DNA of 64,000 bases from Candidatus Moraniibacteriota bacterium (GCA_027031495.1 JALVQA010000006.1:81535-145534); one strand, 5' to 3'. Shown: positions 1-64,000, numbered from the stretch's first letter. Numbers and translations: made by a program. Notes: a model not told the origin generated them from the sequence alone.

Positions 1-1
1 G

Positions 2-460
2 GTGGTAACCACACGTCGTGATGATGGTGCTGTTCTCTTTACACATCGTGGCGATCTTGCAGCGATTGCTTTCTATGACGGTGACAACGCAACTGTCATG
101 CCGGCAAATGCTGTGAGTTTTGCATTACAACGTTTTCTTGATAATCGCTCACAGAACGTTATTGATCTTGGGATTACATATAAATCTGTTGACGGTGATG
201 TGCATAAAAAAGGTATTCACGAAAATAGTGTTATAATAGAGACAGTCAATGCTATAAATATGCTGGCTGGTGTGCAAAGCGGTGATTACATTACAAAAAT
301 TGATGGCGAAGAACTTTCTTTTTCTCGCACACTTCCTGTTATCATTGACGAAAAGCGCAACGTGAAGAAAGTTGATGTCACAATTGTGCGTGATGGTATT
401 GATATGATTATTCCTCTTACAATACAAGAAAAAACGCATAATTTGACACCGCGTAAATGA
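2..460 (+). CDS. C-terminal fragment (5' end outside window) of a HtrA/DegP-like serine protease, PDZ domain portion
   Basis: ORF open at window start; PDZ-like motif LAGVQSGDYITKIDGEEL preceded by trypsin-fold-like GITYKSVDGD..SVIIETV; directly upstream of ftsZ. Confidence 0.45.
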   Translation: MVTTRRDDGAVLFTHRGDLAAIAFYDGDNATVMPANAVSFALQRFLDNRSQNVIDLGITYKSVDGDVHKKGIHENSVIIETVNAINMLAGVQSGDYITKIDGEELSFSRTLPVIIDEKRNVKKVDVTIVRDGIDMIIPLTIQEKTHNLTPRK

Positions 461-502
461 ACGTGGTAGTGTATAATATTGTAGAATTCAACATTTAGCT
501 CT

Positions 503-2059
503 ATGGCAGAAATCAAACCAGATATAGAAACATTTGCACGTATTAAAGTTGTTGGCGTCGGTGGCTCCGGTAATAATGCTGTAACACGCATGGTTGAAGA
601 GAAAGTTGGTGGTGTTGAGTTTGTTTCCATTAATACTGATGCGCAGGCGCTTCATAATTCAAAAGCATCGGAAAAGATTCACATTGGCAAAAATCTGACA
701 AAAGGTCTTGGTGCTGGTATGAATCCTGAAGTTGGGCGACAGGCGGCAGAAGAGAATCGTGACGAAATTCAGGATGTGCTCAAAGGTGCTGATATGGTGT
801 TTATCACGTGTGGTATGGGTGGTGGTACCGGCAGTGGTGCAGCGCCGATTGTTGCTGAAGTTGCCAAAGAATCCGGAGCGTTGACAATTGCTGTTGTGAC
901 AAAGCCATTCATGTTTGAAGGCATGCAGCGCAAGCGCATCGCTGATGAGGCAATTGAGAACATGCGTGAGCGTGTTGATACATTGATTGCCATTCCTAAT
1001 GATAAATTGCTTAATATTATTGATCGCAAAACATCACTTGTTAATGCTTTTAAGATTGTAGATGATGTATTGCGTCAAGGCGTGCAAGGCATTTCTGATC
1101 TGATCACAAAGCCTGGTATTGTCAATGTTGACTTTGCTGATGTGCGCGCCGTGATGGCTGATAGTGGTAGCGCGTTGATGGGTATTGGCGTCTCAAGTGG
1201 CGAGGAACGTGCAATAGAGGCTGCGCGCGCAGCTATTAACTCACCGCTTCTTGAACTTTCTATTGATGGTGCGCGCGGTGTTCTCTTTAATGTGAGTGGT
1301 GGCAGTGATCTAACGATGATGGAGATTTCTGAAGCTGCCAACATTATCACGGAATCTATTGATCCTGATGCACGTGTTATCTTTGGTGCGACACCTGATG
1401 ACACTGTTAGAAAAGGTGAGATCCGCGTCACTGTTATCGCTACGGGGTTTGATGATCGCGGCACGTTCGCATCAACGGAACAGAGATTGTCACACATTGC
1501 ACTTAAGAGATCAGCGCAAAATTCAAATACGCGCAACGTTTCCGTGCAACAAGCAGTACAGCAAAGTGCATCATCTGGCGTGCATGAAAAGGAAAGTGTT
1601 GCCACAGGCGGCGGTGATAGTATAGGTTTTGCGTCATCGCCTCAAAAGATATCACAACAACCGCCTGCACCGCAACAGGAGCAGCAACGTTCACCGCAAC
1701 CACAGTCACAGGTGTCGCAGACACAGCAAGAACGCCTATCTGATGATGCGCAACAAGCACTATCCAAAAAGCCTGCAAGCATTGCACAAAATGATGGCTT
1801 TGTGCATCGTGCGGTACAGACAGCATCACCGGACATCAATGAGAGCATGTCTGTGTCAGATGAGAAAGATAGTCGTGATGATGATGGTTCTGCAACACCA
1901 CTTTTGCAACGTATGACGTTTCCGCGTCGTAAAAAAGCACTTGAACCGGAAATTATTATCAATGAACGTGTTGAAGAAGCGCCTATAAAGGATGATGCAC
2001 TTCCTGATGAGGATGAGTTTGAGATTCCTGCATTTATTCGCCGCAAACTTGGAAAATAG
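503..2059 (+). CDS. ftsZ: Cell division GTPase FtsZ with long Q/P-rich C-terminal extension
   Basis: Tubulin/FtsZ signature [13 protein letters not shown] and [15 protein letters not shown]; 518 aa vs ~380 typical, extra length is low-complexity Q/P/S-rich linker before C-terminal [11 protein letters not shown] peptide. Confidence 0.95.
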
Positions 2060-2142
2060 ATTTTTTGATAAAAAACATCTGCGTTGTAGGTGTTTTTTAT
2101 GTGATGCATTTTTAGTATCTAATTTTTTGAATTTGTATTCTT

Positions 2143-2373
2143 ATGAGGATTATTGCCTCCGTCGTGACACGTGCACGTTCAGTGTCTGTAGAAAAAATGG
2201 CAGATGGTATGTATAAGGTGCGTGTGCGCGCCGTGCCGGAGAAGGGACGAGCGAATGATGCCGTCTGTGTGGCGCTTGCAGAATATTTTGGCATAACACC
2301 AAGCGCCGTACATATTGTTGCCGGTGCGACGACGCGCAAAAAAATGATTGATATTGATGGTATTGATGCATAA
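2143..2373 (+). CDS. YggU/DUF167 family small protein
   Basis: 76 aa; pattern VRVRAVPEKGRANDAVCVALAEYFGI..SAVHIVAG..R.K typical of UPF0235/YggU. Confidence 0.55.
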   Translation: MRIIASVVTRARSVSVEKMADGMYKVRVRAVPEKGRANDAVCVALAEYFGITPSAVHIVAGATTRKKMIDIDGIDA

Positions 2374-3886
2374 ACACGTTTTCTTTGTTGGTTTCATAGG
2401 TGCGTTTCTTTGTGGTATCGTTGTGGCTGTTTTTGTGCCACAGTGGGCGTGGCTTGTTGCAAGTTTATGCGGTGTGTGTGCGCTTTTTTATATTCTTTTT
2501 GCGCCACGTTTTTATATCGGTTTATATGTTGGCGTTCTTATTATCGGTTGCTTTATCGGGGTTGCACGTGGTAAATCTGCCTATGAATCAGCGCATGCAC
2601 CTCGCATATATGACAATACGTCAGTTACGGTTTATGGCGTTGTCCTAAATGACCCTGTGGAGAGCGCATACAGCAAGCGAGCAATTATTGGTGTGCGTTC
2701 GTGTTCAACAGGGCAACATGCTCCCATCTGTGCTGTAGATAAGATTCTCGTACGCACACACCTCTATGAAAATACTCTCTCTGCACGCAGTGGTGTAAAA
2801 TTTTCATGTACACTTAAGCGTATCAAAAATTTTACGCAGGATTTTGATTACATAATGTACCTTGCTGCAAAAGGTGTGTTTTACGAATGTGTTCCCAGTG
2901 ATATAGTGGCGTGGGAGAGTACGCGTCTTAGTGATCGCTTCCATGCTCTTCTTGCGCGTGTGCGTTTGCATTTTGAGCGCGTTATTACGCACAATGTAGC
3001 GCATCCGCAGGCAGCGCTTGCTGCAGGACTCCTCTTTGGTGGCGACAAGCGTCTTAGTGAAGCGTGGCAGGATAATTTTTCTGCAACAGGCCTTACGCAC
3101 ATTGTGGCTGTAAGTGGTTATAATGTTACTGTCATTACACATGCACTTATCCTTTTTGGCATTTTTTGTGGCTTGTGGCGGTGGCAGGCACTATGGCTTG
3201 CGCTTGTTGGTGTTGTTATCTTTGTGTTAATGATTGGCGCGCCGACACCGGCAGTGCGTGCTGGCATTATGGGCATAATTGTGCTTTTGCTAATGTATAG
3301 CGGACGTGTGAGTGCGGCATTTTCATCTCTTCTTCTTTCCGCTGCCATTATGCTTTTTGTTAACCCTCTTCTTGTTCGCTATGACATAGGTTTCCAATTA
3401 TCGTTCCTTGCAACATGTGGCATTATTACGATTTATCCGTTATTTGAGCGTATAAATATACGACGGAATGCCGCATTTGGCATGTGGGATATTATTTTTG
3501 CAACAGTAAGCGCGCAATTGCTCGTCGTACCGATTATTGCTTATCATTTTCACGTGTTCACGCCACTTTCACTTATAGCAAATGTACTTGTTTTGCCACT
3601 TATTCCTGTTGCAATGGCGCTGACATCCGGCATGCTTCTTGCAAGTATGCTAAGTCCCCTCATTACACTTTGGAGTGGATGGTTTATCAGTATTCTTCTT
3701 GCATGGGTTTTTGGTGTTGTTCATTTTTTTGCACATGTGCCATATGCACAGATAAAAATAGAAACCGTGCCACCATTTTTGCTTGTACTATGGTATGGTG
3801 GAATGAGCATATTTATTTTGCTCGATAGATGCAATCAATATAAGTGTACACACAAAGAGAGAAAGAATATATGCGAAAAGGTATAG
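2348..3886 (+). CDS. comEC: ComEC/Rec2-family DNA internalisation channel, membrane domain (N-terminal part of a split comEC)
   Basis: Polytopic membrane protein with competence-domain motif GLTHIVAVSGYNVTVI; overlaps next ORF by 43 nt. Confidence 0.8.
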   Translation: MILMVLMHKHVFFVGFIGAFLCGIVVAVFVPQWAWLVASLCGVCALFYILFAPRFYIGLYVGVLIIGCFIGVARGKSAYESAHAPRIYDNTSVTVYGVVLNDPVESAYSKRAIIGVRSCSTGQHAPICAVDKILVRTHLYENTLSARSGVKFSCTLKRIKNFTQDFDYIMYLAAKGVFYECVPSDIVAWESTRLSDRFHALLARVRLHFERVITHNVAHPQAALAAGLLFGGDKRLSEAWQDNFSATGLTHIVAVSGYNVTVITHALILFGIFCGLWRWQALWLALVGVVIFVLMIGAPTPAVRAGIMGIIVLLLMYSGRVSAAFSSLLLSAAIMLFVNPLLVRYDIGFQLSFLATCGIITIYPLFERINIRRNAAFGMWDIIFATVSAQLLVVPIIAYHFHVFTPLSLIANVLVLPLIPVAMALTSGMLLASMLSPLITLWSGWFISILLAWVFGVVHFFAHVPYAQIKIETVPPFLLVLWYGGMSIFILLDRCNQYKCTHKERKNICEKV

Positions 3887-4731
3887 TATTCATTATTGGC
3901 GCAGCAGTGCTTTTATCTTTTGTTATCGCAATTGTTGCGATAGCTGCAGAACAGACACGACAGACGCGTGTTATCTTTCTCGATGTTGGGCAAGGTGATG
4001 CGATTCTCATTACACGTGGAACACAGCAGGTTTTAATTGACGGCGGTGCTGATCGTCGCGTGCTTCTTGAAAAACTTGGGCGCTATATGCCGTTTTGGGA
4101 CAGAACAGTTGATGTACTGATTGCAACACATCCAGATGCCGACCACATCGCTGCACAGGTTGGCGTATTTGATGCATACTATGTTGGTGCTGTTATCGCA
4201 ACCGATGCTTTTAAGAAATCACGTGTCGCTACGGCGTGGCACAGCGCGTTGGAGAAGAGTCGTGCACGTGTCATTATGGCGAACGAATCTGTTCGTATAC
4301 ATATGAAGAAAGATGACGAGAAGGCTGGTGTTATGCGTGTACTTTTTCCGCGTGTAGCGACAGATGTGCCGGCGATAAAAGATGTTAATGATACAAGTAT
4401 TGTAACGTTGCTAACAGTCGGTAAAACAACATTTCTTATGATGGGTGATCTATCACAAAAGCAAGAACGCAATATTAATCCAGGTCCGGTAAGTGTTCTA
4501 AAGGTTGGCCACCATGGCTCAAAGACATCAAGTAGTGAAGAGTTTATTGCGCGTGTGCATCCACATGATGCAATTGTTTCTGTCGGCGTGCACAATCGCT
4601 ACGGACATCCGGCGCAAGATGTTCTTGCACGCCTTAAAAAGTATGGCGCACATATCATACGCACAGATAAGCAAGGTGATATTGTTTATATGTGTTTTTT
4701 TGAAAAAAATGATGTGTGTGAGCGGTTATAA
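3844..4731 (+). CDS. Membrane-anchored metallo-beta-lactamase domain protein (ComEC C-terminal domain encoded as a separate ORF)
   Basis: N-terminal TM helix then VIFLDVGQGDAILI, HPDADHIAA, KVGHHGS, HNRYGHPAQDVLARL motifs of the ComEC MBL domain. Confidence 0.75.
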   Translation: MYTQREKEYMRKGIVFIIGAAVLLSFVIAIVAIAAEQTRQTRVIFLDVGQGDAILITRGTQQVLIDGGADRRVLLEKLGRYMPFWDRTVDVLIATHPDADHIAAQVGVFDAYYVGAVIATDAFKKSRVATAWHSALEKSRARVIMANESVRIHMKKDDEKAGVMRVLFPRVATDVPAIKDVNDTSIVTLLTVGKTTFLMMGDLSQKQERNINPGPVSVLKVGHHGSKTSSSEEFIARVHPHDAIVSVGVHNRYGHPAQDVLARLKKYGAHIIRTDKQGDIVYMCFFEKNDVCERL

Positions 4732-4750
4732 TTATTTTTAGAGAGTGCTC

Positions 4751-4782
4751 TTGACAACGTACAAAGTAGTGTTAGTATAAAT
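4751..4782 (+). promoter_or_regulatory. Sigma70-like promoter (rRNA P1): TTGACA 4751-4756, -10 TAGTAT/TATAAA ~4773-4781
   Basis: Consensus -35 with 16-19 nt spacer to AT-rich -10, ~500 nt upstream of 16S. Confidence 0.5.
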
Positions 4783-4828
4783 ATGGAGTTGACAGAGAAT
4801 GTTGTATTGGAATGAGTTTTTTAAGGGG

Positions 4829-4856
4829 TTGACAAGGAAAAAAACTTTGCTACAAT
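4829..4856 (+). promoter_or_regulatory. Sigma70-like promoter (rRNA P2): TTGACA 4829-4834, 16-nt spacer, TACAAT 4851-4856
   Basis: Near-consensus hexamers with ideal spacing upstream of 16S leader. Confidence 0.55.
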
Positions 4857-5274
4857 ACGTAGTGCAGTGTATAGATATGTCGATTGTTTGACGATCTATT
4901 CTGCTCTACAGAGGAAGGAGAATGAAATTACATTCTTGTACATCATGAGTTGTGATGTGTTGGGATGTGTTTTTATTCACTCTGTAAGAATAGGAACACA
5001 GTAGAACATTGACAATGTGATTACGTTTATTCAAGAAATGATAACCTTCTGAGGTTAGTCTTGAGACTAAGAGCGAGGACCTATTCTCTTGTTGCATTTT
5101 CTTTTGGAAAATGCGGTGTTCCCCTACATCTCTTTATCTGCATCAGATAGAGAATGTTGTTTCTTACCAAGCGATAGGAAACATCTTACAATAAGTGTAA
5201 GAAGGGATTCGCGTATCCGTAGGCATCTTTGTCTGTGTATTGTGGAAGCGAGCAATACACCGTGTACGGTCGCT

Positions 5275-6864
<1,590 letters not shown>

Positions 6865-7000
6865 TAGGGAGTTATGGTAGTACGACTCGTCGCACGACGA
6901 GTTAGTCAAACCGAACGGTCGCTTAATCTACTATTTGTAGTGGATTAAATCCTCCTCTTAGATGAGAGACTAACCTCAAAAGATTTGTGATTTCTTGAAC

Positions 7001-7028
7001 AAAAAACCGGCATTTTGCCGGTTTTTTT
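7001..7028 (+). terminator. Intrinsic terminator after 16S (CCGGCA-TTT-TGCCGG + T7)
   Basis: A-tract, 6-bp GC stem, T-tract. Confidence 0.7.
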
Positions 7029-7100
7029 GTTCAAAGTGTTGTTGTTTGCTAGTTACATATAATTAATTTGCATGAAATATTGTGATGGTGTATTATTATA

Positions 7101-8219
7101 GTGCGATATAGATATTGTGTTATTCAATATCAGATTAGCAATTATATTTTTATTAGAAATAATAAATCAAAAAGACCTATGAATACCGAAGAAAAACCTA
7201 CAAAAGATGAACGTGTAAAAAAGGTTATCACATTTGCTCTGGTCGTTGCAATTGGCGCTCTTGGTGTTTTGTATTATACGAAGAAACAAGATGTTAAAAA
7301 TCAAGTGGCGCAACAATCTAGTCAAGAACAAAGTGCGAGTGATGTAGATACCACCTTTATCCAATCTGTTGGCATTATTCAGAGCAAGTATCTGGATGAT
7401 GCTGATTTCCAGAAATACATTAATGATGAGATTAATGATCTCATTCACATTCAGCGAAAAGATATCATTGATGATGCTTTCAAGGTTGTTTTATACACGC
7501 AAAAAGCACTTAATGCGCTTGACAAGAGAGACAAGGATGCTGCGCAAAAAGAAATTGAAACAGCCCTCGGTAAGCTAGATGCTACGTTGGCGTTGGAGCC
7601 AAATGCCACACTTTTGCCTGTTGCAGTTAATGGTGAGGTGAACAATATTGTATCTTTTGATAAGGTGGCAGTAGAAGGTGTGAAGCAGAATGCACAGCAA
7701 GCATTGACACGTGGTGATGTACAACTTGCGCGAACACTTCTGGAAGGTCTTCAGAGTGATATTACGCTGGTAGTTGCCAACATTCCTCTCGCCGCACATG
7801 GTGTTGCGTTGCGTGATGCGCTGAGGGCGCTTGATGTTGATAATTATGATACAGCAAAAGCTGTACTCTATACGGCTATGACAACGCTTGTGGAGATACG
7901 TAAAGTAGTACCAATTCCACTTCTTAATGCTGAATTGCTGATCAAAAAGTCACAAGAAAAACTCAATGCAAAAGAAAAAGTGACGATTGTACATGGCATG
8001 CTTAGCGAAGCGAGAAAGCAAATTGAAATGGCACAAGTTCTTGGTTATGGCTTCTTGAACCAAAAGGAGTATGCTGATATCTACAAAGCTGTTGTCGCAC
8101 TTGAGAAGAAGATTGATGCGAAGGAAAGCACAGATGAGTCATACAAGGAACTCAAGGATGCTGTAAAGAGTTTGCGTGACAAAATCATGGCAAAGGATAG
8201 TGAAAAAAAGCAGAAATAG
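7101..8219 (+). CDS. Membrane-anchored coiled-coil protein with internal helical repeats (hypothetical; YfdX-like impression). Likely true start at MNTEEK 7179
   Basis: N-terminal TM VITFALVVAIGALGVLYY then long alpha-helical K/E/A-rich repeats; terminator immediately downstream. Confidence 0.5.
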   Translation: MRYRYCVIQYQISNYIFIRNNKSKRPMNTEEKPTKDERVKKVITFALVVAIGALGVLYYTKKQDVKNQVAQQSSQEQSASDVDTTFIQSVGIIQSKYLDDADFQKYINDEINDLIHIQRKDIIDDAFKVVLYTQKALNALDKRDKDAAQKEIETALGKLDATLALEPNATLLPVAVNGEVNNIVSFDKVAVEGVKQNAQQALTRGDVQLARTLLEGLQSDITLVVANIPLAAHGVALRDALRALDVDNYDTAKAVLYTAMTTLVEIRKVVPIPLLNAELLIKKSQEKLNAKEKVTIVHGMLSEARKQIEMAQVLGYGFLNQKEYADIYKAVVALEKKIDAKESTDESYKELKDAVKSLRDKIMAKDSEKKQK

Positions 8220-8236
8220 TAACTCTCTTGCACTTT

Positions 8237-8268
8237 GAAAAAACCGCCATTGCAAGGGCGGTTTTTTT
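8237..8268 (+). terminator. Intrinsic terminator ACCGCC-loop-GGCGGT + T7
   Basis: Stem-loop followed by TTTTTTT right after stop of 7101..8219. Confidence 0.75.
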
Positions 8269-8361
8269 CATTTAATGATATACAACTACCATGCCATAGA
8301 CATCTGCATACTGATGTGTTATACATAAAACACGTTCATTGTTAAAAGAAGGAGAGTATAG

Positions 8362-8724
8362 ATGCTCAGTAATCTTTTTGTTAGATATCTTTATCTTGCA
8401 TCTTTTTGTCTTACAGTTGTTGCCATGCTTATAGCCGTTCCAATTGTGGAAATAAAAAAAACACATGGCATTGATGCTGATACATACAGAGTAAATGGCA
8501 TGTTTATTATTTTTGTTATGTTGGCAGTTTTCTCATTTTTACTTGCATCATGTGGTAATGATGTTATCGCGGATATTCTAGCAATGCCATATGCATGGGG
8601 CGTAAAGATGCTTGCTTTTTGCTGTATTTCTTATATGTTGTTAGTTGCAGCAAGCCTTGCGGGCGTTATCGCCATGCTTTCATTGAGAGGACTCATAGTA
8701 CTGGCGCGAAAAATAGGAGAGTAA
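8362..8724 (+). CDS. Small polytopic membrane protein, hypothetical
   Basis: 120 aa, three hydrophobic segments. Confidence 0.4.
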   Translation: MLSNLFVRYLYLASFCLTVVAMLIAVPIVEIKKTHGIDADTYRVNGMFIIFVMLAVFSFLLASCGNDVIADILAMPYAWGVKMLAFCCISYMLLVAASLAGVIAMLSLRGLIVLARKIGE

Positions 8725-8817
8725 ACAGAAAATACTTAGTCGGCATGTAACATCATGCCGATTTTTTTAACTTTACGAGAAGTATATAAGAGTGCTGTAA
8801 TTTATCGGTGGATGGTG

Positions 8818-9342
8818 CTATTTCTTTTTTGTGATGCGACTGGCAGCAGACGCGGTGCGCTCAACGACATGCTCCAGCGGGCGTGTTACCTTTTCTATGA
8901 GTGTATTTTTGTCAGCAAATGTTGGGTTGTGTGCAAGTTGACGTTGATTTTCACGACGCATGTGATAGAGTTTGAGCATTTTAAGCGAAATAACAATGCG
9001 CAAAAACGCGAGGTTAAAAAGCGTTGGCGCCAAGAGTGATACAATAACGAGGAGTTGGATGAGTGGGTAGAGTGTAAAGAGTTTTTTGTCTGGTATATAT
9101 GTATAATAGAGGCGTAGAAGAAATTCTATAAGAAAGAGAATACCAAAAAATACTTCAATTGCGTGGATTGTATGTCGCGTTTCTTTGTAAAGAAAAAGCC
9201 ATTCAAAATCCTCCATAATGACAAGTGCTGTAACAAAGAGCAGGAAGGTATTGAGAATGAGGAGAATTTCATTGAGACGAAAGTTTTCATAGTTACCCTC
9301 GTCAAAGGAACGATCAATTGTGTGGAGAATTTTTTTTAACAT
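8818..9342 (-). CDS. Four-TM protein resembling an isolated voltage-sensor domain (S1-S4) of ion channels; no pore domain
   Basis: S2-like HAIEVFFGILFLIEFLLRLY and S4-like basic-every-third LRIVISLKMLKLYHMRR; 174 aa. Confidence 0.45.
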   Translation of the reverse strand: MLKKILHTIDRSFDEGNYENFRLNEILLILNTFLLFVTALVIMEDFEWLFLYKETRHTIHAIEVFFGILFLIEFLLRLYYTYIPDKKLFTLYPLIQLLVIVSLLAPTLFNLAFLRIVISLKMLKLYHMRRENQRQLAHNPTFADKNTLIEKVTRPLEHVVERTASAASRITKKK

Positions 9343-9421
9343 ACGCGTGGTTTATCATAAATTCTTTACTCGTAGCAGTAAATATGCAAAGATGGAAACA
9401 TATTTATAATAACATTATACT

Positions 9422-10687
9422 ATGATTGATCCACTAAAAGCGGAAATTATGGCGCCGGCCGGCAGTTATGAGAGTTTGCGCGCGGCGATTGATGCTGGCG
9501 CTGACAGTGTATACTTTGGCGTTACGCAACTAAATATGCGCGCTAAGGCGGCAGCGAATTTTACACTCGCAGACCTCGCACAGATTACACAGATTTGTCA
9601 CGACAATGGTGTTTTAGCATATTTGGCAGTTAACACACTTTTGTATGATCATGATATTACAATCATGAAAAAACTTGTTGATGCGGCGAAGGCGCATGGT
9701 GTTGATGCAATCATTGCGTTTGATTTCGCAACGATCAACTACTGCAATGAGATTGGTATACCGGTGCACATGAGTGTGCAGTTTAGTATTTCTAACTATG
9801 AAACGGTCAAATTTTTTGCCAAGATGACCAATCGTGTTGTACTAGCGCGTGAGCTCACGTTAGATCAGATAAAAGAAATTGCCACAAAAATTCGCGAAGA
9901 GCAGCTTATGGGCAATGAGGGGCGCTTGATGGAGATTGAGGCATTTATTCACGGCGCGCTCTGTGTGGCGCAAAGTGGACGGTGCTATATGTCGCTGTAC
10001 ACGGACAATGCCAGCGCCAACCGTGGTGCGTGTCGCCAAAATTGTCGTCGTAAGTACAAAGTGACCGATGTGGAAACGGGCAAAGAACTTGTCATTGATA
10101 ATCGCTATGTAATGAGTGCGGCGGATATTTGCACGATTGATTTTTTGGATAAAATCCTAGACAGTGGCGTTCAAGTGCTTAAAATTGAGGGACGCGGTCG
10201 TTCACCGGAGTATGTTGCAACAGTTGTGCGCGCCTACAAGAATGCGCTCAAAGATATTGCTGCTGGCACATACACGCCGGAGCGCATTAGGGAATACTAT
10301 GCACAGTTGAAAACAGTTTTTAATCGCGGTCTCTCAAAGGGGAACTACTACCTTGGCAAAGAAATTGGCGCGTATAGCGATACATATGGCTCAAAGGCAA
10401 CAGAAGAAAAAGAGTACATTGCGCGTGTTACACATTACTTTCCACGTGCCGGTGTAGCGGAAATTACATTGGATAGTGGTGAGTTGAAAGTGGGTGATGA
10501 TATCTTTGTTATCGGCGCGACAACAGGTGTTTTGCGCACAACGATAAAAGAGATTCGTACAAATGATGAGAAGAGTGTAAAGAGTGTACATAAAGGTGCT
10601 GTCGCAACGTTTTCTGTGCCACGTCGCGTACGTCTTAATGACAAAGTTTATGTCATTAAAAAGAGGGAGGTGCTACAGGAGGCGTAA
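9422..10687 (+). CDS. Peptidase U32 family protein (collagenase-like PrtC/RlhA/TrhP family)
   Basis: N-terminal ELLAPAGSYESLRAAIDAGADSVYFG and EAFIHGALCVAQSGRCYMS U32 signature. Confidence 0.85.
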   Translation: MIDPLKAEIMAPAGSYESLRAAIDAGADSVYFGVTQLNMRAKAAANFTLADLAQITQICHDNGVLAYLAVNTLLYDHDITIMKKLVDAAKAHGVDAIIAFDFATINYCNEIGIPVHMSVQFSISNYETVKFFAKMTNRVVLARELTLDQIKEIATKIREEQLMGNEGRLMEIEAFIHGALCVAQSGRCYMSLYTDNASANRGACRQNCRRKYKVTDVETGKELVIDNRYVMSAADICTIDFLDKILDSGVQVLKIEGRGRSPEYVATVVRAYKNALKDIAAGTYTPERIREYYAQLKTVFNRGLSKGNYYLGKEIGAYSDTYGSKATEEKEYIARVTHYFPRAGVAEITLDSGELKVGDDIFVIGATTGVLRTTIKEIRTNDEKSVKSVHKGAVATFSVPRRVRLNDKVYVIKKREVLQEA

Positions 10688-10749
10688 TATTGACAGGTTT
10701 GTGCAATCTGCTTATAATAGGCAGTAGTTACATTAAGTGTAATGCGCAA

Positions 10750-10823
10750 CGCGGGGTAGAGCAGTCTGGCAGCTCATCTGGCTCATAACCAGAAGGTCGC
10801 AGGTTCAAATCCTGCCCCCGCTA
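10750..10823 (+). tRNA. tRNA with CAT anticodon (Met/fMet/Ile-lysidine undetermined); C1-U72 unpaired
   Basis: Cloverleaf traced by hand: D-stem GAGC/GCTC, anticodon loop CTCATAA, T-loop TTCAAAT, acceptor CGCGGGG/CCCCGCT. Confidence 0.7.
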
Positions 10824-10917
10824 CACGTTTGAATGAGAGATTGAGTAGGTGGGTTGTGTGAGTGTTTTTTATCTCACATTTTTCGTCTCTCTTTCTTTTT
10901 GTTTCAAATAGATAATA

Positions 10918-10980
10918 GCCAAGAGTAGCTCAGTTCACGGTAGGACTACAGCGAGCACAGGACTGTGCGACTTCCGGCAG
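10918..10980 (+). pseudogene. tRNA-like fragment/pseudo-tRNA (5' half resembles the downstream CAT tRNA; D-loop insertion; no T-arm)
   Basis: GCCAAGAGTAGCTCAGTT...GAGCACAGGACT matches 5' half of tRNA at 11019 but lacks GTTCGAATC T-arm. Confidence 0.3.
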
Positions 10981-11018
10981 TTAAAATATGTCTGGTAAGA
11001 CAATAAACATACACATCG

Positions 11019-11092
11019 GCCAGGGTAGCTCAGTTGGTTAGAGCACAGGACTCATAAGCCTGCGGTCGTGAGTTCGAATCTCACCCCTGGTA
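11019..11092 (+). tRNA. tRNA with CAT anticodon (second copy; Met or Ile2)
   Basis: GCCAGGGTAGCTCAGTTGGTTAGAGC...CTCATAA...GTTCGAATCTCAC...CCCTGGT A. Confidence 0.75.
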
Positions 11093-11148
11093 CATGCTTG
11101 CGCTTTTTTGCGCGATAGCATACAATACATGACGTATGGTTGTATATT

Positions 11149-11222
11149 GGGGGCGTAGCTCAGCTGGTTAGAGCGTCTGCCTGTCACGCAGAAGGTCGCC
11201 GGTTCGAACCCGGTCGTCCCCG
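11149..11222 (+). tRNA. tRNA-Asp (GTC)
   Basis: GGGGGCGTAGCTCAGCTGGTTAGAGC, anticodon loop CTGTCAC, T-arm GCCGGTTCGAACCCGGT, acceptor pairs incl. G-U, discriminator G. Confidence 0.85.
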
Positions 11223-11251
11223 CAGAAGCATAAAAACACGTAAATTTCTAC

Positions 11252-12406
11252 GTGTTTTTTTGTATGTCGCTATCAGTATTTATGTGTATATGTGTTACTA
11301 TCAAATTTGACAAATTTGTTGCAGTAATGTACTGTACGTGTGCGCAATGTCGCGCGAGAAAACAGGAGCTTAAAATGCTTTTTATTCTATTCTTCGGTAT
11401 TTTTCTTTTTTCCCTCTCATATTTTCTTCTTTTCGCAATGAAAAAAAAGAGGGAGTTAGCTACGTGCGATGACTGCCTGAATATAGAGGGAGCATACTCA
11501 TTCGCGAGATTTGGCGCATGGGTATCTAGTGGTCTTCTTATATTTACAGTCCTGTGGTCGTCCGTTACATTTGTCTCGCCTGGATCAGTAAAGGTACTTG
11601 GTACCTTTGGTCGCGTAGACGTGGACGATATGCCCCTGCCTGAGGGGGCGCATCTAAAGCTCCCATGGCAGGCGACGCAGGAGATGTCTGTGCGGCAGCA
11701 GACCTTTAATAGGAGCGCTGCGAATGGCAATCAGCTAGAAATGGTAGTCGGTGATGGCGTAACGCTAAAGGCCGATGTATCATTTTACTGGCTGCTTAAC
11801 CCGGTGGGTGCCGCCTGGGTTTACCAAAGGTTCGGCAGTAATTATGCTGAACACCTACAGATTCCGTCGGCTGCGAGCGCAATCCGTGACGTTGTCGGAT
11901 CAGTAGATGACTGGCTAACCGTTGTCACGGATAAAGCGCGCATTGAAGAAAGGATTACAGCGCGCTTCGAAGAGCTTGTTGTTAGCAAGCTCATGGCTGC
12001 TGATATTGCGACAGATGTCGCAAAGTTTGCATTCACTTTTCCGAAAATGGATATTCGGAGAGTAACGCCACCAAAGGCGATCAAAACAGCTATTGCTAGC
12101 AAGAAGGCTGCGCAACAGCAGCTTGAGCGCCAAAAGACGGAAATTGAAATTGCCCAGCGGAAGGCACAAAAAGGCCGAGCAGAGGGGGAGAGGGTTAGAA
12201 ATATGCTTCTCGGTCTTTTCAAATTACCGAGTGGCGCACAATTGCCGGAGAGCGTTAATCCAGAAAGCATTGCTACCCTCATGTATGCGCTGGCAAAAAA
12301 GCAAGAGGCTCTTGCTATAATGCACGCGGTAGAGGGTGGTGATGCACTTAGTCTAACTGTTGTATCTTCTTCGCAACAACCAATAGCGATTGGTGCTACA
12401 AAATAA
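11252..12406 (+). CDS. SPFH/band-7 (prohibitin/stomatin-like) membrane protein with C-terminal coiled coil
   Basis: N-terminal TM, SPFH core QLEMVVGDGVTLKADVSFYWLLNPVGAAWVYQRFG, then KAAQQQLERQKTEIEIAQRKAQ coiled coil. Confidence 0.8.
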   Translation: MFFCMSLSVFMCICVTIKFDKFVAVMYCTCAQCRARKQELKMLFILFFGIFLFSLSYFLLFAMKKKRELATCDDCLNIEGAYSFARFGAWVSSGLLIFTVLWSSVTFVSPGSVKVLGTFGRVDVDDMPLPEGAHLKLPWQATQEMSVRQQTFNRSAANGNQLEMVVGDGVTLKADVSFYWLLNPVGAAWVYQRFGSNYAEHLQIPSAASAIRDVVGSVDDWLTVVTDKARIEERITARFEELVVSKLMAADIATDVAKFAFTFPKMDIRRVTPPKAIKTAIASKKAAQQQLERQKTEIEIAQRKAQKGRAEGERVRNMLLGLFKLPSGAQLPESVNPESIATLMYALAKKQEALAIMHAVEGGDALSLTVVSSSQQPIAIGATK

Positions 12407-12420
12407 AAGTTTTTGAATTT

Positions 12421-12450
12421 GCCCGTACGCAATGCGTACGGGTTTTTGTT
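12421..12450 (+). terminator. Intrinsic terminator GCCCGTACGC-AAT-GCGTACGGG + T5
   Basis: 9-bp stem then TTTTT just after SPFH stop. Confidence 0.75.
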
Positions 12451-12687
12451 TTGAGAGTGTGATAAAGCAAATAGAAACTATCATGGAAAGTTTCTATATG
12501 GTACACTATACACAATATGTTCTTAAAGAGATAAGCACTGTTGTTTCTGCATATGTAGTGACTAATTCCCAATTGTCAGAGAGTGTTGCAAATATCACAA
12601 ACAATGGCGTTTACTGGTGCTTTAAATATTTGATACCTTGCCTAAAAATATGCGAGTGAAGATGTTAATGCATATAATGATGAAATA

Positions 12688-12939
12688 ATGAAAAAATATA
12701 TAAAAAAACAACTATTAACTGCAAGTTTTGTTGCAGTACTTGTTCTCTTAATGATAGTAGTAAATCTATCAAGGCTAATAGAGATTCTTTATGGTTTTAT
12801 TATCACAGTGTTTATTGAATTTCTACAATTTAATATTCACACAATCATTTTTATTATTTTTCTTGCGTTTATTCTTAAAGGCATTCATTTATGGTGGCGT
12901 CGTTATAAAGTGGACCATGACAAGATGTCAATGCAATAA
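12688..12939 (+). CDS. Small two-TM membrane protein, hypothetical (AT-rich region)
   Basis: 83 aa, two long hydrophobic helices; low-GC context, could be spurious. Confidence 0.3.
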   Translation: MKKYIKKQLLTASFVAVLVLLMIVVNLSRLIEILYGFIITVFIEFLQFNIHTIIFIIFLAFILKGIHLWWRRYKVDHDKMSMQ

Positions 12940-13050
12940 AGTTATTTTTTTGCTTTGTTTTCATTTTAAGAGTGTATGCATTTTTCTAATATAAAAGAGG
13001 ACAGTTAAAATAACTGTCCTCGTGTAATCTTTTTTGTAATGCTCTGGTGT

Positions 13051-13590
13051 TTATGTCCTTATAACTTTATGCACGAGACCATAGTAATGAGCATTACGCA
13101 CGTCTAATGTTGCTTCGTCATTCATGAGGCGCAGTACTCCATCTGTGGTGAGGCGTGTGCGATCAGCGCACCAACGTACAAGCGCGCACTCAGTTTCCTC
13201 ACCTTTTGCAATCAATTTTTCTAAGAACTCTATTGACCCTTGATACATCTCGCCAACACTCTTCAACAGAGCCAAACTTGCTCGCAAGTGAGGAATTGTG
13301 TAATTATTATTTGTGAAAATTCGATGAAAGAAGAATGTCGTTCTCGGTGTGGCGTAACGCTCATTTGCACACAAGTATACAAATACTGCTAACGAATCAA
13401 TAGAATGACCAGCTAGCGCCGTAAAAAGTCTCTGCTTTGTTGCGTTAGCAAATACGGGGAAGTTATTGCAGATACCTCCGTTTGATGATATATATAGACC
13501 ATCATGCGTATTTTTTTGGAGCGCACGTAGTACATCAAGTATATCATGCACATGCATTTCGCCTGTGACTTCGTACAAGTTTTTAAACAT
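13051..13590 (-). CDS. ClpP/crotonase-fold protease-like protein (ClpP homolog, catalytic Ser position apparently Asp)
   Basis: LYISSNGG ~ ClpP LYINSPGG; ALAGHSIDSLAVFV ~ ClpP MGQAASMGAFLL; FHRI ~ IHQP His; 179 aa; no clpX nearby. Confidence 0.45.
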   Translation of the reverse strand: MFKNLYEVTGEMHVHDILDVLRALQKNTHDGLYISSNGGICNNFPVFANATKQRLFTALAGHSIDSLAVFVYLCANERYATPRTTFFFHRIFTNNNYTIPHLRASLALLKSVGEMYQGSIEFLEKLIAKGEETECALVRWCADRTRLTTDGVLRLMNDEATLDVRNAHYYGLVHKVIRT

Positions 13591-14324
13591 CTGATTTCTC
13601 CTTTGTTGTGTTGAATGCTACTTTATTAAATATCTATATAATAATTTTGTCAAGAACAGAGATGTTATCTTATAGAGAATGAGCCGTAAAAAAACCATTC
13701 CGCTATGGAGTGGTTTTTTTATAAACCAAAGGTCTTATTTCTTGACAACAACCGTGTGTGCGATTTTGTCGTGCCACCACTGCTTTTTAGCATTGAAACC
13801 GGTTCAGAAGAAGCCGAGTGCGTACACCTATTATATTTGAGACAGGAAAGTGAGATTATATTGATACTTTGAACAATGCCTGCGCAGCGCAGGTATCTAA
13901 GGAATATCACTCGTTTTTTACAAATGAACAGGGCGATGGCACTTTGTTATACACGATTAAAGAACCAGGTACCGTACATTCTTTATGTCATGTCTCCTAT
14001 GATGGTAAGAGGTAATATGTTGTGCAATAAAAAATTTTTAAAGTAGGTGCAAATTTGACATACTCTATATATTACTATCAATTACGTTGAGCTTGTCTGC
14101 TTATTGATCTGTCCTGGCATCATTGTTGGTATAGATATGCCTTGAGAAATATGTTTTGCTGAGACAAAATTAATAGTCAAAATTGACGTATGCTCTACAC
14201 ACGGATTGCGTGGGGCGTTTTTTATAAATTGACATGTTAATTATTTTATGCGATTATACTATTATTAAATATCACATGATAGCACCTCGCAGACGGGGCT
14301 TTTCTTTTTGATAATGCGAGATGT

Positions 14325-15590
14325 ATGATAAAGAAACAGGGACGGCAAAAGAAGAAAGTGACACTGTCAGTACGCAATGCCAAGAAGGTGCATGAAACAT
14401 TTGCGCCGAATGGTGTTGTTAACAGTTTTGGTGCGAAGAACTACGCGTGGAAGCCGCGTGGTAAGAAGGCGCGCAAGAAAAAGATGCGGAATGTTTTGAC
14501 ACCAAAAGACTGTGTCAAGAACGTCCGCACGGAGGATCTTGCGGCTTTTGCGCCAACGCACACGTTTGCGGACTTTGGGCTTGATGCGCGCCTGCTGGCA
14601 AATGTGCCGTATGCGCAACCGTTGCCGATTCAGGACCGCGCGATCGGGCCGATTTTGGAAGGGCGCGATGTCATCGGTCTGGCGCAAACGGGCACGGGCA
14701 AAACGGCGGCGTTTCTCCTGCCACTGCTCACACTGGTGATGAGAGCGCCGCGGCGTGAGCGCGTGCTTGTCATGACGCCGACGCGCGAGTTGGCGCAGCA
14801 GATCCACGAAGCGCTTGATACATTTGCAGCGGGTACTGACGTGCGCAGTGCGCTGGTTGTTGGTGGGGCAAATGTGCGCGTGCAGGAGAGGGCTCTTACG
14901 CACAATCCGCACTTTGTTATTGGTACGCCGGGCCGTCTCCATGATCTCGTGGAACGGGGTGTGCTGGCGCTTGGTGATATAACGCGTGTGGTCATTGACG
15001 AAGTGGATCGCATGATGGATATGGGCTTTATAAAGGAAGTGAAGTATCTACTCGCGCATATGCCACAGCGCGTGCAGACACTGCTATTTAGCGCAACACT
15101 GCGCAAAGAAATGCGTCAGGTGGCAAAGGCGTTTCAAACTAATCCCAAGACAATTGCCATCACACCGCGCCCAACAGCGCTGAGTGTGCAGCAAGATTTG
15201 CAGTATGTTGATCCTGGTGATGATAAAATGGAAATCTTGCATGACGCGCTGATTGCGCCGGATGTGACGCGCGCGATTGTGTTTGTGCGTACGAAATATG
15301 ATGCACTGGAAGTGTGTGCTGAGCTTGTTGATCGTGGTTTTCGCGCCGGTGTTGTGCAGGGGGATCTCTCTCACGGTGCACGTAAGCGTGTCGTGAAACA
15401 GTTTCGTGATGGTATAATAGATGTACTGGTAGCGACAGATCTTGTGGCGCGGGGTATTGATGTGCCGGATGTCTCACATGTTATCAATTATGACGTACCG
15501 GATACGTATGATGATTATGTCCACCGCATCGGACGCACGGGTCGTGCTGGCAAAATCGGGTATGCACTGACGCTGTGGGAGCGTGAATAG
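14325..15590 (+). CDS. DEAD-box ATP-dependent RNA helicase with basic N-terminal extension
   Basis: Q-motif region, AQTGTGKTAAF (motif I), DEVDRMMDMGF (II), SAT (III), HRIGRTGRAG (VI). Confidence 0.9.
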   Translation: MIKKQGRQKKKVTLSVRNAKKVHETFAPNGVVNSFGAKNYAWKPRGKKARKKKMRNVLTPKDCVKNVRTEDLAAFAPTHTFADFGLDARLLANVPYAQPLPIQDRAIGPILEGRDVIGLAQTGTGKTAAFLLPLLTLVMRAPRRERVLVMTPTRELAQQIHEALDTFAAGTDVRSALVVGGANVRVQERALTHNPHFVIGTPGRLHDLVERGVLALGDITRVVIDEVDRMMDMGFIKEVKYLLAHMPQRVQTLLFSATLRKEMRQVAKAFQTNPKTIAITPRPTALSVQQDLQYVDPGDDKMEILHDALIAPDVTRAIVFVRTKYDALEVCAELVDRGFRAGVVQGDLSHGARKRVVKQFRDGIIDVLVATDLVARGIDVPDVSHVINYDVPDTYDDYVHRIGRTGRAGKIGYALTLWERE

Positions 15591-15596
15591 GGCAAA

Positions 15597-16862
15597 ATGA
15601 TTAAAGATATAGTTGCAAAAAGCATTATTGGTGTGATTGTTGGTGTCATGATGAGTGTGGTGGCAGCGATTTTTGCTGTGTATATGAAAGTGCAAAATGT
15701 ATCACGTGATAGTAATCCTCCTCAACAAGAAAAACAATTGCAAATGATGCAACATAGTGCCTCTTTATTGGATGAAGCGAAAGCTATTTTTGACGAAAAA
15801 AAAGAAAATGGCGGTAGTAAAAGTAATGAAATTGTGCGGAACATTCCTCATGAAGGACAACAAACAAAAATTTTTACGTGGACATATGATGGTAAAGCAT
15901 ACACAATTGCGATAGATCTGTATGATTCGCTCTATCATCACTACTTCACACATCAAAAAATCTTTAAATACAGCGGTGATTTACCATCTGATTGGAAAGA
16001 GAAATATCTTAAAATGTTTCTCTATGCAGCACCGGGCGACACAACGCTTGACGAACTGGCGCAGCGTTTATTGCGTATTGGACTAGCGCATGATCTCTCC
16101 GATGATCAAATTGTAGAACTCGTCGTTTCATTTGTGCAGTCAATTCCTTATGATACACCAAAGAAAGAGCGTATCGCTGCTGGCGTGCGCCCAACAGAAG
16201 AGACACTTGTCTATCCATACGAGACACTCTATCAAAATACCGGTGTTTGCTCGGACAAGAGTGTGTTGCTGTATAGGTTATTGCATTCATTGGGATATGG
16301 TGTTGCACTTCTTGCATATGATCGTCAACAACACATGTCTGTCGGTATTCAGTGTCCGCAAGAGTATGCGAGTTATGAGAATGGTTACTGCTATATTGAA
16401 ACGACAAACACACTGCCAATCGGTGTTATTCCATCACTAAATGAGAATAGTAGACGGGCGGTTGCGCCGGTAGCACTTCTTGATGCACAACGACTTTCTG
16501 ATGATGTGCAGGTTTATTTTCCGACAAAGGGCAAGGTGTATACGGGCATTGTACGCACGCGAACGTATGTTGATGAACTTAATAATATAAGTGTTTCTAT
16601 TCAAGAACAGAAAGAAAAAATTGCCGCAAAGCGTGAAAAGATTAATCGCTTGAGTAAAACGCTCAATGAGTTAACACGCAAATTACAGAAATATAAGAAA
16701 GCACAGGAGTGGAATAAGTACAACGCGCATGTTGACGCTTATAACGACACGCTCAAAGAATACAAAGAGCGCATCAAAAAGATTAACAAGCGCATTGATG
16801 AATATAATGCTACAATTAGAAGGTACAATAATCTTTTGCGTAAATTAGTAAGTCACAATTGA
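15597..16862 (+). CDS. Membrane-anchored protein with putative transglutaminase-like cysteine-protease core and C-terminal coiled coil
   Basis: N-terminal TM; TGVCSDKSVLLYRLLHSLGYGV (Cys), HMSVGIQ (His) spacing reminiscent of TGase-like Cys-His-Asp cores; coiled-coil KEKIAAKREKINRLSKTLNELTRKLQKYKK. Confidence 0.4.
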   Translation: MIKDIVAKSIIGVIVGVMMSVVAAIFAVYMKVQNVSRDSNPPQQEKQLQMMQHSASLLDEAKAIFDEKKENGGSKSNEIVRNIPHEGQQTKIFTWTYDGKAYTIAIDLYDSLYHHYFTHQKIFKYSGDLPSDWKEKYLKMFLYAAPGDTTLDELAQRLLRIGLAHDLSDDQIVELVVSFVQSIPYDTPKKERIAAGVRPTEETLVYPYETLYQNTGVCSDKSVLLYRLLHSLGYGVALLAYDRQQHMSVGIQCPQEYASYENGYCYIETTNTLPIGVIPSLNENSRRAVAPVALLDAQRLSDDVQVYFPTKGKVYTGIVRTRTYVDELNNISVSIQEQKEKIAAKREKINRLSKTLNELTRKLQKYKKAQEWNKYNAHVDAYNDTLKEYKERIKKINKRIDEYNATIRRYNNLLRKLVSHN

Positions 16863-16869
16863 TAGTACT

Positions 16870-17862
16870 ATGCTTGACGCTATTCTTTTCCTTATACTTA
16901 TCTTTCTTTCCGGCTTTTTCTCCAGTGCGGAGACGGCGTTTTTCTCACTCTCGCCGGCGCAGGCGCGTCTTTTAGAGAATCATAAGCTTTGGCGCGCACG
17001 TGCCGTGTGGCAGCTAAAATCGAAGCCAGAGGAATTGCTCACCACAATTCTTATTGGAAACAATATTGTTAATCTCTTCACAGCATCATACGCGACGGTT
17101 GTTGCAACGCGCTTTTTTGATTCAAGCGCCCTTGGTATTGCGACCGGCGCAACAACATTTTTCATTCTCGTTTTCGGTGAAATTGTGCCGAAGTCTTTAG
17201 CATATTCAAACAACCGTGCAATTGCACAATTTTCCGCGCCATTGCTCTATGCGCTGCGCATTGCACTATATCCGGCTGTGCGAGCATTGACGATATTTAG
17301 CGCGTATTTGCAAAAGCGCTTTGCAACTGGGGAGACAACAAATGTTACAGAAGCGGAAGTGCGCATGATGGCACGCATGAGTGTTGAGCATGGTGAGATG
17401 GATTATCGCGAGCGTGAAATGATTGAAAATGTTTTTCGTTTTGATGATATGACAGTACGTCAAGTTATGCGACCGCGCTACAAAATGGTGTTGCTCAACG
17501 GCATGGTCCCGGTGGAACAAATTGCGTATTTTGTTGGACATGATGGGCACTCACGCTATCCGGTTTATGTGGGTGACGAAGATAATATCATTGGCTATAT
17601 TCATGTCAATACATTGCTCAAAGCGCTCAAATCCGATGAACGTCACAAACTTGTCAAAGAATTTGTGCGTCCGATTGCCTCTGTGCCGGAAACACGCAAG
17701 ATTGAGCGCGTTTTCCGTGCGATGAAGCGAGATCGTGTGCACATGTACCTTGTACACAAAAAAGGCGCACCGTACGAAATCATCGGTCTTGTGACACTGG
17801 AAGACATCCTTGAAGAAATTGTTGGTGAGATTGAGGATGAAACAGATAATGTAGATGAATAA
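16870..17862 (+). CDS. CNNM/CorC/HlyC-family transporter: DUF21 membrane domain + CBS pair + CorC_HlyC C-terminal domain
   Basis: MLDAILFLILIFLSGFFSSAETAFFSL DUF21 start; CBS-pair region; C-terminal GLVTLEDILEEIVGEIEDE. Confidence 0.85.
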   Translation: MLDAILFLILIFLSGFFSSAETAFFSLSPAQARLLENHKLWRARAVWQLKSKPEELLTTILIGNNIVNLFTASYATVVATRFFDSSALGIATGATTFFILVFGEIVPKSLAYSNNRAIAQFSAPLLYALRIALYPAVRALTIFSAYLQKRFATGETTNVTEAEVRMMARMSVEHGEMDYREREMIENVFRFDDMTVRQVMRPRYKMVLLNGMVPVEQIAYFVGHDGHSRYPVYVGDEDNIIGYIHVNTLLKALKSDERHKLVKEFVRPIASVPETRKIERVFRAMKRDRVHMYLVHKKGAPYEIIGLVTLEDILEEIVGEIEDETDNVDE

Positions 17863-17865
17863 AAC

Positions 17866-17898
17866 GAAAAAAACACCACGCATGCGTGGTGTTTTTTG
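17866..17898 (+). terminator. Intrinsic terminator CACCACGCATGCGTGGTG + T6
   Basis: Perfect palindromic stem then TTTTTT after CorC stop. Confidence 0.75.
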
Positions 17899-18139
17899 AG
17901 AACCCTCAATGCAAAGAGGCGTATGGGTCCCATGAAATGAGATGTAGGAAAAATGATGACATATCTTTCCCTGGTGCTCCAGGTGGGTCCCATAACTCAT
18001 ACCGCAAAGGCGGTAGATTCTTCAGCCTCTTATTCTGAAGGTTCTTCTTCATTATAGCACATGTCTAGAAATATCGCCCTCAGTGACAAGGAGAGGTATA
18101 TGCTATAATAAAAGTACTTAATATTTTTCTACAAAACAT

Positions 18140-18352
18140 ATGACAAAAAACATTGGCATGATTGATCGCTTTGTACGTGTTGTGGTAGGGCTTGGCATTG
18201 TGTACTGGGCAGTGCGACATGGTTCGTGGTGGGGCATGATTGGTGTCGTGTTGTTGATAACAGCAGCAATGCAGTATTGCTGTCTCTACAAGCTTTTTGG
18301 TTTTAAAACCTGTGGCGCAAAGACGTGCGGCACTGTAAGAGAGAGGAAGTAA
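18140..18352 (+). CDS. DUF2892 (YgaP-like) small membrane protein
   Basis: 70 aa, IDRFVRVVVGLGIVYWAV...GWWGMIGVVLLITAAMQYCCLYKLFGFKTCG pattern. Confidence 0.55.
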   Translation: MTKNIGMIDRFVRVVVGLGIVYWAVRHGSWWGMIGVVLLITAAMQYCCLYKLFGFKTCGAKTCGTVRERK

Positions 18353-18375
18353 GTGATTGTACACCGTGACATGTC

Positions 18376-19590
18376 GTGGTGTTTTTGCGTGTTCTTATGA
18401 AGTTATGGCTTATCAAATGCGGCAAAGTTCTTAATGCAATCAAACGCGACGGTCTTTGGCGCGGCCTCTCCAAAGCTTTGCACGGATTGTGGGCACTGGT
18501 GCGGACAATGTATGTACCGGCGGGGGACATATTGATTATCACATCTGGCATTGGCGACAGTGCGCGCTATCGTGCGCATCATGTAGCAGAAGAATTGCGT
18601 CACAGCGGTTTTCGTGTGAGTGTGACAGTGCAAGATAACCCCTTTTTGCCACGCTATGCGCAAAAGTTTTGCGTGTTTGTTTTTCATCGCGTGCTCTATA
18701 TGGGACGTGCACGCGTGCTCTATGACCGTGCAAAAGAACAGAAAAAGACAATCATTTTTGAAACGGACGATCTTGTCTATGATCCGCGTTACCTCGTTCA
18801 CATGGATTTCTACAACCACATGCAGGCATTTGAGCGTTTGCAGTATAAAGACGGCGTCGGTGGTGAGATGGTGCGCGATCCTTATGTAAAAGTTGCGACA
18901 ACGACAACATCATTCCTTGCACAGAAACTTCGTGAAGAAGGTAAGAAAGTGTTTATTGTGCCGAATAAATTATCTGACGAAGATGTTGCGCATGCTAAGC
19001 CACTTTTTGCACATCATGTAAAGATGTATGCACCACGTGACGAGATTATAATTGGTTACTTCAGCGGCGTGATTAGTCACAATAAAGATTTCGCAGTTCT
19101 TACACCTGTCTTGAAAGAACTTTTTAAGCGGTACGCGCATATCCGTGTTGCTATTTACGGGCCCCTAGATCTTGATGACGCACTTTGTGAATACAAGGAC
19201 CGTTTTGTGCAAAATACCTATGTGCCACGCGCGCAACACTTTGCCAACGTTGCTGCGGTTGACATCAATGTTGCGCCACTTGAGGTTGGTAATCCCTTTT
19301 GCGAGGCAAAGAGCGAGCTTAAATTTTTTGAGGCGGGGATTGTTGGTGTACCGACTGTTGCAAGTAAAACGCAAACATTTAATGAGGCAATCACGCAGGG
19401 CGTTGATGGCTTTGTGGCATACGATACCCACGAGTGGATTGAGTATCTCTCACTCCTTATTGACGATGCGACGCTGCGACGCAGCATTGGCACGGCGGCG
19501 CGCCAGACGGCGCTGCAGTACTACACAACACATACACATAACGAAGCATACGAAGCATTTTTGCGCACAAAAATTGCGGAGCATACGTAA
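18376..19590 (+). CDS. Glycosyltransferase family 1/4-like protein (GT-B fold C-terminal domain)
   Basis: C-terminal region NPFCEAKSELKFFEAGIVGVPTVASKT...GVDGFV resembles the GT4 donor-binding E-x7-E region. Confidence 0.45.
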   Translation: MVFLRVLMKLWLIKCGKVLNAIKRDGLWRGLSKALHGLWALVRTMYVPAGDILIITSGIGDSARYRAHHVAEELRHSGFRVSVTVQDNPFLPRYAQKFCVFVFHRVLYMGRARVLYDRAKEQKKTIIFETDDLVYDPRYLVHMDFYNHMQAFERLQYKDGVGGEMVRDPYVKVATTTTSFLAQKLREEGKKVFIVPNKLSDEDVAHAKPLFAHHVKMYAPRDEIIIGYFSGVISHNKDFAVLTPVLKELFKRYAHIRVAIYGPLDLDDALCEYKDRFVQNTYVPRAQHFANVAAVDINVAPLEVGNPFCEAKSELKFFEAGIVGVPTVASKTQTFNEAITQGVDGFVAYDTHEWIEYLSLLIDDATLRRSIGTAARQTALQYYTTHTHNEAYEAFLRTKIAEHT

Positions 19591-19929
19591 AAAATAGACA
19601 CGAGCACATTGACAGACATGCAAGAAAGATTTATACTATAATGTCTTTTGTTTTTATGATGAAGAAAGAGATTATTACGCAAAATCTGAAGCGCTTGCAT
19701 GTACGGTTTTCTAAGTACGTGTCTGTACAGGGCGCGCGTACTTTTTGGCAAAAAATGCAAAAACTGTGCGCACAGAAAATGTGTGTGCGGTACGTTATTG
19801 CATTTATACTCTTTACGTGCGGCTTTGTTGGTGGCGTATGGGGCAAGATGCATGCGCGTGAAACAATTATGATCGGTCACGATGATTATTTGATTGTGTC
19901 TGACGATCCTACAGCTAAGGTAAAATAAC

Positions 19930-20967
19930 GTGAGAAATATGAGTAAAAAGTGTGCGCAAGAACTCGTGCGACTGCGTAAACAGAGGCAGAATTATATAGC
20001 GACAATTATTATTCTTGTCGGTGCTCTGTGTGGCAGTTTCTTTGTAGATGTAACACAGATGATACGCGGCAAGGGTTTCAGTGACCGTGCTGTGCGTACG
20101 ACGTCCATTATTTCATATGATGGGCGCACATGGGTTGCGTATGCAGAACCAATTGTGCCGTTGACGGTTGTTGCTGATACATCGTGTGAAGATTGTGATA
20201 TTGATGCACTTCTGGCATGGTTACAATACGCTGTACCGACTATTCGTCCACGCGTTGTAGACTATTCTTCGCAAGAAGGGGCAGCGCTTGTTGAGCGTTA
20301 CGGACTTACCTATGTGCCAAGCATCCTTTTTGGCAACACAATCACGCGCACACACTTCTTTGATGGTGCGCAAGATTTATTTGCCAAGCGTGACGGTGTA
20401 TATGTTTTTGATTTGCCACTCCTTGATATCGTGCCACTGAAGTATATACATGCGCCACGCGACACGCACTTGATCACCATAAGGGAATCTGGTGCACCGA
20501 AAGTGACAGTAACGATTGTGAGTGATTTTTCATGTAAGGCATGCAAGGAGATTTACGCAACCGTGCGTGCATATGAAAAGAAATATAAAGATATGCGTGT
20601 GCTGTTTGCTTATGTGCCAACCGGTCACGATGATGAGCGTGGAAAGCATGCAACGTATGCTGTCTATTGTGCGCAACAACAAGAGAAAGCTGAGTCATAT
20701 ATAGCATATCTTTTTGCCACACGTCACTTGTGGCGCAATAGAAATGACGATGTCATGTTTATCCGTGCGGCGCGCACTGTCGGAATAAAAGATGTCACTG
20801 CATTTAAGCAGTGCATGGAGAGTGATAATATTCATGCGCGCTACGATGCAATGGTGCATGATGTGCATGTATTGGGCTCCGTTGACGTACCGATGGTTTT
20901 TGTGAATGATCATGCTGTTGATGAAAATGCAAAGCTAGACGATATTTTACGCGATGCTCTTAAATAG
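19930..20967 (+). CDS. Membrane-anchored DsbA-like thioredoxin-fold oxidoreductase (two CxxC motifs: CEDC, CKAC)
   Basis: N-terminal TM IATIIILVGALCGSFF; thioredoxin-like VTIVSDFSCKACKEIYATV. Confidence 0.6.
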   Translation: MRNMSKKCAQELVRLRKQRQNYIATIIILVGALCGSFFVDVTQMIRGKGFSDRAVRTTSIISYDGRTWVAYAEPIVPLTVVADTSCEDCDIDALLAWLQYAVPTIRPRVVDYSSQEGAALVERYGLTYVPSILFGNTITRTHFFDGAQDLFAKRDGVYVFDLPLLDIVPLKYIHAPRDTHLITIRESGAPKVTVTIVSDFSCKACKEIYATVRAYEKKYKDMRVLFAYVPTGHDDERGKHATYAVYCAQQQEKAESYIAYLFATRHLWRNRNDDVMFIRAARTVGIKDVTAFKQCMESDNIHARYDAMVHDVHVLGSVDVPMVFVNDHAVDENAKLDDILRDALK

Positions 20968-21137
20968 CAAATATATACCGTAGTCAAAGACTGGACAATG
21001 TTTGTAATGTATAGTACAATGGCTCCAAGAGACAGTTTAGTTAAAGCACTGTCTCTTTCCTTGTTGTGGGGAGAGGCATTGACTAAGAGGTCAAAATACA
21101 GTATCCTAGACGAAGTATTGGTAAATTATAGAAATAT

Positions 21138-21452
21138 ATGGTGGCAGTAATTAAAACAGGTGGCAAACAGTATCTTGTTGCTGAAGGTGATATTGTTTCT
21201 GTAGAAAAGTTAGACGGTGCACCGGATACAACAATAACATTTGATAATGTTTTGTTGTTGAGTGATGGCGCAGATATTACACTTGGCACGCCGACAGTAA
21301 AGGGTGCGCGTGTAGAAGCAAAGATTGTTGGGCAAGAGCGTGCAAAAAAGGTATGGGGCGTTAAGTACAAGCCAAAGAAGCGTTATCGCCTTACATTTGG
21401 GCACAAACAACCATTGACAAAGATAGAAATTGTCAAGATTATCGCAAAGTAG
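21138..21452 (+). CDS. rplU: 50S ribosomal protein L21 (bL21)
   Basis: MVAVIKTGGKQYLVAEGDIVSVEKL...KYKPKKRYRLTFGHKQPLTKIEIVKI. Confidence 0.9.
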   Translation: MVAVIKTGGKQYLVAEGDIVSVEKLDGAPDTTITFDNVLLLSDGADITLGTPTVKGARVEAKIVGQERAKKVWGVKYKPKKRYRLTFGHKQPLTKIEIVKIIAK

Positions 21453-21469
21453 TACGTGATGCGTTGCGC

Positions 21470-21500
21470 AAAAACACTCCGTTATGCGGAGTGTTTTTGT
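21470..21500 (+). terminator. Intrinsic terminator ACACTCCG-TTATG-CGGAGTGT + T5 after rplU
   Basis: 8-bp stem and T-tract. Confidence 0.75.
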
Positions 21501-21688
21501 ATGTTTGATAAAAAAATCTTTAAAAACACATCTTAATATGTTGACAAATTATCAGATTTGTACAACTCTCTGCTGAGCTTGAGAGCGAGACAGATCCTCT
21601 CCGCAAGGAGATTATTCGCCGTGATATAGAGGGTGAAAGAAGGCGTCTGAAATCCATAGAGGGCACTATCAACACGCTCGAGTGGAGT

Positions 21689-22306
21689 GTGCACGAAGTA
21701 GGTCCACCGATTGCGGAACAATTAAGAGGGGAAGAAATTATTGAGATCTTTGAGAGGGGGAATAGGATTTGTGAAGATCTCAAACTTACCATATCTGATA
21801 ATTCTGGCAAGCATGTTGTCAAAAGAATTATAATAAAATATCAGGGTAAAGTCTTCATTTGCCATGTGCAATACCACTACACATACACACCTGGTGGTGG
21901 AGAGCGAATTGACATTATGGAGTGTACGGACGACTCATCGTACCTTACGGACGATGAGTTAGCTGCCCTCGCAAAAAAAGGTAGGAATATGTCAAGCCGG
22001 GATGGGCATCGTTCGCATCCCGGTTTTTTAATAGGAGCAATGGCATTGTTACCAAAAAACCGCATGTGTGTTTCATGCGGTTTTAATATCTCCTTATCAT
22101 TTTTAAGGAGCCTTTTTTTCTCTTTCTACAATTCTAAGACGGTCTTCTTCAGAAAGATCGCTAGTCATATGATACGTACCATCATTTCCGCGCATCATGC
22201 CAACATCTTCAGCACTAAAGATATGCTCGTCAGTACGGTGCGATTTTTGAAACGGTGGTGTGCGTGTAGCAGCGCTTTTCCTGTACAAATATGCAAGAAA
22301 GTTTAG
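21689..22306 (+). CDS. Hypothetical protein; ORF as drawn reads through two terminator hairpins, so true 3' end probably ~22030
   Basis: 205-aa ORF; hairpins at 21995-22030 and 22053-22086 lie inside the ORF. Confidence 0.25.
   Translation: MHEVGPPIAEQLRGEEIIEIFERGNRICEDLKLTISDNSGKHVVKRIIIKYQGKVFICHVQYHYTYTPGGGERIDIMECTDDSSYLTDDELAALAKKGRNMSSRDGHRSHPGFLIGAMALLPKNRMCVSCGFNISLSFLRSLFFSFYNSKTVFFRKIASHMIRTIISAHHANIFSTKDMLVSTVRFLKRWCACSSAFPVQICKKV
21995..22030. terminator. Intrinsic terminator CCGGGATG-loop-CATCCCGG + T6
   Basis: 8-bp stem, A-tract before and T-tract after. Confidence 0.6.
22053..22086. terminator. Bidirectional intrinsic terminator A6-CCGCATG-loop-CATGCGG-T4
   Basis: 7-bp stem flanked by A and T tracts. 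Confidence 0.6.
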
Positions 22307-22321
22307 AACTTTACCCATCAT
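22103..22321 (-). CDS. Small hypothetical protein convergent with the previous ORF
   Basis: 72-aa ORF whose stop sits just above the bidirectional terminator. Confidence 0.3.
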   Translation of the reverse strand: MMGKVLNFLAYLYRKSAATRTPPFQKSHRTDEHIFSAEDVGMMRGNDGTYHMTSDLSEEDRLRIVEREKKAP

Positions 22322-22423
22322 TGATATACTCTACATAAAAGAACTACATACAGCATAACATATATACATAACAAAATGTGGTATCATAAGAAATAATTCA
22401 TAGAAGATTTTAGGAGAAAAATT

Positions 22424-23755
22424 ATGACACAGAGGAAAATACGCACACTTGCACAGACAGATCCGCAGATTGCGCACCTTATTGCAGCAGAAGCAAAGCG
22501 TCAAGAAGAAAGCATGGAACTCATTCCGTCAGAAAATATTACATCTGCAGCTGTGCGTGAAGCAATGGGTTCAATTTTGACCAACAAATATTCCGAAGGG
22601 TATCCGCATCAACGTTACTATGGGGGACAAGAGTATATTGATGCCATTGAAGATCTTGCACGTGAGCGTGCCAAGAAACTCTTTGGCGTGCCGTATGCCA
22701 ATGTGCAGCCCTACAGTGGTTCGCCGGCGAACCTTGCTGTCTATGTAGCAACGTGTCAGCCGGGAGATACGGTGATGGGGCAAGCATTGCCCGACGGTGG
22801 ACACCTCACACACGGTTGGAAGGCGAGCGCATCAGGACACTTCTACAACGCTGTGCAGTACCATGTGAATGCGCGCGGTCGGATTGATATGGAGGAGGTG
22901 GAAGCGCTTGCGCGTAAGCATAAACCGCGCCTTATTTGGGTTGGCACGTCGGCGTATCCGTGGAAACTTAACTATGCAGCATTTGCCAAAATTGCCAAAG
23001 AAGTGGGTGCGTATCTCGTGGCGGACACATCGCACATTACCGGGCTGATCATTGCTGGTGTGCACCCTTCACCGGTAAAATATGCCGATATTATCACCAC
23101 AACAACGCACAAGACCCTGCGCGGTCCACGTGGTGGGATAATCTTGGTTACAGACAAGGGGTTGAAAAAAGATCCGGCGCTTGGTGCGAAAATTGACAAG
23201 GCGATTTTTCCGATGCTCCAAGGCGGACCGCATGATCATCAAACGGCGGCAATTGCGGTGGCGCTCAAAGAGGCATCAACGGCGGCATTTCGCGCGTATG
23301 GCAAGAAAATTGCCACTAACGCGCAGGCACTTGCGCACGCGCTCATATCATATGGCGTGGATGTTGTCGGTGGCGGGACAGATACACACCTTCTTTTGAT
23401 TAACTGTGGCAATGGTCGCGGTGCGCTTGTAGAGTTGGCGCTGGATCGTGTTGGTATTACGGTAAATAAGAACACCATTCCGCAAGATCCGTCAAACCCA
23501 TTTTATCCTAGTGGCATTCGCATTGGCACACCGTCGGTGACCACGCGCGGGATGGGTGTGCGCGAGATGCGCAAGATCGCCACGTGGATTAAGGCGGTAA
23601 TGGATCTGATTGCCGATGAACAACTGCCACAGAACGCAAAGGAACGTGCGGTGTTTGTGACACAGTTTGACCGACGCATCGCACGCAATCGTGCGCTCAC
23701 AGCGATTCGCGCTGATGTGCGCGCATTGTGCAAGCGCTTTCCGGCACAGCGTTAG
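22424..23755 (+). CDS. glyA: Serine hydroxymethyltransferase
   Basis: SENITSAAVREAMGS.LTNKYSEGYP..RYYGG, THKTLRGPRGG PLP-lysine motif. Confidence 0.95.
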   Translation: MTQRKIRTLAQTDPQIAHLIAAEAKRQEESMELIPSENITSAAVREAMGSILTNKYSEGYPHQRYYGGQEYIDAIEDLARERAKKLFGVPYANVQPYSGSPANLAVYVATCQPGDTVMGQALPDGGHLTHGWKASASGHFYNAVQYHVNARGRIDMEEVEALARKHKPRLIWVGTSAYPWKLNYAAFAKIAKEVGAYLVADTSHITGLIIAGVHPSPVKYADIITTTTHKTLRGPRGGIILVTDKGLKKDPALGAKIDKAIFPMLQGGPHDHQTAAIAVALKEASTAAFRAYGKKIATNAQALAHALISYGVDVVGGGTDTHLLLINCGNGRGALVELALDRVGITVNKNTIPQDPSNPFYPSGIRIGTPSVTTRGMGVREMRKIATWIKAVMDLIADEQLPQNAKERAVFVTQFDRRIARNRALTAIRADVRALCKRFPAQR

Positions 23756-23895
23756 CTATATGCAGGATGTGTACAGGGGGGGGTGGTGTATACCTTCGTG
23801 GATGTAAAAGGTACGAAGTATTGCATATTTTTGTAATTTTTGTTTAAATGTGTATAGATTGTTTTGTATTTGCTTTTACCGCACATACAAAAATC

Positions 23896-23968
23896 GCCAT
23901 CTTAGCTCAGTTGGTAGAGCAACGCACTCGTAACGCGTAGGTCGCCGGTTCAAGCCCGGCAGATGGCT
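23896..23968 (+). tRNA. tRNA-Thr (CGT)
   Basis: GCCATCTTAGCTCAGTTGGTAGAGC, anticodon loop CTCGTAA, T-arm GCCGGTTCAAGCCCGGC, acceptor AGATGGC. Confidence 0.85.
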
Positions 23969-23973
23969 CATTT

Positions 23974-25107
23974 ATGACGATAAAAGAGCTTATTACAGCT
24001 ACTGAGGAACTGCAAAAGCGCATCACACAGATTAGCGCTGTTTTTGATGATGAAAAAAAGAAGGCGCGTATCGCCGCACTTGAACGTGAAGTTAATCGTG
24101 ATGACTTTTGGAATGACGCGCAAAAGGCGGGAAAAATAATGCAAAAACTAGAAACACTTAAAAAGGAGCGTGCACGTATGCAATCAATTGTGACGCGATG
24201 CGTGGATCTTGCAACATTGCTCACAAACGGCAGTGATGACGAAAGCGCTCTCTATGAGGAGGAATATGAAAATCTTGCAAAGGCGGTTGATGCACTTGAG
24301 GTAAGCGTCCTTCTTTCGGAGCCTTATGATGAACATGATGCAATTATTACGCTCTATGCCGGGGCTGGCGGCACGGACGCGCAGGACTGGGTTGCAATGC
24401 TTTTGCGTATGTACATGCGTTGGGCAGAACGTCATGGTTTCAAAAGCACCATTCTTGATGAGTCGCGCGGTGCAGAGGCGGGATACAAAAGTGTAACATG
24501 CGAAATCAGTGGTGAGCGTGTATATGGTTTTTTGCGTATGGAAATGGGTACACACCGCCTTGTACGTCTTTCACCGTTTAATGCCGATAATTTGCGGCAA
24601 ACATCTTTTGCGCGCGTAGAGGTTTTACCTGTTTTGGAAGATGCGCAAGAATGTGCACTTAATCCGCAAGATTTGCGCATAGATACATATCGTTCACAAG
24701 GTGCTGGTGGACAGAGCGTGAACACAACTGACAGTGCTGTGCGCATTACACACATACCGACCGGCATTGTTGTTACATGTCAAAATGAGCGCTCGCAACT
24801 GCAGAATAAGGAGCATGCGCTTCGCGTTCTTCGCGGAAAACTGCTACAGAGGCGTCTAGAGGAACAGGCAAAAGAACGTGCAGCGCTTCGTAGCGAAAAT
24901 GTAAGTGCCGAGTGGGGGAGTCAAATTCGTTCGTATGTACTGCATCCGTACAAGATGGTCAAGGATCATCGCACGCTCTATGAAACATCGCATGTTGATG
25001 ATGTTCTTGATGGTGATATTGATGTGTTTATTGGCGCTGCATTGCGGTGGCATTTTCAACGTGAACATGGTATACTGGATATGTTGAATACGACAGTGAA
25101 AAAATAA
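23974..25107 (+). CDS. prfB: Peptide chain release factor 2, uninterrupted frame (no +1 frameshift site)
   Basis: SPF tripeptide (RLSPFNADN), GGQ (RSQGAGGQSVNTTDSAVRITHIPTGIVV); ATG 5 nt after tRNA-Thr 3' end. Confidence 0.9.
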   Translation: MTIKELITATEELQKRITQISAVFDDEKKKARIAALEREVNRDDFWNDAQKAGKIMQKLETLKKERARMQSIVTRCVDLATLLTNGSDDESALYEEEYENLAKAVDALEVSVLLSEPYDEHDAIITLYAGAGGTDAQDWVAMLLRMYMRWAERHGFKSTILDESRGAEAGYKSVTCEISGERVYGFLRMEMGTHRLVRLSPFNADNLRQTSFARVEVLPVLEDAQECALNPQDLRIDTYRSQGAGGQSVNTTDSAVRITHIPTGIVVTCQNERSQLQNKEHALRVLRGKLLQRRLEEQAKERAALRSENVSAEWGSQIRSYVLHPYKMVKDHRTLYETSHVDDVLDGDIDVFIGAALRWHFQREHGILDMLNTTVKK

Positions 25108-25132
25108 ATACTATAAAAAAACAAAGAAATCA

Positions 25133-25882
25133 ATGACAACAGAGGCTGCAGAACATACGGTGCCTGTACACGATAATGTAGAGCAGGATTCAGCTATACC
25201 GATAATTACCTTTGAAAATGTTTCTCGCATTTACCCGGGCGAGTTTGTTGCGCTTTCTGATATAAATTTGACGATCAATGAAGGAGAATTTGTTACGATT
25301 GTCGGCATGAGCGGCGCGGGAAAGTCAACACTCTTGCGCATGATCTATGCTGATGACATGCCAACAACGGGACGTGTCTTCTTTTATGAACGTCCAATTG
25401 ATGCAATAAAGCGTCGTTTGTTGCCATTTTACCGACGTAATATCGGTACTGTTTTTCAAGACTTCAAATTATTGCCAAATCGTACCGTTTTTGAAAATGT
25501 TGCTTACGCACTTGAGGTGCAGGGTGCGCCAAATGCAGAGATTGAGGAAGAAGTGCCACAGATTTTGGAGATTGTCGGTCTTGAAAATAAAATGGAGTTC
25601 TTTCCGGCACAACTTTCTGGCGGTGAACAGCAACGTGTTTCCTTAGCACGTGCACTTATTCACAGACCGCGCGTTATTGTTGCAGATGAGCCGACCGGCA
25701 ACCTTGATCCCGTTTCAACGTGGGAAATTATGCAACTTCTCTTGCGTATTAATGAATATGGCACGACTGTTGTCCTTGCAACACACAATGATGCAATCGT
25801 TGATCGCATTAAGAAGCGCGTTGTTGTCATGGATCGTGGCGTTATTGTACGTGATATTGCACAAGGAACATACTCACTCTAA
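25133..25882 (+). CDS. ftsE: Cell-division ABC ATPase FtsE
   Basis: Walker A GMSGAGKST, ABC signature LSGGEQQRVSLARAL, Walker B VIVADEPTGNLD; followed by ftsX. Confidence 0.9.
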   Translation: MTTEAAEHTVPVHDNVEQDSAIPIITFENVSRIYPGEFVALSDINLTINEGEFVTIVGMSGAGKSTLLRMIYADDMPTTGRVFFYERPIDAIKRRLLPFYRRNIGTVFQDFKLLPNRTVFENVAYALEVQGAPNAEIEEEVPQILEIVGLENKMEFFPAQLSGGEQQRVSLARALIHRPRVIVADEPTGNLDPVSTWEIMQLLLRINEYGTTVVLATHNDAIVDRIKKRVVVMDRGVIVRDIAQGTYSL

Positions 25883-25896
25883 ACCTAAGACTTTCT

Positions 25897-26832
25897 ATGA
25901 ACCGCATTACTACACGTTTTATTAAACTTGGACGCACGCTTCGCGAGGGTTTTCGCAATTTCCATCGCGACGGATGGTTGTCGTTTGCGACGGTGAGTGT
26001 CATGACGCTATCTCTCTACATTATCGCAATGACGTTTCTCCTTGTTACAGCCGGTGGGGCACTTCTAAAGAATATTCAGGATAATGTAAGTATCAGTGCA
26101 TACTTCTACCCAAGTGTTGCGGAGTCGCGCATTCTTGATATTAAGAAAGAATTGGAGGACATTGTGGAAATTAAAAGCGTAGTATACATTTCACGCGAGG
26201 ATGCACTCAAAGAATTTAAGGAGTCAACCAGTGATCCTCTCATTCTCAGCGCACTTGATGAATTTGAGAAAGAAGGCGATAATCCTCTTCTTGCTTCTCT
26301 TGTTATTAAAGCGACAGCACCGGAACACTATGAAGATATTGCAAAACTTCTTTCACTGCCAAAATATGCAGATGATATTAGTGAAGTAAACTTTTCAAAA
26401 AATCAGGGCGTTATCGGACAACTTTCACATATCATCAATGTAACGCGCACACTTGGTATGACACTTGGTGCTATCTTTATTGCAATTGCAGTACTGGTTG
26501 TCTACAATACCGTACGCATTACAATGTTTGCGCGGCGACAGGAATTTGAGATCATGCGTCTTGTTGGTGCATCAAACCTCTATGTGCGTTTGCCGTCACT
26601 TTATGAAGGGTTCTTCTATGGCGTTGCTGCAGCGTTTATGACGCTCATTCTTCTCGCACTGACGACATATTTCCTTGCACCAATCGCGGAAGGTGTTGCT
26701 TTTGGGAATATATCACTCTTTACTCTTTTTGTTCACTATCTTGGGCATATTGCGGTTACAATTTTCTTTATTGGTACGCTTCTTGGCATGATATCAAGTG
26801 CAATTGCAATCCGACGTTATCTCAAGGCATAG
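25897..26832 (+). CDS. ftsX: Cell-division permease FtsX
   Basis: FtsX topology: N-term TM, large extracellular domain, three C-terminal TMs; motif EIMRLVGASN. Confidence 0.85.
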   Translation: MNRITTRFIKLGRTLREGFRNFHRDGWLSFATVSVMTLSLYIIAMTFLLVTAGGALLKNIQDNVSISAYFYPSVAESRILDIKKELEDIVEIKSVVYISREDALKEFKESTSDPLILSALDEFEKEGDNPLLASLVIKATAPEHYEDIAKLLSLPKYADDISEVNFSKNQGVIGQLSHIINVTRTLGMTLGAIFIAIAVLVVYNTVRITMFARRQEFEIMRLVGASNLYVRLPSLYEGFFYGVAAAFMTLILLALTTYFLAPIAEGVAFGNISLFTLFVHYLGHIAVTIFFIGTLLGMISSAIAIRRYLKA

Positions 26833-26875
26833 CGCTTGCATAAAAGGATATTTCTGCTATTATGGTAGAGTATGG

Positions 26876-26946
26876 TGGGAAGTAGCCAAGCGGTAAGGCA
26901 ACGGGTTCTGGTCCCGTGATCGGGGGTTCGAATCCCTCCTTCCCAA
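26876..26946 (+). tRNA. tRNA-Gln (CTG)
   Basis: TGGGAAGTAGCCAAGCGGTAAGGCA, anticodon loop TTCTGGT, T-arm GGGGGTTCGAATCCCTC, acceptor CTTCCCA. Confidence 0.75.
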
Positions 26947-27054
26947 CAGCAATGATACACTTTGCATTAAGCGGTAAAAACGGCAGGTGATACGTCTGTC
27001 ATTTTTGTTTTTGTGCTATACTGGTACTGTATGATAATTTTCTAGAACACGTTT

Positions 27055-28005
27055 ATGTCTTCACCACAGAAAGATTCTGTTAATTATTCTTTTGTTGTCC
27101 CACTTCTCAATGAAGAAGGCAATGTCAAGGAGCTCCATCATCGTATCGTGGATGCAGCGCAAAAGATGAGCGGGACTTTTGAGATCATTTTTGTTGATGA
27201 TGGCTCTACAGATAAGACTGTTGAAATTGCACGCACACTGAGTCCTCTCACTCTTATAGAACTTCGCAAGCGATTTGGGCAAACGGCCGGTCTTGACGCT
27301 GGCATTAAGGCGGCGCGTGGAAAGATTATCTTTACAATGGACGGTGATCTACAGGATGATCCTGCCGAAACGCTTAAACTTCTCAAGAAGTTGAATGAAG
27401 GTTATGACGTCGTTGCAAGTTGGCGATATAAACGTAAGGATTCTTTCTTGAAGAAATTGTTTTCACGTGGTGCTGATAAGTTGCGCAAAATCCTTCTTCA
27501 CGACACAATTCACGATTCCGGCTGTCAATTACGTGCGTATCGCCGTGAAGTTTTTGATGGTGTAGATCTCTTCGGTGAGATGCATCGTTTTATTCCGGCA
27601 CTTCTTGAATTAGATGGTTGGAAAATTGCCGAGGTTAAAGTTGTGCACCATCCGCGCACGCACGGTACGACGAAATACAACTGGTACCGAACAATTAAGG
27701 GTTTTACAGATATGATTGCGATGTGGTTTTGGCAACGTTATGCAACACGTCCCATCCACTTCTTTGGTGGTGTGGGGCTGATGTTCCTGCTTATCGGCTT
27801 TATAATTCTTGCATGGATGTTTATTGAGAAAGTTTTCTTTGGTGCATCGCTTTCTAACCGTATTTGGCCACTTGTTGGCATATTCTTTCTTCTTGGTGGG
27901 TTGCAGTTGTTTATATTTGGGCTACTCAGCGATGTTGTAATGAAAAATTACTATCGCTTGCGAGGGCGCATGAACTATTCTATTAAGAAAATTACACGCC
28001 TATAA
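27055..28005 (+). CDS. GT2 polyprenol-phosphate glycosyltransferase (GtrB/DPM1-like) with C-terminal TMs
   Basis: YSFVVPLLNEEGNV, IIFVDDGSTDKT, TMDGDLQDDP; two C-terminal TM helices. Confidence 0.85.
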   Translation: MSSPQKDSVNYSFVVPLLNEEGNVKELHHRIVDAAQKMSGTFEIIFVDDGSTDKTVEIARTLSPLTLIELRKRFGQTAGLDAGIKAARGKIIFTMDGDLQDDPAETLKLLKKLNEGYDVVASWRYKRKDSFLKKLFSRGADKLRKILLHDTIHDSGCQLRAYRREVFDGVDLFGEMHRFIPALLELDGWKIAEVKVVHHPRTHGTTKYNWYRTIKGFTDMIAMWFWQRYATRPIHFFGGVGLMFLLIGFIILAWMFIEKVFFGASLSNRIWPLVGIFFLLGGLQLFIFGLLSDVVMKNYYRLRGRMNYSIKKITRL

Positions 28006-28020
28006 AAATACAACATTCTT

Positions 28021-29193
28021 ATGAAGATACTTTTTCTCAACTATGAGCACCCACAACTTGGTAATGGTGCTACAAATGTAGCGAGACATCTTCTCAATGT
28101 TTACAGAGAAAAGAAAAATATAAGCATTGATCTCATTACAACTGCGGTGGATAATAAAGAGCACGTAGAAGATCTTGGTGGTGATGTTCGTATTCACTAC
28201 GTACCAATTAATAAGAATCGGCATACGCTCACGCAGCTATCACTGCGCGACCTACTCGCTTATTCATGGAAAGGGTACAAAAAAGCAAAAGAGCTCATGC
28301 AACAACAAAAATACGACTATATTCACGCGTTTTCTGGTATACCATGCGGGTATATGGCACAGCGTTTATCTCGGCGTTTCAGTGTGCCATATATTGTGTC
28401 ACTACGCGGTGCGGATGTGCCGGGCTTTAGTGAGCGATACGAACACATCTATCCGCTGATAAAACCATTTATTGTTTCCGTATGGCGTGACGCTGTTGCT
28501 GTCGTTGCGAATAGTAAGAAACTGCGCGATCTTGCCTTGCAGTCAGCGCCACAACAAGAAATTTTAATTATCTACAACGGTGTAGATACCGATGTCTTTA
28601 TGCCACCAACTATCAATACATCGCGCACAAATGATCAATTTGTTGTTCTTACCGCTGCACGACAATTGACACGTAGAGAAGGTATTCACTTCGCGGTTGA
28701 CGCCTTTAGGCAAATTTGTGATTTATATCCACGCTTGAACGCAAAAATGATCATTGCCGGTGGCACGGGTAATGCTGAGGCAATGCTACACCAACGTGTT
28801 AAAGATGTCCACCTTGAAGAGAGAGTGCTCTTTGCGGGGCATCTTGACCAAAAAACGCTCATAGAAGCATATCAGAATGCTGACGTCTTTGTATTACCGT
28901 CGCTTAATGAAGGCATGAGTAATACAGTGCTTGAGGCACTTGCTTGTGGTCTGCCAGTAATCGTTACGCGCACAGGTGGCTCTGAAATTATTACGGATGG
29001 TAGGGAAGGGTTTATTGTTGAGCGGGAGAGTGCTGATGCAATTCGCGTTGCGCTTGAGCACTTTATCAAAAGCCCTGAAGCACTTGTAACGATGGGCGCT
29101 GCTGCGCGTGCACTTGCCGAAAAAATGAGTTGGCACGCCGTTGCCGATCAGCACGAAAAACTCTACTATGAAAAATATAATAAAAGGAATTAG
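28021..29193 (+). CDS. GT4 (GT-B) glycosyltransferase
   Basis: MKILFLNYEHP..GG N-term; EGMSNTVLEALACGLPVIVTRTGG C-terminal motif. Confidence 0.85.
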   Translation: MKILFLNYEHPQLGNGATNVARHLLNVYREKKNISIDLITTAVDNKEHVEDLGGDVRIHYVPINKNRHTLTQLSLRDLLAYSWKGYKKAKELMQQQKYDYIHAFSGIPCGYMAQRLSRRFSVPYIVSLRGADVPGFSERYEHIYPLIKPFIVSVWRDAVAVVANSKKLRDLALQSAPQQEILIIYNGVDTDVFMPPTINTSRTNDQFVVLTAARQLTRREGIHFAVDAFRQICDLYPRLNAKMIIAGGTGNAEAMLHQRVKDVHLEERVLFAGHLDQKTLIEAYQNADVFVLPSLNEGMSNTVLEALACGLPVIVTRTGGSEIITDGREGFIVERESADAIRVALEHFIKSPEALVTMGAAARALAEKMSWHAVADQHEKLYYEKYNKRN

Positions 29194-29559
29194 CGCATAT
29201 CTAACACTTGCCTCTTTGGTATGTATTCTTAAAATCAGTATTGCCGGCAGTCTTGTTGCGCTCCTTATTATACGGATTGACTGGGTGCATGTCGGCACAC
29301 TCTTGCGTGACGTTGATATGCGATAGTGTCTTTTTACGCTGTTGTTATTATGTTTGGCAATCTTCTTTCATCGTATCGTTTTGCACGTTTTTTTGCCAAA
29401 AAAATATGCACAATATTTTCTTTCTATAAAAACATATCCGCAACGTACGTTCTATAGCGCTATAATGCTCGGCATGGTGTTCCGTTCCATTTTACCGCGC
29501 AAAGATACTGCGCATTCTTTTCACAGTACGAAAAATGGGCGCAAGAAAGGGTAGGGAAG

Positions 29560-30238
29560 CAAATATATTCTATAGAACTAGAATGGTGATAATAATTAAG
29601 ATAAGAATTTTTATTTTCTCTAATCCAAAGAATTTTCTTTTGCCAGTTTCAAAAGAAGTAGTTTTAAGACATAAGTATATAGCGCAATAATATTATAATA
29701 ATGCATTGCATATACACGTATATACGTTTTGTATTCTTTGCATTCAATAAAGTGTAATTTTAACAATAAGTAATAATAAAACCTGTATTATAAAATAAGT
29801 AATGATATTTAGTTTTTGCTACCTCTAAATATTTTTAGAAAAAAGCATGTAGGCAGAATTTTCTCTGTGTATAAGTACTAGAGTTTGGTATATTTTTTAC
29901 CTCAAATTAACTACTAACACAGTACAGTAATACGTATATTATGTATTTACTTGTTGTGTGTATACACAAACGTTTAAAACTGTATGTAGACACTTCTTGT
30001 ATATATACGAAAGTCACGCATATAGCCAAAAATATGGCAAATTTAAAGGTTTTAGTTGTAAGTACTGAATAAGACTAAAAAATGCACAGTAAAACAGAAA
30101 GATGTTTTGTTTGGTATATGTTGGTTAAGTATGTTAAAAGTTAAAATTAGAAGTTTATTTAGTAGTAAGTGTTATGAGTCACACTTAAATAAACAACTCT
30201 TTGCGCTGTGCTTTTTTATATTATGTCGCATAAGATAC
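29560..30238. other. ORF-free, extremely AT-rich (~25-30% GC) intergenic block with palindromes (ACGTATATACGT; AGTCGC-GTGAAA-GCGACT)
   Basis: No ORF >60 aa; abrupt composition change between GT4 gene and prophage integrase. Confidence 0.6.
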
Positions 30239-30361
30239 ATTGTGCGACGTGTTGTGTATTTTTTGAAGTCGCGTGAAAGCGACTAATAAGCAACATATAC
30301 TGCCAAGATATTTTGGCTGGTTTTTTAATTTCCTGTCTGTAGTATAGCATACTTCCACCTT

Positions 30362-31267
30362 TTACGCAACATCAGTTGCGCGGTCGTAGGCCTTGTGGAC
30401 GTCGTCGTTCTGGATGTTGTAGTAGACCTGTGACGACGCCGGAGATGAGTGACCGAGGAGTTGCTGGAGATACGGCTGGTACATCTGCGCCGAGGCGAGG
30501 CGCTGGGCGAAGGCGTGACGCATAGAGTGTGGCGTCTTCCCTGTTATGCCAACGGCGCGACAGCGCGCTCGGAATATGCGCTCTACTTGCCGCGTTGTGA
30601 GGCGGCCGGTTCCGCGCAGTCCGACAAACAGCGCGCGCTCGCTCTTTTTGTGCAGTGTAGCGAGTATCGGCAACCAGCCGCGCAGAACACGCTCCGTTTC
30701 CGGCGTGAACGGAATGCTCCGGTATCCTGCTGCGTCGCGGCGTTTGCGTGTGATTGCCAGCACTTCCCTGCGGTCCAGGTCCACATCGCCTACATTGAGT
30801 GCGACAAGTTCAGAGACGCGCATACCGGTGTCGTACAGGAGCGTGAGGAGCGCCTCGTCACGAATGTCGGCAGTCGTCTCACGCGTGAATGTGCCACGCA
30901 GCAGTTGCCATTCATTGGTCGTCAGCGGCTTGTGGTGGCGTGCTCGGATGCGACCGCGAATTGGGATGGCATCGTGGCGCATCTTGAGTTGCAGTCCGTG
31001 ATGATCTGCCAGTACGCGCTCGCAGAACTTCCAGAGCTGTCGGAGAGCGATGAGGTGGAGATTGGCGGTTGTCTCTGACTTCCCCTCCCTGATGAGCTTC
31101 TGCGAGTACGGCAAGATGTGGTCCATCACGGTTACCTCCTCAATGGCAGTGTCACTCGCATAGCATGCGAATTGGCGGCAGATGTTTGTATAGATGGTCA
31201 GCGTGCGCTGGGTGTAGCGGTGAACACCCCACGCAAAGAATTGGTCTACTGCTTCGTGTATGGTCAT
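30362..31267 (-). CDS. int: Tyrosine recombinase/phage integrase (start moved to internal MTIHEAV; upstream hairpin overlaps the longer ORF)
   Basis: C-terminal catalytic motifs HSMRHAFAQRLA and LLGHSSPASSQVY (R..H..R..Y); N-terminal SAM-like core-binding domain. Confidence 0.9.
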   Translation of the reverse strand: MTIHEAVDQFFAWGVHRYTQRTLTIYTNICRQFACYASDTAIEEVTVMDHILPYSQKLIREGKSETTANLHLIALRQLWKFCERVLADHHGLQLKMRHDAIPIRGRIRARHHKPLTTNEWQLLRGTFTRETTADIRDEALLTLLYDTGMRVSELVALNVGDVDLDRREVLAITRKRRDAAGYRSIPFTPETERVLRGWLPILATLHKKSERALFVGLRGTGRLTTRQVERIFRARCRAVGITGKTPHSMRHAFAQRLASAQMYQPYLQQLLGHSSPASSQVYYNIQNDDVHKAYDRATDVA

Positions 31268-31298
31268 ACACGTAGTGTTATAGCGAATTATTGCACAT

Positions 31299-31329
31299 AA
31301 AAAAACCAACGGGGGTCTAGTCCCGTTGG
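31299..31329 (-). terminator. Intrinsic terminator (minus strand) CCAACGGG-loop-CCCGTTGG + T7 ending the phage minus-strand operon before int
   Basis: 8-bp stem followed on minus strand by TTTTTTT. Confidence 0.6.
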
Positions 31330-31594
31330 CATTTATAGTATAGCATATTCTCTACAGCCGCGCATTCCGGCGCGGCAGCGTATCGCTGCATTGTGCGAAA
31401 ATATACCATACCTCCCTATGCCGGTGAACTAGACCACGCGCTTTAGCGCTTCACCGTAGTTACTTTTGGTAACAGCGTAATGTACACCAAGAGTCCAATT
31501 TTGTCAACCAAAAACACCGGCGATGTGCCGGTGTTCAGTGTATAGCGAATGTGTGAGGGTACCGAAAGTGTGATTGGAATATCACATTTTCAGT

Positions 31595-31816
31595 TTACTC
31601 CTCCTTGTTTTTTTCGTCAACTTTTCGCCAACGCTTTCGCGCGCCCTTTCTTCCAGCAGCAATTACCTGTTCACGATCTACCGGTGATACGACGTGGCGA
31701 CGGTATGCCATTGCCTGTGCCGGAGTGATGTGTCCGGCACAAGCGTACTTTTCTATGATTTGAAGTTTCTCGGCGTCAGAGCGCGCGTCTTTCAGTGCTT
31801 CTTTGATGCTTTTCAT
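31595..31816 (-). CDS. Small basic protein directly upstream of int (excisionase-like by position; hypothetical)
   Basis: 73 aa, basic C-terminus; position typical of xis. Confidence 0.3.
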   Translation of the reverse strand: MKSIKEALKDARSDAEKLQIIEKYACAGHITPAQAMAYRRHVVSPVDREQVIAAGRKGARKRWRKVDEKNKEE

Positions 31817-31822
31817 ATCCTC

Positions 31823-32470
31823 CTAATTCGTCATTTTATACGCAGTTTCCGAGCCGTAAAAGTCAACCTCTTCATCATATGACATCTCACTCGCGAGGTA
31901 CTTTCGTCCGCCATCATCTACTTTCACGACATACTTGGACTGATCGTCACTGATCTCTTTTGCCTTTTTCTCGGCCTCCTCACGCGTCTCGTGAAATGAC
32001 TGGATATTCATCGGTTCATTTGTCCACTCTCCGATGACATAATACATATCTTTATGTTCAATATTCACGTCACCGATGTAATCTACTCCGTCATTCTCGG
32101 TCCTCACGCCCCACGTGATGCGACCCCTGAGCACTTCTGATGGAGAGAGTTCGGCTAACATCTCCTGCTCGGTTCCTGAAAATTCAGGATTGGATGAAAG
32201 TGAGTACACGAGTGCCCCGTTTTTTCGCGCTTCATCATATTGATCGGAGAACTGGACTGAAATGATTTCTACATTTTTCATAATTTTATGTTTACTTGAA
32301 TTATACCCCCCCCTCTTTTTTTCAACCACCGCACCGGTACCCGCGTGTGACAGTTGTATTTGTGGATGAGATCTGCGGCGCTTCGCTATTACTTCGCCCG
32401 TTCTCATCTTTACATCTCTAGTATAGCGTGCGCACGCTATATTGTCAACCCCTTTTGGTGTATAAAACAC
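31823..32470 (-). CDS. Phage hypothetical protein
   Basis: 215-aa ORF co-oriented in phage block. Confidence 0.4.
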   Translation of the reverse strand: MFYTPKGVDNIACARYTRDVKMRTGEVIAKRRRSHPQIQLSHAGTGAVVEKKRGGYNSSKHKIMKNVEIISVQFSDQYDEARKNGALVYSLSSNPEFSGTEQEMLAELSPSEVLRGRITWGVRTENDGVDYIGDVNIEHKDMYYVIGEWTNEPMNIQSFHETREEAEKKAKEISDDQSKYVVKVDDGGRKYLASEMSYDEEVDFYGSETAYKMTN

Positions 32471-32548
32471 AAAGTTCTCTGCGTGTCAAATGTGTGCGGA
32501 AAAATAGAAAACCACACGATGCACCACGCGCGCGGCACAGAAATGGCA

Positions 32549-32854
32549 CTAGGTCTTTACCACCAGCGCAAGTAATGCGGCAATCACACCGGTGATCACG
32601 ATCCACATGATGCGCTTGAGAGAACGCTCAGTCTCTTTTGACGCGTAGCGATCATCCGCATTGCGGATGAAGGTGGAGATATCGTCCAGCTTCTCGCTGA
32701 TGCGTTCTATATCTTTCTTTATATCTTGTATTGATAGTTCTGTTTTGCGCATAAAATTGGCCGTTTCTTTCGACGGGGACGACTGATTCCGGAAGCCCTG
32801 CGTGATCGCCGCAACAATGTCACTGCGTAAATTTTCTCGCTCTTCCCTGTTCAT
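32549..32854 (-). CDS. Phage small protein with C-terminal TM anchor
   Basis: 101 aa; C-terminal IMWIVITGVIAALLALVV. Confidence 0.4.
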   Translation of the reverse strand: MNREERENLRSDIVAAITQGFRNQSSPSKETANFMRKTELSIQDIKKDIERISEKLDDISTFIRNADDRYASKETERSLKRIMWIVITGVIAALLALVVKT

Positions 32855-32878
32855 GGTTTTTCCGGTGTCTTGAATGAA

Positions 32879-33592
32879 TCATAAAAGCCCTGCTTTTCTA
32901 TAAAAAATATAAGATAGATTTTTCACTTCTCGCATAGTTAGTGCGCGGTCATATATTCTAGCCACAGAAATTCTTCCGGAAAACCCGCCAGCATCATTTC
33001 CCATCACATTATATGGGTGTCCATCCGGTGTTATGTTGCCTGTTTGAGGGTTTTCATCGAAAAGATCACCCCAATGAAACAGTTTCCAACCCATGATAGG
33101 ATCATACGTTACAGCGGCGAACACCCACTCTCCGGCGGTAACTTCAGGTCCAGTAACGACATTATTCCAGCCGACGCCCTGACTCAATCTTATCGTATAT
33201 TGATTGTTTTGTACCACATCACCAAATGTCATAATGAGTTGGCTTTCTCCTTGAAAGCAGAAAATTCTTTGAAAATGATCAAATGGACCATCCGTATTGA
33301 AAAGCGCCAATAACGTGAATGAACTATTTCCATCGAATATTCCGATTCTTTCAAAATTTACTGCATCATCCATACCATCAAAATCTAGCGCCAACAATGA
33401 GCCATACCCATTCACCGCTGTTGCACCAACAATTGTGCCATTATTATTTTTGCCGGATACATCTATGACAGTATTTGATGCGATTTGTGCGAAATCAAAG
33501 TCCAAAACAAGCCCATCTCTGATGTCGTAGAGATTCATTGGGAGCGCGCGTTTTTCTTTCAGCGCGACTGGTTTTAGCTTTACTTTTTCCAT
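32879..33592 (-). CDS. Phage protein with concanavalin-A/LamG-like lectin domain (receptor-binding candidate)
   Basis: DGMDDAVNFERIGIFDGNSSFTLLALF and trailing W/G-rich beta-sandwich pattern typical of LamG. Confidence 0.45.
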   Translation of the reverse strand: MEKVKLKPVALKEKRALPMNLYDIRDGLVLDFDFAQIASNTVIDVSGKNNNGTIVGATAVNGYGSLLALDFDGMDDAVNFERIGIFDGNSSFTLLALFNTDGPFDHFQRIFCFQGESQLIMTFGDVVQNNQYTIRLSQGVGWNNVVTGPEVTAGEWVFAAVTYDPIMGWKLFHWGDLFDENPQTGNITPDGHPYNVMGNDAGGFSGRISVARIYDRALTMREVKNLSYIFYRKAGLL

Positions 33593-33925
33593 TTACTTTA
33601 CATCCATTTTATGCACTTTTATTGTCACGGATGTTCCTGTTCCCGAAATATTATCGATTCTGAAATTGACATTTTGGGATTTGAAAATATCTAGTGTAAA
33701 CAGTTTACTTTTTGCGCCGGATACGATAACCGACTCACACTCGTTGTATCCATCGCCTGTCGCATTTAAAAGAAGCGGCGTAATTGTTGCTTTTGGTTCG
33801 GCTCCGCTCAAAATGACCTCGACAGGCACGCGTTTATATCCGATTCCTACACCTGTAGAAACCGATGGATTTGATGTGTCATCCGTTGTGACGTTTTCAC
33901 GAATTGTGATTGATTTTATACTCAT
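33593..33925 (-). CDS. Phage hypothetical structural protein
   Basis: 110 aa beta-rich. Confidence 0.4.
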   Translation of the reverse strand: MSIKSITIRENVTTDDTSNPSVSTGVGIGYKRVPVEVILSGAEPKATITPLLLNATGDGYNECESVIVSGAKSKLFTLDIFKSQNVNFRIDNISGTGTSVTIKVHKMDVK

Positions 33926-33933
33926 ATGTTTTT

Positions 33934-35016
33934 TTATCTGTTAACTTTTTTTGTGACATATTGCGCCAGGGTCTGCGCGACCGGCAGCACGGCAGCAGCA
34001 ATGGCGACGTTCTGGTCGGTCGCGAGGTATGAGAGGTACGCGACGGTGGCTGCCATGGCGAAGTTCACAAGCGTCCAGCCTGCACGCCTCCAGTCTTTCG
34101 CGGTGATGAGTGCAACCGCTTGCTCCGGCGTGATGCCCTGCTCTTTCTGTGTGCGCTGCATGTGCTTGAGTTTCGCCGTGAGCGATGCAATTTCGTCGGA
34201 GAGAGAACGGTTCAGTTTTTGGCACTCTGACAGCGAGATGTGCAGTGACTGCGTCTCGTCTTTCTTCTGCGCGTTTTTGAGTGCACGCTCCAGTGCGTCG
34301 GCTTGCTCGCTTACCTTGTCGCGTTCACGCGTGACGACAGCAATCTTGCCGTTGAGTGCGTCAATTTTCTCCGTGAGCATCCGTGCGATGTTTTTCTGCT
34401 CTCCCTCTGAGAGTTTTGCGCCGAAGTCTACGCCCAGCAGATGCTTGAGCGTTGTGCGCAATTCTGTGATGAGTGGTTGTGTCATATCTTTTTTGTTACT
34501 TTTTACATTTTCATCATCTTCTTGGACCACAATCATCCGTCCCCACTTCCCGTTGCTGCCGCGCCCGGTATATGTGTGGATAACGGTCCCGGATTTCACG
34601 CAGTACACAGGCGCGTCATAGTCCGCGTTCCCGGCGCCTTTGCCGTTTTCGTCCAATCCCGGATGGAAACACGGCGCTTTTGCGCGTGCAAATGGGATGC
34701 GGTTAGAATTGGATGCGTAGTCCCAATACTGCAGCCAGCCCAGTCCCAGGTGGTCAAAGCCCTTCCCAAGTGCCTTTGGGTACTTTCGCGGATCCGCGAA
34801 CCACTCCTGCACTTTCTGCTTGCTCCAGCCAATGCAGTAGAAGTTCCAGTTTTTCTGTCCGTTTGCGAGCGTCGGGAAGCGCCTCGGATGATCCCGATGC
34901 GTGTGAGCATACCACTGACCATTCGCCGTGCCGTTGGTGCCGATTTTCTGCCCCACCAAAACCCGGTCCCCGACCTTGACGTATACGTGATTCAGATGTG
35001 CGTAGCGGGTGTACAT
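33934..35016 (-). CDS. Phage protein with M23/LytM-like peptidase motifs (HxH then HxxxD, apparently permuted), coiled coil and C-terminal TM
   Basis: N-term YAHLNHVYVKVGDRVLVGQKIGTNGTANG..YAHTH; later CFHPGLDENGKGAG..APVYCVKSGTVIH; coiled coil; C-terminal TM TLVNFAMAATVAYLSYL. Confidence 0.4.
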   Translation of the reverse strand: MYTRYAHLNHVYVKVGDRVLVGQKIGTNGTANGQWYAHTHRDHPRRFPTLANGQKNWNFYCIGWSKQKVQEWFADPRKYPKALGKGFDHLGLGWLQYWDYASNSNRIPFARAKAPCFHPGLDENGKGAGNADYDAPVYCVKSGTVIHTYTGRGSNGKWGRMIVVQEDDENVKSNKKDMTQPLITELRTTLKHLLGVDFGAKLSEGEQKNIARMLTEKIDALNGKIAVVTRERDKVSEQADALERALKNAQKKDETQSLHISLSECQKLNRSLSDEIASLTAKLKHMQRTQKEQGITPEQAVALITAKDWRRAGWTLVNFAMAATVAYLSYLATDQNVAIAAAVLPVAQTLAQYVTKKVNR

Positions 35017-35029
35017 ATACTATATCCAA

Positions 35030-35587
35030 CTATTGCTTTGAGATTAGCATTTTGAGATTTTTATAACCGATTGAGCCGGATGCGTTTGAATTTTTGGCGG
35101 TCAGTTTGATAGTTACGGTCTTTGCTGTTGTAAAATCTGCTGTTGCATAAAGAACATCATTTGTGGCAGACCATTGTCTATCACTTGCTTTCCGCGTCCA
35201 GTCCACACTGACACCGTCAATGTACAGGTACACATATGCATCAAACGCATACCCAAGATTACTAATCACCTGTGCGTCCAAACGCGCTTGAACTATCAAC
35301 TTGTCCCCGGCGTTTACTGACACAGTAGTGGTCATATCGGTGAGGTCGTGCTCCGATGTATCGCCAGTTACTGTTGTGCTCGTATTTGTTGCGTATTCTT
35401 TTACGAACTGCATTACGCCCATAGTACCAAGTTTATGCGTCCCGTCGGGGTTGTGTTCGGCTTTGAATGTGTCCCAGTTTTCGTTCACCTTCGCGCTCTC
35501 TATCTTTGTTTTTGGAACGAATGAATTGATCGTCATATCTTTCGCAATAAAAAAGAGCCCGACAGGTGTGTCGTAACACACCATCAT
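35030..35587 (-). CDS. Phage hypothetical structural protein
   Basis: 185 aa, beta-rich. Confidence 0.4.
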   Translation of the reverse strand: MMVCYDTPVGLFFIAKDMTINSFVPKTKIESAKVNENWDTFKAEHNPDGTHKLGTMGVMQFVKEYATNTSTTVTGDTSEHDLTDMTTTVSVNAGDKLIVQARLDAQVISNLGYAFDAYVYLYIDGVSVDWTRKASDRQWSATNDVLYATADFTTAKTVTIKLTAKNSNASGSIGYKNLKMLISKQ

Positions 35588-35629
35588 CGGACTCGTAAGT
35601 CGTCTTATTTGTTTTCAGTATATCACACT

Positions 35630-36028
35630 CTAGTCCGCTTTGTCTATAAAAATACGGTAGGTGTAGTCTATGATCACATCCGGGTCCCCGGCGCCGTAGT
35701 CGTCATAGAAAAATATCAGATAGATGTTCGTTGCGTCACAATTAAGCGCCCAGGAGATCTCCGTTCCGATAACGAAGTCCCACGTCGGCATCGGGAAGTA
35801 ATATGTATCAAAGTAGTTGCCGTTGCGGTCCTTTGCGGCCGCCTGAAAGATTGGTCGGTAGCCGAGATTGTGCGCGACCGTCACTGTGTGATTGGCGCCG
35901 TCCACCGGCACAGTCAGAGAACCGCTGCCGGTAAGTGTGCGCTTGAGGTTGGGGTAGCGGTTGTCTGTGACAGTATAGCGGCCGTCTGCGGTGCGTGCGT
36001 CGTGTGATGCGAGAGATGCTCTGAACAT
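35630..36028 (-). CDS. Phage tail-fibre-like module protein (one copy of HNLGY repeat module)
   Basis: Shares ~100-aa module with next ORF (..TVAHNLGYRPIF..). Confidence 0.4.
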   Translation of the reverse strand: MFRASLASHDARTADGRYTVTDNRYPNLKRTLTGSGSLTVPVDGANHTVTVAHNLGYRPIFQAAAKDRNGNYFDTYYFPMPTWDFVIGTEISWALNCDATNIYLIFFYDDYGAGDPDVIIDYTYRIFIDKAD

Positions 36029-36029
36029 A

Positions 36030-36755
36030 TCATTTGAAAATTACATAGTAGACGATGTCGCCGGGATTCAGGTAGAAGTGTGCTGCATTTGCGTCGTAGC
36101 CGATCCACTTGAAGTACTGCAAATATGATGTTCCGGACTCCTGAATGAATGCGAGTGCCTGCGAGACATAGCCGAGGTTGTGTGTAATGCTGGATGCTGT
36201 CGTGGATCCCTTCATATGCACATTGGCGCAGCCGTATTTGGAGTGCATGCACAGCTGCTCATCAGTGCAGATGAGCACATCATAGCCCTGCTTGCTGATT
36301 TTGATGCCGTAATCATCGTTGCCGCCGGTCTGCGTCGTCGCTGACGCCACAGCAGATGTGAATGCACTGAAGTCGTCCACAAATTGGTACACGGTGAAGT
36401 ATACCGTGTCGCCGTTGTTGCTGAAACCCTGATCAAAAAACTCATCCACGACAATCTCCAGATAGTTCGGATAGACTTCCACAGTGAGCGGCAGCACATT
36501 GTCCGAAAACATGAACGACTTGTTCGTGCCGATTGTCGTGGAGCCGTTGTAGATGACGAAGCACGGCGCAAAATACCCGAGGTTGTGCGTCACGCGGATG
36601 CGGTTGTCGGCTGCGCCGGACGCCGGGATGGTCGTGGAGACGTGCGTGACTGAGAATACCTTCAGCGACGGCATATCTGATGACACGACGAGCTCCTGCG
36701 GCGCCGCCGTAAATACATCATATCCTTTTTGACTGACTTTGATGCCATATCCCAT
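36030..36755 (-). CDS. Phage tail-fibre-like protein with two tandem HNLGY modules
   Basis: YGIKVSQKGYDV...RVTHNLGYFAP and YGIKISKQGYDV...SITHNLGYVSQ. Confidence 0.45.
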   Translation of the reverse strand: MGYGIKVSQKGYDVFTAAPQELVVSSDMPSLKVFSVTHVSTTIPASGAADNRIRVTHNLGYFAPCFVIYNGSTTIGTNKSFMFSDNVLPLTVEVYPNYLEIVVDEFFDQGFSNNGDTVYFTVYQFVDDFSAFTSAVASATTQTGGNDDYGIKISKQGYDVLICTDEQLCMHSKYGCANVHMKGSTTASSITHNLGYVSQALAFIQESGTSYLQYFKWIGYDANAAHFYLNPGDIVYYVIFK

Positions 36756-36757
36756 AC

Positions 36758-37099
36758 TTATGTGAGGTTACCGATGACGACGCGGTTCGTGGTCCCGTCG
36801 TGGACCACGATGCGCTTGTTCGCCGCGTCCAAGATGAGTGTAGAATCGCCGATGGTGATCTTGTTTGCGTTCCCATCTATCACGATACCGTTGACGGTGA
36901 TTTTGTTGTTTGCGCCATCTATGACGGTAGAGCCGTTCGCGAGTTCTATCTTTGTGCCGGTTACTTTCAGGTCATAGTTGGACGGATCCGATCCGCTAAC
37001 CATTTCAAACTTGCCATTGACAATCTTCAAATAGCCCGGGTGGCTGCTGCCGCCGAGCGTGAGCGAGTACGCGGATTGGTTCATCTTAACAAACGGCAT
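36758..37099 (-). CDS. Phage beta-helix repeat protein (tail needle/fibre-like)
   Basis: Repeats NGSTVIDGANNKITVNGIVIDGNANKITIGDSTLILDAANKRIVVHDGTTNRVVIG. Confidence 0.4.
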   Translation of the reverse strand: MPFVKMNQSAYSLTLGGSSHPGYLKIVNGKFEMVSGSDPSNYDLKVTGTKIELANGSTVIDGANNKITVNGIVIDGNANKITIGDSTLILDAANKRIVVHDGTTNRVVIGNLT

Positions 37100-37103
37100 A
37101 GTG

Positions 37104-38300
37104 CTATGTGGTTACGGTTGTTGTTATCGGCGCTCCGGCTGCCATAAAGAGCTCCTGGTTGCGCTTCACCGTCGCGAGGTTGTGCGCCACACTCGGCAAG
37201 CGGTCCGAGACCTCTACGGTGATGTGCGTTCCGCGGTACGTGATGCGCTTCACAACAAGCACGCTATCAAACACCTCGTTCGGATGCGCATCCCAGTAAC
37301 TCTCGTCCCAGTTGTCCTCATCCCACCGCGTGCCGTCATTGCTTCCAGCACGGTCCTTGATGCGGATAGAGTCACCCGGCTTAATACTCTCTATATCATA
37401 ACCGCGACTACTGAATGCATCGTCCAACACATCAAACCGCACCTCCATATCCACAGACGGCGAGAGGTGCGAGTTCGCGATGTAGTTGATACTTGTGGTG
37501 GACGTGAGGCGTCCGTCTATGACGACGCGCTGGCGCTTGCCGTATGTGTCAATGGACGCCTGCGACTTGCTGCGCGCCACAATCTGCTCTTCCCCGTCCG
37601 GCGTGCCGCCAATGATGAGCACATCGTTGATGACATTATCCATCTTGGATGTGAATTCCAGGTTTTGAATCTCACGGCCCAGCGTGAGGATGTGGTCCGG
37701 CGTCGTGCGCACTTGCCGGATGTGCGCCTTGCGTGTGGCGTCCACATACCAGTACCAATCGTTCGGCAGCCGCTCCATAATCTTCTCTACCGCATCCAGC
37801 ACATACGCACCGTTCACAGAGAGATCTGCGCTCACGCCGCTGGTCTCTATCGTCCCGGCGTTGATGTTGCCGCCGGAGAGTGTGATGAGGTGCGAGAATA
37901 GCTCTGTCGGGTCGTCACCGGTTGCCATAAGGCCCGTTGTGCCATCGGAGAGCTCCACGAGCCGCACGGCCCACTCCTGCACATAGCCGACGCATTCTAT
38001 ACTCACTTGTGACTTCTCCGTGCCAATCACAGAGTTCACGCGCATAATGCGGCCACTGTAGACCTTCGTGCCGCCGTTTTTCTCAGTCACGACGATATGG
38101 TTTCCCGGGATGAGGTCGTTGCAGGTGTACACTTTGGACCGGTGGCGGTTTATGGTGAGGCGCAGCGCGCCGAGCCCACCGTTGACATCATACGCGAACA
38201 CCGGGTGATGATCCGCCACATCCGACAATACACCAACGACATTCCAGCTGAAGTCGTAGATCTTGTACTCGTACTGCTTTGTTTTCGTAATCGTCGTCAT
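37104..38300 (-). CDS. Phage tail protein (Tal/baseplate-hub-like by position)
   Basis: 398 aa, second gene after TMP. Confidence 0.4.
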   Translation of the reverse strand: MTTITKTKQYEYKIYDFSWNVVGVLSDVADHHPVFAYDVNGGLGALRLTINRHRSKVYTCNDLIPGNHIVVTEKNGGTKVYSGRIMRVNSVIGTEKSQVSIECVGYVQEWAVRLVELSDGTTGLMATGDDPTELFSHLITLSGGNINAGTIETSGVSADLSVNGAYVLDAVEKIMERLPNDWYWYVDATRKAHIRQVRTTPDHILTLGREIQNLEFTSKMDNVINDVLIIGGTPDGEEQIVARSKSQASIDTYGKRQRVVIDGRLTSTTSINYIANSHLSPSVDMEVRFDVLDDAFSSRGYDIESIKPGDSIRIKDRAGSNDGTRWDEDNWDESYWDAHPNEVFDSVLVVKRITYRGTHITVEVSDRLPSVAHNLATVKRNQELFMAAGAPITTTVTT

Positions 38301-39040
38301 AGATAGAGAGGATAGTACTCTACGCTCGCGTCATAGTTCACAGCGTCAGCGGTGATGGTGATGCCGAGTGTGTTGTTGCCGGTTGTCCACGCCGGAATAA
38401 TGCCGTCGTAGTCTACAGTCGTACCGTTCACCGTCACCTCCAGAGTGTCGGCATCTACCACGATGACATCCGACGCAGCGAGTGTGCGCGTGAGCGTAAT
38501 CGTGTCGCTTCCGACGGTGATTGCGATGGCTGTGCCGTTCGTTACGGAGTTGATTGTCACCGTTATTTTTGGTGCTGGTGGTGCCGTACCGGTCACGGCA
38601 ATCGTCTCGGAGAGTGCGGCCGTCTTACCGGTGTAGCTCTGTGTTGTTTTACTCTGTGCGCGGCCATAGCCGAGAACGACAAAGTGCGCGACAACTTCCA
38701 CCAGCGTGATATCTTGCGGCTTGCGCACCGGTGAGAGCGATACGCACACGGCCGGGTACACGCGCGTCGTGCCGTTGTACGATACGGAGAGATTATCCTC
38801 CACGCCTACGAGTGACTGCTTCACGCTGTCTATGAGCGCGTCCAGCGCATTTGCATCGGCAGCGGAGAGCGTCAGGCGCACCTGGACATCACGCTTCACT
38901 GTGCGCGCATCTATGACACGCGCATTGCCGTGCGCGTTGTTCTCCACCTGGACATTGAGCGGTGATGACTCCCACGCCATCTCAACTGTGGCGATGCCAC
39001 CGCTCTGCAGGTCTAATCCGTTGAATGATATTGCTCGCAT
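38297..39040 (-). CDS. Phage distal tail protein (Dit-like by position)
   Basis: 247 aa immediately downstream of TMP, overlapping stops/starts. Confidence 0.4.
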   Translation of the reverse strand: MRAISFNGLDLQSGGIATVEMAWESSPLNVQVENNAHGNARVIDARTVKRDVQVRLTLSAADANALDALIDSVKQSLVGVEDNLSVSYNGTTRVYPAVCVSLSPVRKPQDITLVEVVAHFVVLGYGRAQSKTTQSYTGKTAALSETIAVTGTAPPAPKITVTINSVTNGTAIAITVGSDTITLTRTLAASDVIVVDADTLEVTVNGTTVDYDGIIPAWTTGNNTLGITITADAVNYDASVEYYPLYL

Positions 39041-39076
39041 TTTTTTTGCTAGTAATTATTTGCTAGTAAAACAGGA

Positions 39077-40831
39077 CTACCGCACACCGAGTGTCGCCAG
39101 CCGGTAGTCATCCGCCAGTGCCGTGCGCACGCGGTCAATGAGTGTCTCGTCCGTGAGTGTTGCACCGCGCAGATCTATGTTGACCGTCACGCCAGGCGCT
39201 GATTGCACAGCATCGCGTGGCTGCTCTATGCGCCCAGACTGCGTTGGCACGAACATCTCCGGACCATTCTCTCCCACCATATATGGCCGCCCGGCTGTTA
39301 CGGTACCACCGGTGGCACGGCGTGAGAAATTGAACTCCTTAATGTTTGGAAGTCCGGGAATACGGTTATACGAGCGAATTGCTTTATTTACAAGTCGTCC
39401 AATAATACCAAGTTTCCGACGAATCCAGTCCATAGCACCAGAGAATGCATTTTTTATTGCACTTCCCATTCTCTGAAATGCTCGGCTGATACTCCCAGCT
39501 ACTGCTGCACCAAAACGTTTAACCTTGTCCCAATTTTTGATGATAAGGTATGCTCCAGCGACAATTCCGGTGATGATTGCCCCACCAATAAGAAACGGTG
39601 CTGCTGCAGCAGCAACAGGAGCAAAAGCCGCCGCTACAGCAAGGAGTGACCGAACAAGCGTTCCGCTGAGAATGCTGGATATTTTTAGAAAGCCGCCTGT
39701 TAAACGTCCAACGTTGCCGATAATGCTAACAAATGATATAGCAGATGTTGCAACTTTCAGTGCCTCCCACGCTGCTACGGCATATAAAATCGCCTTCCCA
39801 TTATCCACAAGAAAAACAGTCAATTTTCCTATCGCAGGGAGCATCTTGTTGAATATGATATCGGCCGTAGATTTAAGTCTATTCAATATTCCACGCGGAC
39901 CACCAAGTTCATCAACGAGTTTCTTTGCGCCATCAATTGCTTTCTTCATCCACACAATCATCTCGTTAGCAATTTTTTCTTTGTTTGCACTCAACCAACC
40001 CATCATATCCTCTGCGGACTTTTTCAACATCGCAAAAATAGATCCCTCTCTTATGTCACCACGCTGATTAATTCCGACAATTTCTCGTGCAATATTCCCT
40101 ATATCATCGCGTAGATTTGACATAATTCCATTGAACGATTTACTCTGACGCTCCATTCCCTGAAAGAACAAACCTCCCTCACTCGTCATGCGGCGCAGTG
40201 CATCAGTGACATTATCGGATGTAACTTTGCCTGATGATATCATCTTTTCCAACTCTCCACGCGTGACTCCGAATATCTTTTGCAATTCGCCACCTAAATT
40301 GACACCTGCCTCAGTGAATTGAAGCAATTCTTGTCCCATCAACTTGCCCTTTGCCTGGACCTGCCCAAATGCAGTGATGAGTTGCGGTAATTTATCTGTG
40401 CCAACACCGGACGCAATATCACCCAACATCTTGAATGTTGGAATAATTTTTTCTGCTGAAATATTATACGCAAGTAATCTCTTTGAGCCTTCAACAACTT
40501 GCGGAAGGTCAAATGGTGTCTTTGATGCAAAGTCGGAAATACGCTTTAAAAGCGAACTTGCTTCATCTGCACTTCCAAGCATTGACTCAAAAGCGATGCG
40601 GTTCTGCTCAAATTGCGCAGCGCTACGTACAGCGAAAAAACCTGCAGTCGTCATACTTCCGGCAAGTCCAGCAAGAGCATACTTCGCAGCATTCGCAGCG
40701 CGACCAATAAGCCCAAGTTCCTTCTCAAAGCGACTTCCAAGTCGCCCTGCCGTCGCATTGAGCTTGTCTAATTCACGCATCGCATTGTTCCGCGCGTCTA
40801 TGACGATTTGTAGTTTTGCTGTCTTTTCCAT
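39077..40831 (-). CDS. Tail tape measure protein
   Basis: 584 aa, coiled-coil rich with G/A-rich hydrophobic segment AVAAAFAPVAAAAAPFLIGGAIITGIVAGAYLII; sits between chaperone-like gene and Dit. Confidence 0.8.
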   Translation of the reverse strand: MEKTAKLQIVIDARNNAMRELDKLNATAGRLGSRFEKELGLIGRAANAAKYALAGLAGSMTTAGFFAVRSAAQFEQNRIAFESMLGSADEASSLLKRISDFASKTPFDLPQVVEGSKRLLAYNISAEKIIPTFKMLGDIASGVGTDKLPQLITAFGQVQAKGKLMGQELLQFTEAGVNLGGELQKIFGVTRGELEKMISSGKVTSDNVTDALRRMTSEGGLFFQGMERQSKSFNGIMSNLRDDIGNIAREIVGINQRGDIREGSIFAMLKKSAEDMMGWLSANKEKIANEMIVWMKKAIDGAKKLVDELGGPRGILNRLKSTADIIFNKMLPAIGKLTVFLVDNGKAILYAVAAWEALKVATSAISFVSIIGNVGRLTGGFLKISSILSGTLVRSLLAVAAAFAPVAAAAAPFLIGGAIITGIVAGAYLIIKNWDKVKRFGAAVAGSISRAFQRMGSAIKNAFSGAMDWIRRKLGIIGRLVNKAIRSYNRIPGLPNIKEFNFSRRATGGTVTAGRPYMVGENGPEMFVPTQSGRIEQPRDAVQSAPGVTVNIDLRGATLTDETLIDRVRTALADDYRLATLGVR

Positions 40832-40997
40832 TTTTCCTCTTCTTCCTTTCTTACTTTCTCAACCTCCTCAATATACACTTCTGCAGTTGTTATAAATTCC
40901 CGCGGCGCAGTATCGTATTCCTGACTACTCCATCCCATCGCCTTACATATCAGCACCTTTCGGACAATAGGATCTGGTGATTCTACCCGACAACCTC

Positions 40998-41369
40998 TCA
41001 GGAGTCCTGAGAATTGTTGCCGGACTCGCCTTTTTTTTCGTGATCCTCAGAAATATCATCACTGCCTATACTATCAACGATGTCATAGATCTCCCGTGCC
41101 TGATTACTTGGCAGTGCGCCGATTCGATCTATGATATTTTCATTTGAATCGTCAAATGAAACAATGAGCATCTCTAGCGCTTTATTTTGCGCATCCTTCA
41201 CAACACTCGCAGAAAATGTAACCTCACGCTCCTGCGCACTCGTTAGCCGTACATTTTGCGCATCCAAGAAAATTCTTTCAAGAGCATCATTTTCCGCTCC
41301 TGTTATATATGTATAGATTTCAAGGGTTTTACCACTTGAAAGTTTCACCTTTTTTGTTGGTCGCTCCAT
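40998..41369 (-). CDS. Tail assembly chaperone-like small acidic protein (by position)
   Basis: 123 aa, acidic C-terminus, between major tail and TMP genes. Confidence 0.35.
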   Translation of the reverse strand: MERPTKKVKLSSGKTLEIYTYITGAENDALERIFLDAQNVRLTSAQEREVTFSASVVKDAQNKALEMLIVSFDDSNENIIDRIGALPSNQAREIYDIVDSIGSDDISEDHEKKGESGNNSQDS

Positions 41370-41520
41370 AGTTTTTTCTTACCTCCAATTAAAAAAGACC
41401 TCGCACGCGGAGGTCGTAACTTCCGCGCATGAGGTCCGTAGACGCTTGTCTTTGTCTCCAGTATACCACACTAATCAATTCTGTGCTATCCTGGAGTATA
41501 ATCACATAACTGGAGGTGAT

Positions 41521-42165
41521 ATGCATATTCATTGCCCGCACTGCGGTTTTGATGGCGAGATGCCACAGGATCGCACCAAAAAAGCAACGATTGCAACAGC
41601 TGTTGCAATTGCTAGTTTGATCGCGTTTTTTGCGATTATGCTAACAGATAACATATCGGAGCACTTTGCATTCTTTGCATCGCTCCCATTTGTTTTCGGA
41701 ATCGCTATCGGTATAGCGGCAAACCTGTCACATTGCCCAAAATGCGGACACAAAAATATTGTCACAGACAAAAACAAAGATGCTGCAACGAACTCCGAAA
41801 ATAGCAATAAAAAGATAAAAGACTTCAAAGAGCTGGAATGCCAACTTAACAAGGCAATAAGCGATGGTGACAACCATAAAATGGCAACAATTTACCATCG
41901 TATGGCGTGGGTGCTTGTTGATGAGGGGAGTGATGGCTCAGACTTTATGCGAGAGTCAAACCGTGCGCAACTGCGCCACATCGCAGAGTCTGGCGCAACA
42001 CGCGCTGATATTATTGCAACAGGATGCTGCGCGGCCTGTAAAGCAATTCATCATAAAACAGTTTCCATAAGAAAAGAAATTAAAGACCCGCAATTGCCGC
42101 AAAAAAACTGCACAAAGAAGTTGTGTATTTGTGACTATGCTGTAAACATTGACAGCGTGAAGTAA
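41521..42165 (+). CDS. Plus-strand accessory (moron) gene: membrane protein with two zinc-ribbon CxxC pairs flanking TM helices and a Cys-rich soluble C-terminal domain
   Basis: Own TATAAT (41492-41497) and SD GGAGGTGAT-ATG; CPHCG...TM...CPKCG; opposite strand to all phage genes; strong terminator downstream. Confidence 0.55.
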   Translation: MHIHCPHCGFDGEMPQDRTKKATIATAVAIASLIAFFAIMLTDNISEHFAFFASLPFVFGIAIGIAANLSHCPKCGHKNIVTDKNKDAATNSENSNKKIKDFKELECQLNKAISDGDNHKMATIYHRMAWVLVDEGSDGSDFMRESNRAQLRHIAESGATRADIIATGCCAACKAIHHKTVSIRKEIKDPQLPQKNCTKKLCICDYAVNIDSVK

Positions 42166-42170
42166 AATAG

Positions 42171-42242
42171 AAAAACACCGCCAGTGGCGCACAGGAGAGG
42201 AGGTGAGAAAAACTCCCATGCGCAGCAGGCGGTGTTTTTGTG
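42171..42242. terminator. Large bidirectional terminator hairpin (ACACCGCC...GGCGGTGT + T5) between moron and major tail gene
   Basis: 8-bp outer stem, inner pairing, A/T tracts both sides. Confidence 0.6.
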
Positions 42243-42247
42243 TTCGT

Positions 42248-43216
42248 CTAGTACGACGCCTTCTCGTTCGTGAGAATCGCCTTTGCAATCATCGCGTCGG
42301 AGAGTGAGTAGAACGCGCGGAACCGGATGGTCTGCAGGATGTCATCGCCAAGTCCACCGGACGGTGACCACTCATCAAACTGCACCTTCGGCAAGTCTAT
42401 CTGGATGGTCGGGTTGGAACTGTTGCCGATTGTGTCCGTGTGCGTCGCTTTGACACGCAGTGCTTTGCTGGTCCCACCTTCGTAGATCTGCTTCATCGTC
42501 GCGTCGTCAAAGTATGCCTCAATGTTTCCTTCCACGACAAAGTCACGGTTGCGAATATCGGACGGCTCGCTGTTGCCACAGACATAGCGCGGCTCTACAT
42601 TTTTATCAATGCTAATCTCAAACGAGCGAATCTCCATCGTCGTTGGCGATGAGTCAAGTCCTGCGAGAGTGCTTGCGTAGCTGAATGCCGCCATTTTTGA
42701 AAAAAAGCGTCGCTCGGATGAGTAGCTCACTGTGTCACTTGCCGCCGCACCTTTCTTGGCCAAGAACGACGCCGTAAACACCGCATCCTGTCCTGCCTCA
42801 CACGAGAGCTTCAGCGACTGCAGCATCCCAAGCGCATGCTTGAGCTGTTGCACATCGTTCTTGATGTTCAGCGTGAACGACGGGTGCGTGTTGTCGTTCT
42901 GCATCGTGAATGTGTGCTCATACACGGCCGTCTCACCACTCTTGGTAGTACTGGAAACGGACCCGAGTGCCGCCAGGAGCAAATACCCGATGGACTCGTC
43001 CATCACATTACCCTTGATCTCACCCTCAGCCCACTCCTTTGTCACCGTGCGGTCGGTCGCGTTCGCGATGACACCATAGCCCGCGTCGTCTGCCATCCCA
43101 TCCACCTTGTTGATGACGAATGGCGGCTCCGTGAGCGGAATCCACACAGCCGGTGCTACAGCCGTACCGCGCGCGCTCTCCTTCCCGATACCAAATGAAT
43201 ACTTTCTTCCTTGCAT
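42248..43216 (-). CDS. Major tail (tube) protein, by size and position
   Basis: 322 aa, downstream of head-tail joining genes, upstream of chaperone/TMP. Confidence 0.5.
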   Translation of the reverse strand: MQGRKYSFGIGKESARGTAVAPAVWIPLTEPPFVINKVDGMADDAGYGVIANATDRTVTKEWAEGEIKGNVMDESIGYLLLAALGSVSSTTKSGETAVYEHTFTMQNDNTHPSFTLNIKNDVQQLKHALGMLQSLKLSCEAGQDAVFTASFLAKKGAAASDTVSYSSERRFFSKMAAFSYASTLAGLDSSPTTMEIRSFEISIDKNVEPRYVCGNSEPSDIRNRDFVVEGNIEAYFDDATMKQIYEGGTSKALRVKATHTDTIGNSSNPTIQIDLPKVQFDEWSPSGGLGDDILQTIRFRAFYSLSDAMIAKAILTNEKASY

Positions 43217-43387
43217 AGTTTTGCTACTTATGTTTGATTACCTTTGCTTTCTTGGCCGCTTGCTCGGCGTCCTGCGCTTGCACAACGCTCTGCGTCTCCG
43301 GCATAAAGAACGCTTTGTTTTTGATTTCCCCATCCTTCTGCGGCGTCACCGCCTTGTTCTGTGATTGTTTCTTCATAGATTTGTACT

Positions 43388-43807
43388 TTATTGTTTATCT
43401 ACTTCACATGATAACTTCAGCGAGCCGTACTTCACCCAGCCACTCTCCTCCGGGTACTCACCCCACTCACCTGGCGCCGGACGGCAAACATGTGCTGCTC
43501 CGCTGAGCGTGTAGTCGTCGCGGAGGTCCTTCTCCAACTGGTCCAGTACTGCCTCCACGATCTCTATCGCGCGCTCCTCGCCGACCTGCTCCATCTCCTG
43601 ATGAACCACGATGTCAAACACATAGGTTGCACGATTGTCATTGAGTGTAAGGTAGTCCTCCTCACGTGATGACGGCTCTACAGTTGCGTACGGATACCCG
43701 GACGGCTTTACGCTGTGCGACTTATACGCTGCCGCCAACACCTGCCCGCTACCGGTGCGCGCATCCAGTTTTGTCTTGATTGCATTGTGCAGTGTTGACC
43801 AACTCAT
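43388..43807 (-). CDS. Tail terminator/completion protein-like (by position)
   Basis: 139 aa in head-tail joining cluster. Confidence 0.35.
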   Translation of the reverse strand: MSWSTLHNAIKTKLDARTGSGQVLAAAYKSHSVKPSGYPYATVEPSSREEDYLTLNDNRATYVFDIVVHQEMEQVGEERAIEIVEAVLDQLEKDLRDDYTLSGAAHVCRPAPGEWGEYPEESGWVKYGSLKLSCEVDKQ

Positions 43808-44112
43808 AGTGTTTTCTTTACGAGAAGTATGTGTGTATAATCTGCGCCGCCGAGTGTATCGCTGCGCACACCTTTGACTGTGTAGTCTACACCATCAACT
43901 GTCACGCGGTCGGTTGTGCGCACATCCACACCGGCTGCCGCGTACATCTCCCACAGCTCACCATACTGCAGTCCATTGATTTGTGTGAGATGCGCACCGG
44001 CTTGTCGCAGCATACACGCGCCGTCCACGCTCACGCTTTGGTACGATGACTTATCCCCGGACTGCGTGAGACGCTTGACTGTAAATGTTTTGTCAAAAAA
44101 CGGCGACATCAT
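43804..44112 (-). CDS. Head-tail joining protein (head closure-like by position)
   Basis: 102 aa, overlapping start/stop with neighbours. Confidence 0.35.
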   Translation of the reverse strand: MMSPFFDKTFTVKRLTQSGDKSSYQSVSVDGACMLRQAGAHLTQINGLQYGELWEMYAAAGVDVRTTDRVTVDGVDYTVKGVRSDTLGGADYTHILLVKKTL

Positions 44113-44651
44113 ACGTTGATACTCTTATACCTGCCAATCACCGCGCGCTGCGCAGCCGTGAGCTCCTTGGACCAGTCTATGCGTGCCGCACCGATGCTCT
44201 CACTCTTCACGCCGTATGACTTCCGCCTGCGGTACTCCTCCGATGCCATCTGGTATGCCAGTTGCTCCAGGTTGCTCGGCACGGTAGCATATCCGCCAGT
44301 GTATTTCACGCGCAGCCCCTGCGTGCCACCAGGAAAGCCGGAGACGTGTGTGATGATACCGGCGGCCGTGTCAATGTGGTAGTCGTCACGGTCCACAGCC
44401 GTCCACGCCGGTGAACTCTCAGAACCTGCATTGTACTCCAGTGCGGATACTGAGCTGATCGGGAAATTGTGCAGGCGAATCAGCTTGCTGCCGCCATCAA
44501 AGTACTCCGTATCGGTCGTTTGCTCTATACCACGATTGCATAGCGCCTCAATCTCGCTGCTCACATACGTCAAAAGGTCCGTCAGGAGCGTGTCCTGCGA
44601 TGTGTCTGTGATTCCGATGTAGCGCTTGAGCGCTGTTACTGATCCAATCAT
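44109..44651 (-). CDS. Phage gp6-like head-tail connector protein
   Basis: N-terminal LKRYIGITDTSQDTLLTDLLTYVSSEIEALCNRGI typical of gp6-like connector/DNA-packaging proteins. Confidence 0.55.
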   Translation of the reverse strand: MIGSVTALKRYIGITDTSQDTLLTDLLTYVSSEIEALCNRGIEQTTDTEYFDGGSKLIRLHNFPISSVSALEYNAGSESSPAWTAVDRDDYHIDTAAGIITHVSGFPGGTQGLRVKYTGGYATVPSNLEQLAYQMASEEYRRRKSYGVKSESIGAARIDWSKELTAAQRAVIGRYKSINV

Positions 44652-45100
44652 GATAGTGCGTCGTCAATATGTTTCTCAAAAATGCGTACAACATCGCGCC
44701 GGTGATGCTCAAACGCTTTGCGCATCCACGGCTGCGCGCGTGTCCCCTTGCGTTTGATGTGTCGCGCCAACACGAACGGCGTCATCCCGTGTTCGCGTGC
44801 CCACCGCGCAAAGTCACTGCTCTCATCCTTCCAGATGCGCGCCGGGACTGCGTGTGGTGCCGTGCCTTCGTGAACCGCGACGGCGTAGTTGAGGTTGTTG
44901 TACACCACGCCACGATAGCCGTGCACGCGCCACGATGTCGCCTTGCGCAGGTCACCACGCCACGCCGGTGTCTTGTCATGGGACCGGCGCCACAGCAGTA
45001 GGATACTCTTGCGCACCGCGCGCTTCACAGCGAGCGGCTCATTGTGGAGAACTTGTTTCAGGCGCTCTTTGAGGTCGCCTTCCAGTCGGAATGTAATCAT
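44648..45100 (-). CDS. Head-tail adaptor-like protein (HK97 gp10-like by position)
   Basis: 150 aa after MCP cluster. Confidence 0.35.
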   Translation of the reverse strand: MITFRLEGDLKERLKQVLHNEPLAVKRAVRKSILLLWRRSHDKTPAWRGDLRKATSWRVHGYRGVVYNNLNYAVAVHEGTAPHAVPARIWKDESSDFARWAREHGMTPFVLARHIKRKGTRAQPWMRKAFEHHRRDVVRIFEKHIDDALS

Positions 45101-45148
45101 ATGGTATGCCGCTCATCCCTCCCCCGCATACGGGAGAGAGGGAGCATC

Positions 45149-45331
45149 CTACGCTTTCTTGGCGACACCTGCCTTGATATAGGCGTCCGCCTGCTTCTGT
45201 GGGAAGCCGGCAATGTCACCTGCGACATATGGTGCGGCGCCCTTGGTGAATTTCACCTTCACCACATCGCGCTTGACCTTCTTAGCGTCTGCCTGCTTCT
45301 TAGCATCTGCTTGTGTGTTACTTGCAGCCAT
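45149..45331 (-). CDS. Small K/A-rich phage protein
   Basis: 60 aa between MCP and connector genes. Confidence 0.3.
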   Translation of the reverse strand: MAASNTQADAKKQADAKKVKRDVVKVKFTKGAAPYVAGDIAGFPQKQADAYIKAGVAKKA

Positions 45332-45361
45332 AGTTTTTACTCTTAGCGAATTATGTCGTGA

Positions 45362-46447
45362 CTATTTGACGCCTGTGAGCTTGCGCCATGCGTCCTCCAG
45401 TGCCACATTGCCATCCACTGCTTGGTACACGAGAATCTCCGTCTGCATATTGGACAGAATCTCGTCGGTCTTCATCTCCAGGTTCTGACCATCCTTGATC
45501 CAGTAGTAGAATGGGTCGCCGATGTACATCTCCGTCTCATTGCTTCCGGTACCGAGGTTCTCAGGGATGTTGCCAGTCTCCAGCAGCTCCTTACCGAACA
45601 AACGGTCAAGCGGCTGTCCTGCCGGGAACAGCGGACGGCTGTTGCTGTCCTCCAGTGACACCGTCTTCTTCACCGCACCGGTAGAACCGATGAATACAGC
45701 GTTCTTGCGATACTGCACCGGCAACTCAAAGTACAGATCTACGAGATCAGAGTACGCGAGTGCTGCACCGCTCTGTGCGATAGAACTGATTGACGCGCTG
45801 CGCAGACCGGTTGGCTGAGCGCTGCCGGAACCGGCAATGAACGCCTCCTCCTCTTTCTGCGCCAGTGCGCGACCGGCGATTGCGGAGATGTAGTTCACGA
45901 TGCCAACAGCAGATGTGTCCATCAACTTCCACGGTGCCAAAACACGCGCAGCGAGGTAGTGATCGTCCAGCGTCAAGCTACCGGTCGTTGGTGCGGACTC
46001 TGTGACACTTGCGTTCTCAGCTACCCAGTATGCAGTGACAGACACCGACTCCTTCGGCAACTGGAACTTCCCGGAGAACGAGAAGCTGAATGCGCGTCCG
46101 CGCAATACGCTCTCCGCATCCTTCTTCTCCAGGATCTTATCAGCAAGCGTCGTCGGAACCGTGCTCCCAAACGAACCGCTACCAGTGTCAATCGCCTTCA
46201 CACCGTGCTGCTCGTGCTTGCTTGGCGGCAGAACGAGCGCCTTGATGAAGTTTGCGGCTTCCGCCACCTTCTCCTCATTGAGCGCCTCGTCATTCTTTGC
46301 CGCCATTGGCAACTTCTCTGTGTTGATGAAGCCCTTCTCATCCACAATGCCCATCTCACGCAACTCGTCAGCAGTCGCTGTTTTCACGAGCTCGCCGAGG
46401 GCAACCTTCTCACCATCCACCTCCACCAATAAGTCTTTCAACTTCAT
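45362..46447 (-). CDS. Major capsid protein, HK97 fold
   Basis: 361 aa; follows prohead protease; HK97-like segments (AWVAENASVTES..., ALAQKEEEAFIAGSGSAQPTGL). Confidence 0.8.
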   Translation of the reverse strand: MKLKDLLVEVDGEKVALGELVKTATADELREMGIVDEKGFINTEKLPMAAKNDEALNEEKVAEAANFIKALVLPPSKHEQHGVKAIDTGSGSFGSTVPTTLADKILEKKDAESVLRGRAFSFSFSGKFQLPKESVSVTAYWVAENASVTESAPTTGSLTLDDHYLAARVLAPWKLMDTSAVGIVNYISAIAGRALAQKEEEAFIAGSGSAQPTGLRSASISSIAQSGAALAYSDLVDLYFELPVQYRKNAVFIGSTGAVKKTVSLEDSNSRPLFPAGQPLDRLFGKELLETGNIPENLGTGSNETEMYIGDPFYYWIKDGQNLEMKTDEILSNMQTEILVYQAVDGNVALEDAWRKLTGVK

Positions 46448-46462
46448 AGTTTTATGCGTTAA

Positions 46463-47431
46463 CTATTTATCTTTCGCAACGTGCAGCGCAAAGTTCAGTG
46501 CTTTGGCCGCCGTTTTCATTGCTGCAACTTTTTGCGCCTCTTTCTCCGAGGACTTTTTGTCAGCGGCAGCGACTGACTGTTCCATATACCGGTGCGGCGC
46601 CTTGTGTGCGAGAATCGCATCACGCAGCTGCGCATTGCCGGCCTTCTGACTACTTCCGATGAGCTCTTGCAGCAGCGCAAGCGTCTCGGACAGAAGTGCG
46701 TCAAAATCATCTACTTCAGACGCGTCGTCAAAGTACGCGCTCCAGAATGCATCAAAAATCTCACTTGCCTCGCGGAATTTCTCCCACTTCTTCTCACGCT
46801 TGGTCCGCTCGTCAATAATCTCCTGCACATCACCCTTCGCTTCTGCCACCTTCTCTTTCTGTGTCTTCTTCTCCTGCGTGTCGCCATCATCTTTCTCGGC
46901 GCTCTTGATGCTCACCGGCTCCGTCTCCGGGTTCGCGCCCATCAGCACCGGTGACACCTCATACACATTGACCTTCTTCAGGACCGTCACACCGTCGTCG
47001 CGTACCTCCTTCTCCTCCACGGTGTACCCGAATGAGAACTCATCAATCGCGCCATCGCGCAGCAACGCGAATGTCTCACGCGCGCGCTGTACTTCCATTG
47101 TGAGCTTCATCTTGACCAGGAGGCCGTGATCGTCCTCTTTCGCTTCCACGACCTTCCCAATGATCTCCTTCCAGTCGTGCGAATACACGACCTTCGGCAA
47201 CTTGCGCTCCAGCGACTCCGCAAACGCGCCCTTCACGACGACATCACCGTATGAGTCCACCACATCAAAGACGCTCACATACGCCTCCACGATGCCCTCC
47301 GCATCACTGATGGACTTCACATCCATACTGCGCGACGCAATCGTGACTTTCACCTCTTTACCACCGACGGTGATAATTTTCGTGTGCTTCTTTTTCATAC
47401 TTTTGTCTAAACAATAAAAAAGACCCTGCAC
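46463..47431 (-). CDS. Prohead serine protease (HK97/S78-like) fused to scaffold-like C-terminal coiled coil
   Basis: EAYVSVFDVVDSYGDVVVKGAF...HDW...EVSPVLMGANPETE protease core; K/E-rich helical C-terminus. Confidence 0.7.
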   Translation of the reverse strand: MQGLFYCLDKSMKKKHTKIITVGGKEVKVTIASRSMDVKSISDAEGIVEAYVSVFDVVDSYGDVVVKGAFAESLERKLPKVVYSHDWKEIIGKVVEAKEDDHGLLVKMKLTMEVQRARETFALLRDGAIDEFSFGYTVEEKEVRDDGVTVLKKVNVYEVSPVLMGANPETEPVSIKSAEKDDGDTQEKKTQKEKVAEAKGDVQEIIDERTKREKKWEKFREASEIFDAFWSAYFDDASEVDDFDALLSETLALLQELIGSSQKAGNAQLRDAILAHKAPHRYMEQSVAAADKKSSEKEAQKVAAMKTAAKALNFALHVAKDK

Positions 47432-47493
47432 CGGGTCGCCGTGGCGAACCTGTACAGAGTCTCGTAGACTTTCACTTTGTTACTTTCAGTATA

Positions 47494-49692
47494 TCACACC
47501 TCTATTTCCGGCGCAACACTGCACTGGCAGTTGACGCTCTCGTAGATTGGCAGCGACGGGTCGCTTGGGTACATCGCGTGATGTCCACCGATGGTGAACG
47601 GCTCGTCTATCCCGACGATCTGCCCGTCCGCCTCCGCGTGTGACGCGCGTGTGTTCCGGAACACGGCCGTCCAGATGCGATGTGTCGCGCCAAGCGCTTT
47701 CATCTCTTGCCAGCGTGCAAAGTTCTGCGCGCGTCCGACCTCTGTGCGCGCGATGCGCTCGCTGCGGTAGTCTCGCGCCTCGTCAAACACACGCGCAACG
47801 CGTGCCGACAACTCATCCACCGCATCACCCTCATCAATCCCCTCCTGCAGCGCGAGCGTCAGCTCGTCGCGCGTGTGGATGTTGATCTCATTCGCGAAGC
47901 GCGGCGGGTTCTCCTCCAGGAATTGTTTGGCGGCGTCGGTCCCGAGAATGTCCACCGCCTCCTGCCTGAGAAGCCCGGCAATCGCCACGACACCGTGCTC
48001 AAAGTCTATGCCGTACTGCTCGGAGAGAATTTTCGCCAACGCGTCATTGTCACCCATCACCTCCTCTACTACGGCCGGGATAGTGGTGTCCTTGTGCGCC
48101 TTCGCGCTAAACACCTGTGCGACCTTCTCTATCACAGCACTCTGCTGCTGCGAGAAGTACGCGCGCAGTGCATCGGTGAACTGCTCCTCGCGTTTGTCCA
48201 CCGTTGCGAGATATGCCTTGCGCTCCTTCACGAGCGCCTCCGGCAGTGTTGGTTCATCCTTCGCGCTCTTCGTTGTCAGTCGCACAACTTTCTTCTCCTC
48301 CTGCTTCTTGCGCAGACGGTTCAACGCCCGACGCGCCTTGACGCGCTGTACAACATCGTGCAGTGCTTTGCGTGAATTGTGCGATCGTGCCAATATCGCA
48401 GACTTGATGCGCAGTTGCTTGCGGCTCAACCCGTCAGCAAGTTGCAGCGCCTTCGGCTGCTCACCGTCACCGACCTGCGTACCCTGCGAACGCACATAGA
48501 GAACGTCACCGCCGTCCAGCGGTGGTAGACTGTACCGTGCACGCGCCTCGTTTATCGTGAGCCACACATTGACGCCGAAGCGCGTCTCATCCAGCACCGT
48601 CTTGCGATCCTCCGTAACAGGTGACTCATAGTCTAGCCACGCAGTATCGTCAATTTGCGGCACGAGGAAAGCGTTCAACTGCGAAACGATCAGGCGCAGC
48701 ATCGGGTCCACCGTGTATTTCGCGAGCGTCTCTTCTGCAACCTTCGCGTTCGCATAGGTCGTGTCTTTGGCAAAGAACCCTTCCGGCACACCGAGAATGC
48801 TCAGGATTGCCTGCTTGCTGTTCTTGCGCGTCTCCATATATCCGGCTTCACTTGGTGACTTGCGCCCGGTCTTTCCGATTTTGACGCCACCCTCAAGAAT
48901 CGCCACTTTTCCGGCATTCGTTGGGCCGCCATAGCGCTCCTCCCATGAGTCTCGCAGGCGCTTGTATACAGCGTCAGAAAGCTCGTGTTCCGTCTCCAAC
49001 ACAACATCCGGCTCGCCGTGACGCTCCATGTAGTACTTGTTCCATATCGCGGCAGCAGCGTCCACATCCACTTCTAACGCGCTTGCGGAAAGCGAACTGT
49101 AACCGCGAATCACATCTCGCGGGTCCGGGTCGCGGATGTATACCACATCCTCCGTACTGAACCGCTCCACCTTCCCACCGGCGCGGAACTCATAGTGCGA
49201 CACGGTGCCGTCCGGCTTCTGCTTGATGCTCAACAGGTCCGGGCGCATTGGAAAGAGTCCGACAATGCGGCGACCTTTGCGAATCTTAAAAAGCGGCGCG
49301 GCGCCAAAAAGCTTCAGATATGTAACGACGAGCCCCAACATCTGCACCTTGTCCATAATCGGGTTCGGGCGCTCCAGCAGTGCGATGATTGCGTGGTCCT
49401 CCACGCGCTCCGGCGCGTCGCCTTTGAGCACATAGACATCCAGTGGTGTCGCTGACACGCGGTTAGCGATAATCTTAATGGCAAAATATACCCACCCGGC
49501 GAATGCGTTCAGCGGATCTGTTTCCGCGCTTTTTCGGCGCATAAAATATGAGCCGGTCACCGATGAGAGGAACGGGATGCCGCCGCCATATCCGATAAAT
49601 TTCAGTAGCGCGCCACGCAAGAGAGATTTGATTTTCATAGTTTCGTGATAAATACAAAAAGAGCCCTGCGCGTCCCGACATGTCAGGACCAA
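47494..49692 (-). CDS. Portal protein fused to Mu F-like/SPP1 gp7-like minor head protein domain
   Basis: 732 aa; portal-like N-terminal two thirds; C-terminal ARTEVGRAQNFARWQEM...NCQCSV characteristic of MuF-like head morphogenesis domain. Confidence 0.75.
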   Translation of the reverse strand: MVLTCRDAQGSFCIYHETMKIKSLLRGALLKFIGYGGGIPFLSSVTGSYFMRRKSAETDPLNAFAGWVYFAIKIIANRVSATPLDVYVLKGDAPERVEDHAIIALLERPNPIMDKVQMLGLVVTYLKLFGAAPLFKIRKGRRIVGLFPMRPDLLSIKQKPDGTVSHYEFRAGGKVERFSTEDVVYIRDPDPRDVIRGYSSLSASALEVDVDAAAAIWNKYYMERHGEPDVVLETEHELSDAVYKRLRDSWEERYGGPTNAGKVAILEGGVKIGKTGRKSPSEAGYMETRKNSKQAILSILGVPEGFFAKDTTYANAKVAEETLAKYTVDPMLRLIVSQLNAFLVPQIDDTAWLDYESPVTEDRKTVLDETRFGVNVWLTINEARARYSLPPLDGGDVLYVRSQGTQVGDGEQPKALQLADGLSRKQLRIKSAILARSHNSRKALHDVVQRVKARRALNRLRKKQEEKKVVRLTTKSAKDEPTLPEALVKERKAYLATVDKREEQFTDALRAYFSQQQSAVIEKVAQVFSAKAHKDTTIPAVVEEVMGDNDALAKILSEQYGIDFEHGVVAIAGLLRQEAVDILGTDAAKQFLEENPPRFANEINIHTRDELTLALQEGIDEGDAVDELSARVARVFDEARDYRSERIARTEVGRAQNFARWQEMKALGATHRIWTAVFRNTRASHAEADGQIVGIDEPFTIGGHHAMYPSDPSLPIYESVNCQCSVAPEIEV

Positions 49693-49756
49693 GCAGAGCT
49701 CGTGAGCTCATGAGGTCTGGCGGCAAGCGCTAGTCACGACTCGCCGCCACATCTCC

Positions 49757-50083
49757 TTACCTCTTTTTGTCTACCTTCACTATACCACGCTCCACAGCGT
49801 GCGGCAATATCACACCGCCCGGTGTCTTTTTCTGCGTGTGCCGGATGCGCGGCTTCGTGCCGGAGCAGAACATAAACTCCAGCAGTGCATCGTCACCGTC
49901 AATGTCTACCTTGATGCACCCGCCCATCTCGTCAACAATCTCCTGCGCTTCCTGCAGTGACTGCATAGAGATGGTGCCGGTGTCGGCGTGCTTTGCGTGA
50001 AATTCCTGCGCGATCTGCTGGATGCGTTTCGCGGCTTCCTCGCGCTGCTTTTTGGTAGCGCGCAGTGCATTTTTTCGTGTCAT
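49757..50083 (-). CDS. Phage hypothetical protein
   Basis: 108 aa between portal and TerL. Confidence 0.35.
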   Translation of the reverse strand: MTRKNALRATKKQREEAAKRIQQIAQEFHAKHADTGTISMQSLQEAQEIVDEMGGCIKVDIDGDDALLEFMFCSGTKPRIRHTQKKTPGGVILPHAVERGIVKVDKKR

Positions 50084-50295
50084 TGTTTTTTCGTTAGTGA
50101 ATGAATCATAAGGGGACGACCTTCGCTGTCGTAGACCTTGCGCGCATTCAGACCGATGCGCAATACAACAGCGTGCTCAATTGCGATGGAGACCGGTGAC
50201 CGGCAGTGCGGACAGCGTGTCTCCAGTGCCGTCGCTTCCGTTTCCTTGAATTTCGCGACCAATGCGTTGCATCGTGGACAGTTTGCAAGAATCAT
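50080..50295 (-). CDS. Small zinc-ribbon protein (CxxC...CxxC)
   Basis: CPRCNALV...CPHCRSPV. Confidence 0.4.
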   Translation of the reverse strand: MILANCPRCNALVAKFKETEATALETRCPHCRSPVSIAIEHAVVLRIGLNARKVYDSEGRPLMIHSLTKKQ

Positions 50296-50312
50296 AGTGT
50301 TTTTGCTATTTT

Positions 50313-51593
50313 TTACATCAATCTTATGCGTGGCTCAGCCGGCTGGACCCAACTCTTGCGCCCGGCGAGTGCATAGCGAATCGCATCCATTGCGTGGTTG
50401 TGCGCGTCCACCGGCGTGTTCGTTGGCTCTTTGTTACGGTCCAGCGCCCACTTGTACTCCTGCAGCTCATCCGCGATGTCGTCAGAGTCCTCTGTGTAGT
50501 ACACCTCGTGGTCGTGGATATAATCAATGCCGGTCCGGATGCTGTCATTCCCCTTCGGCGCAGCGCTAATGTCAAAGTTGTACTCCGCAATCTCCGCAAT
50601 GCTTTTCGGCTCCGATGCGTCTGCGAATATGAGACCATTCACACCGAGCTCCTCCATCCTCTTGGCGATGCGTGCGTTGGTGAGGCCCGTCTCGTAGAGC
50701 AGTTGCCGGACATAGATACGTTCGTTGTGACGCATCACTTCCACCAGCGCAGTCGGATCGTTAGAGAAGCCAAAGTCAAGTCCGTAGAACCGCTCATACT
50801 CCAGCGCCTCGTACTCAGCGACACTGATTGTCTGCCAGTCTGTGAACACGCGGCCGCGTGCACCCTCCGACACAAGCCCCTTGATCATAGAGTAGTAGTG
50901 GCTCGGGTTGCGCGTCTTGTAGCGCTCAAAGTTGTCAATAGTCTTGTCTGCGATGTTCTGGCGATTGCTCTCGTACGTTCCGTGGATGTAGATCGTGTCG
51001 CGCTTCTCGCTGTCCTTCAGGTCCGCCTTGTAGAAGCCATCAACACCGGACTTCGTAAGGTTGAACCAGCGTCTGATAATCCAGTGCTTGCGGTGCGGTG
51101 GGTTCAGAAGCAAGACGATCGTCACATCACCCTTCACTGTACGCAGCGAGTCGTCCAGTTGGATGAAGTCCTCCTCCGCGACCTCGTCCGCCTCTTCTAT
51201 GATCACACAATTGAAGTTCGCCAACGACTTGAGTTTGCTCTTTTGATCATTTGTACTGCGCCGGAAACCCTTCCCAACAATCGTGTTGCCACCGCACTGC
51301 ATCTTCATCTGATTTTCCGTCACGCTCACGCGCGCGGCAATCTCATCATCCAATTCATCGCGCCGGTCCACAGCTTCCTGCCAGATACTATGTCGGACAT
51401 CATTCAGCACAAACCGCATAATCGCGCAGCGGAAGTATGTTGCCGAGAGCAGATTGATGAGCGCATATTGACTGGCTGCGTGCGATCGCCCGGCGGACCG
51501 TCCGCCCATCATGATGATGTACCGCGGCCGCTTGCCGGATGCAGCATTCCCGACAAAGAGTGGTTTGTAGATTTTGTTCACATCAAACATCAC
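50313..51593 (-). CDS. terL: Terminase large subunit
   Basis: Walker A-like IIMMGGRSAGRSHAAS, Walker B-like FNCVIIEEADE, RNaseH-like nuclease region ADASEPKSI...DAHNHAMDAIRYAL. Confidence 0.85.
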   Translation of the reverse strand: MMFDVNKIYKPLFVGNAASGKRPRYIIMMGGRSAGRSHAASQYALINLLSATYFRCAIMRFVLNDVRHSIWQEAVDRRDELDDEIAARVSVTENQMKMQCGGNTIVGKGFRRSTNDQKSKLKSLANFNCVIIEEADEVAEEDFIQLDDSLRTVKGDVTIVLLLNPPHRKHWIIRRWFNLTKSGVDGFYKADLKDSEKRDTIYIHGTYESNRQNIADKTIDNFERYKTRNPSHYYSMIKGLVSEGARGRVFTDWQTISVAEYEALEYERFYGLDFGFSNDPTALVEVMRHNERIYVRQLLYETGLTNARIAKRMEELGVNGLIFADASEPKSIAEIAEYNFDISAAPKGNDSIRTGIDYIHDHEVYYTEDSDDIADELQEYKWALDRNKEPTNTPVDAHNHAMDAIRYALAGRKSWVQPAEPRIRLM

Positions 51594-52069
51594 GAGTAAT
51601 CCTTGAATGTTACCTGAATACCATTGTTGATATTGACCGATACACTAGGCGTATCACTCTTGCGTCCCTCCAGTCCGTGTAATTCTCCCAATGCTTTGTG
51701 ATATTGTCTGCGTACTCTGTAGTCATCATAGTAATCAACAACTTTCCCGTCCCAAACAACCGGAGACTTCGCAGAAAGACCATCTCTGAGCTTTTCCACA
51801 TACTTATCTATTCCAAGATCATAGATTGCGAGAATAGCCGAAATGTTAACTTTTGTTAACTGACGGGCTCCGAGAACACGAGCGCTGCGCTCTGTTACTT
51901 CCGGGTGAAGTTTCTTATATGCTTTTGTTGCGTTCATCCCATTTTTCATCCACTCAGCGATAAAAGCAGCAAGAGCAGCGTCCCCACCGCACTCCTCCAA
52001 GACAGCAATTTTATCCGCCTGACAACGAATGACTTTGCGTTTCTTTGTTGTTTTCTTGTTTTTTGCCAT
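51590..52069 (-). CDS. terS: Terminase small subunit (P27-like)
   Basis: GMNATKAYKKLHP motif; overlaps terL start by 4 nt. Confidence 0.7.
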   Translation of the reverse strand: MAKNKKTTKKRKVIRCQADKIAVLEECGGDAALAAFIAEWMKNGMNATKAYKKLHPEVTERSARVLGARQLTKVNISAILAIYDLGIDKYVEKLRDGLSAKSPVVWDGKVVDYYDDYRVRRQYHKALGELHGLEGRKSDTPSVSVNINNGIQVTFKDYS

Positions 52070-52259
52070 TGTTAGTCAGTGTATCCAATACTCTTATCCA
52101 CTGTTTTTCAGTGTTTGTAATTTCTCCTTTCCTTCTTATACCTCATCCGTGCCTGCTTGTTGAATAATTTGCGCGTCCACTTATGTCGCCCGCTCCGACC
52201 GCTCCGGCACCTACTGCAGCCACATCCGGTGTGTATTCTCTGTTGTATTTTGCTCAAGA

Positions 52260-52529
52260 TCATAGATTGTATTCTTTGCCTTTATAAAAAGCAATTTTTG
52301 TATGGTTCTCGCTTTCACAGAAAACGCCAAAAAACTTGCAAAAAATGTTTTGTTTCCAATTTTTGCAAATAAACACATCAACGATGTTTTCTTCACCTGT
52401 CTTAATGTCAAAGCGACTATCAACAATGCGTGATGTATCCCATAAGTCATCAACCACATGCACCCTATCAGCTCTTTTTCTTTTGTGCTCCAGCAGATTG
52501 CCGCATTTTGTGCAATATAGTTTTGTCAT
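52260..52529 (-). CDS. Phage hypothetical small protein (CxxC)
   Basis: 89 aa. Confidence 0.3.
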   Translation of the reverse strand: MTKLYCTKCGNLLEHKRKRADRVHVVDDLWDTSRIVDSRFDIKTGEENIVDVFICKNWKQNIFCKFFGVFCESENHTKIAFYKGKEYNL

Positions 52530-52822
52530 ATTTTTTCAATTAAATTCTTATACAACTCCTTCAATACCTCTTCGCATTGGTCCTCCGGCGAACGTGTAAG
52601 ATCAAAGGTGAACAACTCTATTGGGATATCGCTGTAGTTGTCACATACATAGAATTCACCCAAGCCGTTCATCTCTATAATCTTTCCGCATTTCTCAGAA
52701 TCAAATTTTGACTGCATCATCAACAAAACTTCTGATAGAGACAGAGGTTTGTTATTTCTGTCCATCACCTCATTTCTCATTGTGCGGAGCTGTTTTGTTA
52801 ATTCTTTTACATCGTTATTCAT
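52526..52822 (-). CDS. Phage hypothetical protein
   Basis: 98 aa acidic. Confidence 0.3.
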   Translation of the reverse strand: MNNDVKELTKQLRTMRNEVMDRNNKPLSLSEVLLMMQSKFDSEKCGKIIEMNGLGEFYVCDNYSDIPIELFTFDLTRSPEDQCEEVLKELYKNLIEKI

Positions 52823-52930
52823 ATGTTTGCTTACTGAAAAATATCACAAATAATACTCCACAACATCAACAAAGATGATACAAGCCACAGAATGACGCCG
52901 ATTAAAAGTAATGTATATTTATCCATAGGT

Positions 52931-53350
52931 TTACTTCTCCATTAAATTTTCAACATCAACATACCGCACGCGTTTCTCATTTGTGCGACCTGATGTTCTG
53001 TACCCAAACACCAGTACGCGCACCTTGCCACTTTTCGTTGGCTTGCCGAGTACTACGCACGGCATCGTGTATTCGCGACAGTTTCCACCCTGACATTGAC
53101 GACAGCGCACGACATGTGTTGCATCTTCAGCTGTGGCATTCCTTAGATACGTAGTCTCTATCGGTGTTGTTTCCACAACAACGTGTCCGTCAGACAGTAT
53201 TTTCTTTTTTGCCTCCTCGTATGTGTCCCACGTGCCGATTGTGGATACACGACCCTCTATCTCCAATCCTGCTGATACATACCCGTGAGCCGAGAATGTG
53301 CCTCCGGCATTTTTGAATATTACGTAGTATAGCTTTTCCTTTTTGTTCAT
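52931..53350 (-). CDS. Phage hypothetical protein (Cys-cluster CRQCQGGNC)
   Basis: 139 aa. Confidence 0.35.
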   Translation of the reverse strand: MNKKEKLYYVIFKNAGGTFSAHGYVSAGLEIEGRVSTIGTWDTYEEAKKKILSDGHVVVETTPIETTYLRNATAEDATHVVRCRQCQGGNCREYTMPCVVLGKPTKSGKVRVLVFGYRTSGRTNEKRVRYVDVENLMEK

Positions 53351-53356
53351 AGTTTT

Positions 53357-53839
53357 TCACTTTACGATTTTATAGATCACATCCTCATGCTCTCGCAACC
53401 ACGTCGCTTCCAGCAGCTTGCGCTTCAGTTTCCACACCGCTGTCTCATATCCCTTCACCTCCACGAGCTCCTTGCGGCCGTCGGCGTATGTCACGAGGAA
53501 GTCCAGGACATGCGTGCAAATTTTCTGCCCATTCACGACGAGAGGGATGCGGACCTGGCGCTGGACGTCTATGACACACCGTTTCGGATCCGAGGCCCGG
53601 CGGAGCATATCTAACTCCGCCGCAACCTCTGCCTCCCGGCGTGAGTCATATGTCACGCCGTTGTACACGGTCCGCCGTGCATTGTACTTGCTCCGGCGGC
53701 GACCACCTCTGCGACTTGTGACGATGATAGTCATACTAGAATGGCACTTTACTTGATTTCGCTTTTTGTAGATTGTAGAGAAGGTCATAGTTATCCGCGT
53801 CCTGCTGTGAGATCCACATGATGTAGTCCTCTGGCACAT
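53357..53839 (-). CDS. DUF1064 phage protein
   Basis: SKYNARRTVYNGVTYDSRREAEVAAELDML..Q..IPL...DFLVTYADGRKELVEVKG matches DUF1064 pattern. Confidence 0.6.
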   Translation of the reverse strand: MCQRTTSCGSHSRTRITMTFSTIYKKRNQVKCHSSMTIIVTSRRGGRRRSKYNARRTVYNGVTYDSRREAEVAAELDMLRRASDPKRCVIDVQRQVRIPLVVNGQKICTHVLDFLVTYADGRKELVEVKGYETAVWKLKRKLLEATWLREHEDVIYKIVK

Positions 53840-54464
53840 CCTCCAGTCGCTCGCCTTTGTATTTTCCGAACGGCATCCGACGAATGACAGCCGGCTCCTG
53901 CGTAATTTTGATCATCTCATCAATCACCGGTGCGACCTCCTCGTGCTGTCCGCGCATCATATTCACGAGCGCGCCGAATACTTCACGCAATACGATCGTG
54001 TCGTAGAGCGCGTCGTGCGCAGCCGTGCCTTCCGGTACTTCTACATCGTAGAGTCCGAGCGCATAGCGCAAATACTGCAGTCCGTAACTTTGCCACTTCT
54101 CATTCTCATCAATCGCGCGCGCAACCTTCATCGTGCAGATCTGCTGCTTCGCAGGAATCACCACGCCGTGATTCGCGAGCACTGCCGCGTCAAACGCGAT
54201 ATTGTGCGCCGCAAACACCGCGCCTTCAGAGATGAGTGCACGCACCGTCTCTATGGATTGCGACGCGTCAAATGACTGCAACTTCTCCACCTTCATCGGC
54301 GTGATGTGATGCACCGCCATTGCCTCAACGGTAATTGGCGTGTCCGGTTTGAAGTACTCGTTCAGAATCACGTGTGTCTCTCCGACGACAGAGATTTGTA
54401 CGATCTCCGCGACTTTCGTATCGCTCGCGGTCGTCTCGGTGTCAAAAAATACTACTTTCTTCAT
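53736..54464 (-). CDS. DnaQ-like (DEDD) 3'-5' exonuclease; start set to MKKVVFFDTETT
   Basis: Exo I FFDTETT, Exo II/III segments (AHNIAFDAAVL, DALYDTIVLREVF). Confidence 0.8.
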   Translation of the reverse strand: MKKVVFFDTETTASDTKVAEIVQISVVGETHVILNEYFKPDTPITVEAMAVHHITPMKVEKLQSFDASQSIETVRALISEGAVFAAHNIAFDAAVLANHGVVIPAKQQICTMKVARAIDENEKWQSYGLQYLRYALGLYDVEVPEGTAAHDALYDTIVLREVFGALVNMMRGQHEEVAPVIDEMIKITQEPAVIRRMPFGKYKGERLEDVPEDYIMWISQQDADNYDLLYNLQKAKSSKVPF

Positions 54465-54474
54465 AGGTTTGGAT

Positions 54475-54789
54475 TTAGTTCGTGAGTGAATTAACGCGCG
54501 CCGCCTCGTGCTCCTTCGCGCGCTTGCGGCGCAGTCGCAACTGCCGGAGTGCATCGTATAGGATCTTGTCACGATTGTAATTCGGGATCTTGTCCTCGCG
54601 GAACACTTGGTGCTTGTGCCCATGCACATCCACATAGCGATAGTATCCGTGCTCCACGCAGTACCGGTCAAATGTTCTGTCGCCAAGCATAGACTCAAAC
54701 ATCCGCACCTTGTGGATACCCTCTTTCGTGCTCAGTAGTCCGATCGGCGACGCATCGGTTTGTCTTTGTGTTTTGTGGAATCCTTGCAT
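54475..54789 (-). CDS. Phage hypothetical basic protein
   Basis: 104 aa between replication protein and exonuclease. Confidence 0.35.
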   Translation of the reverse strand: MQGFHKTQRQTDASPIGLLSTKEGIHKVRMFESMLGDRTFDRYCVEHGYYRYVDVHGHKHQVFREDKIPNYNRDKILYDALRQLRLRRKRAKEHEAARVNSLTN

Positions 54790-54793
54790 ATGA

Positions 54794-55636
54794 TTATTTC
54801 TTTTTGGAATTTAATGCGAATTTCACGACAGTCGCGAGCGAATACTCTGTGATGTACCTCGCGTGAACAATGCCGTCTACCGCTCTCGCGAGCTGATCGT
54901 CGGTGAAGCCGGTCCGCACAATCTCGCTCGCGACTTTCAGATTCGGCTTCAGCCACAACTGCCACTGCGCTGCTGTGCGCAGGTCTGGCGCATGACCGTA
55001 TGTGATAAGCTCCGTCAGAAACTTCGCGACGACGCGGATGTGTTCCTGATCAGAATCGGCGAGCCAATCACGAAATGCAGTTGCATCCATCTGCTCGTGA
55101 CGTGCGCACATTTGGCGATTACGCATCGGCTTACCAGAACAATAATCAAATGCGCAAACGGGAGGGCGCGACGCATCGCGTTGCGCAACCCTTCTTTGTG
55201 TATCCTTCTTATGTGCATCCTTCCAGTCCACCTCGTGTACCCGGCTTTTGTCGTCAGATGGACCCGGGTCGGTACGTGAGGTGGACTCGGCTCGGGGTTC
55301 ATCTGGTGTACCCGGCTCACGCTTCCAGACACTCACGTCCAGGAGTGTATACACGTTGTTTTTTTGCCGCCGCGTGCGCTCGTCACGCTCGCGTGTGATC
55401 GCGATAATATTATGCGCCGCCAGCTCTTTCAGCGCCTTGATTGCCGTCGTGCGGCTCATTCCCTTAGCGAGTCGTTCAATGCTCGGCCAGGACTTCTGAC
55501 CGCGTCCTGCGTGACGGCACAGCGCCATATAGACGCGGTCAGAATAGACACTCAAAATATCCTGGTATTCGTCCACGTAGACGTCATCCACGCGGAACAT
55601 CCGTCGGGATCTAGCGTCGCGAATGAGAATCTTCAT
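54794..55636 (-). CDS. Phage replication protein with N-terminal winged-HTH (replisome organiser/DnaD-like)
   Basis: LSVYSDRVYMALCRHAGRGQKSWPSIERLAKGMSRTTAIKALKELAAHNIIAI. Confidence 0.5.
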   Translation of the reverse strand: MKILIRDARSRRMFRVDDVYVDEYQDILSVYSDRVYMALCRHAGRGQKSWPSIERLAKGMSRTTAIKALKELAAHNIIAITRERDERTRRQKNNVYTLLDVSVWKREPGTPDEPRAESTSRTDPGPSDDKSRVHEVDWKDAHKKDTQRRVAQRDASRPPVCAFDYCSGKPMRNRQMCARHEQMDATAFRDWLADSDQEHIRVVAKFLTELITYGHAPDLRTAAQWQLWLKPNLKVASEIVRTGFTDDQLARAVDGIVHARYITEYSLATVVKFALNSKKK

Positions 55637-55808
55637 AGCGATAATTCTTAATGTTGTGTTTTTTCAGATCGTCACAGAATTTTTTACTTTCTGAGCGCCA
55701 CTTTTCTTCATAGCGCATATCCTCCGCGTACTCGTACGCAACCGAGAATATAAGAGCAAGGAGCGCAGAGCCAATGATAAATAGGGTCATAATTTTACTG
55801 GTTATCAT
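55611..55808 (-). CDS. Small single-TM phage protein
   Basis: 65 aa, LFIIGSALLALIFSVAY. Confidence 0.3.
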   Translation of the reverse strand: MITSKIMTLFIIGSALLALIFSVAYEYAEDMRYEEKWRSESKKFCDDLKKHNIKNYRYEDSHSRR

Positions 55809-56742
55809 TTACTACAGGGATACAGTCACACTTCGCACCTTTGTGCGATGCACACAGGGCCGTGTGCTGCATCTGCTCCTTTGGACTTTCATCCGGTACC
55901 GACTCCTGCTGTTCGTTCTGTGCCGGACCTTGCGCCGGAGCTGCAGGTGGAGTAGCTGGCGCATTTGCCGCCTCTTTCGCGCGCTTGCGGCGGATGCGCT
56001 CCAGGTCCTGATACACCTTCCGCAGCACATTGATATTCGCCGACGCCAGCGGCATGCCAATCTGCGACTCTATCACACCCTGTGTTGTTCCGAGCTCATT
56101 CATGAGAGAATAGAGACGTTCAAGCGCTTCTTTTGTGACCTTCGGTTGCGTCACTTGGGCGTTTCCGACAGTCTCCGGTGTTGCGTCTGTGTCCTCGTCA
56201 CCGGTCATGATGCCAAATGCGTTACAGAATGCATATCGCTTCGCGAATGTCAAAGCCGCCGCAAACTTTTGTGGGCCACTCATGTATGCCTTCGGGTCAA
56301 TCGGGACACGGAATGACGTCTCCTCACTATGTCCGCCTTCGTGCGTTACGATGACAGTCGCCGTCACACTCGTGTCATCCTGTTGCGTTTTGATTGTGTA
56401 TGAGAGACCATTGCGTGCGATATATTCGCGCACCTGCTCAACGATTGCATCAATAGATGCGTACTTGTATCTCACGGTACGACGGTCTTTCTCCAAGACC
56501 TCTTTTGTTTTGCGAATTGTCGGCAATTCAGATTGACATTTTGCCATAGCGGCAATAAATGCCTTCTTTGCCTCCCTTTGCTCGTAGTCTTTTTGGAGCT
56601 CAAACAGTCGCTCCAAAGTTTCTACGTCAACCTTCTTCTCTATCGCTTGAGCGATGATATTTAGAGTTGTTTGTGGTTGAATTCCCACATCCCTCTCCTC
56701 TTTTGTCGCATCTTGTGCGACTATCTCTTGAGTCGTACTCAT
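55795..56742 (-). CDS. ERF-family single-strand annealing protein
   Basis: KFAAALTFAKRYAFCNAFGIMTGDEDTD ERF signature; Q/P-rich C-terminus. Confidence 0.8.
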   Translation of the reverse strand: MSTTQEIVAQDATKEERDVGIQPQTTLNIIAQAIEKKVDVETLERLFELQKDYEQREAKKAFIAAMAKCQSELPTIRKTKEVLEKDRRTVRYKYASIDAIVEQVREYIARNGLSYTIKTQQDDTSVTATVIVTHEGGHSEETSFRVPIDPKAYMSGPQKFAAALTFAKRYAFCNAFGIMTGDEDTDATPETVGNAQVTQPKVTKEALERLYSLMNELGTTQGVIESQIGMPLASANINVLRKVYQDLERIRRKRAKEAANAPATPPAAPAQGPAQNEQQESVPDESPKEQMQHTALCASHKGAKCDCIPVVNDNQ

Positions 56743-56807
56743 AGTTTTGTTGTCCGATTGCCGTCGCCGCTAGTCACGAGCGACAGCGGCAATCGGAGAC
56801 TAGCTAA

Positions 56808-57293
56808 TTACTCCACCGCGCTGATAATTCTCGCACATGTCCACGGCCGCCATCCAAAGCGATCGTAGATTTTGCGCGCATACGCGATGTTTTGACGCGC
56901 GTCCAACAGTTTCTGCGCTGTCAGTCCCGCGTACTTCACCCGACCCGGTAAGAGTCGGATTTGGAACACTCCATACGAGGAGTATGCCGTGTGCGTGTCT
57001 CCCACACGCGACGGATCCAGGCGACTTTCGCAGTGTGCAATGCGCACTGCCGTGTCCGGGTCCTCCGGGAATGTCTCCCGGATGAGACGCTCAATCGCAT
57101 CTCGGTCAAGTTGTCTTTCGTCATCACATACCACATCAATGAGTCCGCACGGGTCCGGTGCCGTGTATTCTGCTTCCGGCACCTCTGCCGCGACCGCGAC
57201 GTCAGTGTGCAGGGTGATGACCTCACGCGCATCTGTATTCAGCGCGTTTGCTGCTGTAAAAATGACAGCAGCGGAAATGAGAATATATCTCAT
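56808..57293 (-). CDS. Secreted lytic transglycosylase (SLT domain), endolysin candidate
   Basis: Signal peptide MRYILISAAVIFTAANA; VRIAHCESRLDPSRVGDTHTAYSSYGVFQI SLT catalytic-Glu motif. Confidence 0.8.
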   Translation of the reverse strand: MRYILISAAVIFTAANALNTDAREVITLHTDVAVAAEVPEAEYTAPDPCGLIDVVCDDERQLDRDAIERLIRETFPEDPDTAVRIAHCESRLDPSRVGDTHTAYSSYGVFQIRLLPGRVKYAGLTAQKLLDARQNIAYARKIYDRFGWRPWTCARIISAVE

Positions 57294-57575
57294 ATCTGAG
57301 CATTTACAGCGGATACGCGTCCGCGTCAGCGCTCACCCTAGAAAATAAAAAAACTGCCGTTTGGCAGTATTGTTGTTGTTATTTATACAGAAAGGTCGGA
57401 CAACTCAAATTGTGCGACATAATATAAATATCAAAACAGCACAATTTCAGAAGGATAAGAACGTATTGTTCCTCTATTTATTTTTTTGCAAGAGAAAACT
57501 TTTTTACAATTTCTTGATAGATCCACTTTCATTCATTACGCCACACAATCAAAAAGTTTGTGTGTCCCTTGTTTC

Positions 57576-58176
57576 GTTTCTACTCCTCTCTTTTAAAGGA
57601 TGTTTCTAAAACATAAAAATATGATACAAAAGCGAAAGGGGGTGAGTTTCTACTCCTCTCTTTTAAAGGATGTTTCTAAAACCGCACCGTGACGAAGTCA
57701 CGGAGTGCGCTCTCCGTTTCTACTCCTCTCTTTTAAAGGATGTTTCTAAAACTCAAACTCCGCAACGCGCTCATCGTGTGTGTCTTGTTTCTACTCCTCT
57801 CTTTTAAAGGATGTTTCTAAAACCTGACGCCTCCACCTATGACGCGCGCGCGCTCGGTTTCTACTCCTCTCTTTTAAAGGATGTTTCTAAAACAAACGGA
57901 CGAAAAATACGGAAATTTCTCATAATGTTTCTACTCCTCTCTTTTAAAGGATGTTTCTAAAACATGCGGTTCGTGAAGGACTACTACACGAATTCTGGTT
58001 TCTACTCCTCTCTTTTAAAGGATGTTTCTAAAACTTTTTGTGCGAGGTATGAAGTTACACATGTACTAGTTTCTACTCCTCTCTTTTAAAGGATGTTTCT
58101 AAAACAGGTGTTACGTAAGCAGTTGCGCCGAGAAATTGAGTTTCTACTCCTCTCTTTTAAAGGATGTTTCTAAAAC
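57576..58176 (-). CRISPR. CRISPR array, 9 identical 37-nt repeats GTTTCTACTCCTCTCTTTTAAAGGATGTTTCTAAAAC (plus strand), 8 spacers of 33-35 nt. Inferred to be transcribed on the minus strand from the cas2-proximal side
   Basis: Repeats at 57576, 57646, 57716, 57787, 57857, 57927, 57998, 58069, 58140; 5-nt partial repeat GTTTC at 57571-57575 at the prophage-proximal (trailer) end. Confidence 0.95.
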
Positions 58177-58345
58177 CGCAAGATATGGCGTACTTAAGGC
58201 AAAAACGCTGTTTTCATTGTAAAGCATTTTCGCGTATTTTTGTGTAAAATCCCTTTTTTGAGCCATTTCTTGTGTGCAAACCTTGTAGCAGATCATTTTC
58301 ACAATTACTGCCTTTTCCAAAGGTTTTGCGCGATTTATGAATATG

Positions 58346-58500
58346 AGAAAGAAAAACTGCTTGCAGTATGCACACCGTAAGCAGTTTTTCACATCCTTTG
58401 AAAGAGAGGCGCTTTATGCGCCATCATTCCCCGTTTTTAGTAGCGGAGAATGAGCACAAAGGGTCGAAACAAAATGGAATGACCCCCTGTATCTTCAGTA
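58346..58500 (-). ncRNA. Candidate tracrRNA: anti-repeat (58384-58412) immediately followed on the minus strand by hairpin ACTGCTT/AAGCAGT (58356-58385) and T-tract; upstream hairpins GCGC-TTTAT-GCGC and GGGTC..GACCC
   Basis: Inverted degenerate repeat copy complementary to repeat nt 1-28 (GTTTT and ACATCCTTT-N-AAAGAGAGG), 3' terminator; boundaries approximate. Confidence 0.4.
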
Positions 58501-58511
58501 TATAACGTCTT

Positions 58512-58829
58512 CTAAAAAATCGCAATATGCGGTTCATCATAAACGCGTGACGTTGTTCCGTAGCGGCGGATACGCTTCTCAATTGATTGTGGAATCGGAA
58601 TAATGATCAATGCTTCGTCTTTTTTGTTTTTTACGAGAAATTTACTGTGCTGCAGACGTGCCATAAATTCACGTTTCCGTGCCGGTGTGAGAAAAAATTC
58701 AAAAATTGAATATTGTGTACGCACACCGAATTCTTCAAGGATTTTAACAAGACGTCGTCGCCGACGATCATCTGACACATCAAAAGCAACAAAAAATCTT
58801 TCTCTTTGCGCACTCATACGCGCTTCCAT
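58512..58829 (-). CDS. cas2: Cas2
   Basis: 105 aa; ERFFVAFDVSDDRRRRRLVKILEEFGVRTQYSIFEF Cas2 N-terminal pattern. Confidence 0.85.
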   Translation of the reverse strand: MEARMSAQRERFFVAFDVSDDRRRRRLVKILEEFGVRTQYSIFEFFLTPARKREFMARLQHSKFLVKNKKDEALIIIPIPQSIEKRIRRYGTTSRVYDEPHIAIF

Positions 58830-59812
58830 TCAAATGGCTTAAAGGTATCGCGATCACCAATGAGAATCTGTGCAAGTTGACGCACATCACGCTCCATGAG
58901 CGCTACAAGTGTGCGGTTTTCCGCAAAGTGATCGTAGCGAATAAACCGTGACCACTTTGGAAAAAACGTTCCGTATCCGTGTCGTGAGAGCGAAACGACA
59001 CCACCATCATCTGTTGTAAAATCTTTCTGTGTAAATTCTCTACGATTGACGCTACGCAACACAAAATATTCAATTGGTCCACGATAAATTTCCAAGAAGT
59101 CACTTGCAAGCGCGGCATGGCCGTATTTTTGATCATGGAGAAAGCCAACATATGGATCAAGACCAACGATCATAATATGTGTAACGAGTTCCGCGTGAGC
59201 AAGTGTATAGCAAAAACTTAAAAGCGCATTTAACGGATCGGTTGCCGGATGCTTTATGCGTCCGGGAAATACAAAGTCCGCATTATTTTTAACAAGTGAC
59301 GCATCTCGCCATATGCGAAAGTACTGACGTGCTGCAGTACCTTCCATGCCACGTATAGTATCAAGTGATAAATTTTGAGATACATTATCCGGCAATGTAT
59401 TAAGACGTTGCGTTGCACGCATCTTTTTTAATACACGATTTTGATTGATAATCTTACCACGCACAAATGTATATGCCATTTCTCGCCGCTTTTCTTTGTC
59501 ATCGTGCCACTTAAATTGCGCATGACGCAGAAAAACATTTTTTGTGTAATCATAGAGCACGGAAGCGACAAAACGGCCTTTACCATCTATAAAGTGAATT
59601 GGCACGTGATTTGTACGTGCCAATGATAACACTTTATTTGTGAGTGTTACATCACCGAAAATTACAATATCGCGCGTTGAAAGCGCTGGAAATTTTTCAC
59701 GTATATCACCAGCTTTTGTGCGAATGGCAAAATTTTGTCCACTTACACTGAGTGTGTCATCAAAACGTGCGCGATAATAGACCGTTGATTTCCCTTCCGT
59801 CAATAACGTCAT
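58814..59812 (-). CDS. cas1: Cas1
   Basis: NALLSFCYTLAHAEL and GLDPYVGFLHD hallmark Cas1 motifs; 332 aa. Confidence 0.9.
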   Translation of the reverse strand: MTLLTEGKSTVYYRARFDDTLSVSGQNFAIRTKAGDIREKFPALSTRDIVIFGDVTLTNKVLSLARTNHVPIHFIDGKGRFVASVLYDYTKNVFLRHAQFKWHDDKEKRREMAYTFVRGKIINQNRVLKKMRATQRLNTLPDNVSQNLSLDTIRGMEGTAARQYFRIWRDASLVKNNADFVFPGRIKHPATDPLNALLSFCYTLAHAELVTHIMIVGLDPYVGFLHDQKYGHAALASDFLEIYRGPIEYFVLRSVNRREFTQKDFTTDDGGVVSLSRHGYGTFFPKWSRFIRYDHFAENRTLVALMERDVRQLAQILIGDRDTFKPFEWKRV

Positions 59813-59856
59813 AATATTATCACCTATGAATCAAGACGTTATATTATACAATAAAA

Positions 59857-60453
59857 CTATAAATAACACAAGTCACGGAAACAACATCCGTCACATCTTG
59901 CATCACGGTGTTGCGGAAAATCATGTGGGTCAAGCAAGTCTTTTTGTAAACGTTTGTAGACAGCATCAGCAAGTACTATTGCTTCTTTTTGCTCATCATC
60001 GCCAAGCGTGTATCGCTTTCGCTGGCGATCGCCGGTAAAGAAAATTTCACCATACGTAAGATGTGATGATGAAAACATTTCACGCAGACACAGTGCTTGC
60101 AGGGCGAGCTGTTGGCGATGTGCAGGATTTGTACGCTTTTTACCACGCTTAAATTCAACCGGCACAATTACATTGTGCGGATAGAATTCTACAACATCCA
60201 CTACACCACTGATACCGTACTGTCGCGAGTAAATACGCAATGATGATTGTACGCGTAGAGCATTGCGATGACGTGTATATGGTTTATCCACCACGCGATG
60301 CGCCGCACGACCATCTTGGATATATGTATTTTCATCTCGCACACGTGGTGCGTCCGTCAGGAGATAGTAGGTGCTGCGCGGGCAATATGCATACTCAGCA
60401 ATGAACGATAGCGGAATAAGTGGTCGGTCAGTCTGTGGTGCTTTCTGTGACAT
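59857..60453 (-). CDS. cas4: Cas4 (RecB-like nuclease with Fe-S Cys cluster)
   Basis: N-terminal YAYCPRSTYY and C-terminal CDGCCFRDLC; overlaps effector stop by 26 nt. Confidence 0.85.
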   Translation of the reverse strand: MSQKAPQTDRPLIPLSFIAEYAYCPRSTYYLLTDAPRVRDENTYIQDGRAAHRVVDKPYTRHRNALRVQSSLRIYSRQYGISGVVDVVEFYPHNVIVPVEFKRGKKRTNPAHRQQLALQALCLREMFSSSHLTYGEIFFTGDRQRKRYTLGDDEQKEAIVLADAVYKRLQKDLLDPHDFPQHRDARCDGCCFRDLCYL

Positions 60454-63400
60454 GGCGTTTGGCGAACTGTGGTGATTTCAGCATAAAGAGTTTTAGTGTG
60501 GAGAGAATGCCCTTTTCCGTACATGCGACAAGCTCTTCCTCTGTTGCAACTAACTTGAAGTAGTACTTTAGTGCGATGTTTTGTGCAGCTTGTTCGTCGG
60601 CATCGCATGATGCGCCACAGTACTGACAGTGAAATTGCGCTTTTTGTCCACGACCATAATTCTCTTCATTTTCTGTACGCTGTGCCAAATGAATTGCTGC
60701 GAGAATCTCACGAAGTGTATATGTGTCATCACTAAGATTGCAACGTACATGCGCGTCAGTACCATCACTAAATGTTAGATGTAGTGCGTTGTTAGTAACT
60801 ATGATTGACTGATTGTTGTTATTCTCTCTAAAATATCGCTCAACTTCATATGTTGTACAGTATCCACAAGCACGACAGGTTTGCGAGGTTTTTGCCGCAC
60901 CGATGACAGCGCCAATCTGTGCATACTTTACACCCCAGATATGTGCGCGCACCGCAGCATCTGCTTCATTACTCGTACCACTGATAATATCTGCTGTTTT
61001 GAGTGTCTTGTAGAGTTTCGCAATCCGCTGTCCCCCACTCTCAAAGCCGTCCACAGAGTCTTCGTAAATCGGAATCGCATTGTACTTCAGTGCCAACGCG
61101 TGGATTTGATTGCGCACCGTACCGGCGGCCAGTTCGCGGATTTTTGCCAGGTGCGTTGTCGGGCGTGTGAAGAGTCCGGCGCTCTGCGTGTCGCGCCATG
61201 ATGCCGCTTCTGCGCGCATCTGTTCCAAATACGGCACTTCTATGAAACTGCTTTCCACAAACTGTTCTGTGCGCGGATCAAAGACGGCGTAGCCAAAGCC
61301 ATATTCGCCAAGGTCGATGCCCAGGAGCATTTGCTCGCGGCGATACTGTTTTTGATTTTTTCCATCGGCGTTGCGGAGGCAGATATTCGCACCTTCCAGA
61401 CACCGCGTCTCCTCCACAACTTCTCCATGGCGGTCACCATCACCTTTGGCGATGGAAAACGGCAGTGCCCAGTAGAGTGTTTGTTTACCGGGAATGATTT
61501 GCACAGCGCCATCTGTATCACGATGAACGTTTTGAACTTGTTCGTAGATGATTGATCCGCCCTGGATGCTCTCTACCAGTTGCTCCGTGCGATCACCCCA
61601 CAAAAAGCGCTCCAAGAATTGCTTTTGCACGCGGGAGGTTTCCAGTGGGAGGCGGTAGTAGTAATATCCGCCAATCGTCCCGTTAACAGATGCACGCGAA
61701 ACATGTTTTGGCTTAAAAACAGATTTCTTTTGTGATTTTTCAAAGAAAAGTCCGCTATTTACCTGTGACAATCCTTCTATCGGTAGTTTTGTACACAGAA
61801 TCATTGCCCAGCGATGTGGCAATTCACCCAATACACGCGTTAATGCGCGTGCATCGCTTGCTGATGTGGTCTTCAGTCTTTGCCAAATGTGCGTTGCGAT
61901 TTCTTGCGGCTCGCTTGTCGTGTCAATATCCTGTGTGCGCAAGATATTTTGCGCTTCCGTGGAGAGTTGTTTTTGTTGTGCAAAACGCTTCTTGAGGCGC
62001 TTTTGCGCACGCCGGTAGCGCCGGCGTTGCGGTGCAGTCATTTGCCGCAAATCATCATCAGATTTTTCTGTGAAAGACATTTCGCCCCATGACAATGGAA
62101 TGTACTCAAGAATACTTTGCTCACCGTTTGTAACTTGCAAAACGACACGGTCAATATAGGATGTGCGTGACAATAGCGAGAGTTTTCCGCGGATTTCAGT
62201 GCCGATTGCAGCGGCGACAAATCGTTGGAAGTGTGTGCGCGGCATATCATCACTACGCACTGTACCATTTTGCGGATTACTGTACAGCAAATTTGCAAGT
62301 TTTCGTTCACGCAATATACGCCACTGTGGCCGCTCGGATGGTAGATGAATATTTTTTGGCAACCAACGCAACTGCAATCCCCAATATATTTTCAGTAATT
62401 CCCCACCATCAATATTGATTGGTTTTTGTGGTTGGTTGAGATAAAAGAGATCTTTGATTATTCGCTTATCTGTGAGTTGATTTAGTTTAAATGTCACACC
62501 AAAATCATGTAAAAACGTTTTTGGGTCGTATAAAAGATTTTCGCGCAGTGGCATCGGCGTATAGTGAAAGCGATGGTATGGTGTCACAAGAAAACGCAAA
62601 AAACGGCGATCTTTGGTGTGCCACCACTTCTTGAGATCATCACTCTTTTCGTGATTATTTATGGCGTCCCAATCAATATATCGCTCCAAAAATGCCCATA
62701 CCGGTGCGCCGTCACGCATACGCAGAGCGAGATCCTTCAATCGTTCCAGTGTTTTGAGTGCGTGGGCACGACCGTTTTTGCGATATTCTTGACCAAACCA
62801 TTCAGTGCGCAAATGCTCACGATCTTCATTGGATAGTAAGTTACGTTGATGTGCTGTAGTAATGAGATCTTGGCCGGCAAGAACAAGGTCTACTAATTCC
62901 TCTGCCGCATTCTCAATTATTTTTGCCGGATCACGTTGTGCCTGTTTGATAAACCGTGGGTAGCGCTCCAGCGCGCTTGGAATCATGGCTTTCTTCCAAA
63001 ATCCGATAATGTTTTGGTCGGTGTCGCGTGTTGATTCTTTTGCCTCACTTTTTTTCTTTTTCCGATCAACTATTGCATCAAACACATCACCAAAAAGTTC
63101 TTTCTCATCCGTATTGTTATGTATGGGAACACCTTCATTGTTCCACTTTGCTAAAAACTCGCGAAATTCCTGCAACACGTCAGTATAGTCGTCCAAAAGT
63201 TTGCCAAGATTTTTGCTTCGTTTTTGCAACGCTTCAGCAAGACGTGGTTGTAACTCGCGTAATAATTCAAAGTTCATTACTTGTTCTTGCGGAAATAGTC
63301 TTCTGTACGCCGTTTTAGCAATTGTATCAAAGATTGCGCGATGCGTCCTGGCGTTTTTCCGGGTATCACCTTCAGTATTCTCCACAAGATGTGCTTCGTA

Positions 63401-64000
63401 ATCATTGAGGCGGTTTTCAAAGTTGGACAACCATGACTGCAATCGTCCGCCAACAAGTGTACGGTAATCTGCCCAATTTATACGAAGAAATTCCACATCC
63501 TTTGCAACAGGAATTTTAGTAGCATACTCATGAACACGTTCGGCTAAACGTCTCAAATAGTGTGGATTCTGCGCGAAAAATGCCGGGTTTCCACGCGCTA
63601 TAAGAGATGTCGCATCTTCTACCGATGCGCGAAAAGTTTCTAGTGCATCACCCCAAAGATTGCTTAGTGCATTTTGATTATCTGCAACGCCAGCAAGACT
63701 TTGAATTGTTCGCATGCCGCTCGTTTGGTGCATTGCCGGCAACAGATGTTCAAAATAAGCAGTGTAGATATCAATTGGCTGTACGCATCGCGTGGATAAA
63801 AGCTCTTCACTCATTGGGAGAATAATGAACGTGTTTTTATCTTGTTTGACAGCAATGGGATTTGTTATACCGAATATTTTTTGCAACCCCTCGCCATCAA
63901 CAACATTGTGTTTGCGGGCATATGCAACAAATGCATCATTGATCTGTTTGATTATCGGATAGTCTCCTATATTATCTTTCGTAACTCTGTCCTCTGTAAA
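60428..64000 (-). CDS. cas12: Large Cas12-family (type V) effector, N-terminus beyond window (>1190 aa); RuvC-I GIDLGEYGFGYAVFD, RuvC-II IPIYEDSVDGFESG, zinc finger CRACGYC...CQYCGASC, RuvC-III DADEQAAQNIALK
   Basis: Split RuvC in C-terminal third with Zn ribbon between RuvC-II and III (TnpB/Cas12 architecture), no HNH; frame continues open from TTG at 63886 to window end. Confidence 0.8.
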   Translation of the reverse strand, partial: FTEDRVTKDNIGDYPIIKQINDAFVAYARKHNVVDGEGLQKIFGITNPIAVKQDKNTFIILPMSEELLSTRCVQPIDIYTAYFEHLLPAMHQTSGMRTIQSLAGVADNQNALSNLWGDALETFRASVEDATSLIARGNPAFFAQNPHYLRRLAERVHEYATKIPVAKDVEFLRINWADYRTLVGGRLQSWLSNFENRLNDYEAHLVENTEGDTRKNARTHRAIFDTIAKTAYRRLFPQEQVMNFELLRELQPRLAEALQKRSKNLGKLLDDYTDVLQEFREFLAKWNNEGVPIHNNTDEKELFGDVFDAIVDRKKKKSEAKESTRDTDQNIIGFWKKAMIPSALERYPRFIKQAQRDPAKIIENAAEELVDLVLAGQDLITTAHQRNLLSNEDREHLRTEWFGQEYRKNGRAHALKTLERLKDLALRMRDGAPVWAFLERYIDWDAINNHEKSDDLKKWWHTKDRRFLRFLVTPYHRFHYTPMPLRENLLYDPKTFLHDFGVTFKLNQLTDKRIIKDLFYLNQPQKPINIDGGELLKIYWGLQLRWLPKNIHLPSERPQWRILRERKLANLLYSNPQNGTVRSDDMPRTHFQRFVAAAIGTEIRGKLSLLSRTSYIDRVVLQVTNGEQSILEYIPLSWGEMSFTEKSDDDLRQMTAPQRRRYRRAQKRLKKRFAQQKQLSTEAQNILRTQDIDTTSEPQEIATHIWQRLKTTSASDARALTRVLGELPHRWAMILCTKLPIEGLSQVNSGLFFEKSQKKSVFKPKHVSRASVNGTIGGYYYYRLPLETSRVQKQFLERFLWGDRTEQLVESIQGGSIIYEQVQNVHRDTDGAVQIIPGKQTLYWALPFSIAKGDGDRHGEVVEETRCLEGANICLRNADGKNQKQYRREQMLLGIDLGEYGFGYAVFDPRTEQFVESSFIEVPYLEQMRAEAASWRDTQSAGLFTRPTTHLAKIRELAAGTVRNQIHALALKYNAIPIYEDSVDGFESGGQRIAKLYKTLKTADIISGTSNEADAAVRAHIWGVKYAQIGAVIGAAKTSQTCRACGYCTTYEVERYFRENNNNQSIIVTNNALHLTFSDGTDAHVRCNLSDDTYTLREILAAIHLAQRTENEENYGRGQKAQFHCQYCGASCDADEQAAQNIALKYYFKLVATEEELVACTEKGILSTLKLFMLKSPQFAKRHVTESTTD

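Follow-up and report, generated by a model that had tools for sequence, protein, structure and literature searches.

Within a 64,000-nt stretch of a Candidatus Moraniibacteriota genome (GCA_027031495.1 JALVQA010000006.1:81535-145534; hereafter the window), we found a class 2 type V CRISPR-Cas locus that is probably complete and seems functional; its effector most likely represents a deep branch of the Cas12d lineage, and its other parts are unlike those of the described V-D systems. What sets it apart from each Cas12d system described so far is the association of a Cas12d-like effector with a full set of acquisition genes, with repeats and spacers that are both long, and with a predicted helper RNA that mixes features of tracrRNAs and scoutRNAs. 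Our literature search found no published description of the system carried by this clade. All features described below lie on the minus strand, and positions are counted from the first base of the window.

The window contains the C-terminal 1190 codons and the stop of the effector gene (60428-64000). The initial annotation had described a minus-strand ORF still open at the window edge and had suggested completing its N terminus from the flanking sequence. Both points held: the stop codon is at 60428-60430, and on the source contig (L001, ENA ERZ23491057 scaffold_31) the gene runs 156 codons past the edge to a start codon 468 nt beyond it, giving a full-length protein of 1346 aa. The RuvC motifs and the zinc ribbon are also where they had been placed. 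The RuvC-I motif GIDLGEYGFGYAVFD provides D1052 (61313-61315), the RuvC-II motif IPIYEDSVDGFESG provides E1136 (61061-61063), and the RuvC-III motif CDADEQAAQNIALKYY provides D1291 (60596-60598). The zinc ribbon consists of a first CxxC at 60866-60877 (Cys codons 60875-60877 and 60866-60868) and a second at 60617-60628 (Cys codons 60626-60628 and 60617-60619), corresponding to C1198, C1201, C1281, and C1284 of the full-length protein. The catalytic triad, whose absence had been named as a possible refutation, is intact, and the three acidic residues and the four cysteines are invariant in the alignment of all 12 full-length homologues. The triad aligns with D828, E914, and D1074 of KbCas12d (CasY.1) in the P0054 numbering used here, in which D828/E914 correspond to the catalytic residues given as D827/E913 in the preprint (bioRxiv 10.1101/2023.12.12.571249). 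The description of the protein as a Cas12 type with a zinc-ribbon Nuc/TNB domain and without an HNH insertion was confirmed. Its RuvC-I motif had been called Cas9-like, and the pattern G-x-D-x-G-E-x-G-x-x-[YW]-[AS]-[VI] is indeed present, but it is not peculiar to this effector and is found also in Cas12c2 and canonical Cas12d.

Sequence comparisons identify the effector as a distant relative of Cas12d (CasY), homologous along its whole length. On the NCBI curated Cas12d/CasY equivalog model NF033951.2, it scored 366.4 bits (E 4e-109), over the cut-off of 250; canonical Cas12d members scored 540-1099 bits and true Cas12c proteins 117-145 bits on the same model. Cas12d was its top match in a PADLOC search, and a canonical Cas12d profile built from 30 proteins aligned with it end to end, profile positions 4-1117 of 1149 covering effector residues 2-1313 of 1346 as a single domain (411 bits, E 1e-125). 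On the Cas12c model NF033950, the effector reached 101.8 bits, under the cut-off of 250, whereas the true Cas12c proteins P0119, P0141, and P0154 scored 304-548 bits. The initial annotation had concluded that the system matches no known subtype and had named a full-length match to an existing one as the finding that would speak against this. For the protein the conclusion fails, because the Cas12d model is passed and the alignment to Cas12d runs end to end, and excluding V-D on the adaptation genes alone was a mistake. For the remainder of the locus it stands, as the adaptation module, the repeats and spacers, and the helper RNA all depart from V-D.

A search for related effectors returned about 18 cluster representatives among 1.84 billion that matched over the full length at >450 bits; canonical Cas12d proteins scored 80-157 bits in the same search, mostly over the C-terminal RuvC-containing region. 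The hosts of the clade are mostly Peribacteria/Gracilibacteria metagenome-assembled genomes (MAGs); the early reading of a probable CPR genome can be counted as right, and CPR hosts are something the clade has in common with V-D. The effectors of the 12 closest homologues are 1253-1373 aa long, compared with ~1100-1300 aa in V-D. A bootstrapped neighbour-joining (NJ) tree on corrected p-distances, a rough method, supported the core clade at 100% and separated canonical Cas12d from it at ~90%, so that by this tree the effector clade branches outside canonical Cas12d. With Cas12c as the outgroup, the clade fell on the Cas12d side, in a basal grade with P0022, P0025, and P0026; the placement of these intermediates and of P0028 in the NJ tree is provisional. 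On average, effectors of the core clade are 22% identical to canonical Cas12d and 21% identical to Cas12c, while these two, which are separate subtypes, are 18% identical to each other.

The separate cas4, cas1, and cas2 genes first reported beside the effector are borne out by strong family matches. The cas4 gene (198 aa; 59857-60453; TIGR00372, 100.9 bits; PADLOC Cas4c, 7e-41) overlaps the effector stop by 26 nt and is an ORF distinct from cas1 (332 aa; 58814-59812; TIGR00287, 217.7 bits), with 44 nt between the two; cas2 (58512-58829), recognized by family matches, encodes 101-105 aa according to the start codon chosen. Wherever the flanks of a related locus reach far enough, all three genes stand beside the effector, whereas Cas1 is alone in all four of our canonical V-D control loci, consistent with the cas1-only adaptation module published for V-D (PMC10691335; bioRxiv 10.1101/2023.12.12.571249). 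The Cas1 proteins differ as well. That of the clade shows 20-25% identity (17-44 bits) to the Cas1 of three canonical V-D loci and gave no BLASTP alignment at E <= 10 with that of the fourth, while among the canonical V-D Cas1 proteins identity is 38-54%; judged by sequence, the clade Cas1 is not orthologous to V-D Cas1. The nearest models for the Cas1 of the window are of type I-C/I-D-like Cas1, with 213 bits on the I-C model, under its cut-off.

The CRISPR array (57576-58176) consists of nine identical 37-nt repeats (GTTTTAGAAACATCCTTTAAAAGAGAGGAGTAGAAAC, minus strand) and eight spacers of 33-34 nt. The segment that separates the first repeat from the helper-RNA terminator (58177-58346) is by its position the presumed leader, and we identified no promoter within it. 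Repeats of 37 nt are found in 9/9 related arrays, which have spacers of ~29-35 nt and reach 31 repeats. In the canonical V-D controls, repeats measure 25 nt and spacers 16-19 nt (three of the four loci have detectable arrays), in line with the 25-26-nt repeats and unusually short 17-19-nt spacers reported for V-D (bioRxiv 10.1101/2023.12.12.571249). A search for spacer targets in the window, the related loci, and viral contigs gave no match.

Adjoining the array and co-oriented with it, we predicted a helper RNA of ~145 nt (58347-58490), preceded by a sigma-70-like promoter (TTGCGA, 17 nt, TATACT; 58497-58525). Its 5' hairpin 1 (58456-58490), with the loop AUUCCAUUUUGUUUC, is followed by hairpin 2 (~58423-58454), hairpin 3 (58408-58422), the anti-repeat CCUCUCUUUCAAAGGAUGU (58391-58409), and an intrinsic terminator (58347-58390), and the predicted fold has an energy of -56.1 kcal/mol (z = -6.75). 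In 11 loci the promoter is followed by the hairpin, the anti-repeat, and the terminator in this conserved order, and the RNA points the same way as the array in all cases, including those in which it has been moved (L012) or inverted (L014). In eight related loci, a TTGAC-type -35 hexamer (TTGACT/TTGACA) lies between cas2 and hairpin 1. Promoters, terminators, and conservation are our grounds for the predicted RNA ends and for the proposed transcription direction and processing route.

Covariation across the clade supports the tracr-like RNA that the initial annotation had noted. The anti-repeat is 18-28 nt long and co-varies with the repeat of its own locus: the complementarity score is 16-20 with the own repeat (11 in the distant L014) and 5-10 with the repeats of unrelated loci. 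Hairpin 1 has compensatory changes in 5/5 stem pairs, and its covariation score of 0.45 compares with 0.21 for shuffles (1/500 as high) and 0.06-0.24 when slid. The loop pentamer is complementary to the 3' end of the repeat in 7/9 loci, with a compensatory GUUUG/CAAAC in L012; in the sister loci L008 and L010, it has no complementarity to the repeat end.

The published scoutRNA and crRNA of KbCas12d and the canonical loci show the same loop-pentamer/repeat-end design: a 5' hairpin with a large loop, on whose 3' side a pentamer complements the five final bases of the repeat, in an RNA that adjoins the array in the same orientation. The clade RNA adds to this the 18-28-nt anti-repeat, which is absent from the published KbCas12d scoutRNA sequence, and further hairpins. 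We detected no sequence similarity between it and canonical scoutRNAs; our helper-RNA covariance model had no match in the canonical loci L021-L024, and in Rfam the RNA matched no family. As described in papers citing Harrington et al. 2020, a scoutRNA is an untranslated RNA of short complementarity. That of the helper RNA is not short, because the same molecule bears the long co-evolving anti-repeat, and a separate RNA whose anti-repeat co-evolves with the CRISPR repeat is, as far as prediction goes, a tracrRNA.

We propose the following working of the system. By homology, Cas4, Cas1, and Cas2 would choose protospacers of ~33-34 bp and integrate them into the array at its cas-proximal end. 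The array would be transcribed on the minus strand in the direction of the cas operon, as is partly evident from its sequence, and the ~145-nt RNA would be transcribed from a separate promoter, located directly behind cas2, as far as the intrinsic terminator. Guide assembly would involve two contacts. At the first, the 19-nt anti-repeat would pair with repeat positions 10-28, to which it is complementary and with which it co-evolves; at the second, the pentamer GUUUC of the conserved hairpin 1 loop may pair with the final five bases of the repeat, GAAAC, adjacent to the spacer, a contact paralleling that of GCCUU with AAGGC in the published KbCas12d scoutRNA. The proposed two-site pairing resembles that in V-C, where the tracrRNA of Cas12c1 touches the repeat via several short duplexes, one of them spacer-proximal (PMC9723637). 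Processing could follow the V-B/V-E route, in which host RNase III cuts the long duplex, or the V-C route, in which the RuvC site of the effector does the cutting. The effector, loaded with crRNA and helper RNA, would then read a 5' PAM and cut DNA by its single RuvC site. A 5'-TR PAM and helper-RNA-dependent dsDNA cleavage are among the characteristics of V-D.

The subtype rank of the clade is a question of nomenclature, not of biology. It is possible, although we lean against it, that the clade stands apart as a third branch of the Cas12c/Cas12d superfamily and merits a subtype of its own rather than a position in V-D. The identities to Cas12d and Cas12c, set against the lower identity between those two subtypes, would fit such a branch, as would the score on the Cas12c model, which lies above that of most canonical Cas12d proteins (none to 82 bits), and a locus organisation unlike both V-C and V-D, V-C loci having cas1 only (PMC10691335). 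The score on the Cas12d model, well over that of true Cas12c, and the provisional position in the basal grade on the Cas12d side argue for keeping the clade with Cas12d. Tentatively, the helper RNA of an unclassified third branch might be an evolutionary intermediate between tracrRNA and scoutRNA. If this were true, the canonical V-C and V-D systems would have lost the long anti-repeat and gained the Cas1-only module and short repeats and spacers, and the present system would show directly how scoutRNAs evolved and would provide a Cas12d-type nuclease using normal-length guides.

For the deep-branching Cas12d-lineage effector that we favour, DNA cleavage is not certain, because, according to a review (PMC11127173), certain Cas12c enzymes have been reported to bind DNA but not to cut it. 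An effector that is guided by RNA to DNA and silences without cleaving would be in keeping with its closest solved structures: in a predicted model of moderate quality (pLDDT 69.8, pTM 0.40), the top fold matches were Cas12c2 and Cas12c1 (7v93, 7vyx), followed by CasX. We nevertheless consider binding alone unlikely. Neither the D/E/D residues nor the zinc ribbon varies across the clade, Cas12d is reported to cleave dsDNA (PMC11127173; bioRxiv 10.1101/2023.12.12.571249), and the retained adaptation module and the long arrays fit active immunity.

That the locus is an ordinary, already described V-D (CasY) locus with trivial differences is more improbable still. The equivalog cut-off is passed, the alignment to canonical Cas12d is full length, and KbCas12d has an array-adjoining, co-oriented helper RNA too (bioRxiv 10.1101/2023.12.12.571249). 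However, the control loci and the tree largely refute this view: the Cas1-only module, the 25-26-nt repeats, and the 16-19-nt spacers are all missing, Cas1 is non-orthologous, the effector, ~22% identical to canonical Cas12d, branches outside that clade, and the anti-repeat has no counterpart in the KbCas12d scoutRNA.

The kinship to V-B (Cas12b) or V-E (CasX) proposed in the initial annotation has next to no chance of being right, and we rejected it on effector homology: the effector scored 39.4 bits on the Cas12e model NF045604 (cut-off 200), over the RuvC/TNB region only, and none of the Cas12b models matched it in HMM searches, even if CasX is the next predicted fold match after Cas12c. 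CasX, at ~980 aa, is also ~370 aa shorter. The cas4 and cas1 genes are unfused, unlike in V-B, where cas4 is fused to cas1 (PMC10691335). The gene order of effector, separate cas4, cas1, and cas2, tracrRNA, and array does resemble V-E, and a dependence on the long repeat:anti-repeat duplex would, by analogy, work in the V-E fashion.

The minus-strand ORF that ends at position 60428 and is still open at the window edge (60428–64000) is a real gene, and the RuvC and zinc-ribbon motifs listed in the initial annotation were found where it had placed them. The N-terminus was completed from flanking sequence: the gene is whole in L001, the source contig (ENA ERZ23491057, scaffold_31), located by an exact match of the Cas4 protein, where it starts 156 codons past the window edge and encodes 1,346 aa. 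The effector scored 366 bits (E 4e-109, cut-off 250) on the NCBI curated Cas12d/CasY equivalog model, compared with 102 bits on the Cas12c model (cut-off 250) and 39 bits on the Cas12e model (cut-off 200), and the top-ranked PADLOC family was also Cas12d. Because the NCBIfam match was shown mainly over the C-terminal stretch, we built a profile of 1,149 positions from 30 canonical Cas12d proteins found among the matches of an exhaustive phmmer scan, including P0054 (1,125 aa), which we take to be KbCas12d/CasY.1. The effector aligned to this profile end to end as a single domain (profile positions 4–1117 of 1,149, residues 2–1313, 411 bits). With a confident full-length match to Cas12d, the earlier claim that the system fits no known subtype thus does not hold for the protein; the RuvC-I motif, described there as "Cas9-like," is common to Cas12c and Cas12d.

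All 12 homologues compared keep residues D1052, E1136 and D1291 unchanged, together with the four cysteines of the zinc ribbon. The same D/E/D triad and CxxC...CxxC motif align with those of canonical Cas12d, including D827/E913 of KbCas12d, which are catalytic in that enzyme (bioRxiv 10.1101/2023.12.12.571249). An AlphaFold2 model of the 1,190-aa fragment was of moderate quality (pLDDT 69.8), and its best structural matches were Cas12c2 and Cas12c1 (E 1.6e-20 to 1e-17), followed by CasX and then Cas12a; no chain named Cas12d came up in either search of our PDB copy. All 13 proteins from the first homologue search lacked a functional name in their source records, three being labelled only "hypothetical protein."

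The effector nevertheless lies outside canonical Cas12d. Among 5.8 billion proteins searched, only 12 were related to it over the full length, at 35–75% identity. In the exhaustive phmmer scan, which covered 1.84 billion cluster representatives with a single sequence as the query, about 18 representatives (the core clade) matched over the full length at >450 bits, and a sharp break followed. Below the break came a few intermediates (P0022, P0025, P0026 and P0028) and, beyond them, a cloud of 1,100- to 1,300-aa proteins matching at 80–157 bits, mainly over the C-terminal RuvC-containing region. The cloud members scanned were either Cas12c or canonical Cas12d, the latter matching the NCBI model from end to end at 540–1099 bits. 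In a neighbor-joining tree of 50 sequences with 200 bootstrap replicates, the core clade was monophyletic in 100% of replicates, as was Cas12c, and canonical Cas12d split from both in ~90%. On average, core-clade proteins shared 22% identity with canonical Cas12d and 21% with Cas12c, and the latter two groups shared 18% with each other. With Cas12c as the outgroup, the core clade and the intermediates formed a basal grade on the Cas12d side of the tree. The host labels of the related contigs were mostly Candidatus Peribacteria (a class of Peregrinibacteriota) or Gracilibacteria. Some metagenome-assembled genomes carrying the system bear implausible names (Rickettsia typhi, Rickettsia sp., Rhizobium sp. 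and Alphaproteobacteria, for L008, L009, L010, L007 and L013); these are probably mislabelled submissions.

The locus around the protein is built differently from that of canonical V-D. Downstream of the effector and on the same strand lie separate cas4 (59857–60453), cas1 (58814–59812) and cas2 (58512–58829) genes, as the initial annotation had read them, all with strong family matches. They are followed, again on the minus strand, by a CRISPR array (57576–58176) of nine identical 37-nt repeats and eight spacers of 33–34 nt. The three adaptation genes accompany the effector in every related locus with enough flank (L004, L005, L007–L012, L014, L015 and L017–L020), including those of the deep-branching intermediates P0026 (L014, 1,561 aa) and P0022 (L020, 1,227 aa); at 239.5 bits, P0026 falls slightly short of the cut-off (250) of the NCBI Cas12d model. 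A profile search for the loci of the intermediates returned that of P0022 and not those of P0025 and P0028. All related arrays found have 37-nt repeats, with the consensus GTYTRAAC...RTAGAAAC in the orientation of the cas operon, and spacers of ~29–35 nt. The four canonical V-D control loci (L021–L024) all contain cas1 only, and the arrays detectable in three of them have 25-nt repeats ending in AAAGGC and 16- to 19-nt spacers. This agrees with the 2023 TnpB/Cas12 census, in which V-D is associated only with cas1 (PMC10691335), and with the literature definition of Cas12d/CasY, a minimal locus with cas1 only, 17- to 19-nt spacers and a scoutRNA.

One could suppose that the array and the adaptation genes belong to a neighboring, unrelated system. 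We rejected this reading, since they are present with the effector in every flanked locus and since the anti-repeat of the helper RNA also tracks the repeat. Cas1 identity among the canonical V-D loci is 38–54%, whereas the Cas1 of the clade is only 20–25% identical to them or not alignable, and its nearest models are of the I-C/I-D type. Judged by these comparisons, the adaptation module of the clade is a different module, not an enlarged V-D one, which plausibly explains the differing repeat and spacer lengths. The locus combines an effector of the Cas12d lineage with a system of different construction; naming it a V-D variant or a new subtype is a question of nomenclature.

Several loci showed local peculiarities. 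L007 has a lone degenerate copy of its own CRISPR repeat (GTCTGAACCAAGAATTTTTAAAGTTGAAAGTCGTAGAAAC, 4165–4204) that lies well away from the array, in the interval separating cas4 from the effector gene, and in L005, L007 and L019 this interval holds 0.5–0.9 kb of unexplained sequence. Identical spacers occur twice within one array in L011 (17169–17269, adjacent copies) and in L017 (two copies with one spacer between them), which suggests local duplication of repeat-spacer units. In the control locus L021, a 501-aa gene adjoining cas1 (3167–4672) has weak PD-(D/E)XK and RNase_H_2 domain matches and might encode a Cas4-like accessory nuclease of the canonical CasY system.

Between cas2 and the array, on the array strand, we found a putative gene for a helper RNA with the same order of elements in every locus: a sigma-70-like promoter, a hairpin with a conserved loop (hairpin 1), one or two variable hairpins, an anti-repeat of 18–28 nt complementary to the repeat of the same locus, and a rho-independent terminator. 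In the window, the promoter is at 58525–58497 on the minus strand (TTGCGA-17-TATACT) and the RNA, predicted from sequence and fold, spans about 58490–58347 on the same strand. Its fold has an energy of –56.1 kcal/mol (z = –6.75 against shuffles) and leaves the anti-repeat single-stranded. The complementarity of the helper RNAs to their own repeats scored 16–20, compared with 5–10 for the repeats of unrelated loci, and cross-locus scores exceeded the latter range only among close relatives. Between the window and L017, a G-to-A difference in the repeat is mirrored by a C-to-T change in the anti-repeat. The RNA is also co-oriented with the array where the locus has been rearranged, having moved downstream of the effector in L012 and being part of an inverted array-plus-RNA unit in L014. 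In L012, the gene (6865–7010) lies just downstream of the effector and is followed by an apparent tRNA gene on the opposite strand, and the adaptation genes and the array are upstream in divergent orientation.

The stem of hairpin 1 differs among the loci, and its ~15-nt loop, (C)UUUAMAUUUUGUUUC, is kept. RNAalifold predicted no structure for the ungapped hairpin 1 alignment, as the stems of different loci do not line up in it, and we analyzed the hairpin using per-sequence folds and a covariance-model alignment. The covariance model gave one strong match per training locus and a weak independent match in L017, all at the expected place, and no match in the four canonical V-D loci. Compensatory changes were present in all five stem pairs, and the covariation score was 0.45, compared with 0.21 for shuffled alignments, 1 in 500 of which scored as high, and 0.06–0.24 with the pairing slid, although fitting the alignment to the covariance model favors structure in this test. 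Neither the helper RNA nor the repeat has a family in Rfam; the sole match there, a Phe_leader on the far side of the array, was below threshold (E 0.12) and was dismissed.

In the scoutRNA of KbCas12d, a stem closes off a large loop that has GCCUU on its 3' side, complementary to AAGGC, the last five repeat bases beside the spacer (sequences in the preprint supplement). The same arrangement is visible in the canonical loci L021–L023. Hairpin 1 resembles it in carrying GUUUC at the 3' side of its loop, with a repeat ending in GAAAC. The loop pentamer is complementary to the repeat end in seven of the nine loci for which both are known, including a G–U wobble variant, GUUUU, in L009 and a compensatory pair in L012 (GUUUG in the loop, CAAAC at the repeat end); the exceptions are the sister loci L008 and L010. 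In L014, which has an array of 37-nt repeats, pentamer and anti-repeat are contiguous and together complement the last 25 nt of the repeat, at its 3' end. The helper RNA is thus complementary to the repeat at two sites and co-evolves with it. Given the shared design of the hairpin, we read the RNA as a classical anti-repeat joined to a module resembling a scoutRNA. The putative interaction at two sites recalls the solved structure of Cas12c1, in which repeat and anti-repeat form multiple duplexes (PMC9723637).

We infer from these sequence patterns that the helper RNA is transcribed, pairs with the repeat and is required. In the proposed mechanism, Cas4-Cas1-Cas2 would acquire spacers of ~33–34 bp, and the array and the helper RNA would be transcribed from the minus strand. 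The anti-repeat would pair with repeat positions 10–28 in the window and 1–22 in most relatives, and the loop pentamer would provide a second contact at the repeat 3' end. Processing would be carried out by RNase III or by the RuvC site of the effector, which would also cleave PAM-flanked DNA; acquisition, processing and cleavage are assigned here by homology to characterized families (review PMC11127173).

Searches of the openly available full-text literature turned up no account of a system of the Cas12d lineage that has cas4-cas1-cas2, 37-nt repeats or a long anti-repeat. The system is not a new kind of immunity but extends a known one: effectors of the Cas12d lineage also occur with the full Cas4-Cas1-Cas2 set, normal-length spacers and a true anti-repeat. 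It makes testable how scoutRNAs originated from tracrRNAs, whether the adaptation module or the effector determines spacer length in V-D, and what share each of the two RNA–RNA contacts has in guide loading and processing. In practical terms, it provides Cas12d-like nucleases that take longer guides and offers a ready single-guide RNA design.

None of the 125 spacers of nine arrays significantly matched the window, the prophage next to the array included, or any of the loci retrieved, and none of three window spacers was found exactly in IMG/VR viral contigs, so that a PAM could not be derived. The prophage, matched by none of the eight window spacers, is complete-looking and of siphovirus type. 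It covers ~27 kb from an integrase gene (30362–31309) to a lysozyme-like/SLT-like lysin gene (56808–57293), abuts the trailer end of the array, and has a GC content of 52–57%, compared with 40–47% in the flanks. Between these limits are genes for the tape measure (39077–40831), major head (45362–46447), portal (47494–49692), large terminase (50313–51593) and ERF recombinase (55795–56742), and the prophage also encodes a protease, an exonuclease and an HTH replication protein. A perfect palindromic hairpin at 57353–57368 (ACTGCC-GTTT-GGCAGT), with A-runs and T-runs on either side, resembles a bidirectional terminator; it separates the lysin gene from the distal end of the array.

A bacterial 16S rRNA gene is located at 5276–6863 (1,421 bits); at 1,588 nt, compared with 1,533 nt for the model, it may carry an insertion. 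Rfam detected no 23S or 5S gene anywhere in the 64-kb window, and the rRNA genes thus look unlinked; both unlinked rRNA genes and 16S insertions are known traits of CPR bacteria. The window contains five tRNA genes, among them a cluster of two tRNA-Met (CAT) and one tRNA-Asp at 10750–11223. The paired tRNA-Met genes may represent an initiator and an elongator, or one of them may be a tRNA-Ile2.
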